Below are positions 1 through 64,000 of a stretch of 64,000 nucleotides of DNA, one piece after another. Source of the stretch: Patescibacteria group bacterium (GTDB lineage Bacteria; Patescibacteriota; Patescibacteriia; UBA10025; JAHIVO01); contig JBAZKE010000001.1 of NCBI GenBank assembly GCA_041650915.1, forward strand, positions 379,284 to 443,283. Reading direction: 5' to 3'. The translations under genes were made by a program, and so were the position numbers. The notes below the pieces were generated by a model. The model did not search any database. It was not told the DNA's origin and worked only from the letters and a program-made list of their open reading frames with translations. Position 1 is the first letter of the stretch. The number at the start of each line of letters is the position of its first letter.

Positions 1-1434
1 GCCGGCATGTTTTTCGATCAGAAAAGCCATCGTGCGTTCAAATGCGCCGATTGAGGAGCGGTGTATGACAATCGGTTTTTGGTCATGCCCTTTTTCATCT
101 ACGTACGTTAAATCGAACCGCTGTGGCATGACAAAATCGTATTGGACCGTAAATGCCGTTTCTTCTTGGCCATTTATCTTTTTTACCTGGATGTCGATTT
201 TCGGGCCGTAAAATGCGGCTTCACCCGCAGCCTCGTAGTACGGCGCCTTAGTTTTTTTCAGTACGGTCCGCAATACGTTTTCCGCATACTCCCAAGCCCG
301 GTCGTCTTTGAAATACTTTTTTGAATCATTGCGGTCTCCCAGCGAGAGCCGGTACCGGTAATCAACGCCTTTTTTCAGCTGGAGCGTTTTATTCGTGAAA
401 TCAATCAGTGCGAGCACGTTTTTAATTTCCGATTCAGCCTGGTCGGGCCGGCACATGATGTGAGCGTCGGCTAAGCAGAACGTGCGGACGCGCATCAGAC
501 CGGACAATTCGCCGCTTTTTTCATACCGGAACTGGGATGCCAATTCGGCAATGCGGATCGGCAGTTCGCGGTAACTGTGCGGTTCTGACTTGTACAGCAT
601 GAAATGATGCGGGCAGGTCATAGGCCGGAGGATCAGCTCTTCCTCGTCAACTTTCATCACGGGATACATCGTGTCTTTGTAGTAGGGATAATGCCCGGAC
701 GTTTTATACAGTTCCGTTTTTGCGAGCGGGGGAGTCATGACATGCTGGTAACCGCGTTTCAATTCTTCCTGGATAATAAATTGTTCAAGAATCCGGCGGA
801 TGGTCGCGCCTTTTGATGTCAGCATAGGGAGGCCTTTTCCGATCAGATCGGAAAAGACAAAAAGACCAAGCTCCTTGCCGATTTTGCGGTGGTCGCGTTT
901 TTCCGCTTCCTCGAGCCGTTTCAGGTGCTCCTCAAGCTCAGGCGCGCTTTCGAACGCAACGCCGTAGATGCGCTGCAGCATTTTATTTTTTTCATCTCCG
1001 CGCCAGTACGCCCCTGCAATAGTGGTGAGCTTGAAAGAATCAGGCTTAATTTCCTTTGACGTGCGGACGTGCGGGCCGCTGCACAGGTCCGTGAACTTGC
1101 CGGATCGGTAGTACGTAATCGGTTTTTTCGCGGCAGCAAGCTCGCCGATCAGTTCGAGCTTGTACGGCTGCCCGGCGGAAAGTTTTTTTGCTTCTGCCAG
1201 ATCGACTTCCATTTTTTCGAACGGGATGTTCTGGCCGATCAGCTTCTTCATGCGCTTTTCAATTTTTTTCAGGTCTTCCGGCTTGAGTGGCTGCTGCAGG
1301 TCGAAGTCGTAGTAAAAGCCATTGTCGATTACGGGCCCGATCGCGAATCTTGCCTCCGGAAAAAGCTCGAGCACGGCGTGCGCCATCAGGTGCGACAGCG
1401 AGTGCCTCATTTTTTCTAAATCGTTTGATGCCAT
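1..1434 (-). CDS. thrS: threonyl-tRNA synthetase (C-terminal part runs off window start; lacks N-terminal TGS domain)
   Basis: Minus-strand translation from ATG at 1432-1434 gives MASNDLEKMRHSLSHLMAHAVLELF... (HxxxH editing-domain motif), then class II aaRS core motifs (..RPMTCPHH.., ..FYGPKIDIQ..). Open to the window edge. Confidence 0.9.
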   Translation of the reverse strand, partial: MASNDLEKMRHSLSHLMAHAVLELFPEARFAIGPVIDNGFYYDFDLQQPLKPEDLKKIEKRMKKLIGQNIPFEKMEVDLAEAKKLSAGQPYKLELIGELAAAKKPITYYRSGKFTDLCSGPHVRTSKEIKPDSFKLTTIAGAYWRGDEKNKMLQRIYGVAFESAPELEEHLKRLEEAEKRDHRKIGKELGLFVFSDLIGKGLPMLTSKGATIRRILEQFIIQEELKRGYQHVMTPPLAKTELYKTSGHYPYYKDTMYPVMKVDEEELILRPMTCPHHFMLYKSEPHSYRELPIRIAELASQFRYEKSGELSGLMRVRTFCLADAHIMCRPDQAESEIKNVLALIDFTNKTLQLKKGVDYRYRLSLGDRNDSKKYFKDDRAWEYAENVLRTVLKKTKAPYYEAAGEAAFYGPKIDIQVKKINGQEETAFTVQYDFVMPQRFDLTYVDEKGHDQKPIVIHRSSIGAFERTMAFLIEKHAG

Positions 1435-1436
1435 AG

Positions 1437-1665
1437 TATATAGTATTATCCTAATTAAAGATTCCCAAAGCAATTGCTGCTCTGGGACCCTTTATGAGGG
1501 CGGTTCCACCCGTATTCCTCCCGTGCAGGGAGGCGCCTCGTTTCATTGTCCTTTCAGCTTGGACCCACTGACTGTGGATTAGCTACGCGTGCGCTAAGGT
1601 GGCTGGTAAACACCTCAATCACTGAAAGCAATGATAAGTATATGCCATGCCCATTTGCCTGTCAA
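1437..1665 (-). promoter_or_regulatory. T-box riboswitch leader of thrS (Thr-specific, candidate)
   Basis: The minus-strand transcript contains CGGGUGGAACCGCCC, which matches the T-box consensus AGGGUGGNACCGCG. It is followed by a hairpin (GGGUCCCAGAGC...GCUUUGGG, plus 1464-1486), a U-tract and the thrS ATG. The antiterminator/terminator overlap can be drawn. Candidate specifier ACC sits in CCAGCCACC, and the UGGA bulge matches the discriminator U of the local tRNA-Thr genes. Confidence 0.6.
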
Positions 1666-1674
1666 GCCGTCCAG

Positions 1675-2835
1675 TTATTCGCTCAGTTTGATTTCTATGT
1701 GGTCTTTGAGTTGCGGCACGGTCGAAACCCAAAAGGGCGAGAATTCGACGTTTACTGAATCAACGCTGTCAAAATTTGAAAAGTATGCTTCTACCTCGTG
1801 CAAGTCTTTGCCCGTGACGTTTTCCCGGTCAAATATGCCGTTGGACAGGCGCGGGACAACGCCAGCTTTCAGAGTTCCCTTGATATGCGCGACGCCGGTA
1901 TCGAGATCGTACTGCTCGATGCTATACTCCAGGTCTTCGGTGCTATGCTGAAGGATGCGTTCGTCCTCACCGCACTCATCGCTCAGCTTGTCGAGCGCAA
2001 TACTCATAAGTTCGTTTTCATCGAAGAGCACGCCGACCGCGCGGATGCTCATATCCATGGTAAATGAATCTACCTCGGTTCCGGCGTCCGCTGACGTTTC
2101 TTCGCTGATGACGAGAGCCGTCACGGCGCTGGTCGATACGGTCTGGTTCCGCGCCTGCGCTTCTTCCGTGCTGCTGAATTCAGCCGCAGCGTCCGCGATA
2201 AGTCGTTCCCGGAGAGCTTGGCGCGTTTCACCGATCAGCTCGTTCGTCAGGACCGCGGCGTTCCGTAATCCGCCGGTCATCGGTGCCGAGCTCTCGGCGT
2301 AGATTGTATCCTGCAAGCCAGCCCAGAGGCCGGGGATCGTGAACGTCGTAGGTTCGATATTGCCGCTCGCACCGGGCACGTCAGCATACACCTCGACGTT
2401 TTCCGATGTTCCGCCAGCGGGCACGTCGACACGGTTGCGAATCCTAAAGAGGATGCCGTCGGGAGTCAGCAACCGCGTTGTCGCGGCAAGCGGCTGAACC
2501 TGCGACCAGTTATTGTAGATGGTTACGGTCCCGGTTGCTTGCGCTTCAACTTGTGACCCCTCGTTCGTATTGATGGCGGTTTCACTGCCGGACACCTCGG
2601 TGGCCAAAAGCGTGCCGCGAAGGACCGGGCCGCTGCTGGTCGTTTCGCAATCGGCACAAATGATCATGACCGAAAAAGTGGCCGACTGTTCCTGCGGTTT
2701 GAGGCCTATGGTGATGGTTGTTTTTGAGAGCGAGTAGTAAATGACGATAGCGAGCAGCAGAACCGTTGCGGCGGAAAATCCGACAACGAGCTTGCGGTAA
2801 AATTTTGTCGTTTGGACTTTTGAAATTTTTTTCAT
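1675..2835 (-). CDS. hypothetical membrane-anchored protein (N-terminal TM, Thr/Ser/Ala-rich ectodomain)
   Basis: 386-aa ORF with N-terminal hydrophobic segment. Lies downstream of dnaE on the same strand. Confidence 0.6.
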   Translation of the reverse strand: MKKISKVQTTKFYRKLVVGFSAATVLLLAIVIYYSLSKTTITIGLKPQEQSATFSVMIICADCETTSSGPVLRGTLLATEVSGSETAINTNEGSQVEAQATGTVTIYNNWSQVQPLAATTRLLTPDGILFRIRNRVDVPAGGTSENVEVYADVPGASGNIEPTTFTIPGLWAGLQDTIYAESSAPMTGGLRNAAVLTNELIGETRQALRERLIADAAAEFSSTEEAQARNQTVSTSAVTALVISEETSADAGTEVDSFTMDMSIRAVGVLFDENELMSIALDKLSDECGEDERILQHSTEDLEYSIEQYDLDTGVAHIKGTLKAGVVPRLSNGIFDRENVTGKDLHEVEAYFSNFDSVDSVNVEFSPFWVSTVPQLKDHIEIKLSE

Positions 2836-2846
2836 TTCGATTGGCT

Positions 2847-5800
2847 TTACGTGAGGGTGATGCTGTCGGTGCCGATGATTGACCGTATCGTATCAAAGCT
2901 TTCTTCCCGAATCAAGTAGTTGGTCGTGATAACCTTGATTTTTGATGAAGATCGCACCCTCAGGTGGACGCGGTATTCTCCCGGATGCTGCGAAAAGGTT
3001 ATTTTTAACCGGTTGAAGGTTTCCTTGTCCGTCCGGGCCGGAATGGCGATGTAAACATTGCCGGTCGCCTGCGTTGTATGCCGGGGTGCGGAGTCGCCCA
3101 TGGCGTCGAGGTTGAGCTGCTGCACTTCGCTGCAGAGGAGCTTGAGGCTGCCTTCCTTGTCTGAGACGCGCCCCTTGATCAGTACCACATGCTCTTCTTG
3201 CCACGGCGTTGGATTCGCCTGGAGGGTCGTCGGGAAGACGAGCACTTCGATGCGGCCCGACATGTCTTCGACCTTCACAAAGAGCATCGGGTCGTTGTTT
3301 CTCGTCAGTACCTTCTGGATGTTGCTGATGATGCCGCCGATCGTAATTTCTTTTCGGTGCGGTGCAGCAGCGGACAGGTCGCCAATCGGCGTGGCAAGAT
3401 TGCGCAGGCGCTCGCGGTATTCCTCAAGCGGGTGCTCAGAAATGTAGAGGCCGAGGAGCTGTTTCTCCCATGACAGCTTTTGCTGCTTGGTTGCGGGTGC
3501 GGCGCTCTTGAGCCGGAGCTGCGGCGCGTGTTGCGTCGGCAGCACGCCGAAGAGGTTTGTCTGCCCGTTGAGAGTTTCACGCTCAGCCGATTTCATGTAC
3601 GTGAGAATCGCATCAATGCTGCCAAGGAGCTCGTTGCGCTCGCCGAACTGGTCGAGTGCGCCCGCCTTCATGAGGCTCTCGAGTGTTTTCTTATTAAGGT
3701 CTTTTGTCTGGACGCGACGGAGAAGATCTTCAAGGTTTTTGAACGGCCCATTTTCCTTGCGTTCAGCGATGATGTTCCGGACGACATTGACACCGACGTT
3801 TTTTACCGCGAGCAGGCCGAACCTGATTTTTTTCATCGGATTTTTTTTCTCCGGATTGAAAACGGCGGTGAATGTCGAGAAACTTTCGTTGATGTCCGGC
3901 GGAAGCACCTGGATGTGCATTTGTTCACATTCCTCGACTTCAATAGCAATCCTGTCGATATTGCCGTAATCGGAAGTCAGCAACGACGCCATGAATTCGT
4001 CGGGGTAGTTCGCCTTGAGGTACGCCGTCTGGTATGCGATGAGCGCGTAGCACGCAGCGTGCGCCCGGTTGAATCCGTACCGCGCGAACGGTTCGATAAA
4101 TTGCCAGATTTTTTGTGCGGTTGAACGGGGTATTTTATTTTTTACCATTCCCTCGATCATTTTATCGCGCTGCTGGATGAGCAGCTTGCGGATTTTTTTT
4201 CCGACTGCTTTCCTGAGTACGTCCGCTTCGGCGAGCGAGAATCCGGCGAGGTCACGCGCGATCTGCATAACTTGCTCCTGGTATACTGCAATGCCGTACG
4301 TCCGTTCGAGGATCGGCTTGAGCCTCGGATTCAGGTACGTCGCCAGCTTGAGGCCGTGCTTTCCGGCAATGAAGTCGGGGATGAGCTCCATGGGGCCGGG
4401 GCGGTATAGAGCAACCATCGCAATGATGTCTTCGAGCTCGGTTGGCTTGAGCTGTTTGAGGTAGCGTTTCATGCCTGATGATTCGAGCTGGAATACGCCG
4501 GTTGTCTTGCCCTGTTGGAGGAGCGTGAACGTTTTTTTGTCATCGAGCGGTATGGTATCGATGTTGATCTCGATGTTTCGTGCCTTTCTGATAATATTGA
4601 TTGTATTCTCGATGATCGTCAGGTTCTTCAACCCGAGGAAATCCATTTTGAGCAAGCCTAGATCTTCGATAGCGTGGAGATCGTACTGCGTGACGATGGT
4701 TTCGTCTTCGCTCTGTGCGGCATATTGGTAGGGGAGGTAGCGGTCGAGCGGTTCTTTAGTGATTACGACGCCGCATGCGTGCGTCGACGCGTGGCGGGCG
4801 ACTCCCTCGAGCTTTACGGCGGCATTGAGCAGTTTTTTCCCGTCAGGGTCGCTGTCATAGAGCGCCTTCAGCTCCGGAACCGCCTTGAGCGCGTCGGCGA
4901 TTGAAGAGAACATCGGGATGAGCTTGGCAACTTTGTCGCAGTACGCGTAAGCGAGGTCGAGCACGCGACCGGCATCCCGGACTGCCGCACGCGCTGCCAT
5001 GGTGCCGAAGGTGATGATCTGGGCTACGTGGTCTTTACCGTACTTATGCTCGACGTAGCGTATGACTTCATCCCGCCTCGTGTCCGCAAAATCGAGGTCG
5101 ATGTCAGGCATCGAAATCCGCTCGGGGTTGAGGAACCGCTCGAAGAGGAGGTCGTACTTGAGCGGATCGACATTGGTGATATTGAGGAGGTATGAGACGA
5201 TGCTCCCGGCAGCGGATCCGCGGCCGGGTCCGACGACGATGCCGTTCTGCTTCGCCCAGTTGACGAAATCCTGGACAATCAGAAAATAGGACGCGAATCC
5301 CGTCTTTTCAATGACGCCGAGTTCGTACTCGAGCCGTTTCTCGATAACGGCATCCCGCTCTCGCCCGGGGAACCGTTTTGGAATTCCGCCCGTGCACAGT
5401 TCTCTGAGGTAGGCATCGGGTAGCTTGCCGTTCGGCACCTCGAAGTGCGGCAGCTGGATCGTGCCAAGCTCGATGGTAACCGTACACGCTTGCGCAATTT
5501 TTATCGTATTTGCAATCGCTTCGGGGTGGTCAGGGAAAGCTTTTGCCATTTCTTCGGGAGTCTTGAAAGAGAAGTCCTCTCCGAGGTATGTCATCCGATC
5601 CCGGTCCCGCTGCTTCCGCTTCGTTTGCAGGCAGATCAGGATATCGTGTATTTCGTCATCGTCGCTATTCAGGTAGTGCACGTCATTGGTTGCGACGACC
5701 GGCAGGTCGAACTTTTTTCCGAGCGCAAATATCGTTTCGTTCACCTCATTCTGGTGGGGGATGCTCGGGTGGTCCTGCACTTCAAGGTAGAAGTTTCCGG

Positions 5801-6302
5801 TCCCGAAGATGGCAGCGAGCTCCTGGATATTTTTTTCTGCCCGTGCGGTATCCTCGGCGATGATCGGCTGAGCTACCATGCCCTGGAGGCACGCGCTCAA
5901 CCCGATAAGGCCACCCGCATGTTCACGGAGGAGTTCAAGATCAATGCGTGGCTTGTAGTAGTAGCCTTCGAGGTGGGCTCTCGTCGTGAGCTTAATGAGG
6001 TTTCGGTACCCCTCGTTGTTCTTAGCGAGCAGGACGATGTGGTACGGACGGTCATCGACTCTCGCTCGCTTGTTGTGCATTCCGTTCCGGGCTACGTACG
6101 CCTCGACGCCGATGATTGGCTTGACGCCTGCCTTGAGCGCCTTTTGATAAAATTCAATAGCGCCGTACATGACGCCGTGGTCAGTCAGCGCAACAGCAGG
6201 CATATGTAAATCACGGGCTCTCTTTACGAGATCATCAATCTTTGTGAGCCCGTCGAGGAGACTATAATGACTATGGACGTGTAGGTGAACAAAGTCCGGC
6301 AT
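2847..6302 (-). CDS. dnaE: DNA polymerase III alpha subunit
   Basis: 1151 aa. N-terminal PHP motif MPDFVHLHVHSHYSLLDG, polymerase core, and C-terminal OB fold. Confidence 0.95.
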   Translation of the reverse strand: MPDFVHLHVHSHYSLLDGLTKIDDLVKRARDLHMPAVALTDHGVMYGAIEFYQKALKAGVKPIIGVEAYVARNGMHNKRARVDDRPYHIVLLAKNNEGYRNLIKLTTRAHLEGYYYKPRIDLELLREHAGGLIGLSACLQGMVAQPIIAEDTARAEKNIQELAAIFGTGNFYLEVQDHPSIPHQNEVNETIFALGKKFDLPVVATNDVHYLNSDDDEIHDILICLQTKRKQRDRDRMTYLGEDFSFKTPEEMAKAFPDHPEAIANTIKIAQACTVTIELGTIQLPHFEVPNGKLPDAYLRELCTGGIPKRFPGRERDAVIEKRLEYELGVIEKTGFASYFLIVQDFVNWAKQNGIVVGPGRGSAAGSIVSYLLNITNVDPLKYDLLFERFLNPERISMPDIDLDFADTRRDEVIRYVEHKYGKDHVAQIITFGTMAARAAVRDAGRVLDLAYAYCDKVAKLIPMFSSIADALKAVPELKALYDSDPDGKKLLNAAVKLEGVARHASTHACGVVITKEPLDRYLPYQYAAQSEDETIVTQYDLHAIEDLGLLKMDFLGLKNLTIIENTINIIRKARNIEINIDTIPLDDKKTFTLLQQGKTTGVFQLESSGMKRYLKQLKPTELEDIIAMVALYRPGPMELIPDFIAGKHGLKLATYLNPRLKPILERTYGIAVYQEQVMQIARDLAGFSLAEADVLRKAVGKKIRKLLIQQRDKMIEGMVKNKIPRSTAQKIWQFIEPFARYGFNRAHAACYALIAYQTAYLKANYPDEFMASLLTSDYGNIDRIAIEVEECEQMHIQVLPPDINESFSTFTAVFNPEKKNPMKKIRFGLLAVKNVGVNVVRNIIAERKENGPFKNLEDLLRRVQTKDLNKKTLESLMKAGALDQFGERNELLGSIDAILTYMKSAERETLNGQTNLFGVLPTQHAPQLRLKSAAPATKQQKLSWEKQLLGLYISEHPLEEYRERLRNLATPIGDLSAAAPHRKEITIGGIISNIQKVLTRNNDPMLFVKVEDMSGRIEVLVFPTTLQANPTPWQEEHVVLIKGRVSDKEGSLKLLCSEVQQLNLDAMGDSAPRHTTQATGNVYIAIPARTDKETFNRLKITFSQHPGEYRVHLRVRSSSKIKVITTNYLIREESFDTIRSIIGTDSITLT

Positions 6303-6326
6303 AGGGTAGGCTGCCTGCGGATTCAG

Positions 6327-6665
6327 TTACGAAGTTTCTTTCTCTTTTTCGCTAGCCTTTTTTCTTTTTGGTTTTTCTTCGCGCCTCCGCTTGAAATACT
6401 CGACGAGTTCAGTGATTCCCTTGAACAGCAGTGGCAAGTAAGACGCTGAGTTTTTAATTTTGTCCTCGACAGCATCGAACAGCCGTTCGAGCCGTTCGAG
6501 CTTTTGCTTTATGCTCATGACCAGTTCGCTCACCTCATTGACCACCGCATGCGCTCTCTTGAGCATCATGACAATGTAGTAGAGCGCCCAGCACATAAAA
6601 AAAGTCAGGGCAACCGCACACGTTGCGAGGGCAACGAAGAGAAGATCCTTGCTCGTCTCAAGCAT
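6327..6665 (-). CDS. hypothetical small membrane protein with coiled-coil and Lys/Glu-rich tail
   Basis: 112-aa ORF with one TM (LFVALATCAVALTFFMCWALYYIV) and a charged C-terminal tail. Confidence 0.5.
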   Translation of the reverse strand: MLETSKDLLFVALATCAVALTFFMCWALYYIVMMLKRAHAVVNEVSELVMSIKQKLERLERLFDAVEDKIKNSASYLPLLFKGITELVEYFKRRREEKPKRKKASEKEKETS

Positions 6666-6779
6666 CGTCGTACGTTAGTGGTTTAGGATAGCTGGGTACA
6701 GTATAGCACACACTCCAATATCATCAACAACGAGTTTCCAAGAGGCTTCAGATGTGGTAGGATATACTACGGTAACAGC

Positions 6780-7619
6780 ATGACCGCTATGCCAGACGTA
6801 AGTACCGTATGGTTACGGGCAAATTACTACGCTCTCTCCCACCGGAACGAGCTTAAAAAGTGGTGGGTTATCGTACTGCTTGCAGTAGCGGTATTCTGCG
6901 TTGTTTTCGTTATCACGAATATTACCGTCTACATCATCGGCATTCCCCAACAAACCAGTACGATGGTGGCGATGGCAAGCAGCCAGGTCGCATACGGCAA
7001 GATCCGCATCGAAAACCAGCCGGTTAATCCATCAGTCGGCGCCGCGACAGCCGTGCAAATGACGACAGGCGCCTACGATCTCATCGTGCCGGTCCACAAC
7101 CCGAACAGAAACTGGGCAATCAATGAGATTGCGTATAAATTTACCGTAAACGCGACGGAAACTGAGGTTGCTACCGATTTTATCATGCCGAATAGCAGGA
7201 AGATTTTGACGGTTCGGAACGTGCAAAGCCCGTTCTCCCCGAGCCAGATCGCCGTTACTGTTTCCATCGAGAGCATTTCATGGAAGCGGATCGATAATGT
7301 CGCGGCACTGCCGTCACTCGACTTCACTATTGAAAATATTAAGCAGTCCATGTCGAACGTCGGTGGCATACCGTACTACCTCGTGACTGCCGATGTAACG
7401 AACAATTCTTTTACGAGTTTTTGGAGCACCAAGTTCGTGACGCTGCTCTACAGCGGGGATGCAATCGTCGGCGTGCACTATACCTACCTCGAGCCGTTCA
7501 ATACTTCAGAGAAGAAGTCAATCTATGCCCAGTTCGACAGCGTCCAGACTTCTGTGACGAGCGTATCGATCGAACCTGATATTAACCTGCTTGACACTGA
7601 GAATATCGTGAGCAGGTAA
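6780..7619 (+). CDS. hypothetical membrane-anchored protein
   Basis: 279 aa with N-terminal TM (WWVIVLLAVAVFCVVFVI) and a beta-rich ectodomain. Immediately upstream of the SEDS gene. Confidence 0.55.
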   Translation: MTAMPDVSTVWLRANYYALSHRNELKKWWVIVLLAVAVFCVVFVITNITVYIIGIPQQTSTMVAMASSQVAYGKIRIENQPVNPSVGAATAVQMTTGAYDLIVPVHNPNRNWAINEIAYKFTVNATETEVATDFIMPNSRKILTVRNVQSPFSPSQIAVTVSIESISWKRIDNVAALPSLDFTIENIKQSMSNVGGIPYYLVTADVTNNSFTSFWSTKFVTLLYSGDAIVGVHYTYLEPFNTSEKKSIYAQFDSVQTSVTSVSIEPDINLLDTENIVSR

Positions 7620-7627
7620 GTAACCGC

Positions 7628-8740
7628 ATGGTAAAAAAGCTACTCCTCTACTTACGGAAATCTGACTGGCCGCTGAGTTCGGTAGTTCTTTTTTTGGTTG
7701 CGTTCGGTCTCATGGCCCTCTACAGCATCGAGTCGGCAGTGCAGGATCCGCAGTTCGCGAATTTGCAAAAGCAGCTCATCTTTCTCGCCGTTGGCATCGT
7801 GTTCCTCGCCGTGTTCAGCATGATTGATTATCGCCACCTGCAGACGTACAGCATCGTTTTACTCGTGTTCGGCGCTCTCCTCCTCGCCTCGGTACTCTTT
7901 TTCGGTACGACAGTGCGCGGTACCCGCGGCTGGTTTACGCTGTTTGGAGGCCAGGGTTTCCAGCCTGTTGAGCTCATCAAGCTCATCCTCATCATCGGCC
8001 TCAGTAAGTTTTTTGCAGACTGGCGCACTGAAGTGCAGACTATAAAGCAGCTCGTGATCCTGTTCGCTGTTGCGATCCCGCTCATCGCGCTCGTGCTCTT
8101 GCAGCCTGATTTCGGCTCGGCAGTTATCCTGGCTGCCATCTTTCTCGGGATGCTCGTTTTTTCGAAAGTAAAGCGTTCGTACGTCATCGGCATCGGCCTG
8201 CTGCTCATCGTGCTTGTTGGGTTCAGCTGGGCATTTCTGCTGCAGGATTACCAGAAAGATCGGATACTGACGTTCATGGACCCGGGCCGCGATCCGTACA
8301 AGAGCGGCTACAACATCAAGCAGTCGATTATCGCTGTCGGCTCAGGCAGTATCTTTGGCCGAGGCCTCGGATTGGGCCCTCAGAGCAGGTTGAATTTTCT
8401 GCCGGCGCAAGAAACTGATTTTATCTTCGCGGTTATTGCCGAGGAACTGGGATTCGTGGGGAGTTCTCTGCTTATACTGTCTTACGTCTGGCTGATTTAC
8501 CGGCTCGTACGCATTGCTCGGCTCATTCGGGATGATTTTGGCATCTTTGTCGTAACCGGGATCCTCATCTATATTACAGCTCAGGGAATTCTCAATATCG
8601 GGATGAATATCGGGTTGCTTCCGATTGCGGGTGTGCCGCTGCCGTTCGTGAGCTATGGAGGGAGCTCTATGATATCGAGCTTTATCGCAGTTGGAATCGT
8701 CCAGAGCGTATACATTCGGCACCTCACGTCACGGGCGTAG
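7628..8740 (+). CDS. ftsW: SEDS family peptidoglycan polymerase (FtsW/RodA/SpoVE)
   Basis: 370 aa polytopic protein. SEDS signature block DFIFAVIAEELGFVGS and about 10 TM segments. Confidence 0.85.
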   Translation: MVKKLLLYLRKSDWPLSSVVLFLVAFGLMALYSIESAVQDPQFANLQKQLIFLAVGIVFLAVFSMIDYRHLQTYSIVLLVFGALLLASVLFFGTTVRGTRGWFTLFGGQGFQPVELIKLILIIGLSKFFADWRTEVQTIKQLVILFAVAIPLIALVLLQPDFGSAVILAAIFLGMLVFSKVKRSYVIGIGLLLIVLVGFSWAFLLQDYQKDRILTFMDPGRDPYKSGYNIKQSIIAVGSGSIFGRGLGLGPQSRLNFLPAQETDFIFAVIAEELGFVGSSLLILSYVWLIYRLVRIARLIRDDFGIFVVTGILIYITAQGILNIGMNIGLLPIAGVPLPFVSYGGSSMISSFIAVGIVQSVYIRHLTSRA

Positions 8741-8745
8741 TGCCG

Positions 8746-8775
8746 TTTGACGCAGTTTGTTTTTTCTGCTATAAT
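8746..8775 (+). promoter_or_regulatory. sigma70-type promoter (TTGACG-17-TATAAT)
   Basis: TTGACG, then 17 nt (cagtttgttttttctgc), then TATAAT, about 45 nt upstream of the ATG at 8819. Confidence 0.5.
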
Positions 8776-8818
8776 GTATAACGCGGTGGGAACATCGCAC
8801 GATATCATTTTTTTAACT

Positions 8819-9160
8819 ATGGAAACAAAAAGGAAAAATCAAAACGAGCTGCTCGTCGATGCATCTCGGCTCGTGTCTTACTGTCCGCTCTGCGATGCCC
8901 CTTTTTATCCAGAGCAGGTTGCGGTTATCGAGGAGGACAGCAAGGTGCAGCTCCTGCATGCGACGTGTAATGCATGCGCGGCATCATTGGTGATTTTACT
9001 CCTCATGAACGACCGGGGGGTAAATTCAGTCGGTCTCGTAACCGACTTGACCGGGGCTGATGTAGCGCAGTTCAAGAACGGGGAGCCGATCACGAGCAAT
9101 ACAGTGCTCGACGTATCTTCCGCGGTTCGGGCAGAGGATGCGGCTGGGGCGCTCTTCTAG
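8819..9160 (+). CDS. hypothetical Cys-containing (zinc-ribbon-like) protein
   Basis: ORF 8747..9160. The likely start is the internal METKRKNQ at 8819. Contains CPLCD...CNAC. Confidence 0.45.
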   Translation: METKRKNQNELLVDASRLVSYCPLCDAPFYPEQVAVIEEDSKVQLLHATCNACAASLVILLLMNDRGVNSVGLVTDLTGADVAQFKNGEPITSNTVLDVSSAVRAEDAAGALF

Positions 9161-9240
9161 TGCGGTTACGGCGTACCGGCAGCAGAGGGGGAGTTTACGG
9201 TACACACGGCTTAATTAATTTTTCTTTTTTGCAGTCACGT

Positions 9241-9978
9241 ATGGAACAAGAGAACAACACAGAATCTTCGACGCTCATCAGAGCTGAAGTGCGCGATGTA
9301 ACGAGCGCTGCAAAACGCGCGCTCCGCGGGGAGGGAAAGTTACTCGGGGAGCTCTACGGCCACGGTACCGAGAGCACTCACCTGTCAGTCGGCTATAAGG
9401 AATTTGAAGCGCTTCTGAAGCAAGCGGGGAGGGGCGGTCTGATAGACCTCCAGGTCGGCATGGCGAAGCCAGTTAAAGTGCTTGTGCAGGATATTCAACG
9501 AGACCCGGTCAAAGGCCGGCTCGTGCACGTTGATTTCTACCGGATCAATATGCAAGAGAAGATTCATACCGACGTCAGTCTCACCTTCATCGGCGCATCA
9601 CCAGCAGTGAAAGAGCTCGGGGGCATCCTCATTAAAAGCATGGATGCTCTGAAGATTGAGTGCCTGCCCCAGTATTTGATCAAGGAACTCGTAGTTGATA
9701 TCAGCGCACTCAAGACGTTTGACGATGCGATACGCGTCCGAGACCTCAAGCTGCCGGAAGGGGTAACAGTACTCTCGAAAGCAGATGAAGTGATCACCAG
9801 CGTACAGCCTCCGCGGACGGAAGCTGAACTCAAGGCTCTTGAAGAGGCGCCAGCCGAGGGAGCTGCAGAAGTTGAAGTAGTCGGTAAAGAGGGGGTGAAG
9901 GCTGCAGGTGAGGAAGGTGTTGCTGAAGATGAGAAGGCTGCGGGGGCGAGCGGAGCTACTGCAGGGGATAAAAAGTAG
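9241..9978 (+). CDS. rplY: 50S ribosomal protein L25 / general stress protein Ctc with Ala/Glu-rich C-terminal extension
   Basis: MEQENN...IRAEVRDVTSAAKRALRGEGKLLGELYGHG... is a typical L25/Ctc N-domain. Start taken at the ATG at 9241 inside the longer track ORF. Confidence 0.8.
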   Translation: MEQENNTESSTLIRAEVRDVTSAAKRALRGEGKLLGELYGHGTESTHLSVGYKEFEALLKQAGRGGLIDLQVGMAKPVKVLVQDIQRDPVKGRLVHVDFYRINMQEKIHTDVSLTFIGASPAVKELGGILIKSMDALKIECLPQYLIKELVVDISALKTFDDAIRVRDLKLPEGVTVLSKADEVITSVQPPRTEAELKALEEAPAEGAAEVEVVGKEGVKAAGEEGVAEDEKAAGASGATAGDKK

Positions 9979-9996
9979 GGCACTAACGATCGTACT

Positions 9997-11070
9997 ATGG
10001 GCAACAAAAAGGACGCATCAAAGGAACTTATCTGGGGCAAGCGCAAGAACCGAACCTGGATTTATATTGTCGCTGCAGTTGTCGTCGTCATTGCGGGCAT
10101 TGGGGGATATATCCTTTTTGGCCCAACGGATACCAGTGAACCAGCCTCAACAGCGACCACGACAGGCCAGGACGCTCTCGTGCGGAGAGCGATTGATGGC
10201 GTCTACGTTCCGGCAGACCAGGCGACCTATTTTCCGGTGGCGGTCATGGTAGAAAATTTATCAATCGTGCGGCCGCAGTCTGGCCTCACCGAAGCCGGAG
10301 TTGTGTATGAGGCGCTCGCCGAGGGCGGTATTACGCGTTTTTTAGCTGTGTATGGGGGCTCAACACCAGGGGAAATCGGCCCGGTCCGTTCTGCGCGGCC
10401 ATACTTTATTGACTGGACACTCGAGTACGGAGCGCTGTACGCTCACGCCGGCGGCAGCCCGCAGGCGCTTGCCGATATCAGCACGTACGAAGTATTCGAC
10501 CTGAACCAGTTCTACAACTCGCAGTATTTCTGGAGGAAGCAGGACCTGCCGCTCGCGAGTGAACATACGCTTTTCACCTCCGGAGAGCTCATGCAGTACG
10601 CGCTCCGGGATACGGGGGCTGAAGAAGCATCATCATTCACGCGCTGGACATTCAAAGATGATGCCGATCTCGCAGACCGCCCGGTAGAGGTCAAGGCCAT
10701 CAGCATCGACTACTCGTCATTCAGCTACAAGGTTGAGTATCAGTATGATCGGGAAACGAATACCTACATCCGTTCGCAGGGCGGGGCAGTGCATGCCGAC
10801 CTCAACGGTACGACTATCCAGCCGAAGAATATAATCGTCCAGAAAGTTGCTACCCACCTCGCAGATGCCGAGCGTCTGAGTATGGAGACGGTCGGGGAGG
10901 GTGAAGCGATCATTTTTCGGGATGGCGTTGCTATCGATGCGACCTGGAAAAAAGAGGACAAGGACAGCCGTACGCTCTTCTATGATCTCGACGGCAATGA
11001 GGTGGCATTCAACGCAGGCCAGACCTGGGTAGAGGTAGTGCCAACCGACCGTACCATTGAATACAATTAG
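9997..11070 (+). CDS. DUF3048 domain lipoprotein/membrane-anchored protein (YerB-like)
   Basis: N-terminal TM, then PVAVMVENLSIVRPQSGL...VYEALAEGGITRF...GPVRSARPYF...HAGGS, which is the DUF3048 signature. Confidence 0.75.
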   Translation: MGNKKDASKELIWGKRKNRTWIYIVAAVVVVIAGIGGYILFGPTDTSEPASTATTTGQDALVRRAIDGVYVPADQATYFPVAVMVENLSIVRPQSGLTEAGVVYEALAEGGITRFLAVYGGSTPGEIGPVRSARPYFIDWTLEYGALYAHAGGSPQALADISTYEVFDLNQFYNSQYFWRKQDLPLASEHTLFTSGELMQYALRDTGAEEASSFTRWTFKDDADLADRPVEVKAISIDYSSFSYKVEYQYDRETNTYIRSQGGAVHADLNGTTIQPKNIIVQKVATHLADAERLSMETVGEGEAIIFRDGVAIDATWKKEDKDSRTLFYDLDGNEVAFNAGQTWVEVVPTDRTIEYN

Positions 11071-11076
11071 CGCCTT

Positions 11077-12228
11077 TTGCATCCGTCCGTAAAAATGCAA
11101 AAACAAAACAAAAAACCATCCGCATGGCATCCGATTCGCGAACAGCACACGGTCCCTTGGGTCGCGGGGTTGTTTGTTGTGGCGACCGCTTTTTCGTGGT
11201 GGTACTGCGTTACGTACCTCGCGTCGAGTGCAGCTGTCGTGAATTCATACTTTTCATTGGCTGGAAATTCTCTCATCATGAAAGGCGAAGCGGCGATGGT
11301 TGAAACGGCTGCCGTGACCATGGAGCGCCTCATTGACGGATCCATCGTCGATGCTGATAAAGCGGGCTATTGGCCGTATGCGGTGATGATAGAAAATCTT
11401 CTGTCAGTCAGGCCCCAGAGCGGCCTGTCGCAGGCTTCTGTCGTATACGAGTCGCTCGTCGAGGGAGGCGCTACGCGATTCATGGCAGTATTCGACCCCT
11501 CTGAAATTATTCCCGAGATCATGCCAGTCCGCTCAGCACGGCCGTACTACCTCGAGTGGTCATCTGAGTACGGAGCGCTGTACGCCCACGCCGGCGGCAG
11601 CCCGAAGGCGCTCACCGTTATCCGTGAGAACGACGACATCAATGATCTCGAGGCACTCTCGAGCGACGCCAAGTACTTTTGGAGGGATACGTCAAAGTCC
11701 GCGCCGCACAATCTGGTGACATCATCGGAAAAAATGAATTTTGCGCTTCACGACAAGGGACTCATTGAACATGCCGCGACGTTCGATCCCTGGCGCTTCA
11801 AAGATGACGCCGAGCTTGAGTCGCGCGGGGATGGCGGTAAAACCGCGAGTTTCAACTTTTCCTATGGCCTGACGTATAAGGTTGATTTTACTTACAACCG
11901 TGAGCGGAATGAGTACCTGCGGTTCAATGCTGATGAGCCCCATCTCGATAACAATACCGGCGAGCAGATTGCAGTAAAGAACGTTATTGTACAGCTTGTT
12001 GAAGAGCCACTATTGGACGGCGGCAAGGGCAGGCTTGAGATTTACGCTGGAGGAGAGGGCAGCGCGTGGATGTTCCGTGACGGGCTCGCGATTCCGTGCA
12101 CCTGGAAAAAGGGCTCCCGGACAGACCGAACGCGTTTCTACGACCAGGAGGGGAATGAGCTCGAGCTCAACCGCGGAGCGATCTGGGTGCACATCGTTCC
12201 GAAAGACCAGGCGGTAACGTACGAATAG
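11077..12228 (+). CDS. DUF3048 domain protein, tandem paralog
   Basis: Carries the same signature blocks (PYAVMIENLLSVRPQSGL, VYESLVEGGATRF, MPVRSARPYY, HAGGS). Sits directly downstream of the first copy. Confidence 0.75.
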   Translation: MHPSVKMQKQNKKPSAWHPIREQHTVPWVAGLFVVATAFSWWYCVTYLASSAAVVNSYFSLAGNSLIMKGEAAMVETAAVTMERLIDGSIVDADKAGYWPYAVMIENLLSVRPQSGLSQASVVYESLVEGGATRFMAVFDPSEIIPEIMPVRSARPYYLEWSSEYGALYAHAGGSPKALTVIRENDDINDLEALSSDAKYFWRDTSKSAPHNLVTSSEKMNFALHDKGLIEHAATFDPWRFKDDAELESRGDGGKTASFNFSYGLTYKVDFTYNRERNEYLRFNADEPHLDNNTGEQIAVKNVIVQLVEEPLLDGGKGRLEIYAGGEGSAWMFRDGLAIPCTWKKGSRTDRTRFYDQEGNELELNRGAIWVHIVPKDQAVTYE

Positions 12229-12231
12229 AAA

Positions 12232-12292
12232 AAGACCACCTCGTTCTCAATGGTGAGTGTGTAGTGCGTTGAGAAGTCATCGGTGGTCTTGT
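12232..12292. terminator. long bidirectional hairpin between convergent genes
   Basis: AAGACCACC...TTCTCAA...TTGAGAA...GGTGGTCTT imperfect palindrome between the + gene ending at 12228 and the - ORF ending at 12298. Confidence 0.5.
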
Positions 12293-12297
12293 TAGGG

Positions 12298-12759
12298 TTA
12301 CGGCTGAATCCGCGGAGCGGGCTCTACCGTGGCGGTGTGAAGGGCGCATAAAGTTCTCCCAGCAGGTACATTAAGGTTCCTCTTTTTCGGTTGACTCGGT
12401 TGCATACCGAGCAATTCAATCATTGCTTCTCGGGTCATTTGCCGGAAGCCTCGCAGTTTTTCGAGGGGATACGATTCTAAAACGCATTCAAGTTTCCGCT
12501 GCAGGGGATTCCTGGAGATTTCTATGGAGAACCGGCTGTTCTCCACGTCGACCGTCATTGAGACGATCAATCCCAGAATCGGCTGGTCGAGGCCATCGAT
12601 GCAGATGCGTGCATAGAGCGTCAGGACCGGCTGTTTAATGAACAGCGGTAAGCAGTCCAGATCCGGTGCGCGCGCACGGATCTCTTGACCCACGTGTGTA
12701 CCTTGCGGGAGCTTCTCGATCCAATCGAGAAATCGAACGACTCTTGTCAAATTCGACAT
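12298..12759 (-). CDS. hypothetical protein downstream of prmC
   Basis: 153-aa ORF on the same strand immediately after prmC. No recognisable motif, and the true start is uncertain. Confidence 0.35.
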   Translation of the reverse strand: MSNLTRVVRFLDWIEKLPQGTHVGQEIRARAPDLDCLPLFIKQPVLTLYARICIDGLDQPILGLIVSMTVDVENSRFSIEISRNPLQRKLECVLESYPLEKLRGFRQMTREAMIELLGMQPSQPKKRNLNVPAGRTLCALHTATVEPAPRIQP

Positions 12760-12900
12760 TCCGCTTCACCTCCTTTCAAAGGGCGAAGAGTTTTGTTTTT
12801 GTGGTTTTTGTACCGGAGTACAGCTTCAGTATACGCTTGCCGTATGGAGCGTCAAATGTTTCCTGTCGTATGGATAAATCTCAAACGAGTTGCCCATATT

Positions 12901-13773
12901 TTATCTGATGACCGCAACGCGGTCCCGCCCGGCTAGGTCTTTTATAAACGATACCTTTTTCAGCGGCAGGTATTGTCCTGCCATATAATCTATAGCTTTT
13001 GCCTGCGTTGGCGCAATCTCGAGCACAATCATCGTGTCAACCGGCATTGCTTCCGCTGACTGCATGAGCAGACGTTCTATGAGTTCCAATCCGAGTTTGC
13101 CGCCATAAAGCGCCTGCCGCGGTTCAAAGGGTACGCCGTGCAGTTCATCCGTCGTGAGGTAAGGGAGGTTTGCGACGATTACGCCGGGAACCGGCAGTCT
13201 TTTTACGCCTTTTTTCTTCGTACAGAGTGGTTTGAGGAGGTTGCCCTGCAAGAACGAAACGGTTTTCGCAACATGATGCAGGCGGGCATTCTTTTTTGCG
13301 ACGACCAGCGCCTTTGGAGAACTGTCTATCGCATACATGTGCACATTCGGCAGGTATTTCGCGAGCGTAACCGCTATGCAGCCGGAACCGGTCCCGATGT
13401 CAGCGACGGCCACCTTTTTTTGTTCCGGGTGCTGCCGGCGCCGTTCGCGAACTGCCTGAATCGCCTGCTCGACGAGCAGTTCAGTCTCCGGCCTCGGTAT
13501 CAGCGTATCCTTGGTCACGACAAAGTCGAGCTTGTAGAATTCTTTGCTGCCGGTGAGGTATGCGACCGGCATCCCGCGCCTCCGCTGGCCGATAAGCTTG
13601 CTGAAATGGCGGTAGTGGGCAGCGGATACCGTGCGGCCAGGGTGGGCGAGCAGGTAACCCCGCGGTTTCTTGAGGATGAACGACAAGAGGACCTCAGCAT
13701 CGAGGTGGGCTGAGGTTGAGTGTGTGCCTGATAGTTTTTTAATGGCGCCAAGGAGCGCTCCCTGTATTGTCAT
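12901..13773 (-). CDS. prmC: release factor glutamine N5-methyltransferase PrmC/HemK
   Basis: SAM-binding block DIGTGSGCIAV and catalytic NLPY (NPPY-type) motif. Overlaps the prfA stop by 4 nt. Confidence 0.85.
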   Translation of the reverse strand: MTIQGALLGAIKKLSGTHSTSAHLDAEVLLSFILKKPRGYLLAHPGRTVSAAHYRHFSKLIGQRRRGMPVAYLTGSKEFYKLDFVVTKDTLIPRPETELLVEQAIQAVRERRRQHPEQKKVAVADIGTGSGCIAVTLAKYLPNVHMYAIDSSPKALVVAKKNARLHHVAKTVSFLQGNLLKPLCTKKKGVKRLPVPGVIVANLPYLTTDELHGVPFEPRQALYGGKLGLELIERLLMQSAEAMPVDTMIVLEIAPTQAKAIDYMAGQYLPLKKVSFIKDLAGRDRVAVIR

Positions 13774-14825
13774 GCTGGTTGGTCCGCTGCCTTGAGGTCG
13801 CGGATTACGCTCGCGAGGCCACCGTCGAGAATAGCGTTGAGGCCGTGGTAGCTCTTCTTGATGCGGTGGTCGGTGACGCGGTCCTGGGGAAAGTTATACG
13901 TCCTGATTTTTTCCGACCGGTCTCCTGAGCCGATTTGGTTCTTTCGCGCGTCGGCACGCTCCCTGCTGCGTTTTTCTTCTTCGATTGCGAGGAGGCGCGA
14001 GCGGAGCACCTGGAGCGCCTTTTCTTTATTCTGCCGCTGGGAACGTTCATCCTGGCAGGTAACCATCGTATTGGTCGGTTTGTGGATGATGCGGATTGCC
14101 GAGTACGACGTATTGACTGATTGGCCGCCGGCACCGCTTGAGGTGGTAGCCTGAATGTCGAGATCCTCAGGTTTAAGCTCAATGTCAACCTCTTCCGCAG
14201 CCGGCAAGATTGCCACGGTTGCTGCCGAGGTATGGATGCGCCCGCTCTTTTCCGTATCCGGCACGCGCTGCACGCGGTGGACGCCGCTCTCGTATTTGAG
14301 ATCGCTGTATACGTTCCTGCCGTTGATCTCGAATATTACTTCTTTGAGTCCGCCGATGCCGGTCCTGCTTGAGTTCAGGAGGTTTGTTTTCCAGCTCTTG
14401 CGTTCAGCATACCTCGAGTACATGCGGAACAGGTCAGCCGCGAAGAGCGCGGCTTCATCCCCGCCAGTGCCGGCACGAATTTCTACGATGATGTCTTTTT
14501 TATCCAGCGGATTTGCAGGATTGAGCGCCTCTTTGATCAGCTCCTCGAGTTCAGTTTGTTTTTGGCGGAGTGACGAGAGTTCCTCCTCAGCGAGCTCCCT
14601 CACCTCTGAGTCCGATTCGTCCTTGAGGGTAGCCTCGACCTGCCCGATGCTTTCACGTATCGCATCGAGTTTGCCGTACTTTTCGAGCAGCTGTCCGAGT
14701 TCGTTGTACTCCTTTGAGAATTTCTGGAGCTTACTGCTGTCCCGCAGTACGTCCTGGTCCTGGAGTTCCCGCTCGAGCTGCTCATACCGTTCCTGGAGTG
14801 TTATGCGGTCCGTGCTCATAGTCAT
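13770..14825 (-). CDS. prfA: peptide chain release factor 1
   Basis: GGQ motif (SGAGGQSVNTS) and RF1-type domain organisation. Start chosen among the clustered Met codons (MTMSTDR). Confidence 0.9.
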   Translation of the reverse strand: MTMSTDRITLQERYEQLERELQDQDVLRDSSKLQKFSKEYNELGQLLEKYGKLDAIRESIGQVEATLKDESDSEVRELAEEELSSLRQKQTELEELIKEALNPANPLDKKDIIVEIRAGTGGDEAALFAADLFRMYSRYAERKSWKTNLLNSSRTGIGGLKEVIFEINGRNVYSDLKYESGVHRVQRVPDTEKSGRIHTSAATVAILPAAEEVDIELKPEDLDIQATTSSGAGGQSVNTSYSAIRIIHKPTNTMVTCQDERSQRQNKEKALQVLRSRLLAIEEEKRSRERADARKNQIGSGDRSEKIRTYNFPQDRVTDHRIKKSYHGLNAILDGGLASVIRDLKAADQPA

Positions 14826-14870
14826 AAAATCCCCGCACACGAAAATGGGTGGGGGGACGTTTATGGTTAG

Positions 14871-15152
14871 CTAACCGTTCTTTTTGTCTGCTTTCTTCCC
14901 GGTTTTTTTTGTCGCGGTGGCCTTCTGTGCCGCTGTTTTTTTAAACGAAGCTTTTTTCTCGACGAGGCGCTGGAACCGTTCGACGCGGCCGCGGTCATCG
15001 AGCAGCTTTTGTTTGCCGGTATAGAAGGGGTGGCAGAGGGAGCAAATTTCGGTGTGGATCTCAGCCACGGTAGAACCAGTCGTAAACGTGTTGCCGCACG
15101 CACAGACGACTTTCGCATCAGTATGGTATTCTGGGTGGATATCTTTTTTCAT
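14871..15152 (-). CDS. rpmE: 50S ribosomal protein L31 with Lys-rich C-terminal tail
   Basis: [10 protein letters not shown]...CxCG...C..CHPFYTG is the canonical L31 zinc-ribbon form. Confidence 0.9.
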
Positions 15153-15416
15153 ACGCTATATGTAGCAGCAGTGTAGCAGGGTTCGCAGTTTTACGCAAGG
15201 CTGCGGCCTTACACTTGATTATTTTTTATGTTGTGTTACTATAGGAGCACCACTTTTCAGGCTTTACAAAGGAGTTCAAAAAGTGTCGTAATTACTCATT
15301 AACCACCCATGCTCTCTGACTGGCGGCTCATCCTTGGCCTCGGCGCCTCACGCAGGCGTCACGAGGTTTAGAGCAGCTGGATAGACGTGAGCAGCGGATA
15401 ACAAAGGGAAATTTAT

Positions 15417-16178
15417 ATGCAGGAAATATCTCTACTCGAGATGCTGAAGTCCGGCGTGCACTTCGGGCACCAGCTCAAACGGTGGCACCCGAAGATGGAG
15501 CCGTACCTCTACACGGCGCGCGGTGGCGTCCATGTCATTGACCTGGAGCAGACGGCGCGGATGCTCCGTGAGGCGAGCGATTTTATTAGTGCGCAAGTTG
15601 CCAAGGGCGGAAAGGTGCTTCTCGTCGCAACGAAACGGCAGGCCCAGCCGATCGTCCGGCAGGCGGCTGAGCAGGTCGGTATGCCTTTCGTTACCGAACG
15701 CTGGATCGGCGGGACACTCACGAACTTCGAGAACATTTCGAAGCTGACCAGGCGGCTTAAAGATTTGCGCCAGAAGCGAGACCGGGGGGATCTGCAAAAG
15801 TACACGAAGCATGAACAGCTGCAGTTTTCCGAAGAGATCACGTACCTCGAGACGCTCGTCGGCGGCATTGAGGACCTCACGGCACTCCCGGAGCTGATTT
15901 TTATCGTCGATACGAAGAAAGAGAAGACAGCGCTCCGTGAAGCCCGCAAGAAGAAGATTCCGGTCGTCGCGATGGTCGACTCAAACTGCAATCCCAACCT
16001 CGTTGACTATCCGATCCCGTCTAATGATGATGCGACCAAGTCCATCAAACTCATTGTATCTGCAATTGTTGAGGTGATCGGAGAGGCACAGAAGCGGAAA
16101 GCTGCAGCCGCAGCAACTGAACAGGCGGCACCCGCGCAAGAGAACGCCGCTCATCCCACAGAACCGCTTCAGCAATAA
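15417..16178 (+). CDS. rpsB: 30S ribosomal protein S2
   Basis: LLEMLKSGVHFGHQLKRWHPKM... is the S2 signature. Followed by tsf. Confidence 0.95.
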   Translation: MQEISLLEMLKSGVHFGHQLKRWHPKMEPYLYTARGGVHVIDLEQTARMLREASDFISAQVAKGGKVLLVATKRQAQPIVRQAAEQVGMPFVTERWIGGTLTNFENISKLTRRLKDLRQKRDRGDLQKYTKHEQLQFSEEITYLETLVGGIEDLTALPELIFIVDTKKEKTALREARKKKIPVVAMVDSNCNPNLVDYPIPSNDDATKSIKLIVSAIVEVIGEAQKRKAAAAATEQAAPAQENAAHPTEPLQQ

Positions 16179-16198
16179 CCTAACCATCGTATACGATT

Positions 16199-16786
16199 AT
16201 GGCAATCGAGATATCATTGATTCGACAGCTTCGCGAGCGTACGGGAGTCGGCATGATGGATGCAAAGCGTGCCCTCGAAGAGACGGGCGGCGACAGCGAG
16301 AAGGCCGTCGAATACCTCAAGAAGCAGGGCCAGAAGGTCGCGGCTAAGAAGCAGAACCGCGAGACGCGCGAAGGCATTATCGGTGCGTATGTACACGCAA
16401 ACGGAAAAGTCGCGGCGGTCATCGCGATCGCCTGCGAGAGCGATTTCGTAGCGAAGACGGAAGAAATGAAGGAGCTCGCGCACGACATCGCAATGCAGAT
16501 AGCGGCAACCGACCCGGCTTACCTGACGCCGGCGGACGTGCCCGTAGAGATCCTTGACAAAGAAAAAGAAATATTCAAAGCCCAGCTCGAACGGGAAGGG
16601 AAGCCGGAGCACATTCGGGAGAAAATTATTGAGGGCAAGGTCCAGAAATTTTACTCGGCAGTCTGCCTCAGCAAGCAGCCATTCATAAAGGACGATCAGC
16701 AGACGATCGAGCAGCTCATACATGAGAAGATCATGAAGCTCGGCGAAAACATCCAGCTCCGGGAGTATAAGCGGATCGCGCTATGA
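16199..16786 (+). CDS. tsf: elongation factor Ts (short form)
   Basis: N-terminal UBA-like IRQLRERTGVGMMDAKRALEETGGD, then the dimerisation core. Confidence 0.9.
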   Translation: MAIEISLIRQLRERTGVGMMDAKRALEETGGDSEKAVEYLKKQGQKVAAKKQNRETREGIIGAYVHANGKVAAVIAIACESDFVAKTEEMKELAHDIAMQIAATDPAYLTPADVPVEILDKEKEIFKAQLEREGKPEHIREKIIEGKVQKFYSAVCLSKQPFIKDDQQTIEQLIHEKIMKLGENIQLREYKRIAL

Positions 16787-17580
16787 TCAAACGTGCCGCC
16801 GGAGTACAGTTCAATCCCTGGGATCACGTCTACCACTATGATTGCAGTGACGCTAAGGTAAAACCCGGCGACCACCTCATTGTCAGGGTTGATACGGGAC
16901 TCGAGATAGCGAAGGTGGTGAGCGTCGCCGAAGTTGATGACGAAACGCTTGATGAACCCCTGAGGCAGATCGTTCGGCGCGCGACCGCCGAGGACGTTAA
17001 GCGGGGCAACGCCCAGCAGGAGAAGCGCGATGAGCTCCTCTCGAAAGCACGGACGCTCGTCGAGCAGCGCGGACTGGCCATGAAGCTCGTCGACTGCTAC
17101 TTCTCGTTCGATGGCGGAAGGGTGACGTTCGTATTTACCGCAGATGGGCGTGTTGATTTCCGGGAACTCGTCAAAGATCTCGCTCGGGCGTTCCAGAAGT
17201 CGATCCGGTTGCAGCAGGTCGGTATTCGCGATGAGGCCCGGCGCATGGGAGGATTCGGCCCGTGCGGGCGCGAGGTATGCTGCAAGCAGTTCCTCGGTGA
17301 TCTCACGAGCGTAACGACAGAGATGGCACGAATTCAGCAGGTTCATAGCAGGGGGAGCGACAGGATATCCGGTGCGTGCGGACGGCTCATGTGTTGTCTC
17401 GCGTATGAGGCGGCTGATTATGAGGCGGCACTGAAGGACTTCCCGCCGATTGACAGTACGGTTACGACGAAGCTAGGAAAGGGAACGGTGAGTTCCTACA
17501 ATGTCATCAAGAAGACAGTCATGGTAAGAATCGATAAGGGTGTCACTGAGGTGCCCCTGGAAGAAGTACGCATCGTATGA
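16783..17580 (+). CDS. PSP1 C-terminal domain protein (YaaT/RicT-like)
   Basis: GCGREVCCKQFL ... GACGRLMCCLAYE cysteine pairs typical of the PSP1/RicT family. Confidence 0.8.
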   Translation: MIKRAAGVQFNPWDHVYHYDCSDAKVKPGDHLIVRVDTGLEIAKVVSVAEVDDETLDEPLRQIVRRATAEDVKRGNAQQEKRDELLSKARTLVEQRGLAMKLVDCYFSFDGGRVTFVFTADGRVDFRELVKDLARAFQKSIRLQQVGIRDEARRMGGFGPCGREVCCKQFLGDLTSVTTEMARIQQVHSRGSDRISGACGRLMCCLAYEAADYEAALKDFPPIDSTVTTKLGKGTVSSYNVIKKTVMVRIDKGVTEVPLEEVRIV

Positions 17581-18452
17581 TACTCGACTACATCGCAATT
17601 GCCGTTCTCGCAGCAGCAATTATCGCGATCCTCGTGATACTCTGGAGAAAATTTTCCATACTCGCTGCGATTAATACGGAAACCATCAAGGAGGAACAGC
17701 AGAGCAAGGTGAAGCGGAGCTTGATTGAGGGGAGGCTCAAGCGCAAACTCGCCTCAATGCGGGCGCGCAGCGTCCTCAAGAATGGAAATGTCGACGGTAG
17801 CAGCAGTGAAAGCAAACCGTCAGCGATACGCGGTTTCTATAACGCCCTCCGCAAACTGGAGCAGAACTACCGCAGTAAAATTCGTGAACTCGAGCCTCAG
17901 GACGAGGGAGCAAAAGAAAAGAACGTATCGATCCTCATACGCGATGCGCGGGCGCTCCGGGACAGTGAACTGTATAAGGAAGCGGAGCAGAAGTACATCG
18001 AGGCAATCAGCGTTGACAGCAGGTCGGTAGAAGCGTATGAAAATCTTGGCGGCCTGTACGTCGAACTCAGAGATTACGACCACGCAAAAGAGATATACCA
18101 GTACCTGCTTAAGCTCCGTTCGACAGACCTCTCTGAATCTCCGAACAAGCAGACTGGCAGCATCGACCGTGGCGATGTCTCGACGGTATCGCTCGCAAAG
18201 GAAGTAGCGGGGTACCACGTGGAGCTTGGAGAGGTGTACCGTGCGGAAGGTGAACCGCAGAAAGCGCTCGACTGTTTCCAAGAGGCGGTGAAGCTCGAAC
18301 CAAACAATCCGCGCAATCTCGACAGGGTAGCCGAGACCGCACTCGAGCTCAAAGATAAACCGCTCGTGCAGGCCACCGTAGATAAGCTTCGTGAGGTGAA
18401 TCCAGAGAATGAAAAGCTCGCTGAGTTCGAGGAAGCGTTGAAGCAGCTGTAG
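17577..18452 (+). CDS. membrane-anchored TPR repeat protein
   Basis: N-terminal TM, then TPR-like repeats (AYENLGGLYVELRDYDHAKEIYQYLL, EVYRAEGEPQKALDCFQEAVKLEPNN). Confidence 0.6.
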   Translation: MILDYIAIAVLAAAIIAILVILWRKFSILAAINTETIKEEQQSKVKRSLIEGRLKRKLASMRARSVLKNGNVDGSSSESKPSAIRGFYNALRKLEQNYRSKIRELEPQDEGAKEKNVSILIRDARALRDSELYKEAEQKYIEAISVDSRSVEAYENLGGLYVELRDYDHAKEIYQYLLKLRSTDLSESPNKQTGSIDRGDVSTVSLAKEVAGYHVELGEVYRAEGEPQKALDCFQEAVKLEPNNPRNLDRVAETALELKDKPLVQATVDKLREVNPENEKLAEFEEALKQL

Positions 18453-18536
18453 TCCGGAAGTAAGGTTGTTCTCCCTATCGCGTTGTAGCCCAGCTTGCCC
18501 TGTTACAGTTGTTGTAGCTCAGTTGGTCCCGTCCGA

Positions 18537-18610
18537 GCCGATGTAGCTCAGTTGGTAGAGCAACTCCATGGTAAGGAGTAGGTCGCCAGTTCAATTCTGG
18601 CCATCGGCTC
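18537..18610 (+). tRNA. tRNA-Thr (anticodon GGT)
   Basis: GCCGATGTAGCTCAGTTGGTAGAGCAACTCCATGGTAAGGAGTAGGTCGCCAGTTCAATTCTGGCCATCGGCT folds as a cloverleaf with anticodon loop AUGGUAA. Flanked by a 10-bp inverted repeat that extends the acceptor stem. No encoded CCA. Confidence 0.85.
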
Positions 18611-18667
18611 GGACGGGATAAATGCCGCCACTCCATGCCTGCCCCGTACATTGAGCGAAGCAAAATG

Positions 18668-18715
18668 ATGCGGGGGGTAAGGAGTAGGTCTGCGGTTCGA
18701 CTCCGCGCAACGGTT
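18668..18715 (+). pseudogene. tRNA 3'-half fragment (anticodon-stem 3' strand + T-arm + acceptor 3' strand)
   Basis: GGTAAGGAGTAGGTCTGCGGTTCGACTCCGCGCAACGG resembles the 3' half of the tRNA-Thr(GGT) above, with no matching 5' half. Partial 5' copies (TGTAGCYCAGYTGG x3) lie at 18481-18560. Confidence 0.5.
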
Positions 18716-18830
18716 GCAACGGGGAAAGCAATTTGACAGTCAAACATGGGTAGGTACCCCCGGCATTCGCCGGGACAGGCTCCGTGGTTTTTACCTCGGG
18801 CTTGGTGGACATGCCATACTCATATCTGGC

Positions 18831-18920
18831 GGGCGGGTAGGTACCGAAGTGGTCAAACGGGGCAGACTGTAAATCTGCTGGCTTCGGCCTTCGGGGGTTC
18901 GAATCCCTCCCTGCCCACCA
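18831..18920 (+). tRNA. tRNA-Tyr (anticodon GTA), long variable arm, CCA encoded
   Basis: GGGCGGG acceptor 5' strand, anticodon loop CUGUAAA, long variable arm, T-arm GGGGGTTCGAATCCCTC, 3' end CCTGCCCACCA. Flanked by about a 15-bp inverted repeat. Confidence 0.8.
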
Positions 18921-19290
18921 GATGTGAGTATGAGTAGCTGGCATACTGTTTGTGCCGCCGAAGGGCTGTATAAATCTGCTGGCCTCGGCCTTTAGGGGGT
19001 TCGAATCCCATGGGATTCGAACGGGCACGAACGAGGCGCAGCCGAGTGACAAACAATTCGAGCTTGCGCAGAATTGTTTGGTGCCCAGGACGAGAATCCC
19101 TCCCTGCCCACCAGATGTGAGTATGAGTAGCTGGCATACTGTTTGTGCCGCCGAAGGGCTGTATAAATCTGCTGGTTCCGGTCTTTTGGGGGTTTGCATC
19201 CCATGGGATTCGAACGGGCACGAACGAGGCGCAGCCGCAGGAGTATTTTTAAAACCTCATGACTCTTTAAAAAAGCTATCCGTTCGGACG
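18901..19290 (+). repeat. tandem ~195-bp duplication containing the tRNA-Tyr 3' end plus degenerate tRNA-Tyr-like sequence
   Basis: GAATCCCTCCCTGCCCACCAGATGTGAGTATGAGTAGCTGGCATACTGTTTGTGCCGCCGAAGGGCTGTATAAATCTGCTGG... occurs at 18901 and again at 19094. Each unit holds a degenerate anticodon arm (CTGTATAAATCTG) and a palindromic T-arm-like segment (GGGGGTTCGAATCCCATGGGATTCGAACGGG). Confidence 0.8.
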
Positions 19291-19291
19291 C

Positions 19292-19366
19292 GCCACCCTA
19301 GCTCAGTGGTAGAGCAACTGTTTTGTAAACAGTAGGTCGTCGGTTCGAATCCGACGGGTGGCTCCA
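19292..19366 (+). tRNA. tRNA-Thr (anticodon TGT), CCA encoded
   Basis: GCCACCCTAGCTCAGTGGTAGAGCAACTGTTTTGTAAACAGTAGGTCGTCGGTTCGAATCCGACGGGTGGCTCCA. Anticodon loop UUUGUAA. Confidence 0.85.
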
Positions 19367-19545
19367 GGCCCTAGCTCAGTGGGTCGAGACCACGAGCAAA
19401 CACAACTGCTTGTGTTTGCGAGGAGTCGAGACGGGCATGACGATGCGGGAACCGCCGGCATGCCCCGGAAGAGCAACTGTGGAGCCTATCCCGAGCGAAG
19501 TCGAGGGATAAACAGTAGGTCGTCGGTTCGAATCCGACGGGTAAC
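19367..19545 (+). pseudogene. tRNA-Thr-like pseudogene with a ~110-nt structured insertion between the D-arm and anticodon arm
   Basis: 5' part GGCCCTAGCTCAGTGGGTCGAG. The 3' part ATAAACAGTAGGTCGTCGGTTCGAATCCGACGGGT is identical to tRNA-Thr(TGT). The acceptor strands do not pair. The insert carries perfect hairpins (GCAAACACAA-CTGC-TTGTGTTTGC; GGGCATG...CATGCCC). Confidence 0.6.
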
Positions 19546-19685
19546 TTATCGGGTCGCCGCTCTGGCGGGTTACGTGTGGCTTGTCAAATAAGCTCCACTG
19601 CACCCCTTGTGCGCATGCCCCTCTTCCCAAAAAATGCGCACCATTTTTTGGGAGCACTGCAGAATTATTGATTAATCGCAATATT

Positions 19686-19841
19686 ATGTCACAAGACAAC
19701 ATCATCAAGCTCGAATGTACGGAGTGCAAACACATCAACTACCACTCGCACAAGAATAAAAAGCTGCACAAGGACCGGATTGAGATCAAGAAGCACTGTA
19801 AGTGGTGCAAAAAGCACACGATGCATAAAGAAACGAAGTAA
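19686..19841 (+). CDS. rpmG: 50S ribosomal protein L33
   Basis: [49 protein letters not shown] is an L33 zinc ribbon (CxxC...CxxC). Start at the internal ATG of track ORF 19581..19841. Confidence 0.85.
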
Positions 19842-19951
19842 TTTTGAAGACCTTTTTCGAAAGTAGCTTTCACTGTATTCCGAAATAAGCCGTATCGGCC
19901 ATCGCAGGTAACCCGAGACCTTTGGTTCGTAGTTGATTCGGAATTTTTTAT

Positions 19952-20026
19952 GGGGCTATAGTACAATGGCTAGTATAGCGGTCTCCAAAACCGTTGATCG
20001 AGGTTCGAATCCTCGTGGCCCCGCCA
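19952..20026 (+). tRNA. tRNA-Trp (anticodon CCA), CCA encoded
   Basis: GGGGCTATAGTACAATGGCTAGTATAGCGGTCTCCAAAACCGTTGATCGAGGTTCGAATCCTCGTGGCCCCGCCA. Anticodon loop CUCCAAA. Confidence 0.85.
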
Positions 20027-20175
20027 GAACTACCCGTCTCGGGGGCTTTTTGGTACGATGTTACAATAGCGTAACTAGCCAATGGATTCGAAAAGCAGCA
20101 GCGACCCTGAACTAAGTTCAGGGGAGCGCCGATGAATGCGAGTTTGCGCAGCATTCATCGCTGCTTATGGACCCG

Positions 20176-20240
20176 AATCCTCGTGGCCCCGCCAGAACTA
20201 CCCGTCACGGGGGCTTTTTGGTATGATGTTACAAAGGATC
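20176..20240 (+). repeat. direct repeat: second copy of the tRNA-Trp 3' end plus its downstream terminator
   Basis: GAATCCTCGTGGCCCCGCCAGAACTACCCGTC(T/A)CGGGGGCTTTTTGGTA(C/T)GATGTTACAA is present at 20006-20070 and again at 20176-20240 (att-like duplication). Confidence 0.75.
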
Positions 20241-20253
20241 TATACTCTACACC

Positions 20254-20703
20254 ATGCAGATATCCAACGCATCAAAAAAAGACAGAGAACAGGCGATGGC
20301 AGCCGCAAAAAACTTGAAGGATTGGTTTACTGATGAAGGGTTGAAGAATATGAGGATTGATTTTGACCTGAATAACGTAGCCGTCGCAAAAGAGAACGGC
20401 ATCGTTGTCGGTTTCTTGTGCTACACTGCGTATTCCGGAAAGATGCTGCTCCTGTGGATGGGGGTTCAGCTGCCAGCGCAACGAAAGGGTGTGGGGCAAA
20501 AATTGCTGCAGTGGCTGGAAAATGAGGGCAGAAAGCTCGGTTGCCATTCGATAGAAGTTGAAACCTTGCCGGATGAAGACGATTACGAACCCTACCGGAG
20601 AACTCGCTCTTTTTATTACACAAATGGATTTGAGCGGATTTTTTATAAGAAGGCGCGTGTTGATGGCTGGGATGACCACATTGTTCTCGAAAAAAAGATT
20701 TAG
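20254..20703 (+). CDS. GNAT family N-acetyltransferase
   Basis: Acetyl-CoA binding motif QRKGVGQKLL, about 150 aa. Confidence 0.75.
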   Translation: MQISNASKKDREQAMAAAKNLKDWFTDEGLKNMRIDFDLNNVAVAKENGIVVGFLCYTAYSGKMLLLWMGVQLPAQRKGVGQKLLQWLENEGRKLGCHSIEVETLPDEDDYEPYRRTRSFYYTNGFERIFYKKARVDGWDDHIVLEKKI

Positions 20704-20751
20704 GAAAAAGTGTCAACGAATGCTTGCCACAATAATTAATGATTACGCAAG

Positions 20752-21069
20752 ATGGAAACCAAAGAATTACAAAACAGCGCATCGAGGGTATTTCTCGGCA
20801 ATCTCAAGCGGGATCGCATTGAACCGAGCGAAGATTACCTGGTTTTAAAATTGGCGGAAGAGCTCGGCGAATTCGTCCAGTCGTACCTCGTACACAAGAA
20901 AAGGTGCCGTCCCGTAAAGTACCTGCCGGCGCGAAAATCCAAAAAAAAATTAGCCACGGAACTGGCTGATGTGCTCGGTTTGGTGTTCGTCATTGCCACA
21001 GCGCATCGAATCGATATTGAAGACGCTCTGGTAAAAAAATGGATCACTAGGGAATGGATTGAAAAGTAA
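20752..21069 (+). CDS. MazG-like nucleotide pyrophosphohydrolase domain protein
   Basis: LAEELGEFVQ ... ELADVLGLVFVIA, the EExxE/ELAD blocks of the all-alpha NTP-PPase family. Confidence 0.55.
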   Translation: METKELQNSASRVFLGNLKRDRIEPSEDYLVLKLAEELGEFVQSYLVHKKRCRPVKYLPARKSKKKLATELADVLGLVFVIATAHRIDIEDALVKKWITREWIEK

Positions 21070-21150
21070 TTACTTTTTGCCTTACTTATTAGAATAGTGT
21101 GCATGAGGTGTGGTATACTGTAGCCGTAATAATTATTTAACTAAAAAACG

Positions 21151-21654
21151 ATGAATATGGAAATGCCAGGCCAGAGGCCATCCGCAGATAAGCCCCCGGC
21201 AGATGCAGCGGAGCAGGAGGGCGATGCCGGAGCGTCGCCGGAAAAAGTTGAAATGGATTTTGAATCAATCGCTTCCGAAAATTTTTCACGGTGGAACGAA
21301 GCACTGCTGACCGGAGATCCCGAGCAGGTCGCTGCGCTCTATACCGAGGATGCCACTTTTTTACCGACTGTTTCCGGCGATTTCAAACTGGGGCAAGACG
21401 GCGCGGAGCAGTATTTCGAGCACTTCCTTGAAAGCAATCCGTCGGGTGAAGTCATTGATGCCAAGGTGCAGCCTCTCGGGCCCGACTCGTATCTGCATTC
21501 CGGCATGTACAATTTTGAAGTTGATTCCGCCGATCCCGAATCCGCCGGCAAAAGAATCATTGTTGAGGCTCGCTTTACTTTTGCGTGGGGAAAAAATGCT
21601 GACGGCGAGTGGCGCATCATGCACCACCATTCATCGGTGAGGCCGAAATCATAA
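21151..21654 (+). CDS. NTF2-like / SnoaL-like (DUF4440-type) protein
   Basis: FSRWNEALLTGDPEQVAALYTEDATFLPTVSG...WRIMHHHSS pattern typical of NTF2-like folds, after a low-complexity N-terminal region. Confidence 0.5.
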   Translation: MNMEMPGQRPSADKPPADAAEQEGDAGASPEKVEMDFESIASENFSRWNEALLTGDPEQVAALYTEDATFLPTVSGDFKLGQDGAEQYFEHFLESNPSGEVIDAKVQPLGPDSYLHSGMYNFEVDSADPESAGKRIIVEARFTFAWGKNADGEWRIMHHHSSVRPKS

Positions 21655-21762
21655 GGCAGGCCGCACAGGAGGCGGGTGAGGGAGATTTCCTGCGGCAGAG
21701 CATTTCGGCTGCGGGGATTTTTGTATTTTTATGCCGTGTGGATAAGTGGCCGGTTGACGGTG

Positions 21763-21800
21763 AGCGGTGAGTGGTATATATTCAATATATTGAATATGTC
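21763..21800 (+). promoter_or_regulatory. promoter (TTGACG-17-TATATT) overlapping a perfect 11-1-11 palindromic operator ATATTCAATAT-A-TTGAATAT
   Basis: The palindrome lies directly over the -10 and the start of the ArsR-family gene, the classical ArsR/SmtB autoregulatory arrangement. Confidence 0.65.
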
Positions 21801-22266
21801 TATCCTCACCTACACACTGTACGCGAAGCTGCTCAAAGCCCTTGCAAACCAAAAACGCATCGAAATAATGCGCGTTTTGGGCAACCGGTGTTCTACCGTT
21901 TCTGAGCTGATCCATATGACAGGCATGACCCAGGCGAATATCAGCCAGCACCTGCAGGTGCTCCGGCGCGAAGGTGCGGTGGTCGCCAAGAGGAACAGCA
22001 AGGAAATCATGTACTGCATCTCGCATCCGCAGTACGTACGGCTCCTGGACCACATTCACGAAATTCTCGCAGACCGGAAGAGCATCAAGCCGCTCATGCG
22101 GCATTCGCATATTCCCGCTGCGCCCATGATCGTTGACCCCGTATGCGGGATGAAGGTATCCCCCAAGCATGCCGCTTTCGCGCACGCCTATAAGCGGTCA
22201 ACGTACTATTTCTGCGCTTCCGGGTGCAAGAAAAAATTTGTTAAAAATCCGGAAAAGTATGCCTGA
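21796..22266 (+). CDS. ArsR/SmtB-family metalloregulator fused to a C-terminal YHS (TRASH-like) metal-binding domain
   Basis: wHTH block [26 protein letters not shown], then DPVCGMKV...[19 protein letters not shown] (YHS). Overlaps the copA start. Confidence 0.75.
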
Positions 22267-24463
22267 GCAAATGGATTTTTATGTTTCCGGAATGCACTGC
22301 GCGTCGTGCGCCGCGAATATCCAAAGAAAGCTGGCAAAAACCGAGGGCGTCGAAGCAGCTCGGGTGAATTACAGCAACGAACAAGCGTACGTATCGTACG
22401 ATCCGAAAAAGGTTTCCGCTGATACGATAGCAAGCGCCGTCCGCTCACTCGGATACGCGGCGCATACGTCGGAGAGCGACGCCGAAGACCTCATGGAGCG
22501 CGATCATGCGGTTCACGAAGCGCGCCTGACGCAGAAGCTGCTCGTCGGCGCAGTATGCTCGGCGCTCCTGCTTATCGGGGCGATGGTTCCGTTCGCGCCG
22601 GCGTTGCTGCAGCACCCGCTCGCTATGCTGCTGCTCGCAACTCCCGTGCAGCTGTGGCTCGGGAAGGATTTTTATAAGAGCGCCTGGTCTGCGGCAAAAA
22701 ATAGGACAACGAACATGGATACGCTCGTGGCGCTGGGGACTTCCGTTGCCTACGGCTACTCTGTTGCAGCCGTCGTTTTTTCGAAATATTTCGAATCTGC
22801 CGGCATTCCCATGCATGTTTATTTTGAGACTGCATCGGTGATTCTGACGCTCATCGTGCTCGGAAAGTACCTTGAAGTCCGCGCCAAAGGCCAGGCGTCC
22901 GCTGCCATCAAGGAGCTGCTCCAGCTGCAGCCGACGGTTGCGCACGTCCGGAAGGACGGATCGTGGCAGGATGTTGCGATTGAAGCTATCGAGGCCGGCG
23001 ACGTGCTGCTTGTTAAACCGGGCGAGAAGATCCCCGTCGACGGAGTGATCCATTCAGGCGCGAGCGCCGTCGATGAGAGCATGCTGACGGGAGAAAACAT
23101 GCCAGCCGAAAAACGGGCGGGAGATATAGTGTACGCCGCGACAGTCAATACGCTTGGATCATTCGAGATGGAAGCGCGCGCTGTCGGCGGAAGAACGAAA
23201 CTTTCTCAGATTATCCGCATGGTTCGTGAGGCGCAGGGGTCTCATCCGCCAATCCAAAAGCTCGTCGATACCATTTCTGCGTATTTCGTGCCGATCGTCA
23301 TCGGACTTTCTGCCGTAACCTTCGTACTTTGGTTCACCGTCGGGCCGGAGCCGAGGCTGCCACGGGCGCTCGTCAGCATGATTTCCGTGCTTATCATCGC
23401 GTGCCCGTGCGCACTCGGGCTCGCGACGCCGATGTCGCTTATGGTCGGGATCGGCAGGGGCGCGCGGAGCGGGATTTTAATCCGCAACGCTGAGGCGCTC
23501 GAGCGTGCGAACGAGACAACACTTGTCGTGCTCGATAAAACGGGGACGCTCACCGAAGGCAAACCGTCCGTGAGCGCCTATGCGTCAGCCGAAACGCTCC
23601 GTACCGCCGCCTCCCTCGAGCAGCATTCCGAACATCCGCTTGCCGGCGCAGTGCTTGCAAAAGCTCACGAGCTATCCATGGAATTGGATCCCGTGGATCA
23701 TTTTACCGCAATCGCAGGGAAAGGCGTGCGCGGCACGATACATGGCGCAGAGTGGTTTTTGGGGAGCCATGAGTTTATCCGCGAGAAAGGAATCCCCGTG
23801 ACCCCCGAACAAGGAGCGGAAATTACGGGCCACGAAGCGCGCGGTGAGACCGTACTGGCGCTCGCCGAAGGGAAAACGTACCGGGGATCAATCGCGATCA
23901 CGGACCGCATCAAAGCCGAGTCGCCGTCCGCGGTTTCGCAGCTCGTGCGCATGGGCATTGAACCCGTCATGATGACCGGTGACAACAGTACGGCAGCGAA
24001 TACCATTGCAATGCGCGTAGGGATACGAAACTGGCGTGCGCGGGTTCGCCCGGAAGATAAAGCGTCATTCATCAGGCAGTCCCAGTTTGAGGGAGACGTC
24101 GTCGCGATGGCAGGCGATGGGATTAACGATGCGCCGGCACTGGCGCTCGCCGATATCGGAATCGCAATGGGCGGGGGGACGGATATCGCGATGGAATCGG
24201 CAGGGGTGACGCTGCTCCGTGGAGATGTCTCGCTGATTCCGAAAGCCCTACGGCTCGCGAAAGTGACCATGCGCAACATCAAGCAGAATTTAGCATGGGC
24301 GTTCGGGTACAATGTGCTCCTCATCCCCGTCGCGATGGGAGCCCTGTATCCGCTGACGGGCATGCAGCTCAATCCCATGCTCGCGAGTTTTGCTATGGCG
24401 TTTTCCAGCGTCTCGGTGGTTATGAATGCGCTCCGATTGAAAACTATTACTATAGAAACGTAA
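22262..24463 (+). CDS. copA: copper-translocating P1B-type ATPase
   Basis: N-terminal HMA ([11 protein letters not shown]), CPC ([13 protein letters not shown]), [17 protein letters not shown]. Confidence 0.95.
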
Positions 24464-24464
24464 T

Positions 24465-25532
24465 ATGGATCTCTGGGTGATATTTTTAACAGGGCTGACC
24501 ACCGGCGGGCTCTCCTGCCTCGCCGTGCAGGGCGGCCTCCTCGCCTCGGCAATCGCCAACCAGAAGGGCAAGGAGCTCCGGGAATCCGCGGGGCAAGAGA
24601 GGCTCGCCTTCACGTCGTTCAATCTGAACGACTGGCTTCCCGTAACCCTGTTTCTGGCTGCGAAATTGGTCGCGTATACCGTTCTCGGTTTCTTCCTCGG
24701 CTGGCTCGGCTCGGTCATTACCCTCAGCCTCGGTTTGCGGATTACCTTTCAGGCACTCGCGGCGCTCTTTATGCTCGCGACCGCCCTCAACCTGCTCAAC
24801 GTCCACCCGATCTTCAGGTACGTCGTCATCCAGCCGCCGCGTTTTGTCCGCCGCTTGGTAAAGTCATCGGCGAAAGCAGATTACTTTTTTTCACCGGCAG
24901 TCTTGGGGTTCCTCACCGTCCTCATCCCGTGCGGCGTTACGCAGGCGATGGAGATTCTGGCAATCAACAGCGGGAGCCCATTTACGGGTGCGCTCATTAT
25001 GATGGTTTTCGTCCTCGGCACCTCGCCGATATTCGGGCTCGTCGGAATCGCGACGGCAAAGCTGTCTGAGGCTTGGCGGACAAAATTTCTCAGGACCGCA
25101 GCGATCCTCCTGATCGCCATGTCCGTGTACAGCCTGAATGGGGCGCTCCAGGCTGCCGATGCGCCAGTTTCCTGGGCGCGGCTGAAGCTGGCTTTCGATG
25201 CAGGCCAGCCCGCCGGGAGCCATGAGTTCGCCCCTGATGCCGGTAACGGCCCGATGAGCACCGATACGGTACAGCGGGTGAAGATCAATGTCGAGAACAG
25301 GGGCTACCGTCCGGACCGAATCAGCGTGCGAGCGGGCATTCCCGTCGAACTGACGGTCAGCACCGACGAAACCTACTCGTGCGCTGCGGCGTTTACCTTC
25401 CGCGAGTTTGGTATTTACGAAGTCCTTGACCCGACGGATTCTGAGGTGTTCCGGTTTACGCCCGAAGAGACGGGGATTTACATCTTCGCCTGCTCAATGG
25501 GGATGTATACCGGCGTTATGGAGGTATACTAA
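24465..25532 (+). CDS. polytopic membrane permease (TauE/CcdA-like, conserved Cys in TM1) with C-terminal cupredoxin-like domain
   Basis: GGLSCLAVQGG in TM1 and several TM segments. The C-terminal VENRGYRPDRISVRAGIPVELTV...FACSMGMY resembles a cupredoxin fold. Lies in the copper operon. Confidence 0.55.
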   Translation: MDLWVIFLTGLTTGGLSCLAVQGGLLASAIANQKGKELRESAGQERLAFTSFNLNDWLPVTLFLAAKLVAYTVLGFFLGWLGSVITLSLGLRITFQALAALFMLATALNLLNVHPIFRYVVIQPPRFVRRLVKSSAKADYFFSPAVLGFLTVLIPCGVTQAMEILAINSGSPFTGALIMMVFVLGTSPIFGLVGIATAKLSEAWRTKFLRTAAILLIAMSVYSLNGALQAADAPVSWARLKLAFDAGQPAGSHEFAPDAGNGPMSTDTVQRVKINVENRGYRPDRISVRAGIPVELTVSTDETYSCAAAFTFREFGIYEVLDPTDSEVFRFTPEETGIYIFACSMGMYTGVMEVY

Positions 25533-25543
25533 TTAATAGGACT

Positions 25544-25783
25544 ATGTTTTTTACGAAGAAACGGCCAACAGGCGAGACGGTTGAGCTGAAGATCAGCGGC
25601 ATGCACTGCTCGAGCTGTGCGATGAGTATCGATGGCGCACTCGAGGAAATAGAGGGGATCCACGAGAGCAGCACGAGCTACGCTAAGCAGCGGACACAAG
25701 TTTTATTTGACCCCCAGCGCGTCAGCCGTTCCCAGATTGTGAAGGCAATCAGTGAGCTCGGGTACTCGGTCAGGGACGCATAG
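25544..25783 (+). CDS. copZ: copper chaperone CopZ (HMA domain)
   Basis: GMHCSSCAMSI (MxCxxC) in a 79-aa protein. Confidence 0.85.
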   Translation: MFFTKKRPTGETVELKISGMHCSSCAMSIDGALEEIEGIHESSTSYAKQRTQVLFDPQRVSRSQIVKAISELGYSVRDA

Positions 25784-25875
25784 CCCGGTTTCCGGCCTGG
25801 TTCGCAGCCAGTGCCGCAGCGAATGCGGCGAACTTCCGGGTTGATTTTTTATTGCGGACGGAGGATGATGGACGT

Positions 25876-26409
25876 ATGCCGACCACTATGCCGTCACGTG
25901 AGGACTATCAACACATCAGGGAAAAAATCATCGACTACCTTTCGAGGCAAGGTTTTTCGGAAAAGAAATTACTACGTAAAGTCACCAACCTGAAGCGCCG
26001 TTACCCGCATACGCTCCGGTACCGATTCTATACGCTTGAGCACGTCCAGAAGGTGATTAACGAATTGAAAGCCGAGGGGCTGGTCGACGACCGGCAGTAC
26101 GCCGAGGCGGTCCTGCGGCAGCTGCGTGACCGTAAAGACGGCATGTACCGCATCAGGCAAAAAATGCAGCACCGGCTTATCCCGCGTCCCATTATTGAAA
26201 AAGTGCTCGGAGAGTGGAAGCAATCAGGTGCACAGCAGGATTACACGGCAATTGTCCAAGAAGCAAAACGAAAATACGGACGGCTCAAAGAAAAATATCC
26301 GTCATCACAAGAGCAGTATACGGTAAAACAGAAATTGTATGCGTTTCTGGCGCAGAAGGGATATACGGCGGATGAGGTGAAGGAGATCATGGGAAAAGTC
26401 GTCCGATGA
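25876..26409 (+). CDS. recX: regulatory protein RecX
   Basis: Three-helix repeat pattern (IIDYLSRQGFSEKKL...; AEGLVDDRQYAEAVLRQL...; FLAQKGYTADEVKEIM). Start uncertain; the ORF opens at 25852. Confidence 0.6.
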   Translation: MPTTMPSREDYQHIREKIIDYLSRQGFSEKKLLRKVTNLKRRYPHTLRYRFYTLEHVQKVINELKAEGLVDDRQYAEAVLRQLRDRKDGMYRIRQKMQHRLIPRPIIEKVLGEWKQSGAQQDYTAIVQEAKRKYGRLKEKYPSSQEQYTVKQKLYAFLAQKGYTADEVKEIMGKVVR

Positions 26410-26442
26410 CGCTCTGTTTTCCGTTTTTTCATTAATGCGCAC

Positions 26443-26811
26443 ATGTCCCATAAGAAACTGTCCATAACGTTCATCGTCATTCTCCTGGTTTTTGCCGCTG
26501 CCATAGCGCCCATGGCAATTGTGCGCCCGGTAAAAAAAGCTGTGGACGTTCCAGACGGCACGGCACGGGAAATTTTGCACGCTGTCCGCACCCATTTCGA
26601 CCACCCGGCGGAAAGAATGCTGGTGTGGCGCTATCAGATTACGGAAAAAGGGGAGTGGCAGGGGTCTGATTATTACATCGTGGTCGGCAGGACCTTTTTC
26701 GGTATACCGCTCAGGAAGTCTGCTGTGTATAGGGAAGGCGGCATCATTACAATTCCCAGCCTTGAACATGACCTTATCATCTGCGGGGAAGAGCAGTGTG
26801 ATAGACTGTAG
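26443..26811 (+). CDS. hypothetical exported/membrane-anchored protein
   Basis: 122 aa with N-terminal hydrophobic segment. Confidence 0.45.
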   Translation: MSHKKLSITFIVILLVFAAAIAPMAIVRPVKKAVDVPDGTAREILHAVRTHFDHPAERMLVWRYQITEKGEWQGSDYYIVVGRTFFGIPLRKSAVYREGGIITIPSLEHDLIICGEEQCDRL

Positions 26812-26859
26812 CCCCGTACGTTCGGCTCACAGCCTAGCAATAAAATTGATTTACTATAT

Positions 26860-27543
26860 ATGCATACTATTAAGGAACTATTCAGCGACCAGCGTACGCT
26901 CAGGAGCATCCTCATGCTCTGCCTGTACGTGTGTATCATGGCGGCTGCCGCTTTTATTTTTTCCCAGTACGTTGACCGCGACAGCCTCCAAGCGGCGGTA
27001 AAGGGCACTGGGCAGTTCGGGCTGGCACTGTACGTGCTGGTCGAGATCGCGTACGTGACGTTCACCCCGCTGCTCAATACGTTCATTTTGATCGTGTCCG
27101 GTTATTTGTTCGGGGGAACGGTCGGTTTTTTCGTCAACTTCGCCGCAACGGCCATCGGCCTGTTCCTCATCGTATATCTGGTAAAGCGGTACGGCAGGCC
27201 GCTCCTCCGGAAGCTCGTTTCCGAACGTTTTTACGACCGGTTCGACAGGATCGTGCAAACGGTCGGCCCAATCACGCTGCTCGTGGTGTACGTGCTGCCC
27301 TTTACGCCGGATGACGAGCTCACGTACGTCATCGCGGCCGGACCGGTAGGGTTCAAACGGTTTATCCTGCCTGTTATCCTGGGGACTATTGCAAAATCCG
27401 CATACAGCTTTATCGGGGACCAAGGAGCGCACGGCGTAACCATCGCCGCGTACTTCAGGGTTATCTTGCTAATTATCGGAGTTATCGCCGTCGCGCTGCA
27501 GGAGTACGTTATCGTAAAACGGCGTACCAAAAGTGTCGTGTAA
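26860..27543 (+). CDS. dedA: DedA / SNARE-associated (TVP38/TMEM64) family membrane protein
   Basis: Topology and the YVLPFTPDDELTYVIAAG/F-G-G-T blocks typical of DedA proteins. Confidence 0.75.
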   Translation: MHTIKELFSDQRTLRSILMLCLYVCIMAAAAFIFSQYVDRDSLQAAVKGTGQFGLALYVLVEIAYVTFTPLLNTFILIVSGYLFGGTVGFFVNFAATAIGLFLIVYLVKRYGRPLLRKLVSERFYDRFDRIVQTVGPITLLVVYVLPFTPDDELTYVIAAGPVGFKRFILPVILGTIAKSAYSFIGDQGAHGVTIAAYFRVILLIIGVIAVALQEYVIVKRRTKSVV

Positions 27544-27560
27544 CTTTTTAATAAAAAATA

Positions 27561-27597
27561 GCCCGAACTAGTGGTGTGTAGTCCGGGCCCGGTTTTA
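27561..27597 (+). terminator. rho-independent terminator after dedA
   Basis: GCCCGAACTAGTGGTGTGTAGTCCGGGC hairpin followed by CCGGTTTTA. Confidence 0.5.
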
Positions 27598-27617
27598 GTG
27601 TGTTTCGGCAGCAGTGT

Positions 27618-28055
27618 TTAGCCGTCGAATCTGCGCATTTCGACCATGATCGTTCCGCTCGGGCAGTCCTGGTAGCCGATCTTCCAGCCGGCACCGCCGA
27701 TGAGCGCGTAAACTCCGGCAGGTATCGTGCCGTTCAAGTCGGCGTGGATCTGCGCCCAGAAGAGCCCTTCCGCTGCTTTCATCCTGCTCCGCTGCAGGGA
27801 GAGTTCGAGGCACTTCTTGCCCAGTTCGTCCTGCTTGGACGGATCGTGCCGCACATCGATTGTGAGGTGCTCGATTTCACGGGAGAGCGTATCGGCTGCC
27901 TCGGCCTGTTCGGTCATGACGACGAAGAGCCGCTTGAGGTCTTCGGACATATCGCCGAGTTGGTGGTCCTTGTCGATTTCGTTTGTCGGACCCTGTGCTT
28001 TTTCCAGGTCGACCTGATCGAGCGCATCGTTGAGCCACTGCAGTGCTGAATTCAT
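27618..28055 (-). CDS. hypothetical protein
   Basis: ORF 27618..28106. Probable start at MNSALQWLNDALD (28055). Acidic/helical N-terminal part; no recognised family. Confidence 0.45.
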   Translation of the reverse strand: MNSALQWLNDALDQVDLEKAQGPTNEIDKDHQLGDMSEDLKRLFVVMTEQAEAADTLSREIEHLTIDVRHDPSKQDELGKKCLELSLQRSRMKAAEGLFWAQIHADLNGTIPAGVYALIGGAGWKIGYQDCPSGTIMVEMRRFDG

Positions 28056-28418
28056 TAAAAACCTCCAGAAAAATGAACGTTGATTGCGCACACCTCGTGT
28101 GTGCACGGTTTCTGTTTTTGAAAAAACACCGAAAGGTGCTTTTCAGTACTGTATAGCACGGTGGCTTTTCCGTGTCAAGGTGCCGTGCCTGTGTGCTGGC
28201 ACGGGTAAAGGAGAATTTTCATGTTTTCTTTTTACTTTCCTACAGCCGGAAAAATAACAAAAGGGTTCCGGGGGTATTTGATTCGCGAAAGTGCTGACAT
28301 TCGTTTTTTTAACGAATACGGCGCGAAGCATGCCCTCGAAGCCCCCTTTTCTTTAGAAATGATTGCATAGATAACTTTTATATATGCTTTATTTTTGCTA
28401 CAGTACCACTATAAAACT

Positions 28419-28919
28419 ATGAGGGTTCCCATACGAAAACCAGGGCAGTACACCCATGCAAAGCCCGACCGCAACGTGACCGCGGAAAAACTGCAGGAGT
28501 TCAAGCAGGAGCTCCGCAAACTGGTGCGCGTTGTCCGGCCTCCGGCGATCGCCGAGGTGAAGCGGCTTGCGGACCTCGGGGATTTTTCCGAAAATGCGGA
28601 GTACCAGATCGCGAAAGGCCGTTTGCGGGGCATCAACGCGCGCATCCTGGAGCTGGAAGGCGCGATCAAGTCCGCGATCGTCATCAGGCTGGGAAGTGCA
28701 ACCGGCCGCATCCGGATCGGCAGCCGCGTAACGGTACGGATGGACGGCGAGCAAAAAACGTACCGCCTCCTCGGCTCGGCGGAATCCGATCCGGGCAAAG
28801 GCGTTATCTCGCACGCGTCGCCGATCGGAATGGCCCTGGTCGGGAAAAAAGCGGGCGATATGTTCACCGTCACGCTCGCGAACAGGCAGGTGCAGTGCAC
28901 GGTGCTGAGCGTAACATAG
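28419..28919 (+). CDS. greA: transcription elongation factor GreA
   Basis: Coiled-coil N-domain (AEKLQEFKQELRKL) and C-terminal FKBP-like domain (GSAESDPGKGVISHASPIGMALVGKKAGD). Confidence 0.85.
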   Translation: MRVPIRKPGQYTHAKPDRNVTAEKLQEFKQELRKLVRVVRPPAIAEVKRLADLGDFSENAEYQIAKGRLRGINARILELEGAIKSAIVIRLGSATGRIRIGSRVTVRMDGEQKTYRLLGSAESDPGKGVISHASPIGMALVGKKAGDMFTVTLANRQVQCTVLSVT

Positions 28920-29028
28920 CGAACCGCCTTTCTTTGCATATGTTTTATTACAGAGCCGTCTGATTAAAAAAAAGAAAGGGGCAACTCGTGAGAGCTGCCC
29001 TTGTTTGTGGTTTGGTACGATTTTCGTT

Positions 29029-30234
29029 TCACCCGCACTGTGCAAGCGATTGGGTGATGTCCTCGATGAGGCGATCTACCGGTTCAAGGCCGATAGACAG
29101 CCGGACCAGGTCCGGGGTGACGCCCGCGGCGATCCGTACGTCTTCGGGAACACCGAGGTGGGTTGAACGTGCCGGCAGGATCGCCAGCGAGTGGTCACTG
29201 CCCAGGGACACGGTGTTGCCGTACACTACTTCGAGCGAGTTGACGAACATTTCCGCCGCAGCCGCGCCGCCTTTCAAGCGCAACGAGATGATTGATCCCG
29301 GTCCGGTGCACTGTGCGGCGTAGATTTCCGCCTGTACGCCGGTAAGGAGGGTCGAGTAATACACCTCCGCCACCTGACCGTGCTGGGCGAGCATGGACGC
29401 GATCTGTGCTGCCGACGCCGCCTCGTCCCGCATGCGGCCGAAGACATCCGCAATCGACTGCTCGAGATCGGCACACGCTGCCGGAGTATAAATCGGGCCG
29501 CTCGTGTACTGCAGGGAGCGGATGCACTTCATCAGCTCTCCCGAGTTCGTGAGGGCAACGCCGCCGAGCTGGCACGAATGCCCGCCCAGGAACTTGGTCG
29601 CGGAGTACACGACGATGTCCGCGCCGTGTTCAAACGGGTGCTGGAACAGGGGTCCCAGGAAGGTATTATCGACGACGATCAGCGCCGGCCCTTTCAGTCC
29701 CGGGTACTTCTTGGTGAGGTCGGCGATCTGCCGGATGGGAGAATGCCCGATTCGCGGGTTGTTCGGCGTCTCGAGGAAGACTGCACGCAGTTGGAACTGG
29801 TGTTCCAGCAGTGCCTGCTCGAATGCGGCGAGGTCGGTGGTATCGACCGCAACTGCGGTGATGCCGTACCGAGCGCACCATGTCCTGTAGAACTCATCGC
29901 TGCAACCGTACTCCGGCGTGGTGTACAGTATCGTATCGCCCTGTTGCGCGATCGCCATGATCGTGGTAAAAATCGCGGACATTCCCGAAGGAAATACCGC
30001 GGCTTCGGCTGCCCCGGGTTCCATTGCGACGAGCGCCCGGTACAGGCTGTCGTGGGTCGGAGTCTCAAACCGGGAGTAGATGAACCGCTGATCGCGCATT
30101 TCCTCGGGCATGGGCTGCAAACCCAGGAGCCATTGGAATCGAAGTTCGAGGTTAGCGACGCTGTCTGCCTGGTAGGTCGTCGCGGTGCATGTCGGCACAA
30201 CAATCCCGCCATACGGATCTCGTGTATGCTTCAT
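29029..30234 (-). CDS. Cys/Met-metabolism PLP-dependent enzyme (cystathionine gamma-synthase / beta-lyase / methionine gamma-lyase family)
   Basis: PLP-lysine block VVYSATKFLGGH and the family's typical length and organisation. Confidence 0.85.
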   Translation of the reverse strand: MKHTRDPYGGIVVPTCTATTYQADSVANLELRFQWLLGLQPMPEEMRDQRFIYSRFETPTHDSLYRALVAMEPGAAEAAVFPSGMSAIFTTIMAIAQQGDTILYTTPEYGCSDEFYRTWCARYGITAVAVDTTDLAAFEQALLEHQFQLRAVFLETPNNPRIGHSPIRQIADLTKKYPGLKGPALIVVDNTFLGPLFQHPFEHGADIVVYSATKFLGGHSCQLGGVALTNSGELMKCIRSLQYTSGPIYTPAACADLEQSIADVFGRMRDEAASAAQIASMLAQHGQVAEVYYSTLLTGVQAEIYAAQCTGPGSIISLRLKGGAAAAEMFVNSLEVVYGNTVSLGSDHSLAILPARSTHLGVPEDVRIAAGVTPDLVRLSIGLEPVDRLIEDITQSLAQCG

Positions 30235-30327
30235 GGCATACCTCCTATAATGTAGGGTTCAGTTTTTTTTGGTTTTCAGTCTATCATACGTATTTTTGCG
30301 TGCCATGTCAAGCGTAATATTACAGGC

Positions 30328-30486
30328 ATGGCAAGGTCCGATCCGGGCAAAGGCGTTATCTCGCACGCGTCGCCCTTGGGCAGTGCGCTTCTAGGCAAGC
30401 AGGCAGGAGGGCGGTTTACGGCCAGGATTGCCGATGCAGACAAGCAGTGTGAGGTGGTGAGGGGGAATAATTCGGATGAGGGAATA
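30328..30486 (+). pseudogene. greA C-terminal domain fragment (partial duplicate)
   Basis: Encodes MARSDPGKGVISHASPLGSALLGKQAGGRF.... A 38-nt stretch (TCCGATCCGGGCAAAGGCGTTATCTCGCACGCGTCGCC) is identical to greA at about 28783-28820. Confidence 0.7.
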
Positions 30487-30546
30487 TAAAACATGGCCGA
30501 CGCATCAAAGCACCAGCCATGTTTGTATTCTTCACGAATGACGGAA

Positions 30547-31176
30547 TCAAAGGTTGACGTTGAAGTACAACCTTGGGTACTCGTACCTCGTGAAGTATAC
30601 GAGCCACAGGTTGACCTTAGAAAAGGCGAGGTCAATCCGCGGTCCGATGTCGAACAGCTCCGGCGTGCCGGTTCTGTCCGTGTAGTATTCGGTTTCGAAT
30701 CCGGCGAAGAGCCCCTCGTCGGCGACGTCGCTCATCCCGCGAAGCCGTACTTCCGCGAGCGTCCAGGTAAGTAGTCCCTTATCCCGGAAGTAATAGTCGC
30801 ACTGTGAACCTTGTTTGAGCCACAGCGCGCCGACCTTGATGAGACCGTCGGTTCGGAGCGAGACGAGACCGGATAGCGTTTGTTCCTCCTGAGAACCCTT
30901 GGCACCGGCCAGGAATCCCAGTGTCGTCCAGTCGCCGCGCTTCTTGTCGAGTACCTTGTCAATAAGGCCGGCGTAGAAGAGCCAGGGGAACGCATCCGAG
31001 TTGACGTCAGCCAGTATAAGCTGGCCGTACGTTCCGAATCCGCGGATAACCGAGGAATCGGTACAGATATTCAGCTGCAGTTGCAACTGAGGTTTCGTAT
31101 CGTCAGCACCAGCGATCCCACAGCAGACGAGCACGGCCATGAGCGTAACGAATACGGAGCAATGTCTGAGTTTCAT
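30547..31176 (-). CDS. secreted beta-rich protein (signal peptide; C-terminal aromatic-rich strand)
   Basis: N-terminal signal-like MKLRHCSVFVTLMAVLVCCGIAGA; ends ...YPRLYFNVNL. Confidence 0.45.
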   Translation of the reverse strand: MKLRHCSVFVTLMAVLVCCGIAGADDTKPQLQLQLNICTDSSVIRGFGTYGQLILADVNSDAFPWLFYAGLIDKVLDKKRGDWTTLGFLAGAKGSQEEQTLSGLVSLRTDGLIKVGALWLKQGSQCDYYFRDKGLLTWTLAEVRLRGMSDVADEGLFAGFETEYYTDRTGTPELFDIGPRIDLAFSKVNLWLVYFTRYEYPRLYFNVNL

Positions 31177-31442
31177 CAGAACCTCCTACTTTGTTTGAGC
31201 GTTTTTTCAATAATGCGATTTACGATTTAACCAGACATACTATCAGTTTTATAATGATTTGTCAAGGATTAGGTGACGCGTGTTATCTTGTCAATCCCGG
31301 ATCCCTGTACTGTTGGGTTGATTTTTTAGGAGAGCGGTGGCATGAGGCACCGGGGCTCTTGACGCGGGGCTTGCCGTGTGGTACGGTCTGGTGAAACTTG
31401 TTTGAATGTTCTTTCATTTTACGAGGAGGTACCCGTGAAGAA

Positions 31443-32304
31443 AAATGTAATGAAGCGCTGGCTGGCAACAGTCGTTGTGGTATTGGCATTCTTGCTCATC
31501 TTTGTCGTTCTGGAAAGGGCGTTCGAGGATATGTACGAATTGCCCCGGCCAATCTGGTTATCCAGTAACGTGCATCCTGCAGCCATTGGGCAGTGCTACA
31601 GCTGCGATAGCGTGGCGATTTTATTCGACTCGATGGCTGTTGACCCGGTTCTGGGCCGGTACATCGTGCCGGTCCGGGAAAAGCTGGACGAGTATCGCCG
31701 TGTCATTGAGCGGTCGTATGCCAAGGCAGCGGGCAAGCGGATCACCGTAGTATTGCAAATCCACGAGGTGGGGTATGAGGAACGCGTGCCCGATGAAATC
31801 CTAAAAAGCCAGGGCAACATCAAGCGCGCCATACCGCTCGTATCGCCCGAGCTGATCGCCTGGGAGGGCGTGTGCAGCACGCCTCTGACGGAAGACAACC
31901 TGTTAAACGAGGTTATCACAGAGGGCAAGCGGCAGGGCTTGCCGAGCATCGAACGTGACAGCCTGCGCCGGGTCATGCAGAACATGGCAGACGAAGACGC
32001 GATGACCTGGTACCTTGCCAGGCCGAATCCGGTTTTTTGTCTGGGTTCCGAGATTCAGTCGCTGCACCTGCTGCACACGGCCATCTTGGATACGCCGCCA
32101 TGGCAGAGAACGTCGCAACTGGATCGTTTGGTAGTAGCCGTGCGCATCCTCCGCAGCGAGATCGCATTGGCTAAGGCCATCCACCATTTGGATTCGCGAG
32201 GCTTGCAGCACGGCCTCATCGTCATCGGCGTTGCCCATGGCCCTGAGTTGGCCTGGATTCTCGATGATCTGGGTATACAGGCAGCGGTGTACGATCTGGA
32301 GTAA
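31443..32304 (+). CDS. hypothetical membrane-anchored protein
   Basis: ORF 31378..32304; start taken at MKRWLATVVVVLAFLLIFVV. Confidence 0.45.
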
Positions 32305-32449
32305 CGAATCTTCAGCAGTATCGGTAACGAGCCCCGAAGCAATTTGGGGCTTTTCTTTTTTTTTACCGATGCAATGGGCAGCGTGAAACATAAAAAAACC
32401 GGACGGCCCGTGAAGGACGTCCGGTGGCAAAAGCTGGCTGTCGATTGCC

Positions 32450-32812
32450 TTATGCAATCAGCCGCGTGCCGTATTTTTGGAACCGCATGCCGCAGTCCAG
32501 GATTGCAGCCGCATCCGCCGGCCGGTGTGCGACCGTATACATGAAATCGCGGTCCGGCCCGGGCTGGTGCAGCACCACCCAGGTGGAAGCTCCGCGCTGC
32601 TCGAAAACGGTATAGTGCCCGTCCGGCAGCTCGTCCATGGTTACCGCTTCGAGAAAGTACGGCATGCCGGCATGCACGCTGCCGGTGCCGGCATTCGGGA
32701 TAAGGCAGGAATCAGCCCTCATGATGAGGAATATCACGAGAAAGTAAGCGAGCAGCGCCCCGAGGATAATTTTCTCCGGCCGGGTAATGGGTCCTGCATA
32801 ATCAATGTACAT
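32450..32812 (-). CDS. hypothetical small membrane protein
   Basis: ORF 32450..32875; likely start MYIDYAGPITRPEKIILGALLAYFLVIFLIM. Confidence 0.35.
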   Translation of the reverse strand: MYIDYAGPITRPEKIILGALLAYFLVIFLIMRADSCLIPNAGTGSVHAGMPYFLEAVTMDELPDGHYTVFEQRGASTWVVLHQPGPDRDFMYTVAHRPADAAAILDCGMRFQKYGTRLIA

Positions 32813-32958
32813 GCGCACCTCACTGTGTTTGGGGTTTATGTTTATTGTAAGCAATGTTAATAAAGAACCGGACATCTGTCAATGCAGACGTTCGAACCGT
32901 TCATGGGGCATTGATCAATAGGATTGATTTTTTCCGCATTGGTTTGTATGATGAAGCC

Positions 32959-34323
32959 ATGCGGATACATACGGCGGCATATCGCACGGGGGCTATAAAA
33001 AAATTATTTTTGTTTGTTTGTGGCTGCAGCTGTACCGCATTGGTTGCGGTTGCCGGCTCTATGGCTGTCGAGGCTGCTGTTGATGATTGCCCTTCAGGGT
33101 ACGAGTGGCAGCGGATGAGCGGCGTGGGGTGCGTCCAGATAGACTGCGCTGATTACGCACATGCGCACTATTCGTATACGAGTGCGTGCATTTGCGGCTC
33201 GGCCGGAAGCATCAATGAAAACCCGGCTGATCCGAACACGGGCTGCTACCATTCGAGTGATTATACGGCCTGCCCTGGATGCTTGTACGCGTGCATCCAT
33301 GCCGACGAAGAATGCCCTCAGCCCCCTGGAGAAGTGCCCGTCAGTACTGCGAATAGTGCGAATGCAAACAGGAATACAAACGCCATTGCCAATGCGAATA
33401 GTGCCGTCAACACGAATACCGCGACAAGCCAGAATATAAATGTTAGCAACGCCGGCACGAATATGCCGACGCTTACCACGGGCAACGCCGTTGCGGCAGC
33501 GTCCTGCGCTGATGAGTGCAGTAAGTACCTTCGCGGGCATGCGAATGCGGCTGTTGTGTCGGCTGAGGGTGAACCCCCGAACTGCAAGTGCCAGGTCGAT
33601 GTGCGCGGCACGGGCGGCGAGATCACCCAAACGATTTCAACCGACGGCCCGATTCAGACAACCTACGTATTCGATCCGGCAACCGGCGCCCTTGTTTCAC
33701 GGGAGCGGGTTGACCGGCGCGAACAGGCGGAGCGCATCCGACGGCGCTTGGGGTACCGGTATACTGAGGAGCAGATTGACGCGCTCCTCGCACCGGAAAA
33801 GATCGACCAGTGGTTCCAGGGCCAAATGAATCCGATTGAAACGTCTACCAGCGGATGGCATCCGCAGTTTTGGTGGCAGCATTTCGTTGCGCTCCTCGAC
33901 CACGGGACCAATGGCTCGAGCGCTGATTTCGTCGACGTGCACCATTATGGCCGGTGCGGGGATTCGATGCAGTGGCTTGAGCGGAACCTGTCGGGGGAGC
34001 TGCATTTAGGCGATGATCCGGATGAGCCCGGGCAAAAGCACGAGGCCATGCTGTCGATCACCGGCGAGAAGTGGGGAAATTTTCTGAACCATACGTCAGT
34101 GCTGATCCGGCCGGCAGGGATTACGAATGACGAGTGGGAAGATATTGTTAAAGAATTGAAAGCGAAGTCCGGCGGCCAGGAAGACAATCCCGGCATTGAG
34201 CCTGGCAATTTGCAGCAAATCGATCCGCGCCTGCTGGACGCGAAAGTGCTCGACCCGTACAAAAAGCAGATTACGACCGTACGCGAATTCATCAAGGGCT
34301 GGTCGTATATCCGCGTCAGTTAA
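32959..34323 (+). CDS. secreted Cys-rich protein with Asn/Thr-rich low-complexity linker
   Basis: Signal-like LFLFVCGCSCTALVAVAGSMA, a Cys-rich module, a NANTN-type linker, then a C-terminal globular region. Start at the ATG at 32959 downstream of a promoter-like motif. Confidence 0.5.
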   Translation: MRIHTAAYRTGAIKKLFLFVCGCSCTALVAVAGSMAVEAAVDDCPSGYEWQRMSGVGCVQIDCADYAHAHYSYTSACICGSAGSINENPADPNTGCYHSSDYTACPGCLYACIHADEECPQPPGEVPVSTANSANANRNTNAIANANSAVNTNTATSQNINVSNAGTNMPTLTTGNAVAAASCADECSKYLRGHANAAVVSAEGEPPNCKCQVDVRGTGGEITQTISTDGPIQTTYVFDPATGALVSRERVDRREQAERIRRRLGYRYTEEQIDALLAPEKIDQWFQGQMNPIETSTSGWHPQFWWQHFVALLDHGTNGSSADFVDVHHYGRCGDSMQWLERNLSGELHLGDDPDEPGQKHEAMLSITGEKWGNFLNHTSVLIRPAGITNDEWEDIVKELKAKSGGQEDNPGIEPGNLQQIDPRLLDAKVLDPYKKQITTVREFIKGWSYIRVS

Positions 34324-34337
34324 AGCTGTATGCGCCT

Positions 34338-34829
34338 ATGAAAAAAATCCGCACCATCGCCATGACAGTTATCATCCTCGCCGTTGCGCTCGGCGCGGGA
34401 TACCTTGCACTGCGGCACGTGCCGGCCGACACGTATGCGGTCCAGGAAATCGACGGTACGGCGCACTGGGGGTCGATCTCGGGATCGGTCAGCTATCCGA
34501 GCGAGATGCTTCCGTTCATGGGGATCTGCGCGGAAACGGTTGACGGCGCTGACCAGTATTGCACGTACGAGCTGGTCCCCGACGGCAGTTCTTTGAGTGG
34601 CTACGGGTATGAACTTGCCGTTCCGCCGGATGAATATTATGTGTTCGCGCACGAGGTGGCGGCTGGAAATGAATCAGTCGGGTATGTGGATGAATACCGC
34701 GCGTACTATTCCGAATTCGTGACGTGCGGACTCGAGTATACGTGCCCATCGCACAAGCCCATACCAGTTGAGGTTGCGCGCAACCAGTATCTTCAGGGCA
34801 TCGATCCTACGGATTGGTATAATCAGTAA
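34338..34829 (+). CDS. hypothetical secreted protein
   Basis: 163 aa, signal peptide MKKIRTIAMTVIILAVALGAGYLA. Confidence 0.5.
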   Translation: MKKIRTIAMTVIILAVALGAGYLALRHVPADTYAVQEIDGTAHWGSISGSVSYPSEMLPFMGICAETVDGADQYCTYELVPDGSSLSGYGYELAVPPDEYYVFAHEVAAGNESVGYVDEYRAYYSEFVTCGLEYTCPSHKPIPVEVARNQYLQGIDPTDWYNQ

Positions 34830-35090
34830 TGAGGGACGAACCGAGGGTTCTTCCCTCATCAGCTCCTTTTTCCTTCAACGTATCGCTCAGCCCGGGACCC
34901 TATAACCCGTGGCTTCGCGATGGTTTAAAAACATTCAAGGGACGAACCGAGGGTTCTTCCCTCATCAGCTCCTTTTTCCTTCAACGTATCGCTCAGCCCG
35001 GGACCCGTAGATCCTGTCATTCGACAGGACAGGCCCGTGAGCTCGCGATGGTTTAAAAACATTCAAGGGACGAACCGAGAGATTTGAAGC
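34830..35090 (+). repeat. intergenic tandem repeat (about 2.3 copies of a ~107-132 bp unit with variable insert)
   Basis: CGCGATGGTTTAAAAACATTCAAGGGACGAACCGAGGGTTCTTCCCTCATCAGCTCCTTTTTCCTTCAACGTATCGCTCAGCCCGGGACCC is repeated at 34834 and 34941. Contains the GAGGG-TTCTT-CCCTC hairpin. The second unit has an extra CCTGTC-ATTC-GACAGG hairpin. Confidence 0.8.
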
Positions 35091-35114
35091 TCGAGATGAA
35101 TTAAGATTTATTTT

Positions 35115-35327
35115 ATGGCAGATCAAGAAGGTGCACCGGCTAAAAAAAATCTCCTGAAACAATGGTGGTTTTGGGTTATCGTTGCCGCAATTCTTGGAGC
35201 AGTGTTATTCGTTCCGTACATCTGCGAAACGGCAAACTGCATGCCCTGCCCGGAAGGCGTTGTCTGCGCTCCGTGCCCTGGGCCGGAATGCCAGGGGCTC
35301 GCGGGGTATAGTATTGACAGGCTGTAG
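35115..35327 (+). CDS. small membrane Cys-rich peptide
   Basis: 70 aa: TM segment, then C-x4-C-x2-C-x5-C-x2-C-x3-C. Confidence 0.4.
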   Translation: MADQEGAPAKKNLLKQWWFWVIVAAILGAVLFVPYICETANCMPCPEGVVCAPCPGPECQGLAGYSIDRL

Positions 35328-35534
35328 GCACACGCGGTTGATTATCCGCCGCCTCGCGGTACCATGCCAGCGTTACAAGCATGGTGCCCTAAACCGGGCT
35401 ACCCCGGTAAAACCTGCACTGACTGGACTTGTTCCAGCATCTACGTTACCCGCGATAAGAAAACGGCAGCGCTTGGAATTCGCAACTGCCGTCTTTTGTT
35501 TTTCGCGGGGGGTATGCAGGGGATGCACGACCGT

Positions 35535-35916
35535 TCAGCTGGCCTTCGATGATAGTACGTAGCAGCTGGTCCTGATAAACAGATAGGCATTCAGGCACCA
35601 GCAGAGGATGCAACCAGGGCAGACCAATTCTACCTTGATTGCCTTGATGACCAGCAGTACCGTACTGACCGCGGCGATCAGTATGAGAACGTGGGTTGTG
35701 ATCTGGAGCGCTTGCCCGGGCCAGCCGCTGAGGCGCGACCAATGGGCTGCCGCCGCAATGCTAGCGTATCCGGCCATGCCGATAACCGCGAGCGGTATGC
35801 CCCAGAGCAGGGTGTCGCTGTATTGCTTCGCATGGGCTATAGAACATCCCCAGGCGGCCAGGGCGAGCCCGATACCTACGCCCGCACATACTGCAGTATG
35901 CTTGAAATGATCCATG
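35535..35916 (-). CDS. hypothetical polytopic membrane protein with CxxC (VKOR/DsbB-like thiol oxidoreductase candidate)
   Basis: Likely start MDHFKHTAVCAGVGIGLALAAWGCS... within ORF 35535..36137. About 4 TM segments, and CPGC near the C-terminus. Confidence 0.35.
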
Positions 35917-36152
35917 AGCGATTTTCCTCCGGTTTTTGTTTTTCTGATTAATATGTCATTCTTGTACAATTTCGCTGGAGTGTCAATGCTCCCTGCCAAT
36001 GGCCAGCCCCCTCGCGCGCCTAAATTCGGCTCCCGCCGTTTGTTATATAAAAAAAAGGAGTCGGACTCTACTGCAGTCGAACTCCTTTGGATTGTGCCCT
36101 GATGTGGGGCCTCCTCCCTCTGCTTGCTGCGTGCCATTCTTGATAGTGGGTA

Positions 36153-36674
36153 TCATTCATCATCATACTCGGAGCTTTCCTGGTCGCAATAGCAATTGTC
36201 GGAGCAATACTGCGCTGGAAAGGGATTTGCCGTTACGCAGTTTGCGCAATATGGCTTTTCGCAAAACTCACAAACACGCTGCTCTTTTTTGTCGATCCAT
36301 GCTCCACAGGCGGGGTTTTTGCATTGGACCTTATCGCGGCATAACAGGCAACGGCCGTTATAGTCCATGCAACGCGTACAGCACTTGTCACCGCATGAAA
36401 CGCACTCGCGTATGTCATCCACAGGCACGTTCCTGGAGCATCTTTCGCAACAAAAGGTCTCTTCTTCTGCCGCTTCTTCAGCCTCCGGCTTTTTATCCAG
36501 AACGATTTCACTGCGGATTTCATCTTCGCATGCCTCGAGCTCTTCCGGCGTGACTTTCCTGCCGCGCCGAAAACCGCCGAATGCCTTTACGATGACATAT
36601 ACACCTCTTGCAGCCAGCGCGATCAATCCTAATCCAATCAGCGCTCCGGCCAAGTCGTCGTCTTCCTGGCTCAC
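36153..36674 (-). CDS. membrane-anchored multi-zinc-ribbon Cys-rich protein
   Basis: N-terminal TM, then repeated CxxC pairs (CCERC...CVSC...CCTRC...CLLC...CKNPAC...CEFC...CANC). Confidence 0.5.
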   Translation of the reverse strand: MSQEDDDLAGALIGLGLIALAARGVYVIVKAFGGFRRGRKVTPEELEACEDEIRSEIVLDKKPEAEEAAEEETFCCERCSRNVPVDDIRECVSCGDKCCTRCMDYNGRCLLCRDKVQCKNPACGAWIDKKEQRVCEFCEKPYCANCVTANPFPAQYCSDNCYCDQESSEYDDE

Positions 36675-36774
36675 GTTTCATCACCACCTTTCGCTATTTG
36701 TCGAATGTTCTTTTTCTTTCTGCCTTTTCCATCCATCTAACCTCCTGTGCGCCCATTTGTCAATACTCACTACT

Positions 36775-36811
36775 GCTTGTTTTGCCGCTGGCAGGGGAGT
36801 AAAATGGGGGT
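36775..36811 (+). promoter_or_regulatory. conserved promoter module, copy a (TTGTTT-17-TAAAAT; leaderless-type spacing to ATG)
   Basis: CTTGTTTTGCCGCTGGCAGGGGAGTAAAATGGGGGT lies immediately before the ATG of the phosphoesterase gene. Confidence 0.6.
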
Positions 36812-37372
36812 ATGAAATTATTCGTGATAGCAGACCGACCGCCCCGCAGGCCCATTCGGGCCATTCTCTCGGAAAACCAGGTCGACGCGATCTGCACGCT
36901 TGGTGACCTGACGCTCCAGGACATCCGCCAGCTCGAGGATGTTGCCGGCATTCCAAAAGTCGGCGTGTACGGCAACCATGACAGTGGCACGTACATGAGC
37001 AGCCTCGGCATTGAGAATCTCCACCTCGCCACGGCCACGGTGAAGGGGATCGTCTTCGGCGGATTCCAGGGATCGGTGCGCTACAAGCCGGGGGAACATA
37101 TCATGTATACCCAGGAACAGGCAATGGAGCTGCTTGTCGGTTTCCCGCATGTCGATGTCATGCTTACGCACGCTCCGCCGTACGGCATCCACGATGAGCC
37201 GGACGATCCTGTCCACCAGGGATTCAGGGCGCTGAATGATTACATTGCCGTACAGCACCCCCGCTATCTCCTGCACGGGCATACCTATGCCCCTGAGCAT
37301 GACCGCACCGCCACGGTGGGCAGTACGAAGGTAATCTTTGTGTATCAAGATGCAATCGTGGATATCGTGTAA
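36812..37372 (+). CDS. metallophosphoesterase (calcineurin-like, YfcE/MJ0936-type)
   Basis: GDL, GNHD and GHTY/HAPP metal-ligand motifs. Confidence 0.75.
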   Translation: MKLFVIADRPPRRPIRAILSENQVDAICTLGDLTLQDIRQLEDVAGIPKVGVYGNHDSGTYMSSLGIENLHLATATVKGIVFGGFQGSVRYKPGEHIMYTQEQAMELLVGFPHVDVMLTHAPPYGIHDEPDDPVHQGFRALNDYIAVQHPRYLLHGHTYAPEHDRTATVGSTKVIFVYQDAIVDIV

Positions 37373-37430
37373 GGAAATGGTATAATTTTTAGGATTTCGC
37401 ATTTTGAGCCTGCCGCGCGAGCGGTTTGGG

Positions 37431-37467
37431 GTTGTTTTGTCGTTGGTGGGGGAGTAGAATGGGGGTA
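37431..37467 (+). promoter_or_regulatory. conserved promoter module, copy b (TTGTTT-17-TAGAAT)
   Basis: GTTGTTTTGTCGTTGGTGGGGGAGTAGAATGGGGGTA, 29 nt upstream of the ATG at 37496. Confidence 0.6.
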
Positions 37468-37495
37468 CAGTAACATAATATTTTGATTTAAAAAC

Positions 37496-38980
37496 ATGTC
37501 TATAAAAGCTGAAAAACAATCCAACGGCACAAACGCCGGCTTTGAAGCGACTCTCTGGGCCGCGGCTGATAAGATGCGCGGCAGTGTTGCATGGTTTTTA
37601 TTACTAGCGGTTTTTTGCTCTGGAATCCTGTTATCTTGGCCTGATCAGGCGCGTGCTGAATCGGGTTCGGAAACGAAAGACCGCTGGGTATTTAGAAAAA
37701 CGACTGAAAGAAAGGATTTGTGCGAGGCCGGACCGTCTTGCCTTAATCCTCAAGTAAATCTTGATCAATCGGGCGCCATTATTACCTGGGGAGCGGATTT
37801 AGGCGACTGTGACGGGGCTTATCAGGCCGTCGGCACATGGACCACGCCACCGGAAACGCTTATACCCGGGCAATCCGTCTCGACCTCCCTCGAAGCGTCA
37901 CTCAAACAGACAACCGCCTGCGCGGCGGCCCTTGATGCGGATAACTTTGTGTCTTTAATGGTTGGGAAAATGGTTCCTCCGGATATTTATGATGTCGGTA
38001 AATGGGAACAAATGGGGTTTGCCACGGTCCACCAACTTTTACAACAAGGCAAAGAATTTAGTGACAGCAAAACAGTTGATTGGGCCGTACCGCAGGGGAA
38101 TACCGGTGAGGAATTGCGTTTGCGGCTCGGAGCCGGAACCGGTTCATTACCTGGCGGGTATATCGTCTTTATCTATGACTACCAGACTGACGCAATCACC
38201 GCCACAGACGCACCCGCCGCGGCCGAAACAGAAACCGCAGACGATGTTTGCGCTATTAATACTACCCGCACGAGCTGGCGGTTTCCCAGCTTGATTTCAT
38301 CGGCCTATGCCCGCGATTCTGGCGCCCGGTTTGCGGATTTCAGCGGTGAGGTCACCGTGGCTCCAGGGAACGACCCTGCTGATTTGCGCCCGGCTGAAAT
38401 GGACATGGTTTTGGAAACCGGCAGCATCATCAAAACCGAGAGCGACAGCACTGCCATTATCAGTTTCGCGGATATGACCACTTTTTGCATGAAGCCGTTT
38501 ACCACCGTGATTCTAGACACGCCGCCGGAACAAGACAGCAAACTTTCTCTACTGGCCGGCAAGGTATGGATGAACGTGAAAAAAATGGTGAAGGACGGCA
38601 CGATGAATGTCACAATGAATCAGGCCGTGGCCGGCATCAAAGGCACGGTCTTTATATTGGAAGATGACGGTGACACTTCGGCCATAAAAGTAGTGGAAGG
38701 CAACGTGGAATACACCAGCCTGGCAAATGACGTGATGCTCCCGGTTGCCGGCGGAGAAACGGTAGTGGCGAGCGCGGATGGCCTGACGCCGAAGGCCGAT
38801 TTTGATATTGCCACCGAGCGCGCTCAATGGCAGGAATTTGCCAGCCCTCAGCCCGGAAATACAGTATCGGAAGATACAGATTCAAATTTTTCATACGCCT
38901 ATTGGAGCGCCATTCTCGTTGTAGTCATTGGCGGAGGGTGGGTAGTTATGAAAAAATTAAAACATAAACAAGCGCAGTAA
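37496..38980 (+). CDS. secreted/membrane-anchored protein whose first ~30 codons resemble an HsdM N-terminus (chimeric 5' end)
   Basis: Begins MSIKAEKQSNGTNAGFEATLWAAADKMRGS (the HsdM N-terminal LWxAADKLRG motif). It then runs directly into a TM/signal segment (VAWFLLLAVFCSGILLS) and a 460-aa extracellular region with a C-terminal TM. Confidence 0.6.
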   Translation: MSIKAEKQSNGTNAGFEATLWAAADKMRGSVAWFLLLAVFCSGILLSWPDQARAESGSETKDRWVFRKTTERKDLCEAGPSCLNPQVNLDQSGAIITWGADLGDCDGAYQAVGTWTTPPETLIPGQSVSTSLEASLKQTTACAAALDADNFVSLMVGKMVPPDIYDVGKWEQMGFATVHQLLQQGKEFSDSKTVDWAVPQGNTGEELRLRLGAGTGSLPGGYIVFIYDYQTDAITATDAPAAAETETADDVCAINTTRTSWRFPSLISSAYARDSGARFADFSGEVTVAPGNDPADLRPAEMDMVLETGSIIKTESDSTAIISFADMTTFCMKPFTTVILDTPPEQDSKLSLLAGKVWMNVKKMVKDGTMNVTMNQAVAGIKGTVFILEDDGDTSAIKVVEGNVEYTSLANDVMLPVAGGETVVASADGLTPKADFDIATERAQWQEFASPQPGNTVSEDTDSNFSYAYWSAILVVVIGGGWVVMKKLKHKQAQ

Positions 38981-39095
38981 CCAATCTTGGTTAGCAACAT
39001 AATTTCTAATAGGATTGATTTTTTGTACAATAAAAAAGCGGGCTGGTGGTGTACAGCTCGCTTGGGATTTTCTGATCTACATACCGAATCGATGG

Positions 39096-39205
39096 ACATT
39101 CGAGTATGCAATTAATGTAAAGAACCATATGATGGCCACGGCTCCTACCAGGATGCCAATGAACATCAGAATCATGCGTACATTTTTCACAAGGACTCCC
39201 TTGCC
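39096..39205 (-). CDS. candidate small hydrophobic peptide (single TM, about 35 aa)
   Basis: The minus-strand frame reads (V)KNVRMILMFIGILVGAVAIIWFFTLIAYSNVHRFGM-stop, preceded by AGGGAG. Not in the ORF track (<60 aa). Confidence 0.25.
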
Positions 39206-39439
39206 GAATGGTTTCCTCGGGTAGTATCCTGCGCATCGGATACCTTATGCTTTCGCGCACTGCTTCTTTCGCATTCAGATATCAAGCATCAGGAAAATGC
39301 TTGAACCGAACATTCTAGCACGGGTTGGCCGCCCTGTCAAGAAGCGCCACCAATGTAAATAATTAAGGTAGCTAAGTTTTGGGGAAAGTTTAGGATAGTT
39401 TTTTGTTTGACATTATGGGGGTGCGGGGGTAGGTTTGGG

Positions 39440-39476
39440 GTTGTTTTGTCGTTCGTGAGGGAGTAAAATGGGGATC
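39440..39476 (+). promoter_or_regulatory. conserved promoter module, copy c (orphan; points antisense into the minus-strand gene 39561..39803)
   Basis: GTTGTTTTGTCGTTCGTGAGGGAGTAAAATGGGGAT. No plus-strand gene follows. Confidence 0.45.
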
Positions 39477-39500
39477 TGTGGCTTGATAAACGAATATCAT

Positions 39501-39532
39501 TCAATAAAGAGACCGGTCATGGTTGGCCGGTC
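39501..39532 (-). terminator. rho-independent terminator of the minus-strand small gene
   Basis: GACCGG-CCAACCATGA-CCGGTC hairpin followed by TCTTTATTG on the minus strand. Confidence 0.5.
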
Positions 39533-39560
39533 TGGGTTTCGGGCAGATTGAATCCACCTG

Positions 39561-39803
39561 TTATGATTTGTTCAATTCTCGCAAAGCGTTCACACCGATC
39601 TCCTGGTGCGTTGGGTCGTTTTCCACTTCCCGGAAAAACGCCGGGGCTAAATCCCCGAGAATCTCCTGGGCAGCGCCGCCGGTGATGACGTCACCGCAGC
39701 CCGTTTCTATCTTTTCCCGGGCGGCGCTCAGTACGGCATCTCTCCGGTCGGCAAGTTCGGGGTGATCGGTAAAGTACTTTTCGAGGTTTTTAATCGCAAT
39801 CAT
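39561..39803 (-). CDS. hypothetical small protein (80 aa)
   Basis: More protein-like than the overlapping plus ORF; has its own terminator. Confidence 0.45.
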   Translation of the reverse strand: MIAIKNLEKYFTDHPELADRRDAVLSAAREKIETGCGDVITGGAAQEILGDLAPAFFREVENDPTHQEIGVNALRELNKS

Positions 39804-39932
39804 CAGACGCTCCTTGGTTCAGTGTTTGTATGTGGTTTTGTCATAGTATAGATGCAGCTCCTCATATTGTCAATCTCAGACGTTGGTGCTTTTGGGTTGA
39901 CTGTGTGTACACAAACATCGCGTATCACTGCG

Positions 39933-40011
39933 CTTGTTTTGCTGTTCGTGGGGGAGAAGGCGACTGGCGGGAAGTGGTGGAGTTGACAATCTGGGCGAAC
40001 GGGTGTACGAT
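39933..40011 (+). promoter_or_regulatory. promoter module copy d (diverged), then a consensus TTGACA-17-TACGAT promoter
   Basis: CTTGTTTTGCTGTTCGTGGGGGAG..., then TTGACAATCTGGGCGAACGGGTGTACGAT upstream of the GTG at 40049. Confidence 0.5.
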
Positions 40012-40048
40012 GCACCGAAAATTGAACCTATAAAAAACGGAGGATATC

Positions 40049-40435
40049 GTGAGTATTGAAATCAAGCATGACATCCAGACCAGGGTATCATTCACGCGTA
40101 CCGGGGTGAAGGCACGAGTGATCGCGTTCGTCATGGGGCTTCAGTGCGAGCTGACCCCGAATGACGTGCTGAAAAAGGCCGGGGTGGAAATTCTGCCGGG
40201 CGAACACTGGTACGTGGTGTATTATGACCATGACCAGAAATGGTACAGCGCGTGCAAGGTTGGCAATCCGGACGATACCGTCGCTTATGAGGAGGACATG
40301 GCGTACCTCATTACCCGTTCGGAAATACCGGAGCATGACGGCGTAGCTGTCCAAGCTGCCATCGAAAAGGGCATCTATGCCTATCGGACGCTAGTCGGCA
40401 GTTCCAAGCCCATCTGGATTGAGAGGGAGCATTAA
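40049..40435 (+). CDS. hypothetical protein (GTG start)
   Basis: 128-aa ORF with a consensus promoter and a GGAGG RBS (AAACGGAGGATATCGTG). Confidence 0.5.
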   Translation: MSIEIKHDIQTRVSFTRTGVKARVIAFVMGLQCELTPNDVLKKAGVEILPGEHWYVVYYDHDQKWYSACKVGNPDDTVAYEEDMAYLITRSEIPEHDGVAVQAAIEKGIYAYRTLVGSSKPIWIEREH

Positions 40436-40544
40436 TATCAGTACCCAACACAATGAAAGGGTGGTTTGCATGACGCAGATCACCCTTGATTTTTTTGTGC
40501 TCCCGCACCATTGAAAATGGTGTGAGAGGTTGATTTATTAGCAA

Positions 40545-40565
40545 AAAAGGAGGAGAATGGGGGTA
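40545..40565 (+). promoter_or_regulatory. conserved promoter module, truncated copy e at the edge of the AT-rich island
   Basis: AAAAAAGGAGGAGAATGGGGGTA keeps only the 3' half (the -10 and G-run) of the module. Confidence 0.4.
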
Positions 40566-40592
40566 TGTATTTGGTTTACACCATGATTATTA

Positions 40593-41468
40593 ATGACTAT
40601 GACTATGACAGATTACAGTGAGTTTCAAAAAAGATTCAAACTATTAGCGAGTAAAAATAAACATCTCGTAATTAACACCTTATCCAATATATTTACGATG
40701 AGGTTAATTGGTAATAAAACTCACGGTGATTTAGCAGAGATAGGCATGGTTGAATTTATTAACCAGTTCATGTATGACTTTAAAAGTATTCATGTTGGGA
40801 AAGATTTATTCCGGGCAAAAGAACATGAAGAGGATATAGTTGTTATTAATGAAATTACCAAAACTAAATTTCCCGTAAGTTTAAAGGCATATGGAGATGG
40901 GCCGCTACAACTTTCAACTGATTGTGACCAAAAAATGTTTCCATTTCTTGAGAAACAAGGTAAAAATATTGTAAATTCTAACAAAATAGAAGAGGTGTTT
41001 AAATCAAAAGAATTCGCAGCATTTGATGCAATAAATGTTATGCCACTTATTTATGATGAGAAAAAACAGAGATGTAATATTATGATTTTCGATCATAATA
41101 AAGCTATAAATGAAACTAGAAGGATTGTTTTCATTAATTTCAAAGAAAAATTTGATTTTGAAACCAAAAAAGTAATTCCAGGGAATTCTCGATCACACCC
41201 AATTTTTATGTTTCTTGATACTGGAGGAAATTATATATGTGAGGTTAGATATGGAGGCGCTTCAGCAAATGCACTTCAACGTGGTTTTTGGACTCATACA
41301 AAAAATGCACTTTCATTTTTTGATTCACTCACAAACGGCTGGATTGACTATTCTCATAATCAGACACTAGTAAAGTTGTTTAGCCTCGCACTTAATAGTT
41401 CTGAGCAGGGTCATAAATTAGCTAATGAAATTCTTCAGAAAGACATCGACAGATTAAAGACTTTATGA
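40593..41468 (+). CDS. putative type II restriction endonuclease (DpnII/MboI-family-like)
   Basis: 291 aa, AT-rich. Its stop overlaps the MTase start (ATGA). The block EVRYGGASANALQ resembles the DpnII-family EVNFYSGSGSKLN block; similarity judged by eye only. Confidence 0.4.
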   Translation: MTMTMTDYSEFQKRFKLLASKNKHLVINTLSNIFTMRLIGNKTHGDLAEIGMVEFINQFMYDFKSIHVGKDLFRAKEHEEDIVVINEITKTKFPVSLKAYGDGPLQLSTDCDQKMFPFLEKQGKNIVNSNKIEEVFKSKEFAAFDAINVMPLIYDEKKQRCNIMIFDHNKAINETRRIVFINFKEKFDFETKKVIPGNSRSHPIFMFLDTGGNYICEVRYGGASANALQRGFWTHTKNALSFFDSLTNGWIDYSHNQTLVKLFSLALNSSEQGHKLANEILQKDIDRLKTL

Positions 41469-42577
41469 CTGACCAGCAATTGAACATTTTTGGTAATTCC
41501 ACCATAACCACACCAAAAACTGAAGGTATTAAGTATGCTGGGTCAAAGTTAAAAATCTTGCCATATATAATTGAATTAGTAAGCGATTTAAAGGGTGTAA
41601 AAAAAATCTTAGATGGCTTTACTGGCACAACTCGTGTTGCACAAGCTATGGCACAACTTGGATATGACGTAACCGCCAGTGATATATCAATATGGTCGGA
41701 AGTATTTGCTAATTGTTATTTAAAGTCGAAGAAACCCGATAAATTTTATCAGGATATTCTAGACCATTTAAACAAGCTAAAGGGTTGTGATGGTTGGTAT
41801 ACTAGACATTATGGCGCCAAACCAAAAGAGAATAAAAAGCCATTTCAGGAAAAAAATACCCGTAAATTAGATGCGATCAGAGATGAAATTGAGAAGATTA
41901 ATTTACAATGGGTTGATAAATGTGTTATTTTGACCTCATTAATTAATGCATTAGATTCGGTTGATAGCACACTGGGTCATTATGTTTCATATCTCTCAAA
42001 TTGGTCTAAACGTTCGTATAATGATTTATATTTAAAATTACCAAAAAGAATTCAAAGTCCTGGCAAACATAAAGTGATTAAAGGAGATATTTTTGAAACA
42101 ATTAATAATAATGAATTTGATTTAGTGTATTTTGATCCACCGTATGGCTCAAACAATGAAAAAATGCCACCCAGCAGAGTCCGTTATGCCTCTTATTATC
42201 ATATTTGGACGACGGTTATCAAACATGATAAACCGGTAGTTTTTGGTAAGGTAAATCGAAGAGAAGATAGTAGGGACTTGGTAGCTGGTTCTGTATTTGA
42301 GGATTTTAGGAAAGATAATAATGGTTCATTTATTGCAATGGAAGCATTAAGAAGATTAGTCAAAGAAACAAAAGCACGATATATATTATTGTCATACAGT
42401 TCTGGCGGAAGAGCAACAAAAAAGGAACTTAATGAGATAATTGATGAATCGGGTAAACTATTAAAAGCAGTTGAAATTAATTATAAAAAGAACGTAATGG
42501 CTAATATGCGATGGACACATGAATGGATAAACAGTGATGGAAAGCATTCGGAATACCTTTTTTTAATGAAAAAATGA
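41465..42577 (+). CDS. D12-class (Dam-like) N6-adenine DNA methyltransferase
   Basis: N-terminal IKYAGSKLKILPYII (KWAGGK-type motif I) and catalytic VYFDPPYG (DPPY). Confidence 0.8.
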   Translation: MTDQQLNIFGNSTITTPKTEGIKYAGSKLKILPYIIELVSDLKGVKKILDGFTGTTRVAQAMAQLGYDVTASDISIWSEVFANCYLKSKKPDKFYQDILDHLNKLKGCDGWYTRHYGAKPKENKKPFQEKNTRKLDAIRDEIEKINLQWVDKCVILTSLINALDSVDSTLGHYVSYLSNWSKRSYNDLYLKLPKRIQSPGKHKVIKGDIFETINNNEFDLVYFDPPYGSNNEKMPPSRVRYASYYHIWTTVIKHDKPVVFGKVNRREDSRDLVAGSVFEDFRKDNNGSFIAMEALRRLVKETKARYILLSYSSGGRATKKELNEIIDESGKLLKAVEINYKKNVMANMRWTHEWINSDGKHSEYLFLMKK

Positions 42578-42589
42578 TAGGACAATGTT

Positions 42590-42745
42590 ATGGCAATAGA
42601 AAAGGTTAGTTTTATCGCGACAAAGTATAAAAACAAACCGACAATGGTACGTTTTTATACTAAAAAAGGTGATGTTGTAAGATTTTCAGCTCAAAAAAAA
42701 GCACCCGTAAAGCAGGTTGTTGAATTTAAAGCTAAGTCAAAATAA
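42590..42745 (+). CDS. small basic protein (51 aa)
   Basis: MAIEKVSFIATKYKNKPTMVRFYTKKGDVVRFSAQKKAPVKQVVEFKAKSK. Below the ORF-track length cut-off; lies between the MTase and rusA. Confidence 0.35.
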   Translation: MAIEKVSFIATKYKNKPTMVRFYTKKGDVVRFSAQKKAPVKQVVEFKAKSK

Positions 42746-42748
42746 ATT

Positions 42749-43198
42749 GTGAGCACTACATATTTTGATTACAGTTTTGGGTTGTCAGAAATTATTCCAT
42801 CAGGCAATCGTCAAAAAAGTGATAGTGCTTGTGCGTTTTATAAAGTTGTTGGTCAAGCGTTAAAAGATATTGATAAACAAGGAATCTTCCCAACAAAAAA
42901 GTTAGTTTTTATTTTTATTTTACAGTTTTTTTCGAATCAAGAAGAATATCAAAAACGAGATATTGATAATATGTGCAAAACCATGCTGGCGGCATTAAAA
43001 AATAAGATATATGAGGACGACGTACAAGTAAAAACGTTATTAATCAGTAAACAAATAAATAGTAAGATTCCGGTAAACTTCGTTTACATCGGAATAAAGT
43101 TATCCGATTACAAGGATAATACCGGAATGGTGAAAGTAAATATTAACAATGCCATATCATTGTTTCAGGGCTCTGTTAAACAAGCAGTTGAAAAGTAA
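42749..43198 (+). CDS. rusA: RusA-family Holliday junction resolvase (phage-type)
   Basis: QKRDIDNMCKTMLAALKNKIYEDDVQV matches the RusA catalytic block [28 protein letters not shown]. Confidence 0.7.
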   Translation: MSTTYFDYSFGLSEIIPSGNRQKSDSACAFYKVVGQALKDIDKQGIFPTKKLVFIFILQFFSNQEEYQKRDIDNMCKTMLAALKNKIYEDDVQVKTLLISKQINSKIPVNFVYIGIKLSDYKDNTGMVKVNINNAISLFQGSVKQAVEK

Positions 43199-43237
43199 TA
43201 TAATACGGTAGATACTATATGAGTGCTAATCCTAGCA

Positions 43238-43267
43238 CTTGTTTTGTTATTGGTGGGGGAGTAGGAT
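43238..43267 (+). promoter_or_regulatory. conserved promoter module, copy f (TTGTTT-17-TAGGAT)
   Basis: CTTGTTTTGTTATTGGTGGGGGAGTAGGATGG, 10 nt before the ATG at 43277. Confidence 0.55.
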
Positions 43268-43276
43268 GGAGAATAT

Positions 43277-44365
43277 ATGGTAAGCATTTTCGAACAAATT
43301 TCAATTTTATTACAAGGACAGCCTTGGATGGTTTTTGGTGGTTATAATTTAAAACTCCAGGGGATTGATAATAGCGCAAATGATATTGATATTGTTACGA
43401 CTGATAAGGGGATTGGGATAATAGCCAAAACGAGAAAAGAAAAAGTTAATCGAGGAAATAATTGGAAAGGATGTAAATTTGTCGTAAATGGACTGCAAAT
43501 TGACGTAATCACTGAGGAGGGTTTTACTCAACAATTTTTTCAAAAATACTTACAAGAAAACAGAATAAACATTATATATTATGATGGCGTACCAGTATTT
43601 TGTTTAAAATTATCTGAGCAACGAAAAGGATACGAAGCAATTTTAGCCGCTCATAAGGGGAGCAATGACCCAACTCTTAAGATAGAATTATTGAAAAAAT
43701 ATGAGGAAAGTAATAAATTCACCCCCGAGCAATGGTATGTTGTGTGGAAAAGAATTTTCGAAGAAAATTTATTAGCCGACTTATATAAACTAGTCAGTAA
43801 TCAACCGCAGCAAAGTGGAGGTTTGAATTTCGTTATTGTACTGATGTGCCTCGTAACTATGGATTTAGTGGGGAAGCTTATTTGCGGATCAAATAACAAA
43901 GACGCAATAAGGGCATTTATTAAATCGGAGTTTTTTCAAATACCTAAAGCTTACAATGGAGACGACTTTGCGGATATAATTAATACTGAATTAAGAAATA
44001 ACCTGGCTCATGCCTTTTTCCCTGAAAGGAACATTGCAATTGGCAGAAATACACCTTTTCAACATTTTAATATTATACCAGTAGTCGGTTCTGAAAGAAA
44101 ATTATTTTGGATTGATGCTGATGAACTGCACCGGGATCTTTTGCAATCGTTAGATCAATATAAAGCGGCTTTAATTGAAGATAAAAAACAGGACGGCGAT
44201 AGACTCAGGTCATTATTTGTTAAATATGTTAATGAAAATATGTTAACTGAGTCGATAAATCTTAAAGGGTTTATGGAAAAGAATTATAAGCTCGATGTAC
44301 ATAATTATCCAATTAGTTCAGATAAGGTTACTCATACTACAACGTTACCGCCTGAAACAAAATAA
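43277..44365 (+). CDS. fused minimal nucleotidyltransferase (MNT) - HEPN-like protein
   Basis: N-terminal WMVFGGYNLKLQGIDNSANDIDIV (hGG-x13-DhD NTase motif, Lnu-like). C-terminal ELRNNLAHAFF fits the HEPN R-x4-H motif. Confidence 0.5.
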   Translation: MVSIFEQISILLQGQPWMVFGGYNLKLQGIDNSANDIDIVTTDKGIGIIAKTRKEKVNRGNNWKGCKFVVNGLQIDVITEEGFTQQFFQKYLQENRINIIYYDGVPVFCLKLSEQRKGYEAILAAHKGSNDPTLKIELLKKYEESNKFTPEQWYVVWKRIFEENLLADLYKLVSNQPQQSGGLNFVIVLMCLVTMDLVGKLICGSNNKDAIRAFIKSEFFQIPKAYNGDDFADIINTELRNNLAHAFFPERNIAIGRNTPFQHFNIIPVVGSERKLFWIDADELHRDLLQSLDQYKAALIEDKKQDGDRLRSLFVKYVNENMLTESINLKGFMEKNYKLDVHNYPISSDKVTHTTTLPPETK

Positions 44366-44456
44366 TTTCCATTGTTTATATCGGCAGATCCGCCCCCCCG
44401 CTGGCGGTTTTTTGTTTGGGATGATCGTGATACAATAATAATACATAAAAAATTAT

Positions 44457-44696
44457 ATGAAAAAAGCACTATATATTTCCTTTGCTATCGTTGTACTGCT
44501 CGGTGCCGGGATATTCATTTACTTCCAATACTGGGGCACTGATGGCATCCCTACGAATTCAAACACCAACACGCCTGCTAATACGAATGCGGTCGCCTGC
44601 ACCATGGAAGCTAAACTTTGCCCGGACGGATCGGCAGTGGGACGCACTGGCCCGAATTGCGAATTCGCGGCCTGCCCGGAAGTGGAGCAGGAGTAG
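44457..44696 (+). CDS. small secreted/membrane-anchored protein with NTNTPANTN linker
   Basis: 79 aa with N-terminal TM and Cys pairs in the C-terminal part. Confidence 0.45.
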   Translation: MKKALYISFAIVVLLGAGIFIYFQYWGTDGIPTNSNTNTPANTNAVACTMEAKLCPDGSAVGRTGPNCEFAACPEVEQE

Positions 44697-44900
44697 GTTG
44701 GAAGGAAGGAGGGTGTAAGTTTTAGGAAGAAAGTAAGGAAGTATGAGATAGGAAGAAGGGTGGATGAAGGGAAGTAGGGCGAATGATGAAGGCATAGTAG
44801 TAGGAAGTAAGTTTTTAGGTTGTACGAAGAAAGTAAAGAAGAAGGAAATTAGAAGAAGGATACGCATTGACGCGAAAAGGAAATTCTGATAACATTGAAG
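44697..44900 (+). repeat. strand-asymmetric purine-rich (GA) low-complexity tract with internal imperfect repeat
   Basis: GGAAGGAAGGAGGG...AGGAAGAAAGTAAGGAAG... The units (GTAAGTTTT(T)AGG...GAAGAAAGTAARGAAG) occur twice. Confidence 0.6.
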
Positions 44901-44996
44901 CACATAAAACTTCCCCAAATTTGCGGGAAGTTATATTTATTATGGATAAGTATTGTGGATAAATGAATGTTGACAATATAACATATATGATATATT

Positions 44997-45350
44997 ATGA
45001 TTAAAGCGTATTATTTCGTGCGACAAAACGGAAGGGCGCCGGTTGAGGAGTATGTTCGTTCAATCAACTCAAAACGGGAAATTGCCTATATCCAGGCAGC
45101 GATTGATAAGTTAATCAAGTATGAAGGAAGGTTACCGCTGCCATACGCAAAGAAAATCCGCGATAAAGTATGGGAGTTACGTTCACCATTAGGCAATCGG
45201 GTTTTTTATTTCATTGATACAGGCCAGGAGATTATTCTCCTCGATGGGCACACAAAAAAGCGTGACCGAATAGAACCTCGAATCCTGAATCGCGTTTTGA
45301 ACCACTATAGGGAGTACCAAGCTACCCGTAACCGTAAACCGTACCAATAA
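44997..45350 (+). CDS. type II toxin, RelE/ParE superfamily (Gp49/HigB-like)
   Basis: 117 aa. KVWELRSPLGNRVFYFIDTGQEIILLDGHTKK is the Gp49-like (DUF891) signature. Confidence 0.65.
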   Translation: MIKAYYFVRQNGRAPVEEYVRSINSKREIAYIQAAIDKLIKYEGRLPLPYAKKIRDKVWELRSPLGNRVFYFIDTGQEIILLDGHTKKRDRIEPRILNRVLNHYREYQATRNRKPYQ

Positions 45351-45360
45351 CAAATCATAT

Positions 45361-45627
45361 ATGAATAAGAATAATATTTTTTATAAATTTCAAAAGGACA
45401 AAGAATACCAACGCTACTACAAAGAAGCAAGCGATATGCTTGAAATTGCCATTCAGATCGCTGAAGCGAGGAAGAAACAAAAGATGACCCAGGTCCAGTT
45501 AGCAAAACATATCGGTATGCCCCAGAGCCAGATTGCCAGGATTGAGAGCGGTAATAGCAATACAACTGTCAGTACACTGTATAAAGTCTTAAACGCGCTT
45601 AATTTGCGTTTGAAATTGGCGAACTAA
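45361..45627 (+). CDS. XRE-family HTH antitoxin (HigA-like)
   Basis: MTQVQLAKHIGMPQSQIARIESGNSN is an XRE HTH. Immediately downstream of the toxin. Confidence 0.65.
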   Translation: MNKNNIFYKFQKDKEYQRYYKEASDMLEIAIQIAEARKKQKMTQVQLAKHIGMPQSQIARIESGNSNTTVSTLYKVLNALNLRLKLAN

Positions 45628-45734
45628 TTATTTTTTCTTTTACATTTCGCCTTAACGGGCGGTTTTTTATTTGAGATGAATATGGAAGGACGGGGCGTTT
45701 GTTTATTATGGAGAAATAATATACAATACCAAAC

Positions 45735-46034
45735 ATGACCAAGAACCCATTTCTCAATGCACTCGCAGCAGGTGCGTACATCGTACTGGTAGTTGGTATC
45801 ATGACGTACATGGGCAAACTCAATGGCGGCCAGGACCAGGAGTTTATCACGCCGCTCGCGGTACTATCGCTGTTCACGTTGTCAGCCGCGGTGATGGGGT
45901 ATCTGTTCCTATACCAGCCGTTTAAGCTGTACTTCAATAACGAAAAAGAGGCTGCAGTGAAGCTCTTCCTTAAGACAGTTGCGATTTTTGGTGTTATGAC
46001 CGCATGCATACTGGTAGTCGTGGCCGTAGCATAG
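45735..46034 (+). CDS. small membrane protein (3 TM)
   Basis: 99-aa hydrophobic ORF. Confidence 0.45.
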   Translation: MTKNPFLNALAAGAYIVLVVGIMTYMGKLNGGQDQEFITPLAVLSLFTLSAAVMGYLFLYQPFKLYFNNEKEAAVKLFLKTVAIFGVMTACILVVVAVA

Positions 46035-46134
46035 AGTACCCTTGAGATTTTGCCGAGGTTGTTTTTTTATTGGAGAAGATTCGGTTAGAAGCGGTTTTTT
46101 ATTTAAAGTAATCGTGATACAATTGTGTTACTAT

Positions 46135-46299
46135 GAATAAAATAACTCGAATAGCACTGTCCATTCTCGCGATACTGTTTGGGGCGTTTATGTTTGTGTA
46201 TGGCGGATATGACGACAGCCCGGGAGGGCAATTATTGGGATTGGTGCTGGTTATTGGCGGCATTGTGCTGATAATAAAAAGCAGGAAGAAAAAGGAAAA
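46135..46299 (+). CDS. small membrane protein (54 aa, 2 TM, Lys-rich tail)
   Basis: MNKITRIALSILAILFGAFMFVYGGYDDSPGGQLLGLVLVIGGIVLIIKSRKKKEK. Below the track cut-off. Preceded by a terminator/promoter junction motif. Confidence 0.35.
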
Positions 46300-46637
46300 A
46301 TAAGAAGCATCCAACTACCGCGATGGGATGCTGCGCATTGCCGGAGAACTGGGCGCACGTTGTTTTTTTGCCGACTGGCTTTTGTACCAGGGTACGGCGA
46401 CCAGGTGAAAGCCGAAGCCATCAACCGCTTGCCACGGGAGGTTTTCAATTTTTTCGAGCAGTTGTCTTCGCTGATTGCCAGAATCGTCGGGTAGAATTTT
46501 TAGAAACAAAAACAGGCTTCACGCATTGACAGCGCGGGGATTATTTGGTTAACTGCTTAAATCAGTTTTGTGAAACAGGCCTTTGATACTGCCAGTAAAC
46601 TGGCAAAAACCCCAAAACAAAAGAAAGGAGTGTGCCC

Positions 46638-47888
46638 ATGGCACTCAATGAACTCGATCGTTTCCTGGCGTATGCCAAAGTTGACACGCAGTCAAGAAAA
46701 GCGGCGCCGGGCGAGGAGGAACAGCACCCGAGTTCGGCCGGCCAGGCAGAACTGGCCAGCATCGTTTTCCAGGAACTCTGCGGAATCGGTGTCCCTGAAC
46801 AGCAGATCACGAGGCTCGGTGACGGTTCGCTGCTCGTGTACTTGCCGCCAACGGAAGGCTGTGAGAACAAGCCGACGGCGGCGTTCGCTGCCCATTTCGA
46901 TACCTATCCCGCGAGTTCCGGCAAGGTCAACCCCATCATACACGATTACGCCGGCGGCGATATCGTGCTGCCCAATGACGGCACCGTGATCCCGGCCGCG
47001 GATCTCGCAGGCTTCGAGGGCAGCCAGATCGTGACAGGTGACGGCACCTCGCTGCTCGGCGGGGACGACAAGGCAGGCGTTGCCGGGCTGATGGAGGCCA
47101 TCAGCCGGATCATCGGCGAGGAACTTCCGCACGGGCCGCTCTATATCTGGTTGTGTGTGGACGAGGAAATCGGGAAGGTCGGCACCGACTTCCTGCCGGA
47201 AGGAGTGCCGGACCAGTGGGATATTTTCCTGACCGTGGACGGCAAGGGAGTCGATACGGTGGATATCGGCTGTTTCAACGGCGCGGAGGCTGTCTTCACC
47301 TTTATCGGCAACGATGCCCATCCCGGCATCGACGGTGACAAGCTGAAGCCGGCGCACTTCGTGGCCGCCCGCTTCGTTTCCACAATCGCCACCTTGCAGT
47401 GCCCGTGGGATCCCGCGGACGCCGAAGACTCGTTCTACTATGCGTTCTTTTTGGGAGAACCGACTCCGGGCAGAGCCGTGGTGCAGTGCGTCCCGCGGTC
47501 GTTCGACCTCAGGGATCTGGATGGCATGGCGAAAGATCTCCGCGGTTTAGCCCAGGAAGCGGCTGATGTGTTCGAGGTCACCCTGGAGGGCGGCGAGCTG
47601 AAGGTGCTCTATGTCAGCACCGAGGAGGCTATCGCAGCCAATCCTGGCCTGATGGAGGTCGTATTTGCCGCGGTCGGGGCGAACGGCTACCCGCTGGTCA
47701 AAGAACGGGTGCGCGCCGGCACGGATGGCGCCATGCTCAACATGAAGTACCCGGACATCCCGGCGCCGAACCTCGGCACCGGCGCTCGCAATCTTCACGG
47801 CGTGCGCGAGTTCCTGGCGGTCAGGGAGTTCGAGACGGTCGTCCCGACGCTCCTGCGGATCATCGCAGGTTTCGCTGAAATGGGGTAA
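46638..47888 (+). CDS. M20 family metallopeptidase (PepT/tripeptidase-like)
   Basis: GGDDKAG metal-binding motif and M20 domain organisation. Start at the ATG at 46638 after the AAAGGAG RBS. Confidence 0.75.
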   Translation: MALNELDRFLAYAKVDTQSRKAAPGEEEQHPSSAGQAELASIVFQELCGIGVPEQQITRLGDGSLLVYLPPTEGCENKPTAAFAAHFDTYPASSGKVNPIIHDYAGGDIVLPNDGTVIPAADLAGFEGSQIVTGDGTSLLGGDDKAGVAGLMEAISRIIGEELPHGPLYIWLCVDEEIGKVGTDFLPEGVPDQWDIFLTVDGKGVDTVDIGCFNGAEAVFTFIGNDAHPGIDGDKLKPAHFVAARFVSTIATLQCPWDPADAEDSFYYAFFLGEPTPGRAVVQCVPRSFDLRDLDGMAKDLRGLAQEAADVFEVTLEGGELKVLYVSTEEAIAANPGLMEVVFAAVGANGYPLVKERVRAGTDGAMLNMKYPDIPAPNLGTGARNLHGVREFLAVREFETVVPTLLRIIAGFAEMG

Positions 47889-48083
47889 CCGCAAGCACCT
47901 TATCTCATTGGCATTCGACGGCGGATCGCGCACCAGCGCTTTCCGCCTTTTTTATCATTGACAAAAGCACGGTAATGGATTATACTCCCAAGCACTTTAA
48001 ACAAATCCTTACGCAGGATTTTTATTTTATACATTATTGTATGCACGCAGGACGCAATACCAATTCTGAAAACCAAGCGAACA

Positions 48084-49363
48084 TGCATTCCCGATCCCGG
48101 GGATTCCACGGCTTGGGGATTGCGCCGCGGATTCTTGAAGCGATTGACCGGCTGAAATTCACCGAGCCGACGCCTATTCAGGAGCGTTCCATCCCTCCGG
48201 CAATTGAGGGCAAAGATTTGATCGGCATTGCGCAGACCGGCACCGGCAAGACGCTCGCGTTCGGCATCCCCATGCTCCAGCGTTTGGCGCAGGTGAAAGG
48301 GTGCGGGCTTGTTTTGCTCCCGACCCGCGAGCTTGCGATCCAGGTCGATGAGGCGTTAACGCAGCTCGGGCGTTCGTTCGGGCTCCGCACCGCCGTTATC
48401 ATCGGCGGCGCTTCCATGCTCGTGCAGCGGCAGCACATACAGAAAAAGCCGCACGTCATCATCGCTACGCCCGGCCGGCTCCTTGACCACCTGGAACAGC
48501 GGACAGTCCGCCTGGACGGGGTGCGCGTACTGGTGCTCGACGAGGCGGATCGGATGCTCGACATGGGGTTTGCGCCCCAGATCAATAAGATCCTGGCCGC
48601 GGTCCCGCAGGATAACCGCCAAACCATGCTTTTTTCCGCGACCATGCCGCAGGCAATCGTGGCGATCGCACGGCGGCACATGAAGCTGCCGATCAGCGTT
48701 GAGATCGCCCGGTCAGGCACCACAGTCGACCAGGTGACGCAGGAAGTTTTTTTTATTGCGAAAGAGGACAAATCCCGGCTGCTGGAGGCGCTGCTGCAGC
48801 AGACGCTCGGGCCGGTGCTGGTATTCACCAGGACGAAGTACGGCGCCAAGCGCCTGGCGAGCCAGGTCCGGGCAATGGGCCATGAAGCGGCGGAAATCCA
48901 TTCGAACCGCAGCCTGGCGCAGCGCCGTGACGCGATGGACGGATTCAAGTCCGGCAAGTACCGGGTGCTCGTCGCTACGGATATTGCAGCCCGGGGCATT
49001 GACGTGACCGGCATTGAGCTCGTCGTGAATTTCGATTTGCCGATGCAGGCGGAAGACTACGTCCACCGCATCGGACGGACCGCACGTGCCGGCAAGGCCG
49101 GGCGGGCCGTGTCATTCGCCATGTTTACGGAACGGCAGGACGTCCGGGGCATTGAGCGCCTCATCCGCACCGCGCTGCCGGTCCGGCAGCTTCCGGCGCT
49201 CCCGCCGGCGCGGCACGTCCCAAAGCTGTCACGCGGCAGCAGGCCGTTTAGCGCAGGGCGGCGCCGAACTGCACCTGCAGCACGGCAGCGGCGGCCGAGC
49301 CCGCAGAACCGGGCTTACGCACGCCGCCCGCGTTCCGGTTTTTCCCGGCACCGATACCGTTAA
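48084..49363 (+). CDS. DEAD-box ATP-dependent RNA helicase with Arg-rich C-terminal tail
   Basis: Q-motif region, AQTGTGKT, VLDEADRMLDMGF, SAT, HRIGRTARAG. Confidence 0.9.
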
Positions 49364-49421
49364 GTTTCCGCCGTAGCAGGCAGTGTTGCTGCTGGATTTT
49401 TAGCTATATCGCTTTTGCGCT

Positions 49422-51206
49422 ATGGAAATAAGAAACATCGCCATCATAGCCCACGTGGATCATGGGAAAACGCTTTTGACGGATGCCATTATGCGGCAGA
49501 CCGGCATGGTTACCGATGACAGCGTGAGTATGGATTCAAACGCCCTTGAGCAGGAGCGCGGCATTACGATTTATTCGAAAAATACGTCCGTGTTTTATAA
49601 GGGCACGAAAATCAATATCGTGGACACGCCCGGGCACGCGGACTTCGGCTCGGAAGTGGAGCGGGTGCTCCGGTCGATCGACAGTGTGCTTTTGGTCGTG
49701 GATGCGCAGGAAGGCCCGATGCCGCAAACCAAGTTCGTGCTGAAAAAATCATTGGAACTCGGGCACCATCCGATTGTCGTCATCAACAAGATCGACAAAA
49801 AAGCGGCGCGGCCCGAATGGGCGCACGAAAAGGTGCTGGAATTGTTCATGGATCTCAATGCCACCGACGAGCAGCTTAATTTTACGACCGTGTACGCGGT
49901 TGCCAAGCACGGAATCGCGAAGCTCCAGCTCGAAGACCAATCGGATAACCTGACGCCGCTCTTGGACACGATACTCGCGAAAGTGCACCCGGCCGACGGG
50001 GATGCGGCGCGGCCGTTCCAGTTCCAGCCGTTCAATCTGGCATATGACAACTATTTGGGGCGCTTGGGCATCGGCAGGGTGTACGAGGGCACGGTGAAAA
50101 CCGGCGATGCCGTTTTCGTGAAAAAATCCAGCGGTGAAACGGCAAGCCATACCGTGAGCCGTTTGTTCACGTTCAAGGGCGTGGTGCGGGAGGAGGTGCA
50201 GGAAGCGAGTGCTGGTGACATAGCCATGATCGCGGGGCTGCCTGACGTGTACATCGGCGATACGGTATGCGCGGATAAGAACCAGCCGCTCCTGCCGGCT
50301 ATCAAGATCGACGAGCCGACGATTTCATTGAATTTTTTGGTGAACAATTCCCCGTTTGCAGGCAAAGACGGCAAGTACGTCACGAGCCGCCAGATCAAGG
50401 AACGCTTGCACAAGGAGCTCGAGGTCAATGTCGGGCTGAAAGTGGATTTTTCATCGAGCAAGTTTTACAAAGTGTATGGACGGGGCGAACTGCATATCGC
50501 TATCTTGCTTGAGAACATGCGGCGCGACGGTTTTGAACTGCAGGTATCCCAGCCGCACGCGATTATAAAAGAGATCAATGGGGTGAAGCACGAGCCGTTC
50601 GAAGAGGTGACGATCGACATTAAAGAGGCGTATACCGGCACGACTATCGAGAAGATGGCGCGGCGCAAAGGCCGCCTCATGGAGATGCGGCCGGAGCAGG
50701 CGCACTCCCGGCTCGTGTACGAGATTCCGACGCGCGGGCTATTGGGGTACCGCAGCGAATTCATCGTGGACACGCGCGGCGAGGGGATCCTGTGTTCACG
50801 CTTCATAGGATTCCGGCCGTATGCCGGGGACATCGACCAGCGCACCGAGGGATCCATGGTATCGGGTGAAACCGGCAAGGTATTGTCGTATTCGCTCGCG
50901 AACCTGCAGACGCGGGGGACGCTGTACGTCGAGCCGAACGTGGAAGTGTACGAGGGGCAGGTTATCGGCAGTACCGCAAAAGGCAAGGACATGACGGTCA
51001 ACCCGATCAAGGGAAAGCATTTGACGAACATGCGCGCCTCGAATGCGGACCTGGCTATCCAGCTCACGCCGGCGATGCCGGTCACCCTTGAGCGCGGGCT
51101 GGAGCTTGTTGCCGAGGACGAGTATTTGGAAATTACGCCCCGGAGCGTCCGGTTGCGCAAGCAGTTTTTGACGCAGATCGACCGCGTGCGCGCGCGGCGG
51201 GAGTAG
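49422..51206 (+). CDS. typA: translational GTPase TypA/BipA
   Basis: AHVDHGKT G1, DTPGHADF G3, NKIDK G4, 594 aa with the BipA-type C-terminal domain. Confidence 0.9.
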   Translation: MEIRNIAIIAHVDHGKTLLTDAIMRQTGMVTDDSVSMDSNALEQERGITIYSKNTSVFYKGTKINIVDTPGHADFGSEVERVLRSIDSVLLVVDAQEGPMPQTKFVLKKSLELGHHPIVVINKIDKKAARPEWAHEKVLELFMDLNATDEQLNFTTVYAVAKHGIAKLQLEDQSDNLTPLLDTILAKVHPADGDAARPFQFQPFNLAYDNYLGRLGIGRVYEGTVKTGDAVFVKKSSGETASHTVSRLFTFKGVVREEVQEASAGDIAMIAGLPDVYIGDTVCADKNQPLLPAIKIDEPTISLNFLVNNSPFAGKDGKYVTSRQIKERLHKELEVNVGLKVDFSSSKFYKVYGRGELHIAILLENMRRDGFELQVSQPHAIIKEINGVKHEPFEEVTIDIKEAYTGTTIEKMARRKGRLMEMRPEQAHSRLVYEIPTRGLLGYRSEFIVDTRGEGILCSRFIGFRPYAGDIDQRTEGSMVSGETGKVLSYSLANLQTRGTLYVEPNVEVYEGQVIGSTAKGKDMTVNPIKGKHLTNMRASNADLAIQLTPAMPVTLERGLELVAEDEYLEITPRSVRLRKQFLTQIDRVRARRE

Positions 51207-51577
51207 CACATTGTAAGGCAGCGGTTTGGCCGCAGCTGTGCGCATAGGAACTCGTTGACTCTGGCATACGCATGTATTATATTGTACGTGTACCACACTG
51301 GTGGTATGCGTAGTTTAATCATGAGATGATTCTGAAAGGAGACTCTTCATGAAAAAACTCCCGATTCTGGCCTGCCAGTATCCTGGCGAGGGTGGCTAGC
51401 AATGGAGAAAAAGTTGCTTGAGCCAACCGGCGGCGGTTAATGTCGGCAGGTCCCTGATGAACGGCGTGCAGCGCTCCAACAGTACGGTTTTCCCGGAGCA
51501 GCCCACGCCGTTTTTTTATGGTACATAGCACAGACGTTCTATTTTTGCTATACTATTTTTATTAAATAGCAATACAC

Positions 51578-52075
51578 ATGGCTTTCAGAACAGGACTGCG
51601 GATCGCCCTGAAATCCGCCGCCAGCTTTCCGAGCATGGCGGTACGGTGCCTGCGCCTCCGCAGGGGCAGGATCGGCAGGATGTACGATATCAAAAATGCG
51701 AGTGCGTACTCGGTGTTCCGCGAAACGGCCAATAAAAATCCGCTCGACGGGCAGCCGACAGTGCTCGTCGTCGGCTTCAGGCTGAAGCTTGCCGGGCAGA
51801 TGAGCCTTCTCCACTGGCTGTTCCAGCGGGTGTGCATTGTTACGACTCCCTTCTGGAGCGGGCTGCCCGGATTCGGCGTCAAGCTGTGGATGGTGGATCC
51901 GGCGGGCAAGAAGTACCTCGGCGTCTACGAGTGGCACGGCACTGAACGTGCGCAGGCGTACGTGCGCTTCCTGCTGCCGGTTCTGAATTTTTTTTCTGTC
52001 CACGGCTCAGTGTGGCACCGCATGCACGAGAATACCCGGCTCGAGGCATACCTGCAGCAGGGCAGCCGCCAGTAA
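51578..52075 (+). CDS. hypothetical protein
   Basis: 165-aa ORF with no recognised motif; the start may be the internal MYDIKN. Confidence 0.4.
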   Translation: MAFRTGLRIALKSAASFPSMAVRCLRLRRGRIGRMYDIKNASAYSVFRETANKNPLDGQPTVLVVGFRLKLAGQMSLLHWLFQRVCIVTTPFWSGLPGFGVKLWMVDPAGKKYLGVYEWHGTERAQAYVRFLLPVLNFFSVHGSVWHRMHENTRLEAYLQQGSRQ

Positions 52076-52179
52076 CCGGCAAGGCCGCCGTACGGGACGC
52101 GGAGCCTGGCTCCATTGCACGCCGTCCGCAACGGGCGTACAATGATCGTGTACGAATAACTGAGTAATTATATAAAATT

Positions 52180-54762
52180 ATGGAAGCTGTACGAAGGAAC
52201 CATCCGCGATCCGTACGGGGTGGCGGTATTTTATTTGCAGTAGGGCTCGTGGCACTCGGCTTTTGTGCCGCCGGGATTGTCGCACCGGGCGAAGCGGACG
52301 CACAGAGCATCAGCTGGACGCCAAATAGTGCCGCTGGATTTGATGATGCGGCGAACGTTTACACCTATTCGCTCGTCGAGTATGGGGGCAGCCTGTACAC
52401 CGGTGCGAGCAACTTCGTGACCGGTGCTGAAATTTGGCGCTACGACGGCACGGACTGGGCACAGGTGAACGACGACGGATTCGGAAATGCAGAAAATGTT
52501 GAGGCAACAAGCCTTGCGGTGTTCGGCGGGATGCTTTATGCCGGAACGTCAAACCTCACGACCGGTATTGAAATTTGGCGCTACGACGGCACGGACTGGG
52601 CACAGGTGAACGACGACGGATTCGGGGATGCCAACAACAACATGGCATACGATCTCTTCGAGTTCGATGGCAAACTGTACACCGGAGCCACCAACTACGC
52701 GACCGGCGTTGAAATGTGGGCGTATGACGGCACGGACTGGGCACAGGTGAACGACGACGGATTCGGGGACGCAGGCAATCTTTACGGGCTGGCCATGCTC
52801 GAATACGCAGGGAGCTTGTACATCGGTACGCTCAGGGAAATTGATAACGCGGGTGCCGAGCTCTGGGCGTACGATGGCACCATCTGGGCGCAGGTCGGTA
52901 CGGGGGGCTTCGGCAATGTGAATAATATCGGCTTCATGGATCTCGCGTCGTTCGACGGTGCGCTCTTTATCAGCGCCCAGAATCCAATCGAGGGAGGAGA
53001 GGTGTGGCAGTACGACGGCACGGATTTTGAGCAGGTGAGCTCCGGTGGCTTCGATGACGCGAATAATGCCAGCGTATTTTCCTTGGAAGTATACAACCAT
53101 ACCCTGTATGGAGGCACGACAAATTACGCAACCGGAACAGAACTATGGTCGTATGACGGATCCCAGTGGGAGCAGGTGAACGAGGACGGTTTTGGCCAAG
53201 CAGACAATTTTAGCGCTCCGCTGCTGACCGCCATCGGCGGCGTACTGTACGCGGGCACGGCAACGGGTGACATCGGCACCGAGATCTGGCAGGGCGAGCT
53301 GCCCGATGGCAATGGGCCCTCGGTCAGCGAACAAGTGCCGGCCAGCGGTGACAGCGGCGTCGCCGTTGATTCTACGATATCTTTTTTCCTTGATGATGCG
53401 GTATACGACGTCGATAGCACGACGCTTGACGTATCCGTTGCAGGGCAGGGTGGGATCGTTGGCGGTGAGTTTGCGGATGGCTTTTCCGGCTCGATTGCTG
53501 AGAGCGGCGTCGGCAGCTTCGACGTAACGATCGATTCCGATCATGAGTTCGCATACGGCAGCACGGTCGAGGTGGCAGTGACGGTGAGTGACGCACGGGG
53601 AAATGAGAGTACAGCCGCGTGGTCGTTCCGTGCCACGGCTGACCGCCCGTCCCTCGGGATCGTCATGTCTCCTGCGTCATCAGGCGGCCCGAACATCCGG
53701 GTCGTCGACGAGCAGGGCGCCCAGATTTCATCATTTTTCGCGTATGACCAGTCTCTCCGCATGGGGCTCGAAGTGGCGCAGGCGGATATCGACGGCGACG
53801 GCACGAATGAGATTATCGTCACTCCCGGCAGCGGAGTCGAGTCGCGGATCAAGGCGTTCGAACTTGACGGCACGGAGATCGCCTCCGCGCTCGCTTTTAA
53901 TGAGGGATTCACGGGCGGCGTGACCGTAGCGGTCGGCGATTTCGACGGTGACCTCCGCGAGGAAATCGCGGTCGCGCCGATATCCGGCGGAGGCCCGAAC
54001 ATCCGGATCTACTCGCTCAATGACGAAGGGGACGGGCTCGAGCTCGTTGACTGGTTTTTCGCGTACGATACCGCGTTCCGTGGGGGCGTCAACCTCGTAG
54101 CCGGTGACACCGATGGTGATACGGTCGATGAGATTATTACCGCACCGCGGAGCCAGGGCGGCCCCGACGTGCGCGTGTTCTCGTACAACGCGGCGTCAGG
54201 TGCATTTGAGCTCACGGCGAACGTCATGGCATACCAGTCGGCATACCACGGCGGCGTGCAGCTCGCGGCAGGCGATATCGACGGCGACGGGGCGGATGAC
54301 GTCGTTGTCTCGCCGTACCTCAACGGCGGCCCGAACATCCGCGTGTACACGATAAACGTGAGTGGTGACCTCGAGCTTCTCACCTGGGCTATGGCATACG
54401 ATGCAACGTACCGCGGCACGCTCTCCATGTCGGTCGGCGATATCGACGGCGACGGCACAGGCGAGGTCGTACTCGCGCCGAAAACACTCGGCGGCCCGAA
54501 CATACGCATCTTCCAGTATGAAAATTCGTCGCTGGCCCTCATGGACTGGTTCATGGCGTACCAGGACAACTTCCGCGGCGGCGTGAATCTGTTCGTCGCT
54601 GACGTAGACGGGGACGGCTTCGATGAGGTGATAGCCTCGCCGGCTTCGCAGGGCGGCCCAAACGTGCGCGTGTACAGCATGGATTCCAGCACGAGGGTTT
54701 TGGATTCCTGGTTTTGGGCGTTTCCTGAGGGTTTCCGCGGCGGCGTTAATTTTGGCAAGTAA
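52180..54762 (+). CDS. large secreted surface protein: N-terminal ~10x (YDGTDWxQVNDDGFG) propeller-like repeats, Ig-like middle region, C-terminal FG-GAP/VCBS-like Ca-binding repeats
   Basis: Signal/TM at the N-terminus. Repeats EIWRYDGTDWAQVNDDGFG are encoded by near-identical DNA (52431-52490, 52572-52630, 52724-52770). C-terminal D-x-D-G-D-G-x-x-E repeats alternate with GGPNIRV. Confidence 0.7.
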   Translation: MEAVRRNHPRSVRGGGILFAVGLVALGFCAAGIVAPGEADAQSISWTPNSAAGFDDAANVYTYSLVEYGGSLYTGASNFVTGAEIWRYDGTDWAQVNDDGFGNAENVEATSLAVFGGMLYAGTSNLTTGIEIWRYDGTDWAQVNDDGFGDANNNMAYDLFEFDGKLYTGATNYATGVEMWAYDGTDWAQVNDDGFGDAGNLYGLAMLEYAGSLYIGTLREIDNAGAELWAYDGTIWAQVGTGGFGNVNNIGFMDLASFDGALFISAQNPIEGGEVWQYDGTDFEQVSSGGFDDANNASVFSLEVYNHTLYGGTTNYATGTELWSYDGSQWEQVNEDGFGQADNFSAPLLTAIGGVLYAGTATGDIGTEIWQGELPDGNGPSVSEQVPASGDSGVAVDSTISFFLDDAVYDVDSTTLDVSVAGQGGIVGGEFADGFSGSIAESGVGSFDVTIDSDHEFAYGSTVEVAVTVSDARGNESTAAWSFRATADRPSLGIVMSPASSGGPNIRVVDEQGAQISSFFAYDQSLRMGLEVAQADIDGDGTNEIIVTPGSGVESRIKAFELDGTEIASALAFNEGFTGGVTVAVGDFDGDLREEIAVAPISGGGPNIRIYSLNDEGDGLELVDWFFAYDTAFRGGVNLVAGDTDGDTVDEIITAPRSQGGPDVRVFSYNAASGAFELTANVMAYQSAYHGGVQLAAGDIDGDGADDVVVSPYLNGGPNIRVYTINVSGDLELLTWAMAYDATYRGTLSMSVGDIDGDGTGEVVLAPKTLGGPNIRIFQYENSSLALMDWFMAYQDNFRGGVNLFVADVDGDGFDEVIASPASQGGPNVRVYSMDSSTRVLDSWFWAFPEGFRGGVNFGK

Positions 54763-54955
54763 GTGCAGCGCCTGCCGGCTCCTGTTACGATAAAAATAAT
54801 TTACGGCGCGCAGCCGCTCCCAGCCGGGCGGCTGCTGCTTGTAGGTTGATTTTTTGTTTCTGCGGGGGTAGGATGAAAATGCTGCAGCACGTTTATTGGT
54901 GGCCGCATGGTAACCGAGAAACGAGAATCCCGCAATATTTTTTCATATTTACTTC

Positions 54956-56194
54956 ATGAAGTACGACCTGATCGTTATCGGCGGAGGCCCTTCCGGAATG
55001 ATGGCTGCGGGACGCGCGGCAGAGAATGGCGCGAGCGTTTTATTGCTGGAGAAGCGGGAAAAGCTGGGCATCAAGCTCTCGATCACCGGCAAAGGCAGGT
55101 GCAACATTACCAATGCAGAGTTCGATCGAAGGAAGCTCGTCGGCGCCTACGGGAAAAAGGGCAGGTTTTTATTTTCCGCTCTCGCCGCCTTCGGGCCGCG
55201 GGAGGCAATTGATTTTTTTGAGGCGAGGGGGATCAAGACCAAGACAGAGAGGGGCAACAGGGTTTTTCCGGCAAGCGATGAATCCGCAGACGTTATCAGC
55301 GCGCTGCTGCGGTATCTGCATGAGCACCGGGTCGAGATCAGAACCAATGCGGCGGTGAAGTCTATCGGTTTCAAGGGCAACGGGATCGAGAAGGTAACGC
55401 TTACCGGCGGGGAGGAGTATCGCGCCGGACACTATGCCCTGTGCTCCGGTGGTCTTGCGTATCCGCAGACCGGCTCGACCGGCGATGCGTACGCGTGGCT
55501 GCGGGAGATGGGCCACACGGTTGTTGCGCCGCAACCCGCGCTCGTGCCGGTCATTACCCAGGAGCGGTTCGTGAAGGAGCTCGAGGGTTTGAGCCTCAAA
55601 AACGTCAGCGTGGGCGTTTTTCAGAACGGCAAGAAGGCGGCGTCGGAGTTCGGAGAGGCGCTCTTCACCTCCCACGGCTTGAGCGGGCCGATCGTCATTG
55701 ACATGAGTAAAGCAATCGGTGAATGCCTAAAAAAGGGGGGCACGGAGCTGCGCATTGATTTCAAGCCAGCGCTCGGGTTTCCCGAACTCGATAAGCGGAT
55801 ACGGAAAGATTTTACGGAATTCCACAACAAGCAGTACAAGAACAGCCTGCACCGTTTGCTTCCAAAGAAGTTGATTCCCGTCATCATACGGCTCTCGGGC
55901 ATTGACCCTGAAAAAAAAGTAAATGAAATTACGAAAGAGCAGAGAATGGCACTGATTCACCTGCTTAAGGAGTTTTCGCTGGCCGTTAAATCATTGGAGG
56001 GATTTGACCGGGCTATCGTGACGGCAGGCGGTGTTGACCTGCAAGAGATTGATCCGAAGACTATGCGCTCGAAAATTATCGAAAATTTATTTATCGCCGG
56101 GGAGCTCCTCGATATCGACGGCCCGACGGGCGGGTACAATCTGCAGATGGCCTGGAGCACCGGGTATTGCATTGGGCAGCATTGTGGGAAATAG
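54956..56194 (+). CDS. FAD-dependent oxidoreductase (HI0933/BaiN-like flavoprotein)
   Basis: YDLIVIGGGPSGMMAAGRAA Rossmann motif and HI0933-type length. Confidence 0.8.
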   Translation: MKYDLIVIGGGPSGMMAAGRAAENGASVLLLEKREKLGIKLSITGKGRCNITNAEFDRRKLVGAYGKKGRFLFSALAAFGPREAIDFFEARGIKTKTERGNRVFPASDESADVISALLRYLHEHRVEIRTNAAVKSIGFKGNGIEKVTLTGGEEYRAGHYALCSGGLAYPQTGSTGDAYAWLREMGHTVVAPQPALVPVITQERFVKELEGLSLKNVSVGVFQNGKKAASEFGEALFTSHGLSGPIVIDMSKAIGECLKKGGTELRIDFKPALGFPELDKRIRKDFTEFHNKQYKNSLHRLLPKKLIPVIIRLSGIDPEKKVNEITKEQRMALIHLLKEFSLAVKSLEGFDRAIVTAGGVDLQEIDPKTMRSKIIENLFIAGELLDIDGPTGGYNLQMAWSTGYCIGQHCGK

Positions 56195-56494
56195 AAAGAA
56201 TGTACCGGGTGCATAGAGGCAACAGCGCCGGCGCAACCCAAAAAAATGGCGCGTATTTTTACGCTTGTGATGATGGCGCTCCTTGCCGTGCCTGTTAAGC
56301 CCGTCGCCCTGGCTGAAAACTTGCCCTTGGCATTCATCAACTTCTTCTCGTTACCTCGGGCATGTATACGTTGTTTGTTGGTCGGTACTTTTTTATTCGC
56401 TTTATCCGGCAACCGCAGCACAAAAAACTTTTCTGCCAACGAGTGGCAGGTTGCTGTTGTTGTTAGTTCCTATCTGAAATTGCTGCGGTTAGTA

Positions 56495-57397
56495 TCAGTC
56501 GGGATTTTTGGGCATCTGATTTTTTATGCCGTGCTGCGTGCTATTGGCATGCAGGTCTGTTTTCGGTGCGTGGATCTCGCGGATCGCGTTGAAGAGATCG
56601 GCAAAAAGTTCCTGTTCTTTTCCTTTTGGATTCTGGATGGTGTATTCCCAGTTGCCATGCTTAATTTGGTACAGGGCGTGGCTGAGCATTTTGTACGGGG
56701 CGCTGATTTTACGGGCAACCAAGTATGTAGCGATCAGCAGGATAAGGATAGCGGCACCGACGAATTGGGCAATCGTCGTGAGCATTTCACGCTCTTCCGA
56801 ATTGATAGTTGCTGCTGCGAAATCAACGCCAACTACCGCGACCGTTTTTCCGCTGCTGTCTTTGAGCGGTGCATAGCCCGAAAGCCAGCTGCCCCATTTA
56901 TCGTACGTTATCTGCGGGTCGACTGAGGGCTTTGTGAGCCCCTCTTCCAGTTCTGGGACATCGGTGGTATCATATTCCTCGCCGAGCATTGCTTTTTGTT
57001 CCGTTTCGTCGATATAGCCGTCATTGTCTGCGTCCTTGGTTTCTTTTCCGCTTATCACAAATGTCATCAGGTGGGCGGTATCAGTCGGCCGTAATGTGTA
57101 GATGTCGTCAATTTTTGCATTACCCGCCATGACCGACTGGAGGTATAGTTCGAGAATCCGGTATGAATCGCTATCCTGGTCAGCGGGCTCGAGTAGTTTT
57201 TCGTGGGTTTCCGCTGGTATCAGAGCTGCTGTTTTCGTCGCGATCGCGGCCAATTCATCCTGCGCTTCGCGCATGACTTGGCGAGTAAAAATGATGTATA
57301 CGACGATTCCGATCATGAGCACGGATGCGATAGTGGTAAACGCCAGCAAAAGGAACACCCGCCTTCGGAATGGGTTTAATTCGGCAAGATGGTGCAT
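56495..57397 (-). CDS. Cache-type extracellular sensor domain membrane protein (no output domain; possible truncated sensor kinase/chemoreceptor)
   Basis: TM1, a periplasmic domain with YDKWGSWLSGYAPLKDSSGKTVAVVGVDF (Cache signature), and TM2. The protein ends about 60 aa after TM2. Confidence 0.55.
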   Translation of the reverse strand: MHHLAELNPFRRRVFLLLAFTTIASVLMIGIVVYIIFTRQVMREAQDELAAIATKTAALIPAETHEKLLEPADQDSDSYRILELYLQSVMAGNAKIDDIYTLRPTDTAHLMTFVISGKETKDADNDGYIDETEQKAMLGEEYDTTDVPELEEGLTKPSVDPQITYDKWGSWLSGYAPLKDSSGKTVAVVGVDFAAATINSEEREMLTTIAQFVGAAILILLIATYLVARKISAPYKMLSHALYQIKHGNWEYTIQNPKGKEQELFADLFNAIREIHAPKTDLHANSTQHGIKNQMPKNPD

Positions 57398-57732
57398 GGT
57401 TTTTTCGCTAGTATTAACGGTAATTGTACTACTGCGCAGTTTGTGCAGGATAATTATCTGTTTTCAGTATATCATAAATCAGAATTTATACATTTTATGT
57501 TGCAAAAAATTTTTTATTTTTGAATTTGAATGTCCGTTAGGTGACTGTGAATGACATAATAATCATTCCTCTGATGAAGACGAGTGACCATTGTTAGCAT
57601 AGAGTACGCCATCGAGATACTCGGGTTGCTGCAGGCCAAACTGCTTGTATGCACGGAAGTGGATGAGGCATCTTTTTTATTCTGCTTTTTCTTGGTATAC
57701 TGACAGGGTATACCTCTTTTAACATATCCACT

Positions 57733-57852
57733 ATGAGTGACATCTATTCAGTGCTCGGATGGGGATCGCCGATCGGTACCGGCATATTTCTCCTCATGCT
57801 CGGCGGTTTTATCTACCTCCTCTCGAAGGCGAGCAAGGAAAAGAAAAAGGAG
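57733..57852 (+). CDS. candidate small membrane peptide (39 aa)
   Basis: MSDIYSVLGWGSPIGTGIFLLMLGGFIYLLSKASKEKKKE. Not in the track. Confidence 0.25.
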
Positions 57853-57953
57853 TAGCCGGCCGTTTCCGGCATGGCGACACCTGGTGCCGTGGCATGCATT
57901 TTTTGGCAATAGGATTATACGGGGAGATTAACTAGCAGGTAATTTTAGAACGT

Positions 57954-58643
57954 ATGAAAAAGAATCTCATTCTGCTCGGTTTGGCGGCCATACTGCTCGT
58001 GCCGTCAGCGGTTTATGGGCAGGCTGATCCGACCGAGGTGAAAGTTTTCGATTCGACCGATAACTACCTCGGGGGATGCAGTTTGACAGATACGTCCACC
58101 TGGACGCTTACCAAAGCTCTCGAGGTGACGACCATCCAACTGTGGTACCACTGGCAGGCCGGTGAAACCGAGCTGCCGGTCACGATCACCAAGGATGGCG
58201 AGGCATTCGCATCCTTCACCGCTATCCGCGCCGCGTGCGACCCGTACCAGGCGAGCTGGTGCAATGCTGATTACGCGACCAGCATGACCTTTCCGGCAGG
58301 CACCTATACCACCACTATCCCATCTGCATCTCAGTGCTTAAAACCGGGCGGCACCGGAACGGTACGCCTCTATGGCGCCGAAACGGCAGCCGCGGTGAAT
58401 GCAAATACGGAGCCCAACCTGATCGCAACGGCGAATACGAATGCAAATACAAATACAGCCGTCCTCAATACGAATACAACGAACGCTGCCGTCAACTCTA
58501 TAGCAACAACCGGCAGCAGTGAAGGGGATGACGAGGAGGAGAGCAACGTGCTGGTTTACGTCCTAGTTGGCATCATCGCCGTACTCGCTGGCGTTGTCAT
58601 CGTGATGTTTCTGAAGTGCCCGAAAAAACCGGAAGTACAATAG
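57954..58643 (+). CDS. cell-surface protein: signal peptide, globular domain, Asn/Thr-rich linker, acidic stretch, C-terminal TM anchor
   Basis: MKKNLILLGLAAILLVPSAVYGQA ... NANTEPNLIATANTNANTNTAVLNTNTTN ... DDEEE ... VLVYVLVGIIAVLAGVVIVMF. Confidence 0.6.
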   Translation: MKKNLILLGLAAILLVPSAVYGQADPTEVKVFDSTDNYLGGCSLTDTSTWTLTKALEVTTIQLWYHWQAGETELPVTITKDGEAFASFTAIRAACDPYQASWCNADYATSMTFPAGTYTTTIPSASQCLKPGGTGTVRLYGAETAAAVNANTEPNLIATANTNANTNTAVLNTNTTNAAVNSIATTGSSEGDDEEESNVLVYVLVGIIAVLAGVVIVMFLKCPKKPEVQ

Positions 58644-58662
58644 CCTTTCCCGCACGAACTGA

Positions 58663-58695
58663 ACCGCCCTCCAGCACGGAGGGCGGTTTTATCGG
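58663..58695 (+). terminator. rho-independent terminator
   Basis: CCGCCCTCC-AGCAC-GGAGGGCGG followed by TTTTAT. Confidence 0.6.
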
Positions 58696-58907
58696 TTGGC
58701 GCAAGCCGGGCGTGCGGCAGGATGTGGCTAGCGCGCCGTATCGGCGGAGCTGATCCTTTCATTGACTGCGCATTTTTGCTATACTAAAAACGCTTTATTT
58801 ACTGAGAAGGAATTACGATATGGCATTCGGTCCGGGCTGTCCAGGCTGCTAAGCTATAAAAACAATGCTTACCGATGGCAATGAATTAACCATTAATACT
58901 TTTTACT

Positions 58908-59483
58908 ATGGCACAGCTCGCGGGATCAAAGACAGAACAGAATCTGCTCAAGGCGTTTTCCGGGGAGTCGCAGGCAAGGATGCGGTATGATTACTTTTCG
59001 AGCGCTGCGAAAAAGGACGGGCTCGTCCAGATTTCGAACCTCTTCGCGGAGACGGCGCTCAATGAAAAGGAGCACGCGAAACGCTTCTTCAAGTTTCTCG
59101 AAGGGAGGCCGGTCGAAATTACGGCGACGTATCCGGCAGGCAAGATCGGTACGACGCTTGAAAACCTGAAAGCGGCGGCAGACGGAGAGAAGGAAGAATG
59201 GGGCGAGCTCTACCCGCAGTTCGCGAAAGTAGCTGAGGCAGAGGGTTTCCATGAGATCGCTGCGGCATTCACCATGATCGGAACGGTCGAGAAGGCGCAC
59301 GAAACGCGCTACCGGAAGCTGTACGATAACCTCGAGCAGGGCAGGGTGTTCAAGCGCGGAGACACGCTCGTGTGGAAGTGCAACAACTGCGGTTACCTGC
59401 ACGAGGGCAAGGAAGCGCCGGAACTCTGCCCGGCATGCAAGCATCCCCAGGCGCACTTCGAGATTTTTGTCGAAAGCTACTAG
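58908..59483 (+). CDS. rbr: rubrerythrin
   Basis: Diiron ferritin-like domain (ExxH pairs) and a C-terminal rubredoxin-like CNNCGY...CPAC. Confidence 0.9.
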   Translation: MAQLAGSKTEQNLLKAFSGESQARMRYDYFSSAAKKDGLVQISNLFAETALNEKEHAKRFFKFLEGRPVEITATYPAGKIGTTLENLKAAADGEKEEWGELYPQFAKVAEAEGFHEIAAAFTMIGTVEKAHETRYRKLYDNLEQGRVFKRGDTLVWKCNNCGYLHEGKEAPELCPACKHPQAHFEIFVESY

Positions 59484-59493
59484 TAAAAACCAA

Positions 59494-60228
59494 ATGGAGA
59501 AACACAACGTTAAGGCAATCGTAAAGAACCGGTACGCTTCCATCGCGCGGACGTCGGGCAGCGGATGCGGCTGCTCGCGCACGGGCAGCACCTCCCGCAA
59601 GCTTGGGTATACCGAAGACCAGCTCGCGCAGGTCGGCGATGCGGATCTCGGGCTCGGGTGCGGCAACCCCGTTGCGTTCAGCAGCATCGAGGAAGGGGAT
59701 ACAGTGCTCGACCTCGGAAGCGGGGCAGGCATTGACTGCTTTCTCGCCTCCAAGAAGGCCGGATTGAGCGGGAAGGTGATCGGAATCGATTTTACGGAAG
59801 AGATGGTCGTGAAGGCGAAAACGAACGCGCTCAAGGGAGGCTTCGATAATGTGGAGTTCAGGCTTGGGGACATTGAGAAGCTGCCGATTGACAGCGGCAC
59901 TGTCGATATCATTATTTCAAACTGCGTTATCAACCTGGCACCCGATAAAGATGCGGTTTTTGCCGAAGCGTTCCGCGTGCTGAAGCCCGGCGGGAGGCTG
60001 TTCGTTTCCGATATCGTCCTGCTCGCTGAGCTTACCGAGAAGCAGCGCAACGACGAAAATTTGCTCTCGGGCTGCGTCGCCGGGGCGCTGCGTCGGGACA
60101 AGTACATTGCCCGCCTCGAGCGTGCAGGATTTGACGTTGAAATCCTGTCCGAAAACAAACACATCAGCAAGGAGCAGTATGAGGGCATTCCGCTCGAGAG
60201 CCTGCTCGTCGAGGCGAGGAAACCGTAG
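59494..60228 (+). CDS. arsM: ArsM-like SAM-dependent methyltransferase (arsenite methyltransferase family)
   Basis: YASIA, conserved Cys (GLGCGNP), SAM motif VLDLGSGAGID. Start at the ATG at 59494. Confidence 0.7.
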   Translation: MEKHNVKAIVKNRYASIARTSGSGCGCSRTGSTSRKLGYTEDQLAQVGDADLGLGCGNPVAFSSIEEGDTVLDLGSGAGIDCFLASKKAGLSGKVIGIDFTEEMVVKAKTNALKGGFDNVEFRLGDIEKLPIDSGTVDIIISNCVINLAPDKDAVFAEAFRVLKPGGRLFVSDIVLLAELTEKQRNDENLLSGCVAGALRRDKYIARLERAGFDVEILSENKHISKEQYEGIPLESLLVEARKP

Positions 60229-60368
60229 CATATTTATTTTTACATAAGCAGAATGGCCGAAATCTCCATACTACGTGTGCTTATTAGTTTCGTACTGTTA
60301 TCTGAACCCTGGCGGGAATGAACTTTGTGCGGCTGCACAGCTGCTGAGAAAAACGTAGCGTAACGTGT

Positions 60369-60995
60369 ATGGCGTACCAACTGATGCGGTACATTTTTGA
60401 TCCGCTGCTGAAAAAACGCGTCACTGCCTCAGGCACGGAGCACGTGCCGCAGAGCGGTCCCGTACTCTTCGTGGCGAACCATGTTGGGTGGCACGATCCA
60501 GCCTTGCTCTTCCGGACGCTCATCGTCGCGTCGGGGTACCGGCGGATACACTCAGTGACTGACTGGAACATTTTCCGGTATGAGCCGATCCGCTCGTGGG
60601 TCGGTGCAATCCCGCTGCACGCAGACCGTTCGCGTACTTTCAATAAGGCACGGCAGTGTTTGATCGAGGGCAAGCCTTTCGTAATCTATCCGGAGGGCGG
60701 CATCAATGAGTCGGATACGATCCATTCCGTCAAGAGCGGCGCTGCCCGGCTCGCGCTTGAAACGCACTCGCCGGTTATCCCGGCCGGCATACGGAACAGG
60801 TCTGCCGTACCGCGGACACGCTGCAGGCGCCTGCTTGGCATTCTGACGGGCAGGGTGGAGGTACGGATCGGAGAGCCGATTCCCCTCGGCCAATGGTATG
60901 GCAGTGCGATGACCGGGCAGAACATCCGCAACGTTACCGATGCCATCATGGAGCGGGTAGCCGAGCTTGCGGGCAAGCAGTATAAGCCTTTATAA
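60369..60995 (+). CDS. plsC: 1-acyl-sn-glycerol-3-phosphate acyltransferase
   Basis: NHVGWHD (HxxxxD) and YPEGG acyltransferase motifs. Confidence 0.8.
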   Translation: MAYQLMRYIFDPLLKKRVTASGTEHVPQSGPVLFVANHVGWHDPALLFRTLIVASGYRRIHSVTDWNIFRYEPIRSWVGAIPLHADRSRTFNKARQCLIEGKPFVIYPEGGINESDTIHSVKSGAARLALETHSPVIPAGIRNRSAVPRTRCRRLLGILTGRVEVRIGEPIPLGQWYGSAMTGQNIRNVTDAIMERVAELAGKQYKPL

Positions 60996-61007
60996 AAAAT
61001 AACCGGT

Positions 61008-61715
61008 ATGAGCTCAGCACGAGACGTACGGTCAGCGCTTAAAAAATACAGCAATACGGAGAAGGCTCGCATTTTGCAGCGTTTTTTCAAAACAGGAAAA
61101 GGCGAGTACGGCGAGGGAGACGTGTTTCTCGGCGTCACGGTGCCGGTACAGCGCCAGGTCGCGCGCCGGTTCCAGGATTTGCCGCTGGCCGAAGCGGCGC
61201 GCTTGCTGAAGAGCAGCGTGCATGAAGAACGCCTGACGGCGCTTTTTATCCTCGTAGCTGCGTTCAAGAATGCCGGTGCTGCTGTGCGAAAAAAGATATT
61301 CGGGCTCTACCTGAAAAACGCACGCCGGATCAACAACTGGGATCTCGTCGACAGCTCTGCGCCGAATGTCGTCGGAGCCTACCTCATCGATAAGCCGCGT
61401 GCGGTCCTGTATCGGTTAGCGCAGTCGCCCAATCTGTGGGAGCGACGCATAGCCATGCTGGCAACGTACGCATTCATCAGGCGGAACGATTTTCAAGCCA
61501 CGCTCACGATTGCGAAGATGCAGCTCCAGGACAAGCACGACCTCATGCACAAGGCGGTCGGGTGGATGCTCCGGGAGGTAGGCAACCGGGACCGGGCTGC
61601 CGAGGAAGCGTTTCTGCAGCGGCACTACCGTACAATGCCGTGCACCATGCTCCGGTACGCGGTAGAGAAGTTCGACGAGCGGACGAGGAAGGCATACCTC
61701 GCCGGGACGAGGTAG
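61008..61715 (+). CDS. DNA alkylation repair protein (AlkD/AlkC-like HEAT-repeat glycosylase family)
   Basis: N-terminal KYSNTEKARILQRFFKTGKGEYGEGDVFLGV and WMLREVG are characteristic of the DNA_alkylation family. Confidence 0.7.
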   Translation: MSSARDVRSALKKYSNTEKARILQRFFKTGKGEYGEGDVFLGVTVPVQRQVARRFQDLPLAEAARLLKSSVHEERLTALFILVAAFKNAGAAVRKKIFGLYLKNARRINNWDLVDSSAPNVVGAYLIDKPRAVLYRLAQSPNLWERRIAMLATYAFIRRNDFQATLTIAKMQLQDKHDLMHKAVGWMLREVGNRDRAAEEAFLQRHYRTMPCTMLRYAVEKFDERTRKAYLAGTR

Positions 61716-61826
61716 CGTAAGGAAACTATGCCCGTACAGTTGACGTTGTGCTGTTTTTTTAGTACGGTAGAGTATAAAAGTGTAAAAACCAAAAACAAAA
61801 AGAAAAAACGACTGGAGGTTGAAAAC

Positions 61827-62444
61827 ATGTGTAAACAAACGACGAAGCCGGTTCCGCTGAAACCGGTCCTTCTTGATACGGTGAGCTTCGTGCTCTTGTC
61901 CATTATTATGATTTGCCCGCTCTTTATCGGCATACATATGAAGCAGATTCCGCCGATACCGGGGGGCATCGCCATTCTGTGCTTCGGGGCAACGCTCCAC
62001 GGGATCGGGCTCAAGGTGGCGTGGAAACAGAACAAAACGTTCGCAGCCGGCATCATCGGGCTGTTCTACGCCTTCTGGCTGTACTGCGGTTTCGGGCTGC
62101 TTGCGCTTGGATTCGGAACCATTGAAAAAGAGCAGTTCGATTCTGTTTTCGTGTGGTGTGAGCTGCCGCTGGCACTCTCGATCCTCATACTCGCTTTTGC
62201 GTACTGTGGGGTCAAGAGGCTGTTCCGGATTTTGCTCGGCCTGATGGGCACGGTCGTCTACCTGTGGCTGTCGAAAGTGCTGTTTCACGGGCTCCAGAGC
62301 GGCGTTCCGGTTGTCGTGGGCGCGCTGATGCTCGGCAGCACCATTGTGTTCATTTTGCAGTTGCGGGAGCACGCGCGGAAGCTCAGGGAGTATGAGGAGT
62401 ACGAACGGACGCACATTAGCCAGTGCACCTGCCGTCAGGAATAA
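61827..62444 (+). CDS. hypothetical polytopic membrane protein
   Basis: Start taken at MCKQTTKP; about 6 TM segments. Confidence 0.45.
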   Translation: MCKQTTKPVPLKPVLLDTVSFVLLSIIMICPLFIGIHMKQIPPIPGGIAILCFGATLHGIGLKVAWKQNKTFAAGIIGLFYAFWLYCGFGLLALGFGTIEKEQFDSVFVWCELPLALSILILAFAYCGVKRLFRILLGLMGTVVYLWLSKVLFHGLQSGVPVVVGALMLGSTIVFILQLREHARKLREYEEYERTHISQCTCRQE

Positions 62445-62598
62445 GAAGGTATAGATCGGCTTGACGGGTAACGTCCGCTGCATTCGCGTAGCGGACGTTT
62501 TTATTTAACCGCAACTGTCCCCATCCGGAGAAAGTCCGGCGCCGCGTGGATCGTGCAGATTACGCATGCTGAAGTTGATTGTTTTATTGGTATAGGAG

Positions 62599-63294
62599 AT
62601 GTATAGTAACGATATGAAATTAACATTACTACTGTTCAGTATACTGTTTCTGTTTTCAGTGCCGTTTGTTTCAGAAGCGCAGGTAAATGCTGATTTTTTG
62701 GGGACGACGTTTGCTTTGGGCACTGCGGAAATAGGCGGTGAAATTATCCGTACCATACAATGGGTGCTCGGCGGGATTGGTTTATTGCTCGTACTCGGCA
62801 TGCTCGTTGCTGCGGCGAATGTCATTGCACGGTCCTACAACCTCAGGCACTTCGCTGAGGAGCACCAGTTGCCGGTGCAGGCAGAGCCTGCCGGCATGGC
62901 ACAGCGCCGGGCGATCAAAAAACGCTTGAACGATTACAACTGGATGTGGATTGCGGGTGTTTGTTTAATTCTGTTTGGGGGAGTCCTGTCGATTTTTTAT
63001 TTGCTCGCATTGCCTGTCGGTCTAACGCTCATCATCATCGGCCTGGTGCACGACAGCAAGCTCCGCCGGGAGCTGCGCGCTTTTGACGCAGCGAATCCGA
63101 ACGTTTTTGCACAGTGGAACCAATTTCGGTCCGGCATTCAGCCTGTGTTCCTGCCAGAGTACGAAGCGCAGCTGAAGCACCGGCGCATATGGGTTGCGAT
63201 CGGCGTCGGATGCTTGGTCGGCCTCTTTGGAATCCTCATGGCATGGGCGATCGTGATTTTTGTTCCAGGTCCAGTGCCGGAGGTTACCGTATAA
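62599..63294 (+). CDS. hypothetical membrane protein
   Basis: 231 aa with several TM segments. Confidence 0.45.
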   Translation: MYSNDMKLTLLLFSILFLFSVPFVSEAQVNADFLGTTFALGTAEIGGEIIRTIQWVLGGIGLLLVLGMLVAAANVIARSYNLRHFAEEHQLPVQAEPAGMAQRRAIKKRLNDYNWMWIAGVCLILFGGVLSIFYLLALPVGLTLIIIGLVHDSKLRRELRAFDAANPNVFAQWNQFRSGIQPVFLPEYEAQLKHRRIWVAIGVGCLVGLFGILMAWAIVIFVPGPVPEVTV

Positions 63295-63560
63295 TGTAAA
63301 TGTACGTGCGCCTGCTGCGGAAGGGGGAATGGTACTGATAAAATAATTTGTCCGTAGTGAGCCTATTGCTCATTGCGATTGCAACGGTTTTTGTTGTTTG
63401 CGTTTTGACTATTGGCGGCGATGTGGATGTGTTAGTCTGTGGAAATATCTTTTTTAAAGGCGGACCGGCCTTGATATTGCTCTTGTGTCATGGTACAGTG
63501 CACCAGCCATACGAGAAAATAACGGCATAGAAGCCACAACTTCCAGTAACCAAACGCCAT

Positions 63561-64000
63561 ATGTCAGATCAGGCACTCACCGTACTCAACCTACTCTCAT
63601 TTATTGCGGTTATCGGCAACGCCGCGATTGTAGCGCTTGCGATAGTTTTAATCGCCAATCAGGGCGCGAAGAAAAGATTTAGTAAGCTCTCCGGGTACCT
63701 CGGGGAGCGGGGGCTGCTCTTCGCACTGTTTATCGCGGTCCTGGGGACGATCGGCAGCCTATACTTTTCGGAAATAGCGCACCTCCCGCCGTGCAAGCTC
63801 TGCTGGTTCCAGCGGATAGCCATGTACCCGCAGGTGATCCTGCTCGGTATTGCAATCTGGAAAAAGCACACGTTCATCGCCCTGTACGGCATCGTGCTAT
63901 CGGCTGTTGGAGCTGCGATTGCGGTATACCACTACTACATACAGATGGTCCCGACTGGGCTTGTCCCGTGCTCAATCTACGATCCCGTTTCTTGTACCGA
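63561..64000 (+). CDS. disulfide bond formation protein B (DsbB/BdbC-like), partial at window end
   Basis: MSDQALTVLNLLSFIAVIGNAAIVA...PPCKLCWFQRIAMYP...VPCSIYDP. Cys pairs placed as in BdbC. Not in the track because the frame stays open to the window edge. Confidence 0.7.
   Translation, partial: MSDQALTVLNLLSFIAVIGNAAIVALAIVLIANQGAKKRFSKLSGYLGERGLLFALFIAVLGTIGSLYFSEIAHLPPCKLCWFQRIAMYPQVILLGIAIWKKHTFIALYGIVLSAVGAAIAVYHYYIQMVPTGLVPCSIYDPVSCT

Follow-up and report, generated by a model that had tools for sequence, protein, structure and literature searches.

The analysed window, a stretch of 64,000 nt from a Patescibacteria group bacterium, carries a cluster of four intact tRNA genes (Thr-GGT, Tyr, Thr-TGT and Trp, identified by ARAGORN and Rfam) in the order Thr-GGT, Tyr, Thr-TGT, rpmG, Trp. 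Each of them is accompanied by degenerate copies of itself that are broken at loops. These copies are nested around Thr-GGT and Tyr and placed after Tyr, Thr-TGT and Trp, and G+C-rich hairpins interrupt them in the D, anticodon and T loops. None of the degenerate copies was scored as a tRNA by the Rfam model even at E ≤ 10, and only four of the tRNA-like pieces in the window are genes, the rest being relics (Table 1).

Table 1 Intact tRNA genes, displaced copies and inserts at the tRNA cluster (window coordinates).
Feature	Position	Strand	Remarks
Outer (layer 2) Thr(GGT)-like 5' fragment GCGTTGTAGCCCAGCTTG	18480..18497	+	Acceptor strand and D arm
Layer 1 Thr(GGT)-like 5' fragment GTTGTTGTAGCTCAGTTGGT	18508..18527	+	Ends within D loop
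Thr(GGT) unit	18527..18618	+	Gene at tip of perfect 17-bp helix
Intact tRNA-Thr(GGT)	18537-18610	+	ARAGORN; Rfam 71.0 bits
Remainder of layer 1 Thr(GGT) copy	18627..18714	+	
Layer 1 anticodon stem, 5' strand	18627-18637	+	
38-nt hairpin insert (CCTGCCCCGTA...)	18638-18675	+	After ATG in layer 1 anticodon loop
Layer 1 Thr(GGT) orphan 3' half	18676-18714	+	
Second acceptor 3' remnant TGCAACGGGG	18715..18724	+	Partner of outer 5' fragment; pairing by eye
Outermost Tyr copy, 5' part	18748..18783	+	nt 1-11 GGGTAGGTACC; hairpin CCCGGCATTCGCCGGG; anticodon-stem remnant
Tyr unit	18815..18932	+	Includes complementary leader 18815-18829 and trailer 18918-18932
Intact tRNA-Tyr(GTA)	18835-18920	+	ARAGORN; Rfam 58.6 bits
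Repeat unit 1	18901..19093	+	193 nt
Unit 1, Tyr 3' end	18901-18920	+	From T loop; then trailer
Unit 1, displaced Tyr' copy A	18940-18948; 18949-18970; 18971-19009	+	Anticodon stem; hairpin relic; remaining part
Unit 1, T-loop element	19010-19093	+	Fold z = -4.1
Repeat unit 2	19094..19237	+	144 nt shared, 95% identical
Unit 2, displaced Tyr 3' end	19094-19113	+	Then trailer
Unit 2, Tyr' copy B	19133-19202	+	Variable and T arm decayed
Unit 2, left 34 nt of T-loop element	19203-19236	+	Element truncated here
Intact tRNA-Thr(TGT)	19292-19366	+	ARAGORN; Rfam 74.4 bits
Disrupted second Thr(TGT) copy (Thr(TGT)')	19369..19542	+	Acceptor pairing lost
Thr(TGT)', nt 5-18; nt 20-30; nt 35-68	19369-19382; 19470-19480; 19509-19542	+	
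Thr(TGT)', D-loop insert	19383-19469	+	87 nt, two-domain
Thr(TGT)', anticodon-loop insert	19481-19508	+	28 nt
Intact tRNA-Trp	19952-20026	+	ARAGORN; Rfam 66.1 bits
tRNA-Trp with 40-nt trailer	19952..20066	+	Last 60 nt (20007-20066) are repeat copy 1
108-nt insert after Trp trailer	20067..20174	+	Homologous to Tyr T-loop element
Displaced Trp 3' end and trailer copy	20175..20234	+	T-loop GAATCC to CCA

Around Thr(GGT), 5' and 3' remnants of the gene follow one another as nested parentheses do, with matching acceptor strands. The leader and trailer of the intact gene add 10 bp to its acceptor stem; its inverted repeat I4 is 17 nt long and 100% complementary, and the unit has a fold z of -5.3. 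The layer 1 copy holds this whole unit in its D loop, and its 5' fragment contains 15 nt identical to nt 6-20 of the intact gene and pairs at 7 of 7 positions (3 of them G-T) with CAACGGT at 18708-18714. The outer 5' fragment, together with the preceding base, pairs at 6 of 7 positions with the 3' remnant CAACGGG at 18718-18724. The first-pass annotation had counted three 5' fragments upstream of this tRNA and an orphan 3' half downstream. The 3' half is indeed present, but only the two 5' fragments listed in Table 1 are displaced pieces, the third being the 5' end of the real gene. The CCTGCCCCGTA hairpin family is also found in a related locus, L004.

Pairing between leader and trailer was considered as a general processing signal and rejected. 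Counted as an extension of at least 6 bp, it occurred in 2.8% of 212 tRNAs compared with 1.8% in shuffled controls, and within that set it was confined to Thr(GGT) genes of the window's clade.

The leader and trailer of tRNA-Tyr form inverted repeat I1 (27 nt, 85% complementary), and further out lies the 5' part of another copy, in which the hairpin CCCGGCATTCGCCGGG replaces the D loop and which has a homologous segment in L004 (~3637-3680). Downstream, a direct repeat relates 18901-19044 to 19094-19237 over 144 nt at 95% identity, with starts 193 nt apart. All 7 mismatches are clustered in 18983-19004, and the final 49 nt of the unit are unrelated (19045-19093 vs 19238-19286). Since these tails are unrelated and Tandem Repeats Finder reported no array in 17500-20500, the 193-nt repeat is not a clean tandem. 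A 195-bp tandem duplication that includes the tRNA-Tyr 3' end had been proposed at first; a direct repeat with that content exists and starts with GAATCCCTCCCTGCCCACCA as described, but its shared length, spacing and tail are those given here. Likewise, the palindrome GTTCGAATCCCATGGGATTCGAAC, said to occur in each unit, is exact at 18999-19022 and only degenerate at 19192-19215. In copy A, the 22-nt hairpin relic lies between CTG and TAAA, and 18971-19009 corresponds to the stretch from the anticodon stem to the T loop. The loop motif of the T-loop element, GAGYTTGCGCAG, did not recur in the 161 loci that were retrieved. The ORFs over the repeat gave no Pfam match and are spurious, as had been supposed. 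One spurious ORF arising from tRNA fragments is a called gene in the public record.

The disrupted Thr(TGT)' copy, the Trp duplication and the position of intact Thr(GGT) and Tyr inside older copies all go beyond the first-pass annotation. The D-loop insert of Thr(TGT)' is homologous to its counterpart in L001 and folds alike, and the anticodon-loop insert, which L004 and L005 share, repeats 18759-18785 in inverted form. At tRNA-Trp, the 60-nt 3' end is duplicated with 58 of 60 positions identical (20007-20066 vs 20175-20234), and the Tyr and Trp 3' ends are both repeated from the T-loop GAATCC onward. The 108-nt insert between the two Trp copies contains a long hairpin with a conserved loop, GAGTTTGCGCAG (fold z = -5.0); its left end is an inverted T-loop left end, ATGGATTCGAA, and its right end, GGACCC, abuts GAATCC. 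The 40-nt Trp trailer looks terminator-like by eye and was not flagged in the terminator scan; the promoter and terminator scan of the locus was uninformative.

The independent Logan assembly SRR8542065 is identical over 18412-18565, breaks inside the repeats and resumes at ~20177, so that the interior, 18566-20176, comes from a single MEGAHIT k141 assembly, and L33 look-ups for independent contigs across the locus found none. The single-assembly interior and the breaks at both edges would fit a repeat structure mis-joined from reads of tRNA genes of several strains. But the independent assembly has the upstream fragments in identical form, the two repeat copies are told apart by 7 differences and have identical stretches of at most 82 nt, shorter than k = 141, and the same architecture is seen in many unrelated assemblies. 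We regard an assembly artefact as extremely unlikely.

The same gene order is found in L001 to L006, all from related Patescibacteria, and the layering differs in every one of them. L003 is compact, with 296 nt from Thr(GGT) to Thr(TGT) vs 830 nt in the window, and has no fragments. Russian-doll nests occur in L004, L005 and L006: in L004, about three layers of Tyr are present, with flanks that pair, and in L005 and L006 an older copy is split exactly between TTTTG and TAA by an intact Thr(TGT), which in L006 occurs twice over. More broadly, tRNA fragments of at least 11 nt lie outside called genes in 29 of 62 tRNA-bearing loci. Another locus, L036, carries ORF-less tandem units of period 101 that consist of a hairpin and a Tyr 3' half, which are a direct analogue of the window's repeat. 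No identical conserved arrangement emerged from this comparison of orthologous loci, and because the relatives range from compact to nested, the arrangement is not a conserved functional RNA. The first impression of an insertion and recombination hotspot is borne out.

In relatives, we found a cassette that contains, in order, a displaced tRNA 5' part, an ORF of ~80 aa of the GIY-YIG (UPF0213) type and an intact tRNA. Within the anticodon loop of the displaced part lies a double hairpin that is G+C-rich and conserved, and displaced copies of many tRNA types, from many lineages, systematically bear hairpins in this loop. The ORF matches the Pfam GIY-YIG domain PF01541 (E = 8.7e-15) and the PDB UPF0213 structure 1zg2 (E = 2.9e-15), and the nuclease belongs to the stand-alone UPF0213 family, which is related to the Slx1 nuclease domain. 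The proteins of the relatives are 77 to 84 aa long, and their structure and domain matches are only to the UPF0213 domain (1zg2, 1ywl) and to the SLX1 and I-TevI nuclease domains, with no separate DNA-binding domain. The catalytic residues of the GIY-YIG fold are retained, with Y5, Y16, G18, R26, H30 and E62 invariant in 8 proteins, all from relatives. We know of no UPF0213 protein whose cleavage specificity has been established.

The ORF abuts a tRNA of the same cluster in 7 genomes, and its presence is patchy across the relatives. A displaced 5' copy lies upstream of the ORF in most of these genomes, most clearly at three Tyr loci, and no such copy of at least 8 nt was found in L028 or L047. 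For a wider view, we scanned metagenomes with three Tyr-type proteins as seeds, because the eight-protein GIY-YIG alignment was too divergent. A same-strand tRNA starts at most 60 nt after the ORF in 52 of the 80 ORFs retrieved, and in 45 of these 52 a fragment of that tRNA, at least 10 nt long, lies within 400 nt upstream. The association of ORF, tRNA and displaced fragment is directly observed, as are the anatomy of the locus and the homology of its relics to cassette parts. The nucleases also cluster by target tRNA: for 44 of 72, the nearest neighbour is tied to the same tRNA type, where chance would give 16%. A search for a phage origin gave no relatives in IMG/VR and only 7 weak matches in INPHARED; the homologue search itself gave 4 proteins, which is no guide to the range of the family. 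Across literature in which subscription journals were mostly outside coverage, we found no description of cassettes of a GIY-YIG gene and a tRNA or of nested bacterial tRNA genes.

The 64-kb window contains no GIY-YIG ORF or remnant detectable by tblastn or six-frame HMM search (best E = 2.2), so it holds relics only, and its link to the cassettes runs only through the homology of non-coding relics. Here, the window's Tyr' insert between CTG and TAAA can be aligned to hairpin 2 of the double hairpin found in the cassettes of L001, L032 and L036. This double hairpin covaries, from CG to UA at one pair and among GC, CG and UA at another. Compensatory changes maintain the pairing of the structured inserts, as they would not in plain junk, and the hairpins would thus seem to have some function that the relic reading does not cover.

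This covariation would also suit a reading that takes the interrupted copies for real tRNA genes, whose several short introns or expansion hairpins would be removed or tolerated after transcription. Every insert lies in a loop and forms a stable hairpin (z = -4 to -5), the two-domain fold of the D-loop insert is kept in the window and in L001 despite different sequence, and the second Thr(TGT) of L001 is intact except for its D-loop insert and one mismatch. In addition, many short inserts that are not introns, some of them coding for GIY-YIG proteins, are known from the rRNA genes of Candidate Phyla Radiation (CPR) bacteria (PMC11270868). Yet excising the window inserts restores no cloverleaf. 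In Thr(TGT)', anticodon bases and a 5' acceptor strand able to pair are missing, the Tyr' copies lack a D arm or 3' end, and the Thr(GGT)' copy lacks the 3' strand of the D stem. Each tRNA has an intact copy beside the interrupted ones in every case, and the variable layering, with none in L003, also speaks against functional interrupted genes. Neither a group I intron nor another Rfam family matched; no group I intron core was found in 18300-20200 (E ≤ 10) or in 8 related loci (E ≤ 0.1), and the inserts are 22-108 nt long. We consider this explanation unlikely. Some extra permissive Rfam matches (sX4, YrlA, plastid UTR motifs) were weak, at chance level and derived from the tRNA sequence itself, and were set aside.

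The duplicated tRNA ends had originally been taken as scars of integrase-mediated insertion and excision. They can stand as scars of incoming DNA that restored a split gene, but the integrase part did not hold up. Under that proposal, elements with a tyrosine or serine integrase crossed over in the anticodon or T loop, brought replacement 3' ends with them and were later deleted, with arrays of tRNA ends left behind. Anticodon and T loops are the tRNA sublocations that integrases favour, and the T loop (GAATCC) is exactly where both duplicated 3' ends, that of Tyr and that of Trp, begin, with other breaks in the anticodon loop. An 8-kb island also lies between Tyr and Thr(TGT) in L006, but the eight ORFs scanned there, which encode radical SAM, TPP, methyltransferase and M16 peptidase proteins, include no integrase or transposase. 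Of the ORFs beside the window's own locus, the one run against Pfam was the GNAT ORF at 20254-20703. The spacers between the repeat copies are only 49 to 108 nt, which leaves no room for an island. The 5' fragments, the tRNAs nested in D and anticodon loops with inverted repeats and the loop hairpins would go unexplained, and the gene recurrently tied to fragments is the GIY-YIG nuclease rather than an integrase. We thus judge such att-site scars to be improbable. Integrating elements do leave comparable tRNA gene fragments at att sites (PMC9897764, PMC3293823): an incoming partial tRNA keeps the gene whole, the displaced part is a partial, non-canonical tRNA gene, and break points fall in the anticodon and T loops. 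The differences are that there is no island here and inserts are 20 to 200 nt, that 5' parts and whole genes are displaced as well, and that the copies are nested, not merely arrayed.

The systematic placement of hairpins in the anticodon loops of displaced copies, together with the conserved hairpin pairing, could instead mean that pseudo-tRNA arrays are kept as decoys or sponges against anticodon nucleases or tRNA-targeting toxins, the blocked anticodon loops being functional. Amplified phage tRNA-Tyr counters a tRNA-cleaving defence (PMC13096335). But half of the tRNA body is missing from most displaced copies and the copies decay, Tyr' copy B showing 7 clustered changes, which makes this reading very unlikely.

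We consider it fairly probable that the locus is a stack of dead tRNA copies left by repeated invasion by small mobile cassettes. Rather more tentatively, the element may belong to an undescribed class of selfish elements, a minimal UPF0213-type GIY-YIG nuclease with a conserved double hairpin that homes into tRNA loops and, rather than splicing itself out, heals the gene by replacement; successive variant alleles would then give rise to Russian-doll genes, and the window may be a multi-layer fossil record of this process at four tRNAs. Cassettes would insert in the D loop after GG(T), in the anticodon loop after TG, in the variable loop, and in the T loop between TTC and GAA. Each would carry a replacement, either a whole tRNA at a hairpin tip or the gene part from one side of the insertion, and the replacement tRNA would keep the cell alive while the old gene or half is displaced, persists as a fragment and decays. 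Later rounds would strike the new copy and so produce nested layers and short tandem arrays.

The active form of these cassettes would be the nuclease-bearing one seen in related Patescibacteria. We infer that the nuclease breaks the DNA of a tRNA gene and that the break is repaired from the element-bearing allele with the displaced fragment as a homology arm, so that homing would take place with no intron involved. The patchy presence of the ORF at one locus and the grouping of the nucleases by target tRNA lend this indirect support. If the genome that carries the element were itself broken, local tandem amplification could follow, of the kind demonstrated with SegB of phage T6. The 193-nt repeat, for instance, may represent amplification or re-insertion of a block made up of the new Tyr 3' end, the trailer, the displaced Tyr' and the T-loop element. 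In the window, the nuclease ORF would have been lost and the relics would have remained. Two points stand against homing: a protein of ~80 aa without a DNA-binding domain is unlike the characterised Seg and I-Tev enzymes, and the intact tRNA beside the ORF matches a presumed target in its internal sequence, which the model does not reconcile with self-immunity. Furthermore, the hairpin-tip cassettes with a whole tRNA (window, L004, L005, L006) were never seen together with the ORF and may be a separate type of element.

Judged by analogy, phage SegB is the closest known system. In phage T4, the gene for the GIY-YIG homing endonuclease SegB lies in a cluster of tRNA genes, and the preferred inheritance of that region depends on SegB (PMC2330249); T6 SegB, whose cleavage peaks map within tRNA genes, cuts RAWTSGAAC and drives tandem amplification of tRNA-Tyr (PMC13096335). 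Three likenesses can be named. RAWTSGAAC is the reverse complement of the T-loop, in which the window's Tyr and Trp duplications start; a GIY-YIG gene lies among tRNA genes, as in the relatives, the window itself being without a nuclease gene; and the recombination-dependent tRNA-Tyr arrays resemble the 193-nt array of the window and the 101-nt array of L036. Displaced hairpin-bearing pseudo-tRNA halves and Russian-doll nesting are not described for SegB in the parts available of either report (PMC13096335, PMC2330249). In contrast to SegB, the elements here are chromosomal in Patescibacteria, with no relatives in IMG/VR, and the NCBIfam group I intron endonuclease model aligns about the first 32 of its 215 positions to the proteins found here. 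SegB has ~220 aa with a DNA-binding domain, whereas these proteins have ~80 aa, belong to UPF0213 and consist of the catalytic domain only.

Other systems share single traits. In Archaea and red algae, tRNA genes with multiple non-canonical introns and split and permuted tRNAs are known (PMC4090602, PMC3728597), and there, too, inserts lie in the D, anticodon and T loops and are enclosed by helices of complementary flanking sequence. A dedicated endonuclease acts at bulge-helix-bulge (BHB) motifs to splice those genes, which are functional, whereas here the copies are incomplete, an intact copy is always present and the host is bacterial. The CPR rRNA genes, which come from the same organism group as the elements here, have short non-intron inserts at the tips or bases of stem-loops, and GIY-YIG ORFs occur only in inserts that are not introns (PMC11270868). 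They differ in that a single gene is interrupted, while here a duplicate tRNA compensates, and that paper mentions tRNA 0 times. Finally, HNH homing endonuclease genes are linked to bacterial tRNA arrays, the L-arrays; a homing-type nuclease gene is likewise conserved beside a tRNA operon and is proposed to aid horizontal spread, but the nuclease is of another family, the arrays reach up to 43 genes rather than single genes, and displaced or nested copies are not mentioned in the passages on the homing endonuclease (PMC8421152).

Taken alone, the window carries a modest practical message, namely which four of its tRNA-like pieces are genes and that all others are relics. Fragments of tRNA genes confuse tRNA annotation, break short-read assemblies, as happened here, and yield spurious ORFs. 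If the proposed homing of cassettes is true, it would explain the partial tRNA genes that litter patescibacterial tRNA loci. Elements in essential genes normally survive by splicing, as introns and inteins do, or by an att-site copy and an integrase. A nuclease element that brings its own replacement tRNA would, if confirmed, be a third survival strategy in essential genes. It would also give stand-alone UPF0213 nucleases a first biological role, and thus a testable substrate to a large family without an assigned function, and would suggest that tRNA alleles, acceptor stems especially, turn over under the pressure of selfish nucleases.

The window carries four intact tRNA genes, all found by ARAGORN on the forward strand and all scoring above the 29-bit threshold of the Rfam tRNA model; at E <= 10 this model gave no further tRNA-like match in 18300-20200. 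Fragments or inserts affect every one of the four. The host is a Patescibacteria (CPR) bacterium whose closest relatives are Patescibacteria MAGs, and genes for a TPR protein and a PSP1 protein lie upstream of the cluster. The L33 gene has no gene product on the public record. As the first-pass annotation had held, ORFs across the tRNA locus are spurious: the six-frame ORFs have no Pfam match, and one of 202 aa translates the antisense of the tRNA repeats, yet the public source record (ENA ERZ27247363, 540-kb contig k141_417452) lists it as a gene. In another part of the window, the AT-rich island at 40000-46000 (GC 32 to 41% vs about 54% elsewhere) is probably of foreign origin or left over from a prophage.

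Features of the window and of fetched related loci (L numbers; other coordinates are those of the window; Tyr' and Thr(TGT)' are degenerate displaced copies)
Feature	Position	Strand	Remark
TPR protein	17577-18452		upstream of tRNA cluster
Thr(GGT)-like 5' fragment	18480-18497		older (outer) layer
Thr(GGT)-like 5' fragment	18508-18527
tRNA-Thr(GGT)	18537-18610	+	Rfam 71.0 bits
Thr(GGT) orphan 3' half	18676-18714
Second acceptor remnant	18715-18724		older (outer) layer
Spurious ORF	18594-19199	-	202 aa
tRNA-Tyr(GTA)	18835-18920	+	Rfam 58.6 bits
Tyr' hairpin relics, 22 nt	18949-18970; 19142-19163		split anticodon loop at CTG/TAAA
Hairpin element after Tyr' T loop	19010-19093		84 nt
tRNA-Thr(TGT)	19292-19366	+	Rfam 74.4 bits
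Thr(TGT)', disrupted	19369-19542		3' of intact Thr(TGT)
rpmG (L33)	19686-19841		51 aa
tRNA-Trp(CCA)	19952-20026	+	Rfam 66.1 bits
D12 N6-adenine DNA methyltransferase	41465-42577		AT-rich island
RusA-like resolvase	42749-43198		AT-rich island
Gp49/HigB-like protein	44997-45350		AT-rich island
Thr(GGT) leader-trailer pairing	18527-18618; L004 3288-3381; L003 about 1815-1905; L001 about 11738-11850		lengthens acceptor stem
Double hairpin	L001 11909-11943; L032 2818-2852; L036 7341-7375		and 28 other places in fetched loci

The intact Thr(GGT) gene caps a 17-bp helix without mismatches (18527-18543 / 18602-18618), composed of the acceptor stem and a 10-bp extension by leader-trailer pairing. An earlier Thr(GGT) copy holds this unit in its D loop, resumes at 18627 and has a 38-nt hairpin in its anticodon loop. 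Remnants from the 5' and the 3' side nest like parentheses, and their acceptor strands match. Of the three 5' fragments that had been proposed here, two are genuine and the third belongs to the intact gene as its first bases; the orphan 3' half was confirmed. The leader-trailer extension differs in sequence in each genome where it was seen, and it is no general feature among 212 tRNAs surveyed.

An outer Tyr copy, with its nt 1-11 at 18748-18758, likewise encloses the intact Tyr gene, which is flanked by a leader and trailer that pair (27 nt, 85% complementary). The 20-nt Tyr 3' end, GAATCCCTCCCTGCCCACCA, is present twice, from 18901 and from 19094, and each copy starts a 144-nt segment (95% identity, spacing 193 nt). 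The 195-bp tandem duplication claimed earlier is borne out over this segment, but not over the final 49 nt of the unit, where the second copy has a different sequence altogether; Tandem Repeats Finder reported no array in the region. Since all seven mismatches between the 144-nt copies fall within 18983-19004 (variable arm and T arm) and the remaining 122 nt are identical, the pattern speaks for gene conversion in patches, or for decay of this stretch, rather than uniform divergence. Each unit, 3' of the intact Tyr, holds a displaced Tyr' copy, and a degenerate Tyr-like anticodon arm had previously been noticed in both; the slash in CTG/TAAA marks where the anticodon loop of Tyr' is split. The palindrome GTTCGAATCCC-AT-GGGATTCGAAC, also attributed to both units, is exact at 18999-19022 and only degenerate at 19192-19215; the exact copy would fit a T-loop break that was joined head to head or repaired by fold-back.

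The Thr(TGT)' copy, just past the stretch described at first pass, carries two inserts, one of 87 nt in the D loop and one of 28 nt in the anticodon loop. The D-loop insert folds as two domains, and it has a two-domain counterpart with different sequence at L001 12389-12475 and a degenerate one in L006 (19733-19829). The anticodon insert (19481-19508), common to L004 and L005, is an inverted copy of 18759-18785, comprising the hairpin and anticodon-stem remnant of the outermost Tyr fragment, and the same inverted pair occurs in L004 (about 3648-3675 vs 4358-4385); pieces have thus been copied in both orientations. For Trp, the last 20 nt and a 40-nt trailer are doubled (20007-20066 vs 20175-20234, 58/60 identical); the trailer is terminator-like by eye, but the terminator scan did not flag it. 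The 108-nt insert between these copies is homologous to the hairpin element after the Tyr' T loop, with a common loop GAGYTTGCGCAG and covarying stems, and among the loci fetched this element family was seen in the window alone.

An assembly artefact is unlikely to explain these structures. The interior of the locus is supported by one MEGAHIT k141 assembly, in which identical stretches are at most 82 nt, shorter than k, and the copies are not identical. An independent Logan assembly (run SRR8542065) matches the window exactly over 18412-18565 and stops inside Thr(GGT), and a second contig of that run begins around 20177, where the second Trp copy has its edge; short-k assembly is thus interrupted at both locus edges, which is what true repeats would lead one to expect. 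The same architecture also recurs across many unrelated assemblies.

A scan with the PSP1 protein yielded 80 loci, of which L001 to L006 are closest (PSP1 identity 62 to 68%) and keep the gene order. L003 is compact, with a Thr(GGT)-to-Thr(TGT) span of 296 nt vs 830 nt in the window and no fragments in its tRNA cluster. Overall, tRNA fragments of at least 11 nt lie outside called genes in 29 of the 62 tRNA-bearing loci. In L004, Tyr is nested like a Russian doll: three partial 5' pieces, the intact gene (3865-3949) and matching 3' pieces, with flanks that pair per layer and different Tyr alleles, one being the window's allele. In L005 and L006, an older copy has its anticodon loop split exactly at TTTTG/TAA by an intact Thr(TGT) with flanking inverted repeats, twice over in L006. 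The second Thr(TGT) of L001 is intact but for a D-loop insert homologous to that of the window. The arrangement is thus variable and is no conserved functional RNA, although genomes do share individual inserts, and inserts retain pairing. Insertion into tRNA loops is compensated by a duplicate tRNA or part of one, and it recurs, nests and decays; the points used repeatedly lie after GG(T) in the D loop, after TG in the anticodon loop, within the variable loop, and at TTC/GAA in the T loop. The observation made at first pass is confirmed and extended.

Its interpretation as integrase scars is only partly right: the T-loop and anticodon-loop break points fit, but insert sizes, nesting and 5' fragments do not, and no integrase was found among the scanned ORFs of an 8-kb island in L006 (11935-19956, between Tyr and Thr(TGT)). 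This island encodes two radical SAM enzymes, a split TPP enzyme, a methyltransferase, a DUF5680 protein and an M16 peptidase, so the same tRNA cluster also accepts larger cargo. The interrupted copies might instead be functional multi-intron tRNAs, as the loop positions and structured inserts would allow; against this, no cloverleaf can be rebuilt from the copies in the window, an intact copy always adjoins, and no two of L001 and L003-L006 have the same layering. That they are decoy RNAs is less likely.

In relatives, a GIY-YIG nuclease is physically associated with these structures. In L001, the segment that separates the intact Tyr from a displaced Tyr 5' half encodes a protein of about 83 aa with a GIY-YIG domain (PF01541, E = 8.7e-15). 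By tblastn, 8 of the 80 loci have relatives of it, and seven of these ORFs lie directly 5' of an intact tRNA of the same cluster: Tyr (L001, L032, L036), Trp (L024, L045, L028) or Thr(GGT) (L047). A displaced 5'-part copy of the neighbouring tRNA usually lies upstream of the ORF; in L028 and L047 no such tRNA fragment of at least 8 nt was found. When metagenome contigs were scanned without bias using three Tyr-type proteins, 52 of 80 loci had a same-strand tRNA starting at most 60 nt 3' of the ORF, and 45 of these 52 had a fragment (at least 10 nt) of that very tRNA within 400 nt upstream, against a chance expectation, by our own estimate, of a few per cent each. The adjoining tRNAs include Tyr, four Ser isoacceptors, Gln, Gly, Glu and Met, with Cys, Ile, Ala, Thr and Trp also within 150 nt of the ORF end. 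The nucleases cluster by adjoining tRNA type (nearest neighbour of the same type in 44/72 vs 16% by chance). They belong to the stand-alone UPF0213 family (PDB 1zg2, E = 2.9e-15; also 1ywl), the next-best matches being the SLX1 and I-TevI nuclease domains; no relatives were found in IMG/VR.

The full cassette begins with the 5' part of the old tRNA, whose anticodon loop carries a G+C-rich double hairpin, CCACCGCCnnnnGGCGGGGTnCCGCCnnnGGCGGnA (Tyr CTG/TAAA; Ser-CGA CTCG/AAA); then come a few further tRNA bases, the ORF, with its ATG in the variable loop (Tyr), anticodon loop (Gln) or T loop (Gly, Trp), and the intact tRNA, often overlapping the ORF stop codon. The 35-nt double hairpin occurs 31 times in the fetched loci as 25 distinct sequences, beside GIY-YIG ORFs and inside the anticodon loops of Tyr and Ser copies that were displaced; in some loci it has the opposite orientation. 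Two of its pairs show compensatory changes (CG to UA; GC, CG and UA), and it matched no Rfam family. It might serve as a recognition module, block re-cleavage or stabilise the 5' end of the mRNA. L036 also has, 3' of the intact Tyr, two units that lack an ORF and consist of GACTG, the hairpin, Tyr nt 36-84 and 12 nt (period 101 nt). In another fetched locus, L117, the 3' end of the ORF and a tRNA-Ser 5' part are repeated in tandem (150-620), a hint that the cassette as a whole, with its nuclease gene, has been amplified.

No GIY-YIG ORF or remnant was found in the window. The Tyr' 22-nt insert occupies the same CTG/TAAA site as the cassette and aligns with hairpin 2 of the double hairpin, and L004 has a compensated variant of it. 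The 193-nt units of the window are the analogue of the L036 arrays, and its Thr(TGT)' anticodon insert is common to relatives; on these grounds the window can be read as ORF-less relics of the cassette family, several rounds deep. The hairpin-tip whole-tRNA cassettes of the window and L004-L006 may be the same element or a second type.

Some of this has been known: tRNA fragments left by integrating elements (PMC9897764), homing endonuclease genes beside tRNA clusters, both SegB and the HNH genes at L-arrays described in PMC8421152, and short inserts in CPR rRNA genes, some with GIY-YIG ORFs, in a paper that never mentions tRNA (PMC11270868). Our literature search, of incomplete coverage, turned up no account of nested bacterial tRNA genes, nor of tRNA genes that have a UPF0213-type nuclease lodged in them together with displaced copies marked by a hairpin.

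Phage SegB offers a precedent by analogy for how such an element might spread. T4 SegB is described as a GIY-YIG homing endonuclease within a tRNA gene cluster that promotes inheritance of the region (PMC2330249). For T6 SegB, the account in PMC13096335 gives cleavage peaks within tRNA genes, a preference for RAWTSGAAC, which is the reverse complement of the T-loop sequence, and recombination-dependent tandem amplification of a tRNA-Tyr segment. In the Patescibacteria, the nuclease, a catalytic domain of about 80 aa, would break tRNA gene DNA, and the break would be repaired from the element-bearing allele, the displaced fragment providing the homology arm; this would amount to homing without an intron. 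Breaks in the element's own genome would lead to local tandem amplification. The window is a fossil example of this family, not an active element.

Follow-up and report, generated by a model that had tools for sequence, protein, structure and literature searches.

The greA locus and its repeated core

The window, by which we mean the whole 64-kb stretch of DNA that was analysed, contains an intact greA gene, part of whose 3′ coding region recurs exactly on the far side of a PLP-enzyme gene. The features of the locus are listed below. We refer to the repeated stretch as the core, and to the greA ends that follow its first and second copies as 3′A and 3′B.

28419..28919, + strand: greA, intact, 166 aa (Pfam GreA_GreB_N and GreA_GreB; NCBIfam GreA models)
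28785..28822, + strand: core copy 1, attL-like, encoding SDPGKGVISHASP in greA; 38/38 match to 30337-30374
28823..28919, + strand: 3′A, 32 codons plus stop, the greA replacement 3′ end that probably arrived with the cassette
28970..29000, either strand: G+C-rich hairpin with a T-run (minus strand) and an A-run/T-rich flank (plus strand), probably a bidirectional terminator shared by greA and the PLP gene
29029..30234, − strand: intact gene for a Cys/Met-metabolism PLP-dependent enzyme, 401 aa (PF01053 full domain, SATKFLGGH)
∼30241-30247, − strand: AGGAGG, putative ribosome-binding site of the PLP gene, as read from the sequence
30283..30311, − strand: predicted promoter of the PLP gene, sigma-70-like (TTGACA and TATGAT with a 17-nt spacer)
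30307..30336, + strand: possible weak greA-like remnant (VKRNITGMAR), uncertain, directly upstream of core copy 2
30337..30374, + strand: core copy 2, attR-like, exact copy of 28785-28822
30375..30489, + strand: 3′B, 38 codons, the displaced greA 3′ end, degenerating as judged by Pfam score, conservation and codon fit

The core, TCCGATCCGGGCAAAGGCGTTATCTCGCACGCGTCGCC, is an exact 38-nt direct repeat with only two copies in the 64-kb window, spaced 1552 nt from start to start. Copy 1 is in frame within the intact greA and copy 2 is in frame within a short ORF (30328..30489). The sequence-only reading had reported such a repeat of the greA end ∼1.5 kb downstream, and had named identity below chance on realignment as what would refute it. 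The repeat is confirmed and lies well beyond chance, with an estimated ∼3e-14 for a 38-mer recurring exactly within 64 kb. The two copies lie in homologous reading frames, with all 12 third codon positions identical; taking the rate of third-position identity seen beyond the core, simple arithmetic puts the chance of this at 0.26^12, or ∼1e-7.

The 166-aa GreA contains both Pfam domains in full (GreA_GreB_N, 1e-17; GreA_GreB, 3e-21) and is 100% identical to an NCBI protein named GreA/GreB family elongation factor. Between the two cores the PLP-enzyme gene is the sole credible gene, in agreement with the earlier description of a single intervening Cys/Met gene on the minus strand. Its product matches Cys_Met_Meta_PP (PF01053) at E=4e-89, with 299 bits against a cut-off of 27 and profile positions 14-380 of 381 covered, and it contains SATKFLGGH, which we take to be the PLP-lysine motif. 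The family is that of cystathionine gamma-synthase and methionine gamma-lyase; the top NCBIfam model, PRK07049, was under its cut-off and no NCBIfam equivalog reached its own.

The predicted PLP promoter matches the consensus at 11/12 positions, is the only promoter-like site in 28100-30700 and lies within the inserted segment. The terminator-like site (29000-28979) is found 29 nt past the PLP stop codon and has nine pairs, six of them G-C, followed by CTTTCTTTTT. With its own predicted promoter and terminator, the cassette would be a self-contained expression unit. Rfam scans of the locus gave no riboswitch and no other RNA.

The ORF headed by core copy 2 encodes 53 aa (MARSDPGKGVISHASPLGSALLGKQAGG...) and is a GreA C-terminal fragment, as had been proposed: it aligns to C-terminal positions 33-73 of Pfam GreA_GreB (E=3.6e-8) and matches GreA at 27/43 residues in BLASTP (E=8e-18). 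It is annotated by NCBI as a 65-aa GreA/GreB family protein (P0242). Left of core copy 2, neither tblastn nor Pfam alignment gave significant greA homology, so the left boundary is sharp. In the possible remnant at 30307..30336, the Pfam alignment reaches profile position 23 with a gain of only 2.9 bits and the tblastn extension has ∼4 identities in 25 residues, neither of which is significant. The anatomy is thus that of an att-like core, a replacement greA end kept in frame and a displaced end downstream.

This arrangement could be compared with sequencing reads, since a Logan unitig at k=31 (L001, run SRR8542065) equals window positions 28793..30366 exactly. The unitig contains both inner junctions, so that the junction between the PLP upstream region and core copy 2 is present independently of the assembly. 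It ends inside the repeat on both sides, as it should if the repeat is 31 nt or longer. We regard it as extremely unlikely that the locus is an assembly artefact or a mixture, in which an uninterrupted greA (5′ part, core and 3′B) and a separate 1.55-kb circle or tandem array were joined at the 38-mer. The breaks at both copies do make the integrated form indistinguishable, in the k=31 graph, from an empty site plus a circle, and the organism was seen in one sample. However, all four junction types are needed either way, of which the reads contain both inner ones. A 38-nt repeat is also shorter than the k-mers and reads normal for a 680-kb MAG contig and should have been spanned, and a 1.55-kb circle without a replication gene would be unlikely to persist.

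Divergence of the two greA ends

Beyond the core the two ends differ sharply according to codon position, with 3′A and 3′B being identical at 65%, 68% and 26% of first, second and third positions, respectively. Over the next 31 codons only 8 of the 31 third positions are the same (26%), where composition alone predicts 30%. As the first and second positions are conserved and the third is random, the two sequences are long-diverged ends of functional genes from separate lineages. They diverged under purifying selection, and the random level of third-position identity rules out a local duplication. The core is therefore a recombination joint.

The downstream end looks degenerate. It scores 34 bits in Pfam, compared with 45–51 bits for the same segment in intact GreAs, and falls 3.2 SD below the mean in conservation score. 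At conserved columns it has three residues that are absent from all 119 relatives, and its stop lies seven codons later than in the GreA family. In its fit to host codon usage, 3′B ranks at the 6th percentile among host windows.

The in-gene end, 3′A, has normal conservation for the family (rank 17/120) and host-optimal codon usage (0.345, 84th percentile). Its distance from the nearest relative (P0002) is unusual: the two are 45% identical over 3′A, where the 82% identity of the upstream part predicts 71±11%, and none of 36 calibration pairs was as low as 45%. Hence 3′A is out of place in greA, being more distant from the nearest relative than the upstream part predicts. We infer that the gene is a chimera, with a resident 5′ part and core (28419-28822) followed by a 3′ end that was probably borne by the cassette.

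Codon usage runs the other way. The presumed import, 3′A together with the PLP gene, is among the best fits to the host, whereas the supposedly native 3′B fits poorly; by composition alone the downstream stub would be called the foreign piece, and this counts against insertion. The PLP gene is host-optimal in codon usage and host-like in GC and GC3 too, suggesting that its import was old or came from a similar donor. We rejected the idea that the cassette is foreign by composition, because it resembles the host in GC, in GC3 and in codon usage. Composition excludes a recent distant donor and is otherwise uninformative on origin.

Relatives and the origin of the insertion

The nearest GreA among 5.8 billion proteins is 75% identical, and a scan of 185,579 species genomes gave 80 GreA loci with a best identity of 67%. 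In the relatives and the metagenome and viral contigs searched we found no empty site, intact parent element or second greA example; with no relative above 75% GreA identity, the lack of an empty site is accounted for. The PLP gene adjoins greA in none of ∼85 related greA loci and in none of six loci of PLP homologues, and the GreA-C stub is seen in 0 of 85 related greA loci. The genes that follow greA in relatives are unrelated ones, never the PLP gene or the stub. The closest PLP homologues (63%, 55% and 50% identical) are all in other genomic contexts, beside prs, STAS or DEAD-box genes, and one is in the same MAG as a greA locus (L002). As the PLP gene is never beside greA in the relatives' loci, its position here is derived. 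The suggestion that the PLP enzyme is acquired cargo thus holds as far as position is concerned, and host-optimal codon usage rules out a recent distant import.

Gene order around greA varies widely. The pair hyp489-hyp163 lies upstream of greA in L003 and L004, recX adjoins greA in L087, and an HI0933-like gene found ∼2 kb downstream of greA in L003 and L087 is 26 kb downstream here. These arrangements show extensive rearrangement around greA, and the relatives are too distant for the ancestral site to be reconstructed.

A degenerate core pattern had no matches in JGI metagenome contigs or in viral contigs, metagenome contigs yielded no relatives of the right-flank protein hyp209 and the stub as a protein query retrieved itself only. 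There were no GreA relatives in viral contigs, and in phage records tblastn matched only sequences that were unrelated or host-contaminated. No integrase recurs among 122 ORFs downstream of greA in relatives, and the searchable literature has no report of greA as an integration site. The proposal that greA 3′ ends act generally as attachment sites was therefore dropped.

On balance we think it probable that a 1,552-bp circle integrated at the greA core via one reciprocal crossover, leaving a recombinase-less, att-flanked remnant. On this circle the 38-bp core would have been followed by a greA 3′ end of 32 codons, then by a bidirectional terminator and lastly by the PLP gene with its own promoter. 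A single reciprocal crossover within the 38-bp greA stretch would then give the resident greA 5′ part, the core, the imported 3′ end, the PLP gene, a second core and the old 3′ end. The gene would stay intact because the insert supplies a substitute end, while the old end would be left as an untranslated or useless stub, decaying, and the PLP gene would be expressed from its own promoter. The shared host codon usage suggests that the insert has been resident for long or came from a similar donor, and is not a fresh distant import.

No integrase, transposase or other recombinase was found in the cassette or among the ∼50 ORFs of the 64-kb window, and the insert contains no transfer gene. The identity block is sharp and short, which favours a site-specific recombinase of the integrase type. 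Such an enzyme may have been deleted from a formerly larger element or may have acted in trans, and would now be unlinked. The remnant would accordingly be att-flanked and recombinase-less, resembling a CIME. The circular intermediate, the type of recombinase and the identity of the imported end are deduced from the scar. Integration into a gene 3′ end with supply of a replacement, as in the sequence-only reading, thus gains from the exact core, the diverged ends and the degenerate stub, and is weakened by the missing recombinase.

Two further observations sit poorly with insertion. Decay of 3′B should have touched the adjacent core too, and a rough estimate puts the chance of zero changes there at ∼0.07; the core identity would reflect either an event of moderate age together with luck or recombination that keeps the copies identical. 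In addition, exact identity over 38 bp between the coding sequences of element and host, directly beside saturated sequence, is unaccounted for in detail.

An alternative that we consider unlikely is that the stub is the remnant of a second greA, anciently diverged or horizontally acquired, which formerly stood downstream of the PLP gene. Its 5′ part would have been deleted, and a short conversion tract from the live greA would later have made the 38 nt identical; the PLP gene and greA, the latter in its present form with 3′A, would then be native neighbours. The uniform, host-optimal codon usage of the greA 5′ part, core, 3′A and PLP gene, with the stub as the odd one out, fits such a history. 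So does the weak hint that greA-like sequence in the stub reaches back some 10 codons beyond the start of the core (+2.9 bits), which would embed the 38-nt block in diverged homology, as in a conversion tract. However, conversion between flanks that are ∼55% identical has no stretch of identity in which to start, 3′A is farther from the nearest relative than a native end should be, and the loci of relatives contain neither the stub nor the PLP gene as a greA neighbour. In one relative (L072) two greA genes do occur within 3 kb, but both are full-length, they face opposite ways and they belong to different GreA subtypes; the pair is thus no model for this locus, and a tandem-paralogue origin was rejected on the same grounds.

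Insertion may also have occurred with neither a mobile element nor an integrase, although we give this little credence. A piece of a related donor's chromosome, containing a greA 3′ part and a convergent PLP gene, would have been circularised or taken up and integrated by RecA-type homologous recombination at the only place with sufficient identity. A length of 38 nt is close to the minimum for RecA-dependent exchange, no recombinase lies nearby, and the host-like codon usage of the PLP gene and 3′A fits a donor from the same high-GC lineage. On the other hand, among the loci compared there is no genome with greA convergent with the PLP gene, a donor close enough to share codon usage and 38 identical nt should not be saturated at every synonymous site beside them, and homologous exchange would more often replace than duplicate. 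Integration of the circle by a site-specific recombinase therefore remains the reading that we prefer.

Elsewhere in the window, partial 3′-end duplicates adjoin all four tRNA genes at 18.5-20.2 kb. Two candidate links with tRNA genes were rejected. The first was mimicry of a tRNA T-arm at the left edge of the core (GAATCCGA, also found in tRNA-Thr), by which greA would be a secondary site for an integrase that targets tRNA genes; in an unbiased local-alignment test, 19% of random 50-nt windows reached an equally high score. A hairpin-loop motif, GAGYTTGCGCAG, is shared by the inserts beside tRNA-Tyr and tRNA-Trp and is absent at greA, and its two matches do not exceed chance (21 of 100 shuffles). 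A bolder proposal, which we hold to be very unlikely, is that the cassette is still mobile: a trans-acting recombinase would move it in and out of housekeeping 3′ ends, each move swapping the GreA C-terminus, and the tRNA-side duplicates would be micro-scars of the same system. If true, this would be an undescribed cassette system of CPR bacteria, in which a transcription factor switches allele whenever a metabolic gene is gained or lost.

Comparison with known elements and significance

The closest parallel is the insertion of e14 and phage 21 into icd, where the 3′ end of a housekeeping gene is targeted, a substitute end is supplied and the gene stays functional (PMC13626634). In Escherichia coli, e14 leaves the C-terminal pseudogene icdC, the original end being kept downstream in direct orientation (PMC13626634, citing Hill et al. 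1989), and recombination between icd and icdC would give a chimeric gene (PMC13626634). The greA locus likewise has flanking direct repeats, one of them in the target gene, and a non-identical replacement 3′ end with the displaced end downstream. In contrast, e14 is a prophage of 15 kb that encodes an integrase and is excised on SOS induction, whereas the greA insert is 1.55 kb long, has the PLP enzyme as its one, metabolic gene and has no integrase beside the att-like site. The two icd ends of e14 differ by few, mostly synonymous changes, while the greA ends are saturated at synonymous sites.

CIMEs are elements in which integration and transfer genes have been lost and attL and attR are kept (PMC6323972), and are decayed derivatives of ICEs or IMEs (PMC7563491). 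As no recombinase is found in the 64 kb, the cassette resembles such an integrase-less, att-flanked remnant: integration and transfer genes are absent, and the two cores, with a putative att function, match at 38/38 positions. CIMEs and microCIMEs of streptococci, for example at the fda 3′ end, similarly occupy protein-gene 3′ ends and are flanked by att sites. These are recognised by their kinship with known ICEs or IMEs that share their att site, and accretion with such an element can mobilise them, whereas the greA cassette has no known parent element, integrase or second example. We know of no described ICEs at greA in Patescibacteria, and no element using greA was found in the 85 related loci, the viral contigs or the searchable literature.

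Integron gene cassettes are similar in that a single ORF of ∼1-1.5 kb and a recombination site would move as a small circle through a recombinase encoded elsewhere. The greA cassette differs in having no attC-like site (no long imperfect palindrome was found at its ends), intI, attI or array. It also has its own predicted promoter, and part of a housekeeping gene serves as its recombination site, so this resemblance is functional only. The locus is a scar of a known kind, with greA as a new target gene and no integrase left.

For annotation, the ORF at 30328..30489 (53/65 aa, ‘GreA/GreB family’) is no gene in its own right but the displaced end of one. As neither a recombinase nor an empty site nor a second example was found, the locus changes no understanding of mechanism. 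The replacement of a 3′ end is the same trick as that of coliphage 21 and e14 at icd; greA would be added to the protein-gene 3′ ends used for such insertions, and such an element, in its final form without a recombinase, can consist of a single gene. The genomes of Patescibacteria (CPR) are tiny and almost devoid of amino-acid metabolism, and gene gain in these bacteria is little understood. The locus described here may offer a clean and in principle datable case in which a metabolic PLP gene was slotted beside an essential gene without damaging it.

The repeated core and the two greA ends

The window comes from a 679,916-bp contig of an uncultured Patescibacteria (CPR) bacterium. A 38-nt core, TCCGATCCGGGCAAAGGCGTTATCTCGCACGCGTCGCC, occurs in it twice, and all of the factual elements of the sequence-only reading were found to be correct: the exact recurrence 1.5 kb downstream, the GreA C-terminal fragment headed by the repeat, and the single Cys/Met-metabolism PLP-enzyme gene (PLP gene) between the copies. 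The inferred cassette-borne and displaced greA ends are termed 3′A and 3′B, respectively.

Features of the greA locus
28419..28919, + strand: intact greA, 166 aa, both Pfam GreA domains, core copy 1 in frame
28785-28822: core copy 1
28823-28919: 3′A, greA end with stop, 32 codons
about 28970-29000: G+C-rich hairpin between A and T runs, predicted to be able to terminate both convergent genes
29029..30234, − strand: complete PLP gene, 401 aa, PF01053 (E=4e-89), the sole credible gene between the core copies
30311-30283: sigma-70-like promoter, TTGACA, 17 nt spacer, TATGAT (11/12 match)
30328..30489: GreA C-terminal fragment ORF, 53 codons, core copy 2 in frame
30337-30374: core copy 2
30375-30489: 3′B

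The Pfam match of the fragment ORF is confined to the final 41 positions of the GreA C-terminal domain, with 27 identities over 43 positions when compared with GreA residues 121-163. In a codon-by-codon comparison, all 12 full codons of the core were identical between the copies, third positions included. Only two of the next 31 codons were identical, and every synonymous pair differed at the third base. Identity past the core was 65%, 68% and 26% at codon positions 1, 2 and 3, with 30% predicted at position 3 from base composition alone. By our own arithmetic, 12 third-position matches out of 12 would arise at the flanking rate with a probability of ∼1e-7, so the repeat is well above chance on realignment. 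Core identity amid saturated third positions is therefore a discontinuity beyond protein conservation, and the 38-nt block is a recombination joint. The codon-position values show that the 3′ ends come from long-separated lineages and not from local duplication followed by decay; both are long diverged, each having been selected as part of a functional GreA. A rival reading, in which a second greA left the fragment and a short gene-conversion tract made the block identical, seems improbable to us. To the left of copy 2 there was no significant greA homology, and a Pfam alignment of the extended translation gained only 2.9 bits over 10 residues.

The Logan unitig L001 (run SRR8542065; 1574 nt) is identical to window positions 28793..30366, running from 30 nt before the end of copy 1 to 30 nt into copy 2, as expected of a k=31 graph where a repeat is 31 nt or longer. 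The core-to-3′A and PLP-upstream-to-core junctions therefore exist in reads; in this unitig, the integrated form and an empty site plus circle look alike. That the arrangement is an assembly artefact or a circle is very improbable.

Cassette contents and proposed direction of replacement

From copy 1, the 1552-nt cassette runs through 3′A, the hairpin, the PLP gene, its AGGAGG ribosome-binding site, the promoter and a 25 nt spacer to copy 2. Promoter, ribosome-binding site and terminator all lie within the unit, which is thus an independent expression cassette for one gene and carries a spare greA end as well. No recombinase was found in the cassette, or by Pfam scans of ∼50 ORFs across the 64-kb window.

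The best explanation, which we favour with some reserve, is a Campbell-type insertion of a small circle at the 38-bp core, most likely catalysed by a site-specific recombinase whose linkage has since been lost, which would leave an att-flanked remnant without recombinase. Homologous, recombinase-independent integration of donor chromosomal DNA would also suit the missing enzyme, but seems to us unlikely; a small chance goes to explanations outside those considered. In Escherichia coli, icd takes its 3′ end from a prophage, and its own former end stays as the icdC pseudogene (PMC13626634). The greA arrangement works in the same way as e14 or phage 21 at icd, but differs from an autonomous integrative element in having no integrase. 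Identification of the insert as an integron cassette was rejected.

A single crossover of such a circle would join the end that the circle carries to the resident 5′ part of greA and leave the resident end behind the second core. From this logic we infer that 3′A was imported and that 3′B is the displaced original. Over a 46-residue segment, 3′B scored 34 bits against Pfam GreA_GreB, compared with 48 for 3′A and 45-51 for four relatives. In 3′B, three of the conserved columns carry residues unseen in 119 relatives (D/E to G, K/R to A, I/V to G), its conservation score lies 3.2 SD below the family mean (one of 120 sequences is lower), and its stop codon comes 7 codons later than in the family. 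3′B thus appears degenerate, which agrees with the displaced-original role. Identity of 3′A to P0002, the closest relative, is only 45%, against 82% for the part upstream of the core. In 36 pairs of relatives with 80-90% upstream identity, the corresponding segment averages 71±11% and never drops below 48%. The low identity agrees with an imported 3′A.

Two observations sit awkwardly with this direction. By log-odds score, for which 32-codon windows of the host have a mean of 0.19±0.16, codon usage is strongly host-typical in the greA 5′ part (0.31), core (0.43), 3′A (0.35) and PLP gene (0.28), and atypical in 3′B (−0.08, 6th percentile). In addition, the core next to 3′B has zero changes, though 3′B has at least five radical replacements. 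The insertion may not be recent, or the donor may have been of similar composition; selection would keep or bring the expressed parts to host usage while the stub decays. The unchanged core could reflect luck (rough estimate ∼0.07) or upkeep by occasional recombination between the repeats.

Positions 30328-30489 are annotated by NCBI as a 65-aa 'GreA/GreB family elongation factor' (P0242) and by JGI/ENA as a 53-aa protein (P0241). This displaced greA end should be treated as a pseudogene fragment.

Other repeats and atypical genes in the window

Between 18537 and 20234, all four tRNA genes have a partial duplicate of their 3′ part 106-193 nt downstream.

Duplicates of tRNA 3′ parts
18570-18617 and 18676-18723: tRNA-Thr(ggt), 73% identity
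18901-19044 and 19094-19237: tRNA-Tyr, 95% over 144 nt, more tRNA-Tyr-like pieces inside
19326-19359 and 19509-19542: tRNA-Thr(tgt), 34 nt exact, preceded by an apparent D-arm piece with insertions
20006-20066 and 20174-20234: tRNA-Trp, 97% over 61 nt, 40 nt of them past the tRNA end

ARAGORN and Rfam call four intact tRNAs only in this region; the duplicates may have arisen as integration micro-scars or by tandem duplication, or may be disrupted tRNA pseudogenes.

Three adjacent + strand genes at 40593-44365 (o291; a D12-class N6-adenine DNA methyltransferase, 41465..42577; o362) have log-odds codon scores of −0.33 to −0.36, compared with 0.05 to 0.30 in the other genes of the window. On codon usage they make a much clearer candidate for recent acquisition than the greA cassette does, and may be a restriction-modification island.

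An intergenic tandem repeat (34800-35080) downstream of a 163-aa gene has a 69-nt unit, 100% identical between 34832-34900 and 34938-35006, with three recurrences of a related 46-nt piece spaced at 106/128 nt. After the repeat comes an ORF for a small, Cys-rich membrane protein (35115..35327), with relatives near greA in loci L004 and L002. A 42-nt motif, GGTTTGGGGTTGTTTTGTCGTTGGTGGGGGAGTAGAATGGGG, has five copies (36768, 37423, 39432, 43230, 54837; 64-100% identity), mostly just upstream of an ORF start, and looks like a promoter/RBS module common to a gene set. Most long repeats in the window come from an 860-aa FG-GAP/Big_5 repeat protein gene (52180-54762), in which direct repeats of 141-165 nt form several families (D1-D3, D6, D8, D13); the product is an ordinary repeat-domain surface protein.

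The greA locus in relatives

The window GreA is 65-75% identical to GreAs of MAGs labelled Patescibacteria, Magasanikbacteria, Falkowbacteria and Kerfeldbacteria; none closer than 75% was found in the genome and contig collections searched. Neither a PLP gene nor a second GreA-C fragment lay within 6 kb of greA at any of 80 loci of species-representative genomes, or at the three closest GreA loci (L085-L087; 72-75% identity, from assemblies). Homologues of the PLP enzyme with 45-63% identity were found in other CPR-like genomes, in each case away from greA: adjoining prs (L089, L090/L091), a STAS-domain gene (L083/L084, L088) or a DEAD-box helicase gene (L082). One MAG holds both L091 and the greA locus L002. 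The placement of the PLP gene within the end of greA is thus a derived state and has no other example so far.

The L083/L084 homologue (JGI 3300029288, Logan SRR8542065) is 55% identical and belongs to a second organism in the same sample (53% G+C); the conserved block around it also includes a heliorhodopsin gene, peptidase M29, RidA and peroxiredoxin. The enzyme family is thus common to co-occurring populations.

recX overlaps the greA start in L087 and lies 2 kb upstream in the window, with two extra genes between. Homologues of the 32854..34829 genes are immediately upstream of greA in L003 and L004, and an HI0933-like gene is ∼2 kb downstream of greA in L003 and L087 and 26 kb downstream in the window. 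The greA neighbourhood has therefore been heavily rearranged.

A degenerate core pattern gave no matches in JGI metagenome contigs and IMG/VR, the right-flank gene beyond 3′B had no detectable relatives there, and the GreA-C fragment retrieved only itself. These searches thus found neither an empty site, a parent element nor a second case. No integrase recurred downstream of greA in relatives (122 ORFs, 140 Pfam families), and no report of greA as an attachment site was found in the searchable literature.

The earlier interpretation is thus partly supported. For an insertion scar, the replacement-3′-end anatomy and the two long-diverged ends stand, without a recombinase to accompany them; the wider proposal that greA 3′ ends act as attachment sites found no second case. 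The locus is a replacement-3′-end insertion of a known kind, cut down to one metabolic gene, in a new target gene and in a CPR bacterium. It would be of greater interest if excision were seen in reads, or if the tRNA-linked duplicates came from the same process.

Follow-up and report, generated by a model that had tools for sequence, protein, structure and literature searches.

A variable accessory and defence island of ~10 kb lies in a 64-kb stretch of a MAG from uncultivated Patescibacteria (CPR); the whole stretch is called the window below (Table 1). The island is made up of cassettes that encode a metallophosphoesterase, a type I R-M stub, a type II R-M pair and other proteins. Copies of a ~40-nt module head these cassettes, and six of them, all on the plus strand, were identified within 36775–43272. 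The setting in an accessory region, proposed in the sequence-only reading, was supported. At the right boundary, just upstream of the promoter of an M20 peptidase gene, homology to the closest relative was lost; this relative has a type I R-M system at the same locus. The GC content of the cassettes spans 58% to 31%, and one cassette is inverted. There were no phage structural or replication genes in the island. A tRNA-anchored island was rejected, as tRNAs were only found at 18.5–20 kb, and an uncalled intron-split tRNA near 18690 gained no support from Rfam. No relative was found when the genome contigs were scanned with the M20 peptidase as protein anchor. A search with a VKOR-like protein for the upstream region of the relative's hsdM matched only itself, and the relative's HsdM fragment, used as a query in turn, did not recover that protein. 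A related R-M operon in contig L007 is accompanied by a large serine recombinase. The only regulator gene linked to the copies encodes a HigA-like antitoxin; an ECF-type sigma gene is located at L011 16812–17396, ~17 kb downstream of the right edge of the island.

Table 1. Promoter modules and associated features of the island and of the recX locus.
Feature	Coordinates	Strand	Details
Variable accessory/defence island	36675..46520	.	Holds all six copies
Copy 1, subfamily I	36775..36814	+	-35 TTGTTT 36777-82; 17-nt spacer ending GGAG; -10 TAAAAT 36800-05; GGGGG, T, ATG 36812; divergent intergenic region
Copy 2, subfamily I	37423..37467	+	-35 37432-37; -10 TAGAAT 37455-60; GGGGG-TAC
hsdM 5' stub	37496..37585	+	First ~30 codons match conserved HsdM N-terminal signature
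Copy 3, subfamily I, orphan	39432..39473	+	-35 39441-46; -10 TAAAAT 39464-69
Copy 4, subfamily I, decayed	39932..39962	+	-35, spacer and GGGAG intact; AAGGCG at -10 position
Canonical promoter TTGACA-17-TACGAT	39983..40011	+	Followed by GGAGG SD and GTG start 40049
Copy 5, subfamily II, with hairpin	40500..40567	+	Hairpin 40500-40528 (region z = -5.3); -35 TTGATT 40530-35; 17-nt spacer; -10 GAGAAT 40553-58; GGGGG-T-ATG (40565)
Copy 6, subfamily I, AT-richer spacer	43219..43279	+	Terminator-like hairpin 43219-43242 overlapping -35; -35 TTGTTT 43239-44; -10 TAGGAT 43262-67; ATG 43277
recX promoter, same grammar	25841..25878	+	TTGATT; 17-nt spacer ending GGAG; GATGAT; GGACGT; ATG 25876

The metallophosphoesterase gene behind copy 1 (36812–37372) has a Pfam match from residue 1. 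The hsdM stub behind copy 2 was matched by tblastn to the N-termini of class I SAM-dependent DNA methyltransferases and could be aligned by eye with CPR HsdM N-termini (LE..LW.[SA]AD.[LM]RG). The stub is fused to an unrelated secreted protein with a FecR domain, identified by Pfam, and the ORF runs to 38980; the true start is likely ATG 37574. Because an hsdM stub is joined to a foreign FecR body, the gene body was exchanged behind a promoter that was kept. The replacement junction, 37585/37586, is the one junction mapped and falls outside the module, ~120 nt further downstream. The type II R-M cassette behind copy 5 has a GC content of 31–33% and gave REase_II and MTase_II matches; copy 5 marks its left edge, and the ATG at 40565 opens an ORF of only 18 codons and is not the REase start. 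The gene behind copy 6 encodes a 362-aa protein, whose start is 43277 in the NCBI annotation and 43328 in that of JGI.

All six sites listed in the sequence-only reading were present, and the spacer of exactly 17 nt held in every copy. The copy near 40545, which had been taken for a 3' half, is full-length and in register, with a spacer of another subfamily. The copy at 39933, described as diverged, has kept its -35 and spacer; its -10 is lost. The claim that at least six genes are served was overstated: plausible genes or operons follow four of the copies (36812; 37496; the 40593 operon; 43277), and the remaining two are a decayed copy and an orphan. The orphan, copy 3, has no gene behind it on the plus strand and, as had been noticed, is oriented against the minus-strand gene 39561–39803; it faces a terminator hairpin (39510–39533) and the 3' end of that gene. 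Canonical TTGACA-17-TAnnAT promoters follow decayed copies in the window (39983) and in contig L004 of another Patescibacteria organism (~4084), and the one in the window is predicted to replace copy 4 functionally.

Pattern counts in the window were far above expectation. The pattern GGGGGAGTARAATGGGGG, with up to 3 mismatches allowed, gave 4 matches (0.08 expected), TTGTTTTGYYRYTSGYRRGGGAG gave 5 (0.02 expected), and the spacer-masked pattern TTG[AT]TT-N13-GGAG-NANNAT gave 6 (0.02 expected), five of them in the island. The sixth, at 25841–25878 before recX, is a site of the same architecture outside the region, beyond the six copies. A repeat search returned a direct-repeat family of 5 copies and 42 nt. 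Spacings between copies are 493–3305 bp, and the order of repeat, one gene or operon, and repeat is array-like. In an independent assembly (L001) of the same strain, identity was 100% over 12.3 kb, every copy included, so the repeats are no assembly artefact. Clustering in the island was judged within ~71 kb of the 680-kb genome, namely the window and ~7 kb to its right. The exact pattern of the first motif had 0 matches in genome, viral (IMG/VR) and metagenome contigs, and a second scan of IMG/VR with a different, relaxed pattern also gave 0 matches. The strict module pattern had no match in the 77 kb examined of other Patescibacteria DNA (four loci, the 84%-identical relative among them), and the module is therefore no phylum-wide consensus.

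In the module, a -35 TTGWTT and a -10 NARAAT are set exactly 17 bp apart; behind the -10 come a G-run discriminator of 5 bp and a T-A-Y start element. The spacer is T-rich on the -35 side and carries GGAG at its -10 end, and the module is often preceded by a terminator hairpin with a T-tract that leads into the -35. Ten copies from three organisms could be aligned in exact register. The 17-nt spacer and GGAG were present in 10/10, TTG of the -35 in 9/10 (the exception, L003a, has TTTACA) and NAnnAT at the -10 in 9/10 (copy 4 having lost it), while six copies combine GGAG or GGGAG before the -10 with GGGGG and T-A-T or T-A-C after it. Among these ten, the TTG of the -35, GGAG, positions A(2), A(5) and T(6) of the -10 and the GG that follows are invariant or nearly so, even where the spacer is wholly different. 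The GGAG block corresponds to no known sigma-70 contact, and it is not a TGn extended -10; it could be a regulator site. Since the -35 agrees with TTGACA at only 3–4 of 6 positions, the copies were not listed by a generic promoter scanner.

The hairpins directly 5' of most copies are diverse in sequence and terminator-like, so transcription from upstream would end there and a new promoter would be needed. A promoter scan of the divergent intergenic regions of copy 1 (plus strand) and L004 copy A found no other promoter candidate. The same grammar is used at the recX promoter, and more loosely at 32924, 45699 and 54846 in the same genome. The recX gene was confirmed by RecX domains, its NCBI start is 25876, and a hairpin precedes its promoter. 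The promoter reading was supported by anatomy, by orientation, in which the copies agree with their downstream genes, by the divergent or post-terminator intergenic position and by the exact 17-bp spacing. General features of bacterial core promoters include a T-tract by the -35, a G-rich block by the -10, a 5-bp discriminator and a YRY/YRR start element, and G-rich sequence beside the -10 is reported to enhance transcription generally (PMC12641261). The module agrees with that organisation in the sub-organisation of its spacer, its discriminator and its start element. Initiation of transcription at the copies, and its position, are predicted from sequence.

The T-A-Y element would place +1 on its A, and a leaderless mRNA would result where this A opens an ATG. 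For 36812, recX (25876) and L004 ORFs A and B, the start codon begins at the predicted +1. Downstream of the -10, the nearest ATG follows after 6 nt for 36812 and 40565, 9 nt for 43277 and 35 nt for 37496. Copies 2 and 6, at 35 and 9 nt, and copies 3 and 4 thus have no start at the predicted +1, and the ATG of copy 5 opens only the short ORF described above. Such copies would yield short leaders without an SD, of ~30 nt from the predicted +1 in copy 2. An upstream start is blocked for 36812 by an in-frame TAA within the -10, and independent annotation pipelines placed the starts of 36812, recX, 43277 and L004 ORF B at the ATG of the module. Leaderless translation is predicted from the modules with ATG at +1. 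The earlier suggestion of leaderless mRNAs stands in its geometry for some of the copies; as a special property of the module it does not, because any SD was found in only 10/48 genes of this genome and other leaderless-style promoters are present.

The five subfamily I copies have 7–11 of the 13 spacer positions outside the GGAG block in common, and by inspection almost all differences at variable positions are transitions. Copies 2 and 3 agree at 39 of 42 positions (93%), 9 nt upstream of the -35 included, and have unrelated flanks; homology of this pair beyond 42 nt was not significant. The specific spacer common to the five copies indicates common descent. This argument is weakened by the T-rich-then-G-rich composition that unrelated spacers have in common: those of recX and 54846, unrelated promoters of the same genome, agree with subfamily I at up to 8/13 positions. 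Conservation beyond the needs of sigma70 had been put forward as a sign of copying. As a general argument it was weakened: much of this conservation belongs to a generic grammar, which recurs at the unrelated recX promoter and in copies of other organisms with differing spacers; for the five copies copying is supported.

Copy 5 with its hairpin matched L004 2139–2206 at 84% over 68 nt (blastn, E = 4e-14), with a compensatory change in the hairpin stem. The two L004 copies, found in three datasets, do not differ over ~40 nt (100% identity), and their flanks are unrelated. The module is conserved between lineages of 53% and 43% GC.

The repeat search found no inverted-repeat pair that includes the module, and the module has no dyad symmetry. 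Target-site duplications were not found, the flanking bases differing at every copy. No internal hairpin was predicted, the MFE being about 0 in most copies as single-stranded DNA. Pfam, NCBIfam and PADLOC revealed no transposase or tyrosine or serine recombinase among the window ORFs scanned (about 1.7–64 kb, ~10% of the genome). These results leave MITE and integron readings unsupported, and the proposal of a mobile promoter or MITE with target-site duplications was not upheld. A MITE or target-site duplication was rejected on the grounds of repeats, flanks and folding, and an attC-like structure on that of folding. Rfam covariance models had no match at E ≤ 1 in 35000–47000, so a known structured RNA or riboswitch was rejected as well. 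By inspection, a sigma-32-like reading of the reverse strand has no conserved partner hexamer, and the loops are too long for a G-quadruplex.

The evidence points to reuse of an ordinary sigma-70-type promoter and reveals no new class of mobile element. In our reading, its occurrences are probably copies of a compact, self-contained core promoter for the housekeeping sigma, reused before island genes. The five subfamily I copies would stem from one sequence, either multiplied locally or kept while the DNA behind them was exchanged. Copy 5 was most likely brought in from another lineage of Patescibacteria along with the low-GC type II R-M cassette. The module heads successive unrelated, horizontally acquired cassettes of a defence and accessory hotspot, and copies may decay when redundant (39933) or stranded (39440). 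These routes of spread are inferred from the comparisons above.

It is unlikely that nothing was copied and that each copy evolved independently under a promoter grammar of the lineage. Such convergence would fit the recurrence of the grammar at recX and the three looser sites, the identity of the invariant blocks with known functional sub-elements and the spacer agreement of up to 8/13 that composition alone produces in unrelated promoters. Against it stand the low-information spacer middle TGYCGYTSGTG that subfamily I shares, the 93% identity of copies 2 and 3, 9 nt upstream of the -35 included, the two identical L004 copies, the 68-nt unit of hairpin and promoter common to copy 5 and L004, and the absence of the strict grammar from the 77 kb of other Patescibacteria DNA. 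The module might instead be a recombination site, integron- or att-like, or a short homology anchor for cassette swaps, with promoter activity secondary. The discrete boundaries of the repeat, the array-like spacing, the mixed GC and the inverted cassette would suit such a site, as would the turnover at the locus (the type I R-M of the relative; the serine recombinase beside the L007 operon). Saccharibacteria are naturally competent (PMC10187176), which also favours it. We consider this improbable, because the module is unstructured as single-stranded DNA and has neither dyad nor inverted repeats, the scanned ORFs include no recombinase or transposase, the single mapped junction lies outside the module, and at recX the copy adjoins no cassette junction.

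A dedicated regulator or alternative sigma that binds GGAG and the G-run and co-regulates the island genes would explain why GGAG, not a standard sigma-70 contact, is retained in 10/10 copies clustered in one island, and an ECF-type sigma gene does lie downstream of it. The probability of such an operator is low in our view: the dyad or direct-repeat symmetry typical of operators is missing, the motif is unlike ECF promoters, recX and other organisms have the same blocks, G-rich sequence by the -10 is already reported as a general enhancer, and the HigA-like antitoxin is the only linked regulator. We give hardly any credence to a translation signal, in which GGAG would be the SD of an ATG within the -10 that opens a mini-ORF (MGV*) coupled to the main ORF by an overlapping ATGA. 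GGAG-N4-ATG does occur in 9/10 copies, and ATGGGGGTATGA in three, with the mini-ORF stop overlapping the main ATG. But an SD-to-ATG spacing of 3–4 nt is too short for efficient initiation, the mini-ORFs are conserved neither in length (3, 4, 5, 9 and 27 codons) nor in sequence, SDs of any kind are scarce in this genome, and it would be unaccounted for why a -35-like hexamer lies exactly 17 bp away. A wider reading is conceivable, albeit doubtful: hairpin, promoter and start codon at +1 may form a portable insulated module that circulates among Patescibacteria with defence and accessory cassettes and, in naturally competent cells, is also the short homology anchor by which incoming cassettes displace resident ones. 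If true, this would amount to an integron analogue that is anchored by promoters and needs no recombinase.

The promoters and translation-initiation signals of Patescibacteria/CPR are largely uncharacterised. Our literature search turned up neither work on leaderless transcripts in Patescibacteria nor TSS studies of environmental members; the TSS-based analysis in PMC12641261 takes in one CPR species. The locus provides a sequence-resolved candidate for a strong, compact and probably leaderless promoter reused before unrelated genes. It offers a testable promoter model for the phylum, very low Shine-Dalgarno usage included, and a ready part for genetic tools, which are now emerging in Saccharibacteria and relatives. 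It also suggests how a tiny genome may express newly acquired defence genes, behind a retained or co-transferred promoter, and the hsdM stub is direct evidence of gene replacement behind such a promoter.

Several known systems resemble the module. Repeated early promoters of phages and plasmids are likewise near-identical complete promoters before many small unrelated ORFs, but phage structural or replication genes are absent from the island and the IMG/VR motif scans were empty. Integron arrays (attC, Pc) also have mostly single-gene, co-oriented, compositionally mixed cassettes with a recurring short element at a variable locus. Here, in contrast, the element stands 5' of each gene and is no imperfect palindrome but an unstructured promoter; every cassette carries a promoter of its own, and no integrase was found. 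MITEs with outward promoters, such as Correia/CREE of Neisseria and ERIC of Yersinia, are short dispersed intergenic repeats that give promoter elements to their neighbours; the module differs in having no terminal inverted repeats, target-site duplications or folding and in the single orientation of its copies and their position before gene starts. Leaderless promoters are known in Actinobacteria, Deinococcus and others, for example from the leaderless transcriptome of M. tuberculosis (cited in PMC12641261); the leaderless reading here is drawn from sequence, concerns some copies only and belongs to a Patescibacteria host.

Putative mobile promoters, defined as homologous upstream sequences before non-homologous CDSs (Matus-Garcia, Nijveen & van Passel 2012, PMC3488235; PMC3575422), are similar in being short homologous non-coding sequences with non-homologous CDSs on both sides and several copies per genome, some families being common to several genomes. 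The genes downstream of the module are likewise non-homologous (metallophosphoesterase, hsdM stub/FecR protein, REase, 362-aa protein), and the flanks are unrelated. The definition asks for at least 50 nt at 80% identity or more (PMC3488235), whereas the module is ~40 nt and the longest intragenomic alignment, 42 nt at 93%, falls below that length, which is reached only by the intergenomic pair of copy 5 and L004 (68 nt at 84%). In contrast to putative mobile promoters, the copies described here are clustered in one island and are resolved to promoter sub-elements.

The sequence-only reading had claimed a mobile promoter cassette upstream of at least six genes of the accessory region. The recurrence of this module, a promoter-like repeat of about 40 nt, proved to be real. 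In pattern searches of the window, the 3' half of the motif gave 4 matches (0.08 expected) and the 5' half gave 5 (0.02 expected), and a repeat search detected a direct-repeat family of five copies of 42 nt. All copies, numbered 1 to 6 by position, were found on the + strand within 36775-43272, and a profile made from them detected no comparable site elsewhere in the 64-kb window. L001, a separate assembly of this strain, was 100% identical to the window across 12.3 kb spanning all copies, indicating that assembly error does not account for the repeats. The site at 40545 had been taken for a 3' half only. After re-anchoring, it was a full-length copy in register (copy 5), with -35 TTGATT at 40530, a 17-nt spacer and -10 GAGAAT at 40553, departing from the other window copies only in spacer sequence.

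Table. Coordinates of the island, the module subfamilies and other promoters (window positions unless a contig is named).
Feature	Coordinates	Remarks
Variable island	about 36.7-46.5 kb	contains all copies
Metallophosphoesterase		island; matches a PADLOC candidate family
FecR-domain secreted protein		island
Small genes of unknown function		island
Type II REase/MTase pair, 51-aa ORF, RusA-like protein, 362-aa protein	40560-44400	island; all 31-33% GC
HigBA-like pair		island
Subfamily I	36775, 37431, 39440, 39933, 43238	7-11/13 spacer positions common outside the GGAG block
Subfamily II	40530, L003b, L004A/B	8-9/13 positions common; three organisms
GCGGTTTTTTGTTTGGGATGATCGTGATACAAT family	44404-44436, 45659-45691, 45695-45727, 46091-46123; L002 14017-14051	
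Leaderless-style promoter	32924-32961	489-aa ORF downstream
Leaderless-style promoter	45699-45737	

When metagenomes were scanned with a relaxed pattern, two further loci with the module came up: L003, which is part of another Patescibacteria MAG, and L004. The latter (43% GC) carries two module copies that are 100% identical over about 40 nt within unrelated flanks, and this arrangement recurs in two more datasets (L009 and L010). The gap-free alignment of ten copies from the window, L003 and L004 showed the -35 variants TTGTTT, TTGATT and TTTACA, a spacer of exactly 17 nt with a T-rich start and always a GGAG end, and the -10 variants TAAAAT, TAGAAT, GAGAAT, GAAAAT and TAGGAT. Most copies have GGGGG 3' of the -10, followed by T-A-(T/C). 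The general bacterial core promoter comprises a T-tract at -35, a G-rich region at -10, a 5-bp discriminator and a TSS-centred YRY 'start' element (PMC12641261). This layout is reproduced in the module, and thus the +1 is predicted to be the A located 7 nt 3' of the -10. The single-stranded module was unfolded (MFE about 0 in most copies), contained no inverted repeats and matched no Rfam family. Hairpins of varied sequence were located directly 5' of most copies and ran into the TTG(A/T)TTTT tract. Hairpin and module together form a predicted overlapping terminator-promoter arrangement, a layout also present at recX and 54846.

Other promoters and repeats were observed nearby. A second reused terminator-promoter family, GCGGTTTTTTGTTTGGGATGATCGTGATACAAT, consists of a hairpin tail, a T-tract and TGATACAAT, an extended -10. 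It precedes three small membrane-protein genes, and one copy was 89% conserved, at a different locus, in an 84%-identical relative. A canonical extended -10 promoter (TGGATA-16-TATAAT, with TG before it) is located at 37359-37386, about 45 nt 5' of copy 2, so that the two would be tandem promoters; a similar string, GGTAKAATTTTTAGRA, recurs at 44712 and 46490. The non-coding stretch 44690-44870 is purine-rich (A/G) and contains two direct repeats of about 44 nt (44716-44759 and 44816-44859), 80% identical and 100 nt apart. Just past the window on its right side, contig L011 carries a gene for an ECF-type sigma factor and, next after it, a possible anti-sigma gene (16812-18172, about 69.5-70.9 kb window-equivalent).

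Copy 1 and L004 copy A are each located between divergent genes, with no other candidate promoter in the intergenic region. At copy 1, ATG 36812 is located 6 nt past the -10, no upstream start is possible because of an in-frame TAA within the -10, and the Pfam alignment of this gene begins at residue 1. Independent annotation pipelines called the module ATG as the start of the genes at 36812, recX (25876) and 43277 and of L004 ORF B. The leaderless mRNAs that had been proposed agree with this geometry at copy 1 but are not specific to the module. Across the window, the distance from a promoter-like site to an ORF-opening ATG peaked at 5-7 nt. Among 48 independently called genes (gene calls of L001, L011 and a further locus, L012), an SD-like motif was found in only 10, and a -10-like hexamer 5-8 nt 5' of the start in 13. 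The distance peak and the low number of SD motifs suggest that leaderless or SD-less initiation is a genome-wide habit. At copy 2, 35 nt separate the -10 from the ATG, which would put the ATG about 30 nt past the predicted +1; for such copies, beyond the leaderless-type ones, short SD-less leaders would be expected. The predicted +1 ATG of copy 5 (40565) opens an ORF of only 18 codons (40565-40621) that overlaps the REase start and may exert upstream-ORF control of restriction-enzyme expression. The REase start region (40593-40610) is a hexanucleotide repeat, ATGACT ATGACT ATGACA. Copy 4 no longer has a -10, and 3' of it come a canonical TTGACA-17-TACGAT promoter and an SD; L004 repeats this pattern of a decayed module followed by a canonical promoter. 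Copy 3 is, as already noticed in the sequence-only reading, an orphan without a downstream gene that would fire antisense; ahead of it are a terminator and a minus-strand gene, whose 3' end it faces. Of the other leaderless-style promoters, the one upstream of the 489-aa ORF suggests ATG 32959 as the true start.

The window comes from the chromosome of a Patescibacteria (CPR) MAG and carries DnaE, TypA, CopA, RecX and tRNAs; its M20 peptidase matches an NCBI 'Patescibacteria group bacterium' protein at 100% identity. The GC content of the window is 53%, and that of the flanking core genes 55-62%; the low-GC block beginning at 40560 has clearly been imported recently. Within the 362-aa gene, positions 43718-43890 showed 69% DNA identity to 9261-9433 of L002, the closest relative that was available (84% identity in M20), in the gene just 5' of its M20 peptidase. 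The right boundary of the island is located at about 46520, and homology to L002 begins only at the TTGACA-17-TTAACT promoter of the M20 peptidase gene (46632) itself. At the same spot in L002 there is a complete type I R-M system, whose operon is of the MerR-HsdM type (L002 1-8439). On contig L007 (at 3-1484), a related MerR-HsdM operon adjoins a large serine recombinase, so that this R-M system appears to be carried by an integrative element. Together, the R-M system of the relative and the operon beside the recombinase indicate that the locus is a hotspot of defence-gene turnover.

Conservation exceeding the needs of sigma70 had been attributed to copying. Part of it is functional grammar, since the spacer-masked architecture (TTG[AT]TT-N13-GGAG-NANNAT) still gave 6 window matches (0.02 expected), one of which, at 25841, precedes the core gene recX. 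Copying is supported by the spacer positions shared within subfamily I and by copies 2 and 3, which are identical at 39 of 42 positions, including 9 nt 5' of the -35, between flanks without significant similarity. Nearly all changes at the variable positions of subfamily I are transitions. No site with the strict grammar was found in four other Patescibacteria loci totalling 77 kb, of which 21 kb belong to the close relative, or in a further 7 kb of the source genome beyond the window. On the strength of these alignments, we conclude that the subfamily I copies share a common ancestry. Over 68 nt, copy 5 and its hairpin were 84% identical to L004 (E = 4e-14), with a compensatory stem change in the hairpin. 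Copy 5 lies exactly where the low-GC R-M cassette starts on the left. The unit of subfamily II probably came in together with its cassette. A C-rich box, CCCCCACACCAAT, recurs at cassette 3' ends in L004 (1471, 2140, 3157 and 5035), where it sometimes forms the hairpin 5' of the module by pairing with ATTGGTGTG(G). The reverse complement of the box is similar to the G-rich end of the subfamily I spacer (TTGGTGGGGGAG), a hint of kinship between the two subfamilies.

Spread as a mobile promoter or MITE was not borne out. No terminal inverted repeats, target duplications (sought in the flanks, as had been proposed) or foldable sites were found at the copies, and domain scans of the window ORFs revealed no recombinase or transposase genes, which argues against a MITE or integron-like mechanism. 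The most economical account would be that promoters were kept while downstream DNA was swapped, and that promoters also arrived along with their cassettes. Downstream of copy 2, the ORF opens with about 30 codons that bear the HsdM N-terminal signature (37496-37585) and switches in frame at 37585/37586 to an unrelated FecR-domain protein. This is the sole event that can be read directly: a gene was replaced while the promoter before it was retained. The ORF, annotated with 494 aa, is probably an hsdM-stub/FecR chimera, and the real start of the FecR protein is likely ATG 37574, just 5' of the signal peptide. Exchange anchored by homology, in a lineage with the natural competence reported for Saccharibacteria (PMC10187176), would be a speculative extension of this retention and co-transfer account.

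The function of the module as a promoter is putative, and all functional statements are predictions from sequence. Its main value is as a first sequence-resolved promoter model for a phylum with largely uncharacterised promoters, and it is a possible genetic part for Patescibacteria. The module falls short of the formal length criterion of 'putative mobile promoters', at least 50 nt at 80% identity or more (PMC3488235), but is functionally like them in the reuse of a promoter. Its geometry is similar to that of the leaderless promoters of other Terrabacteria.
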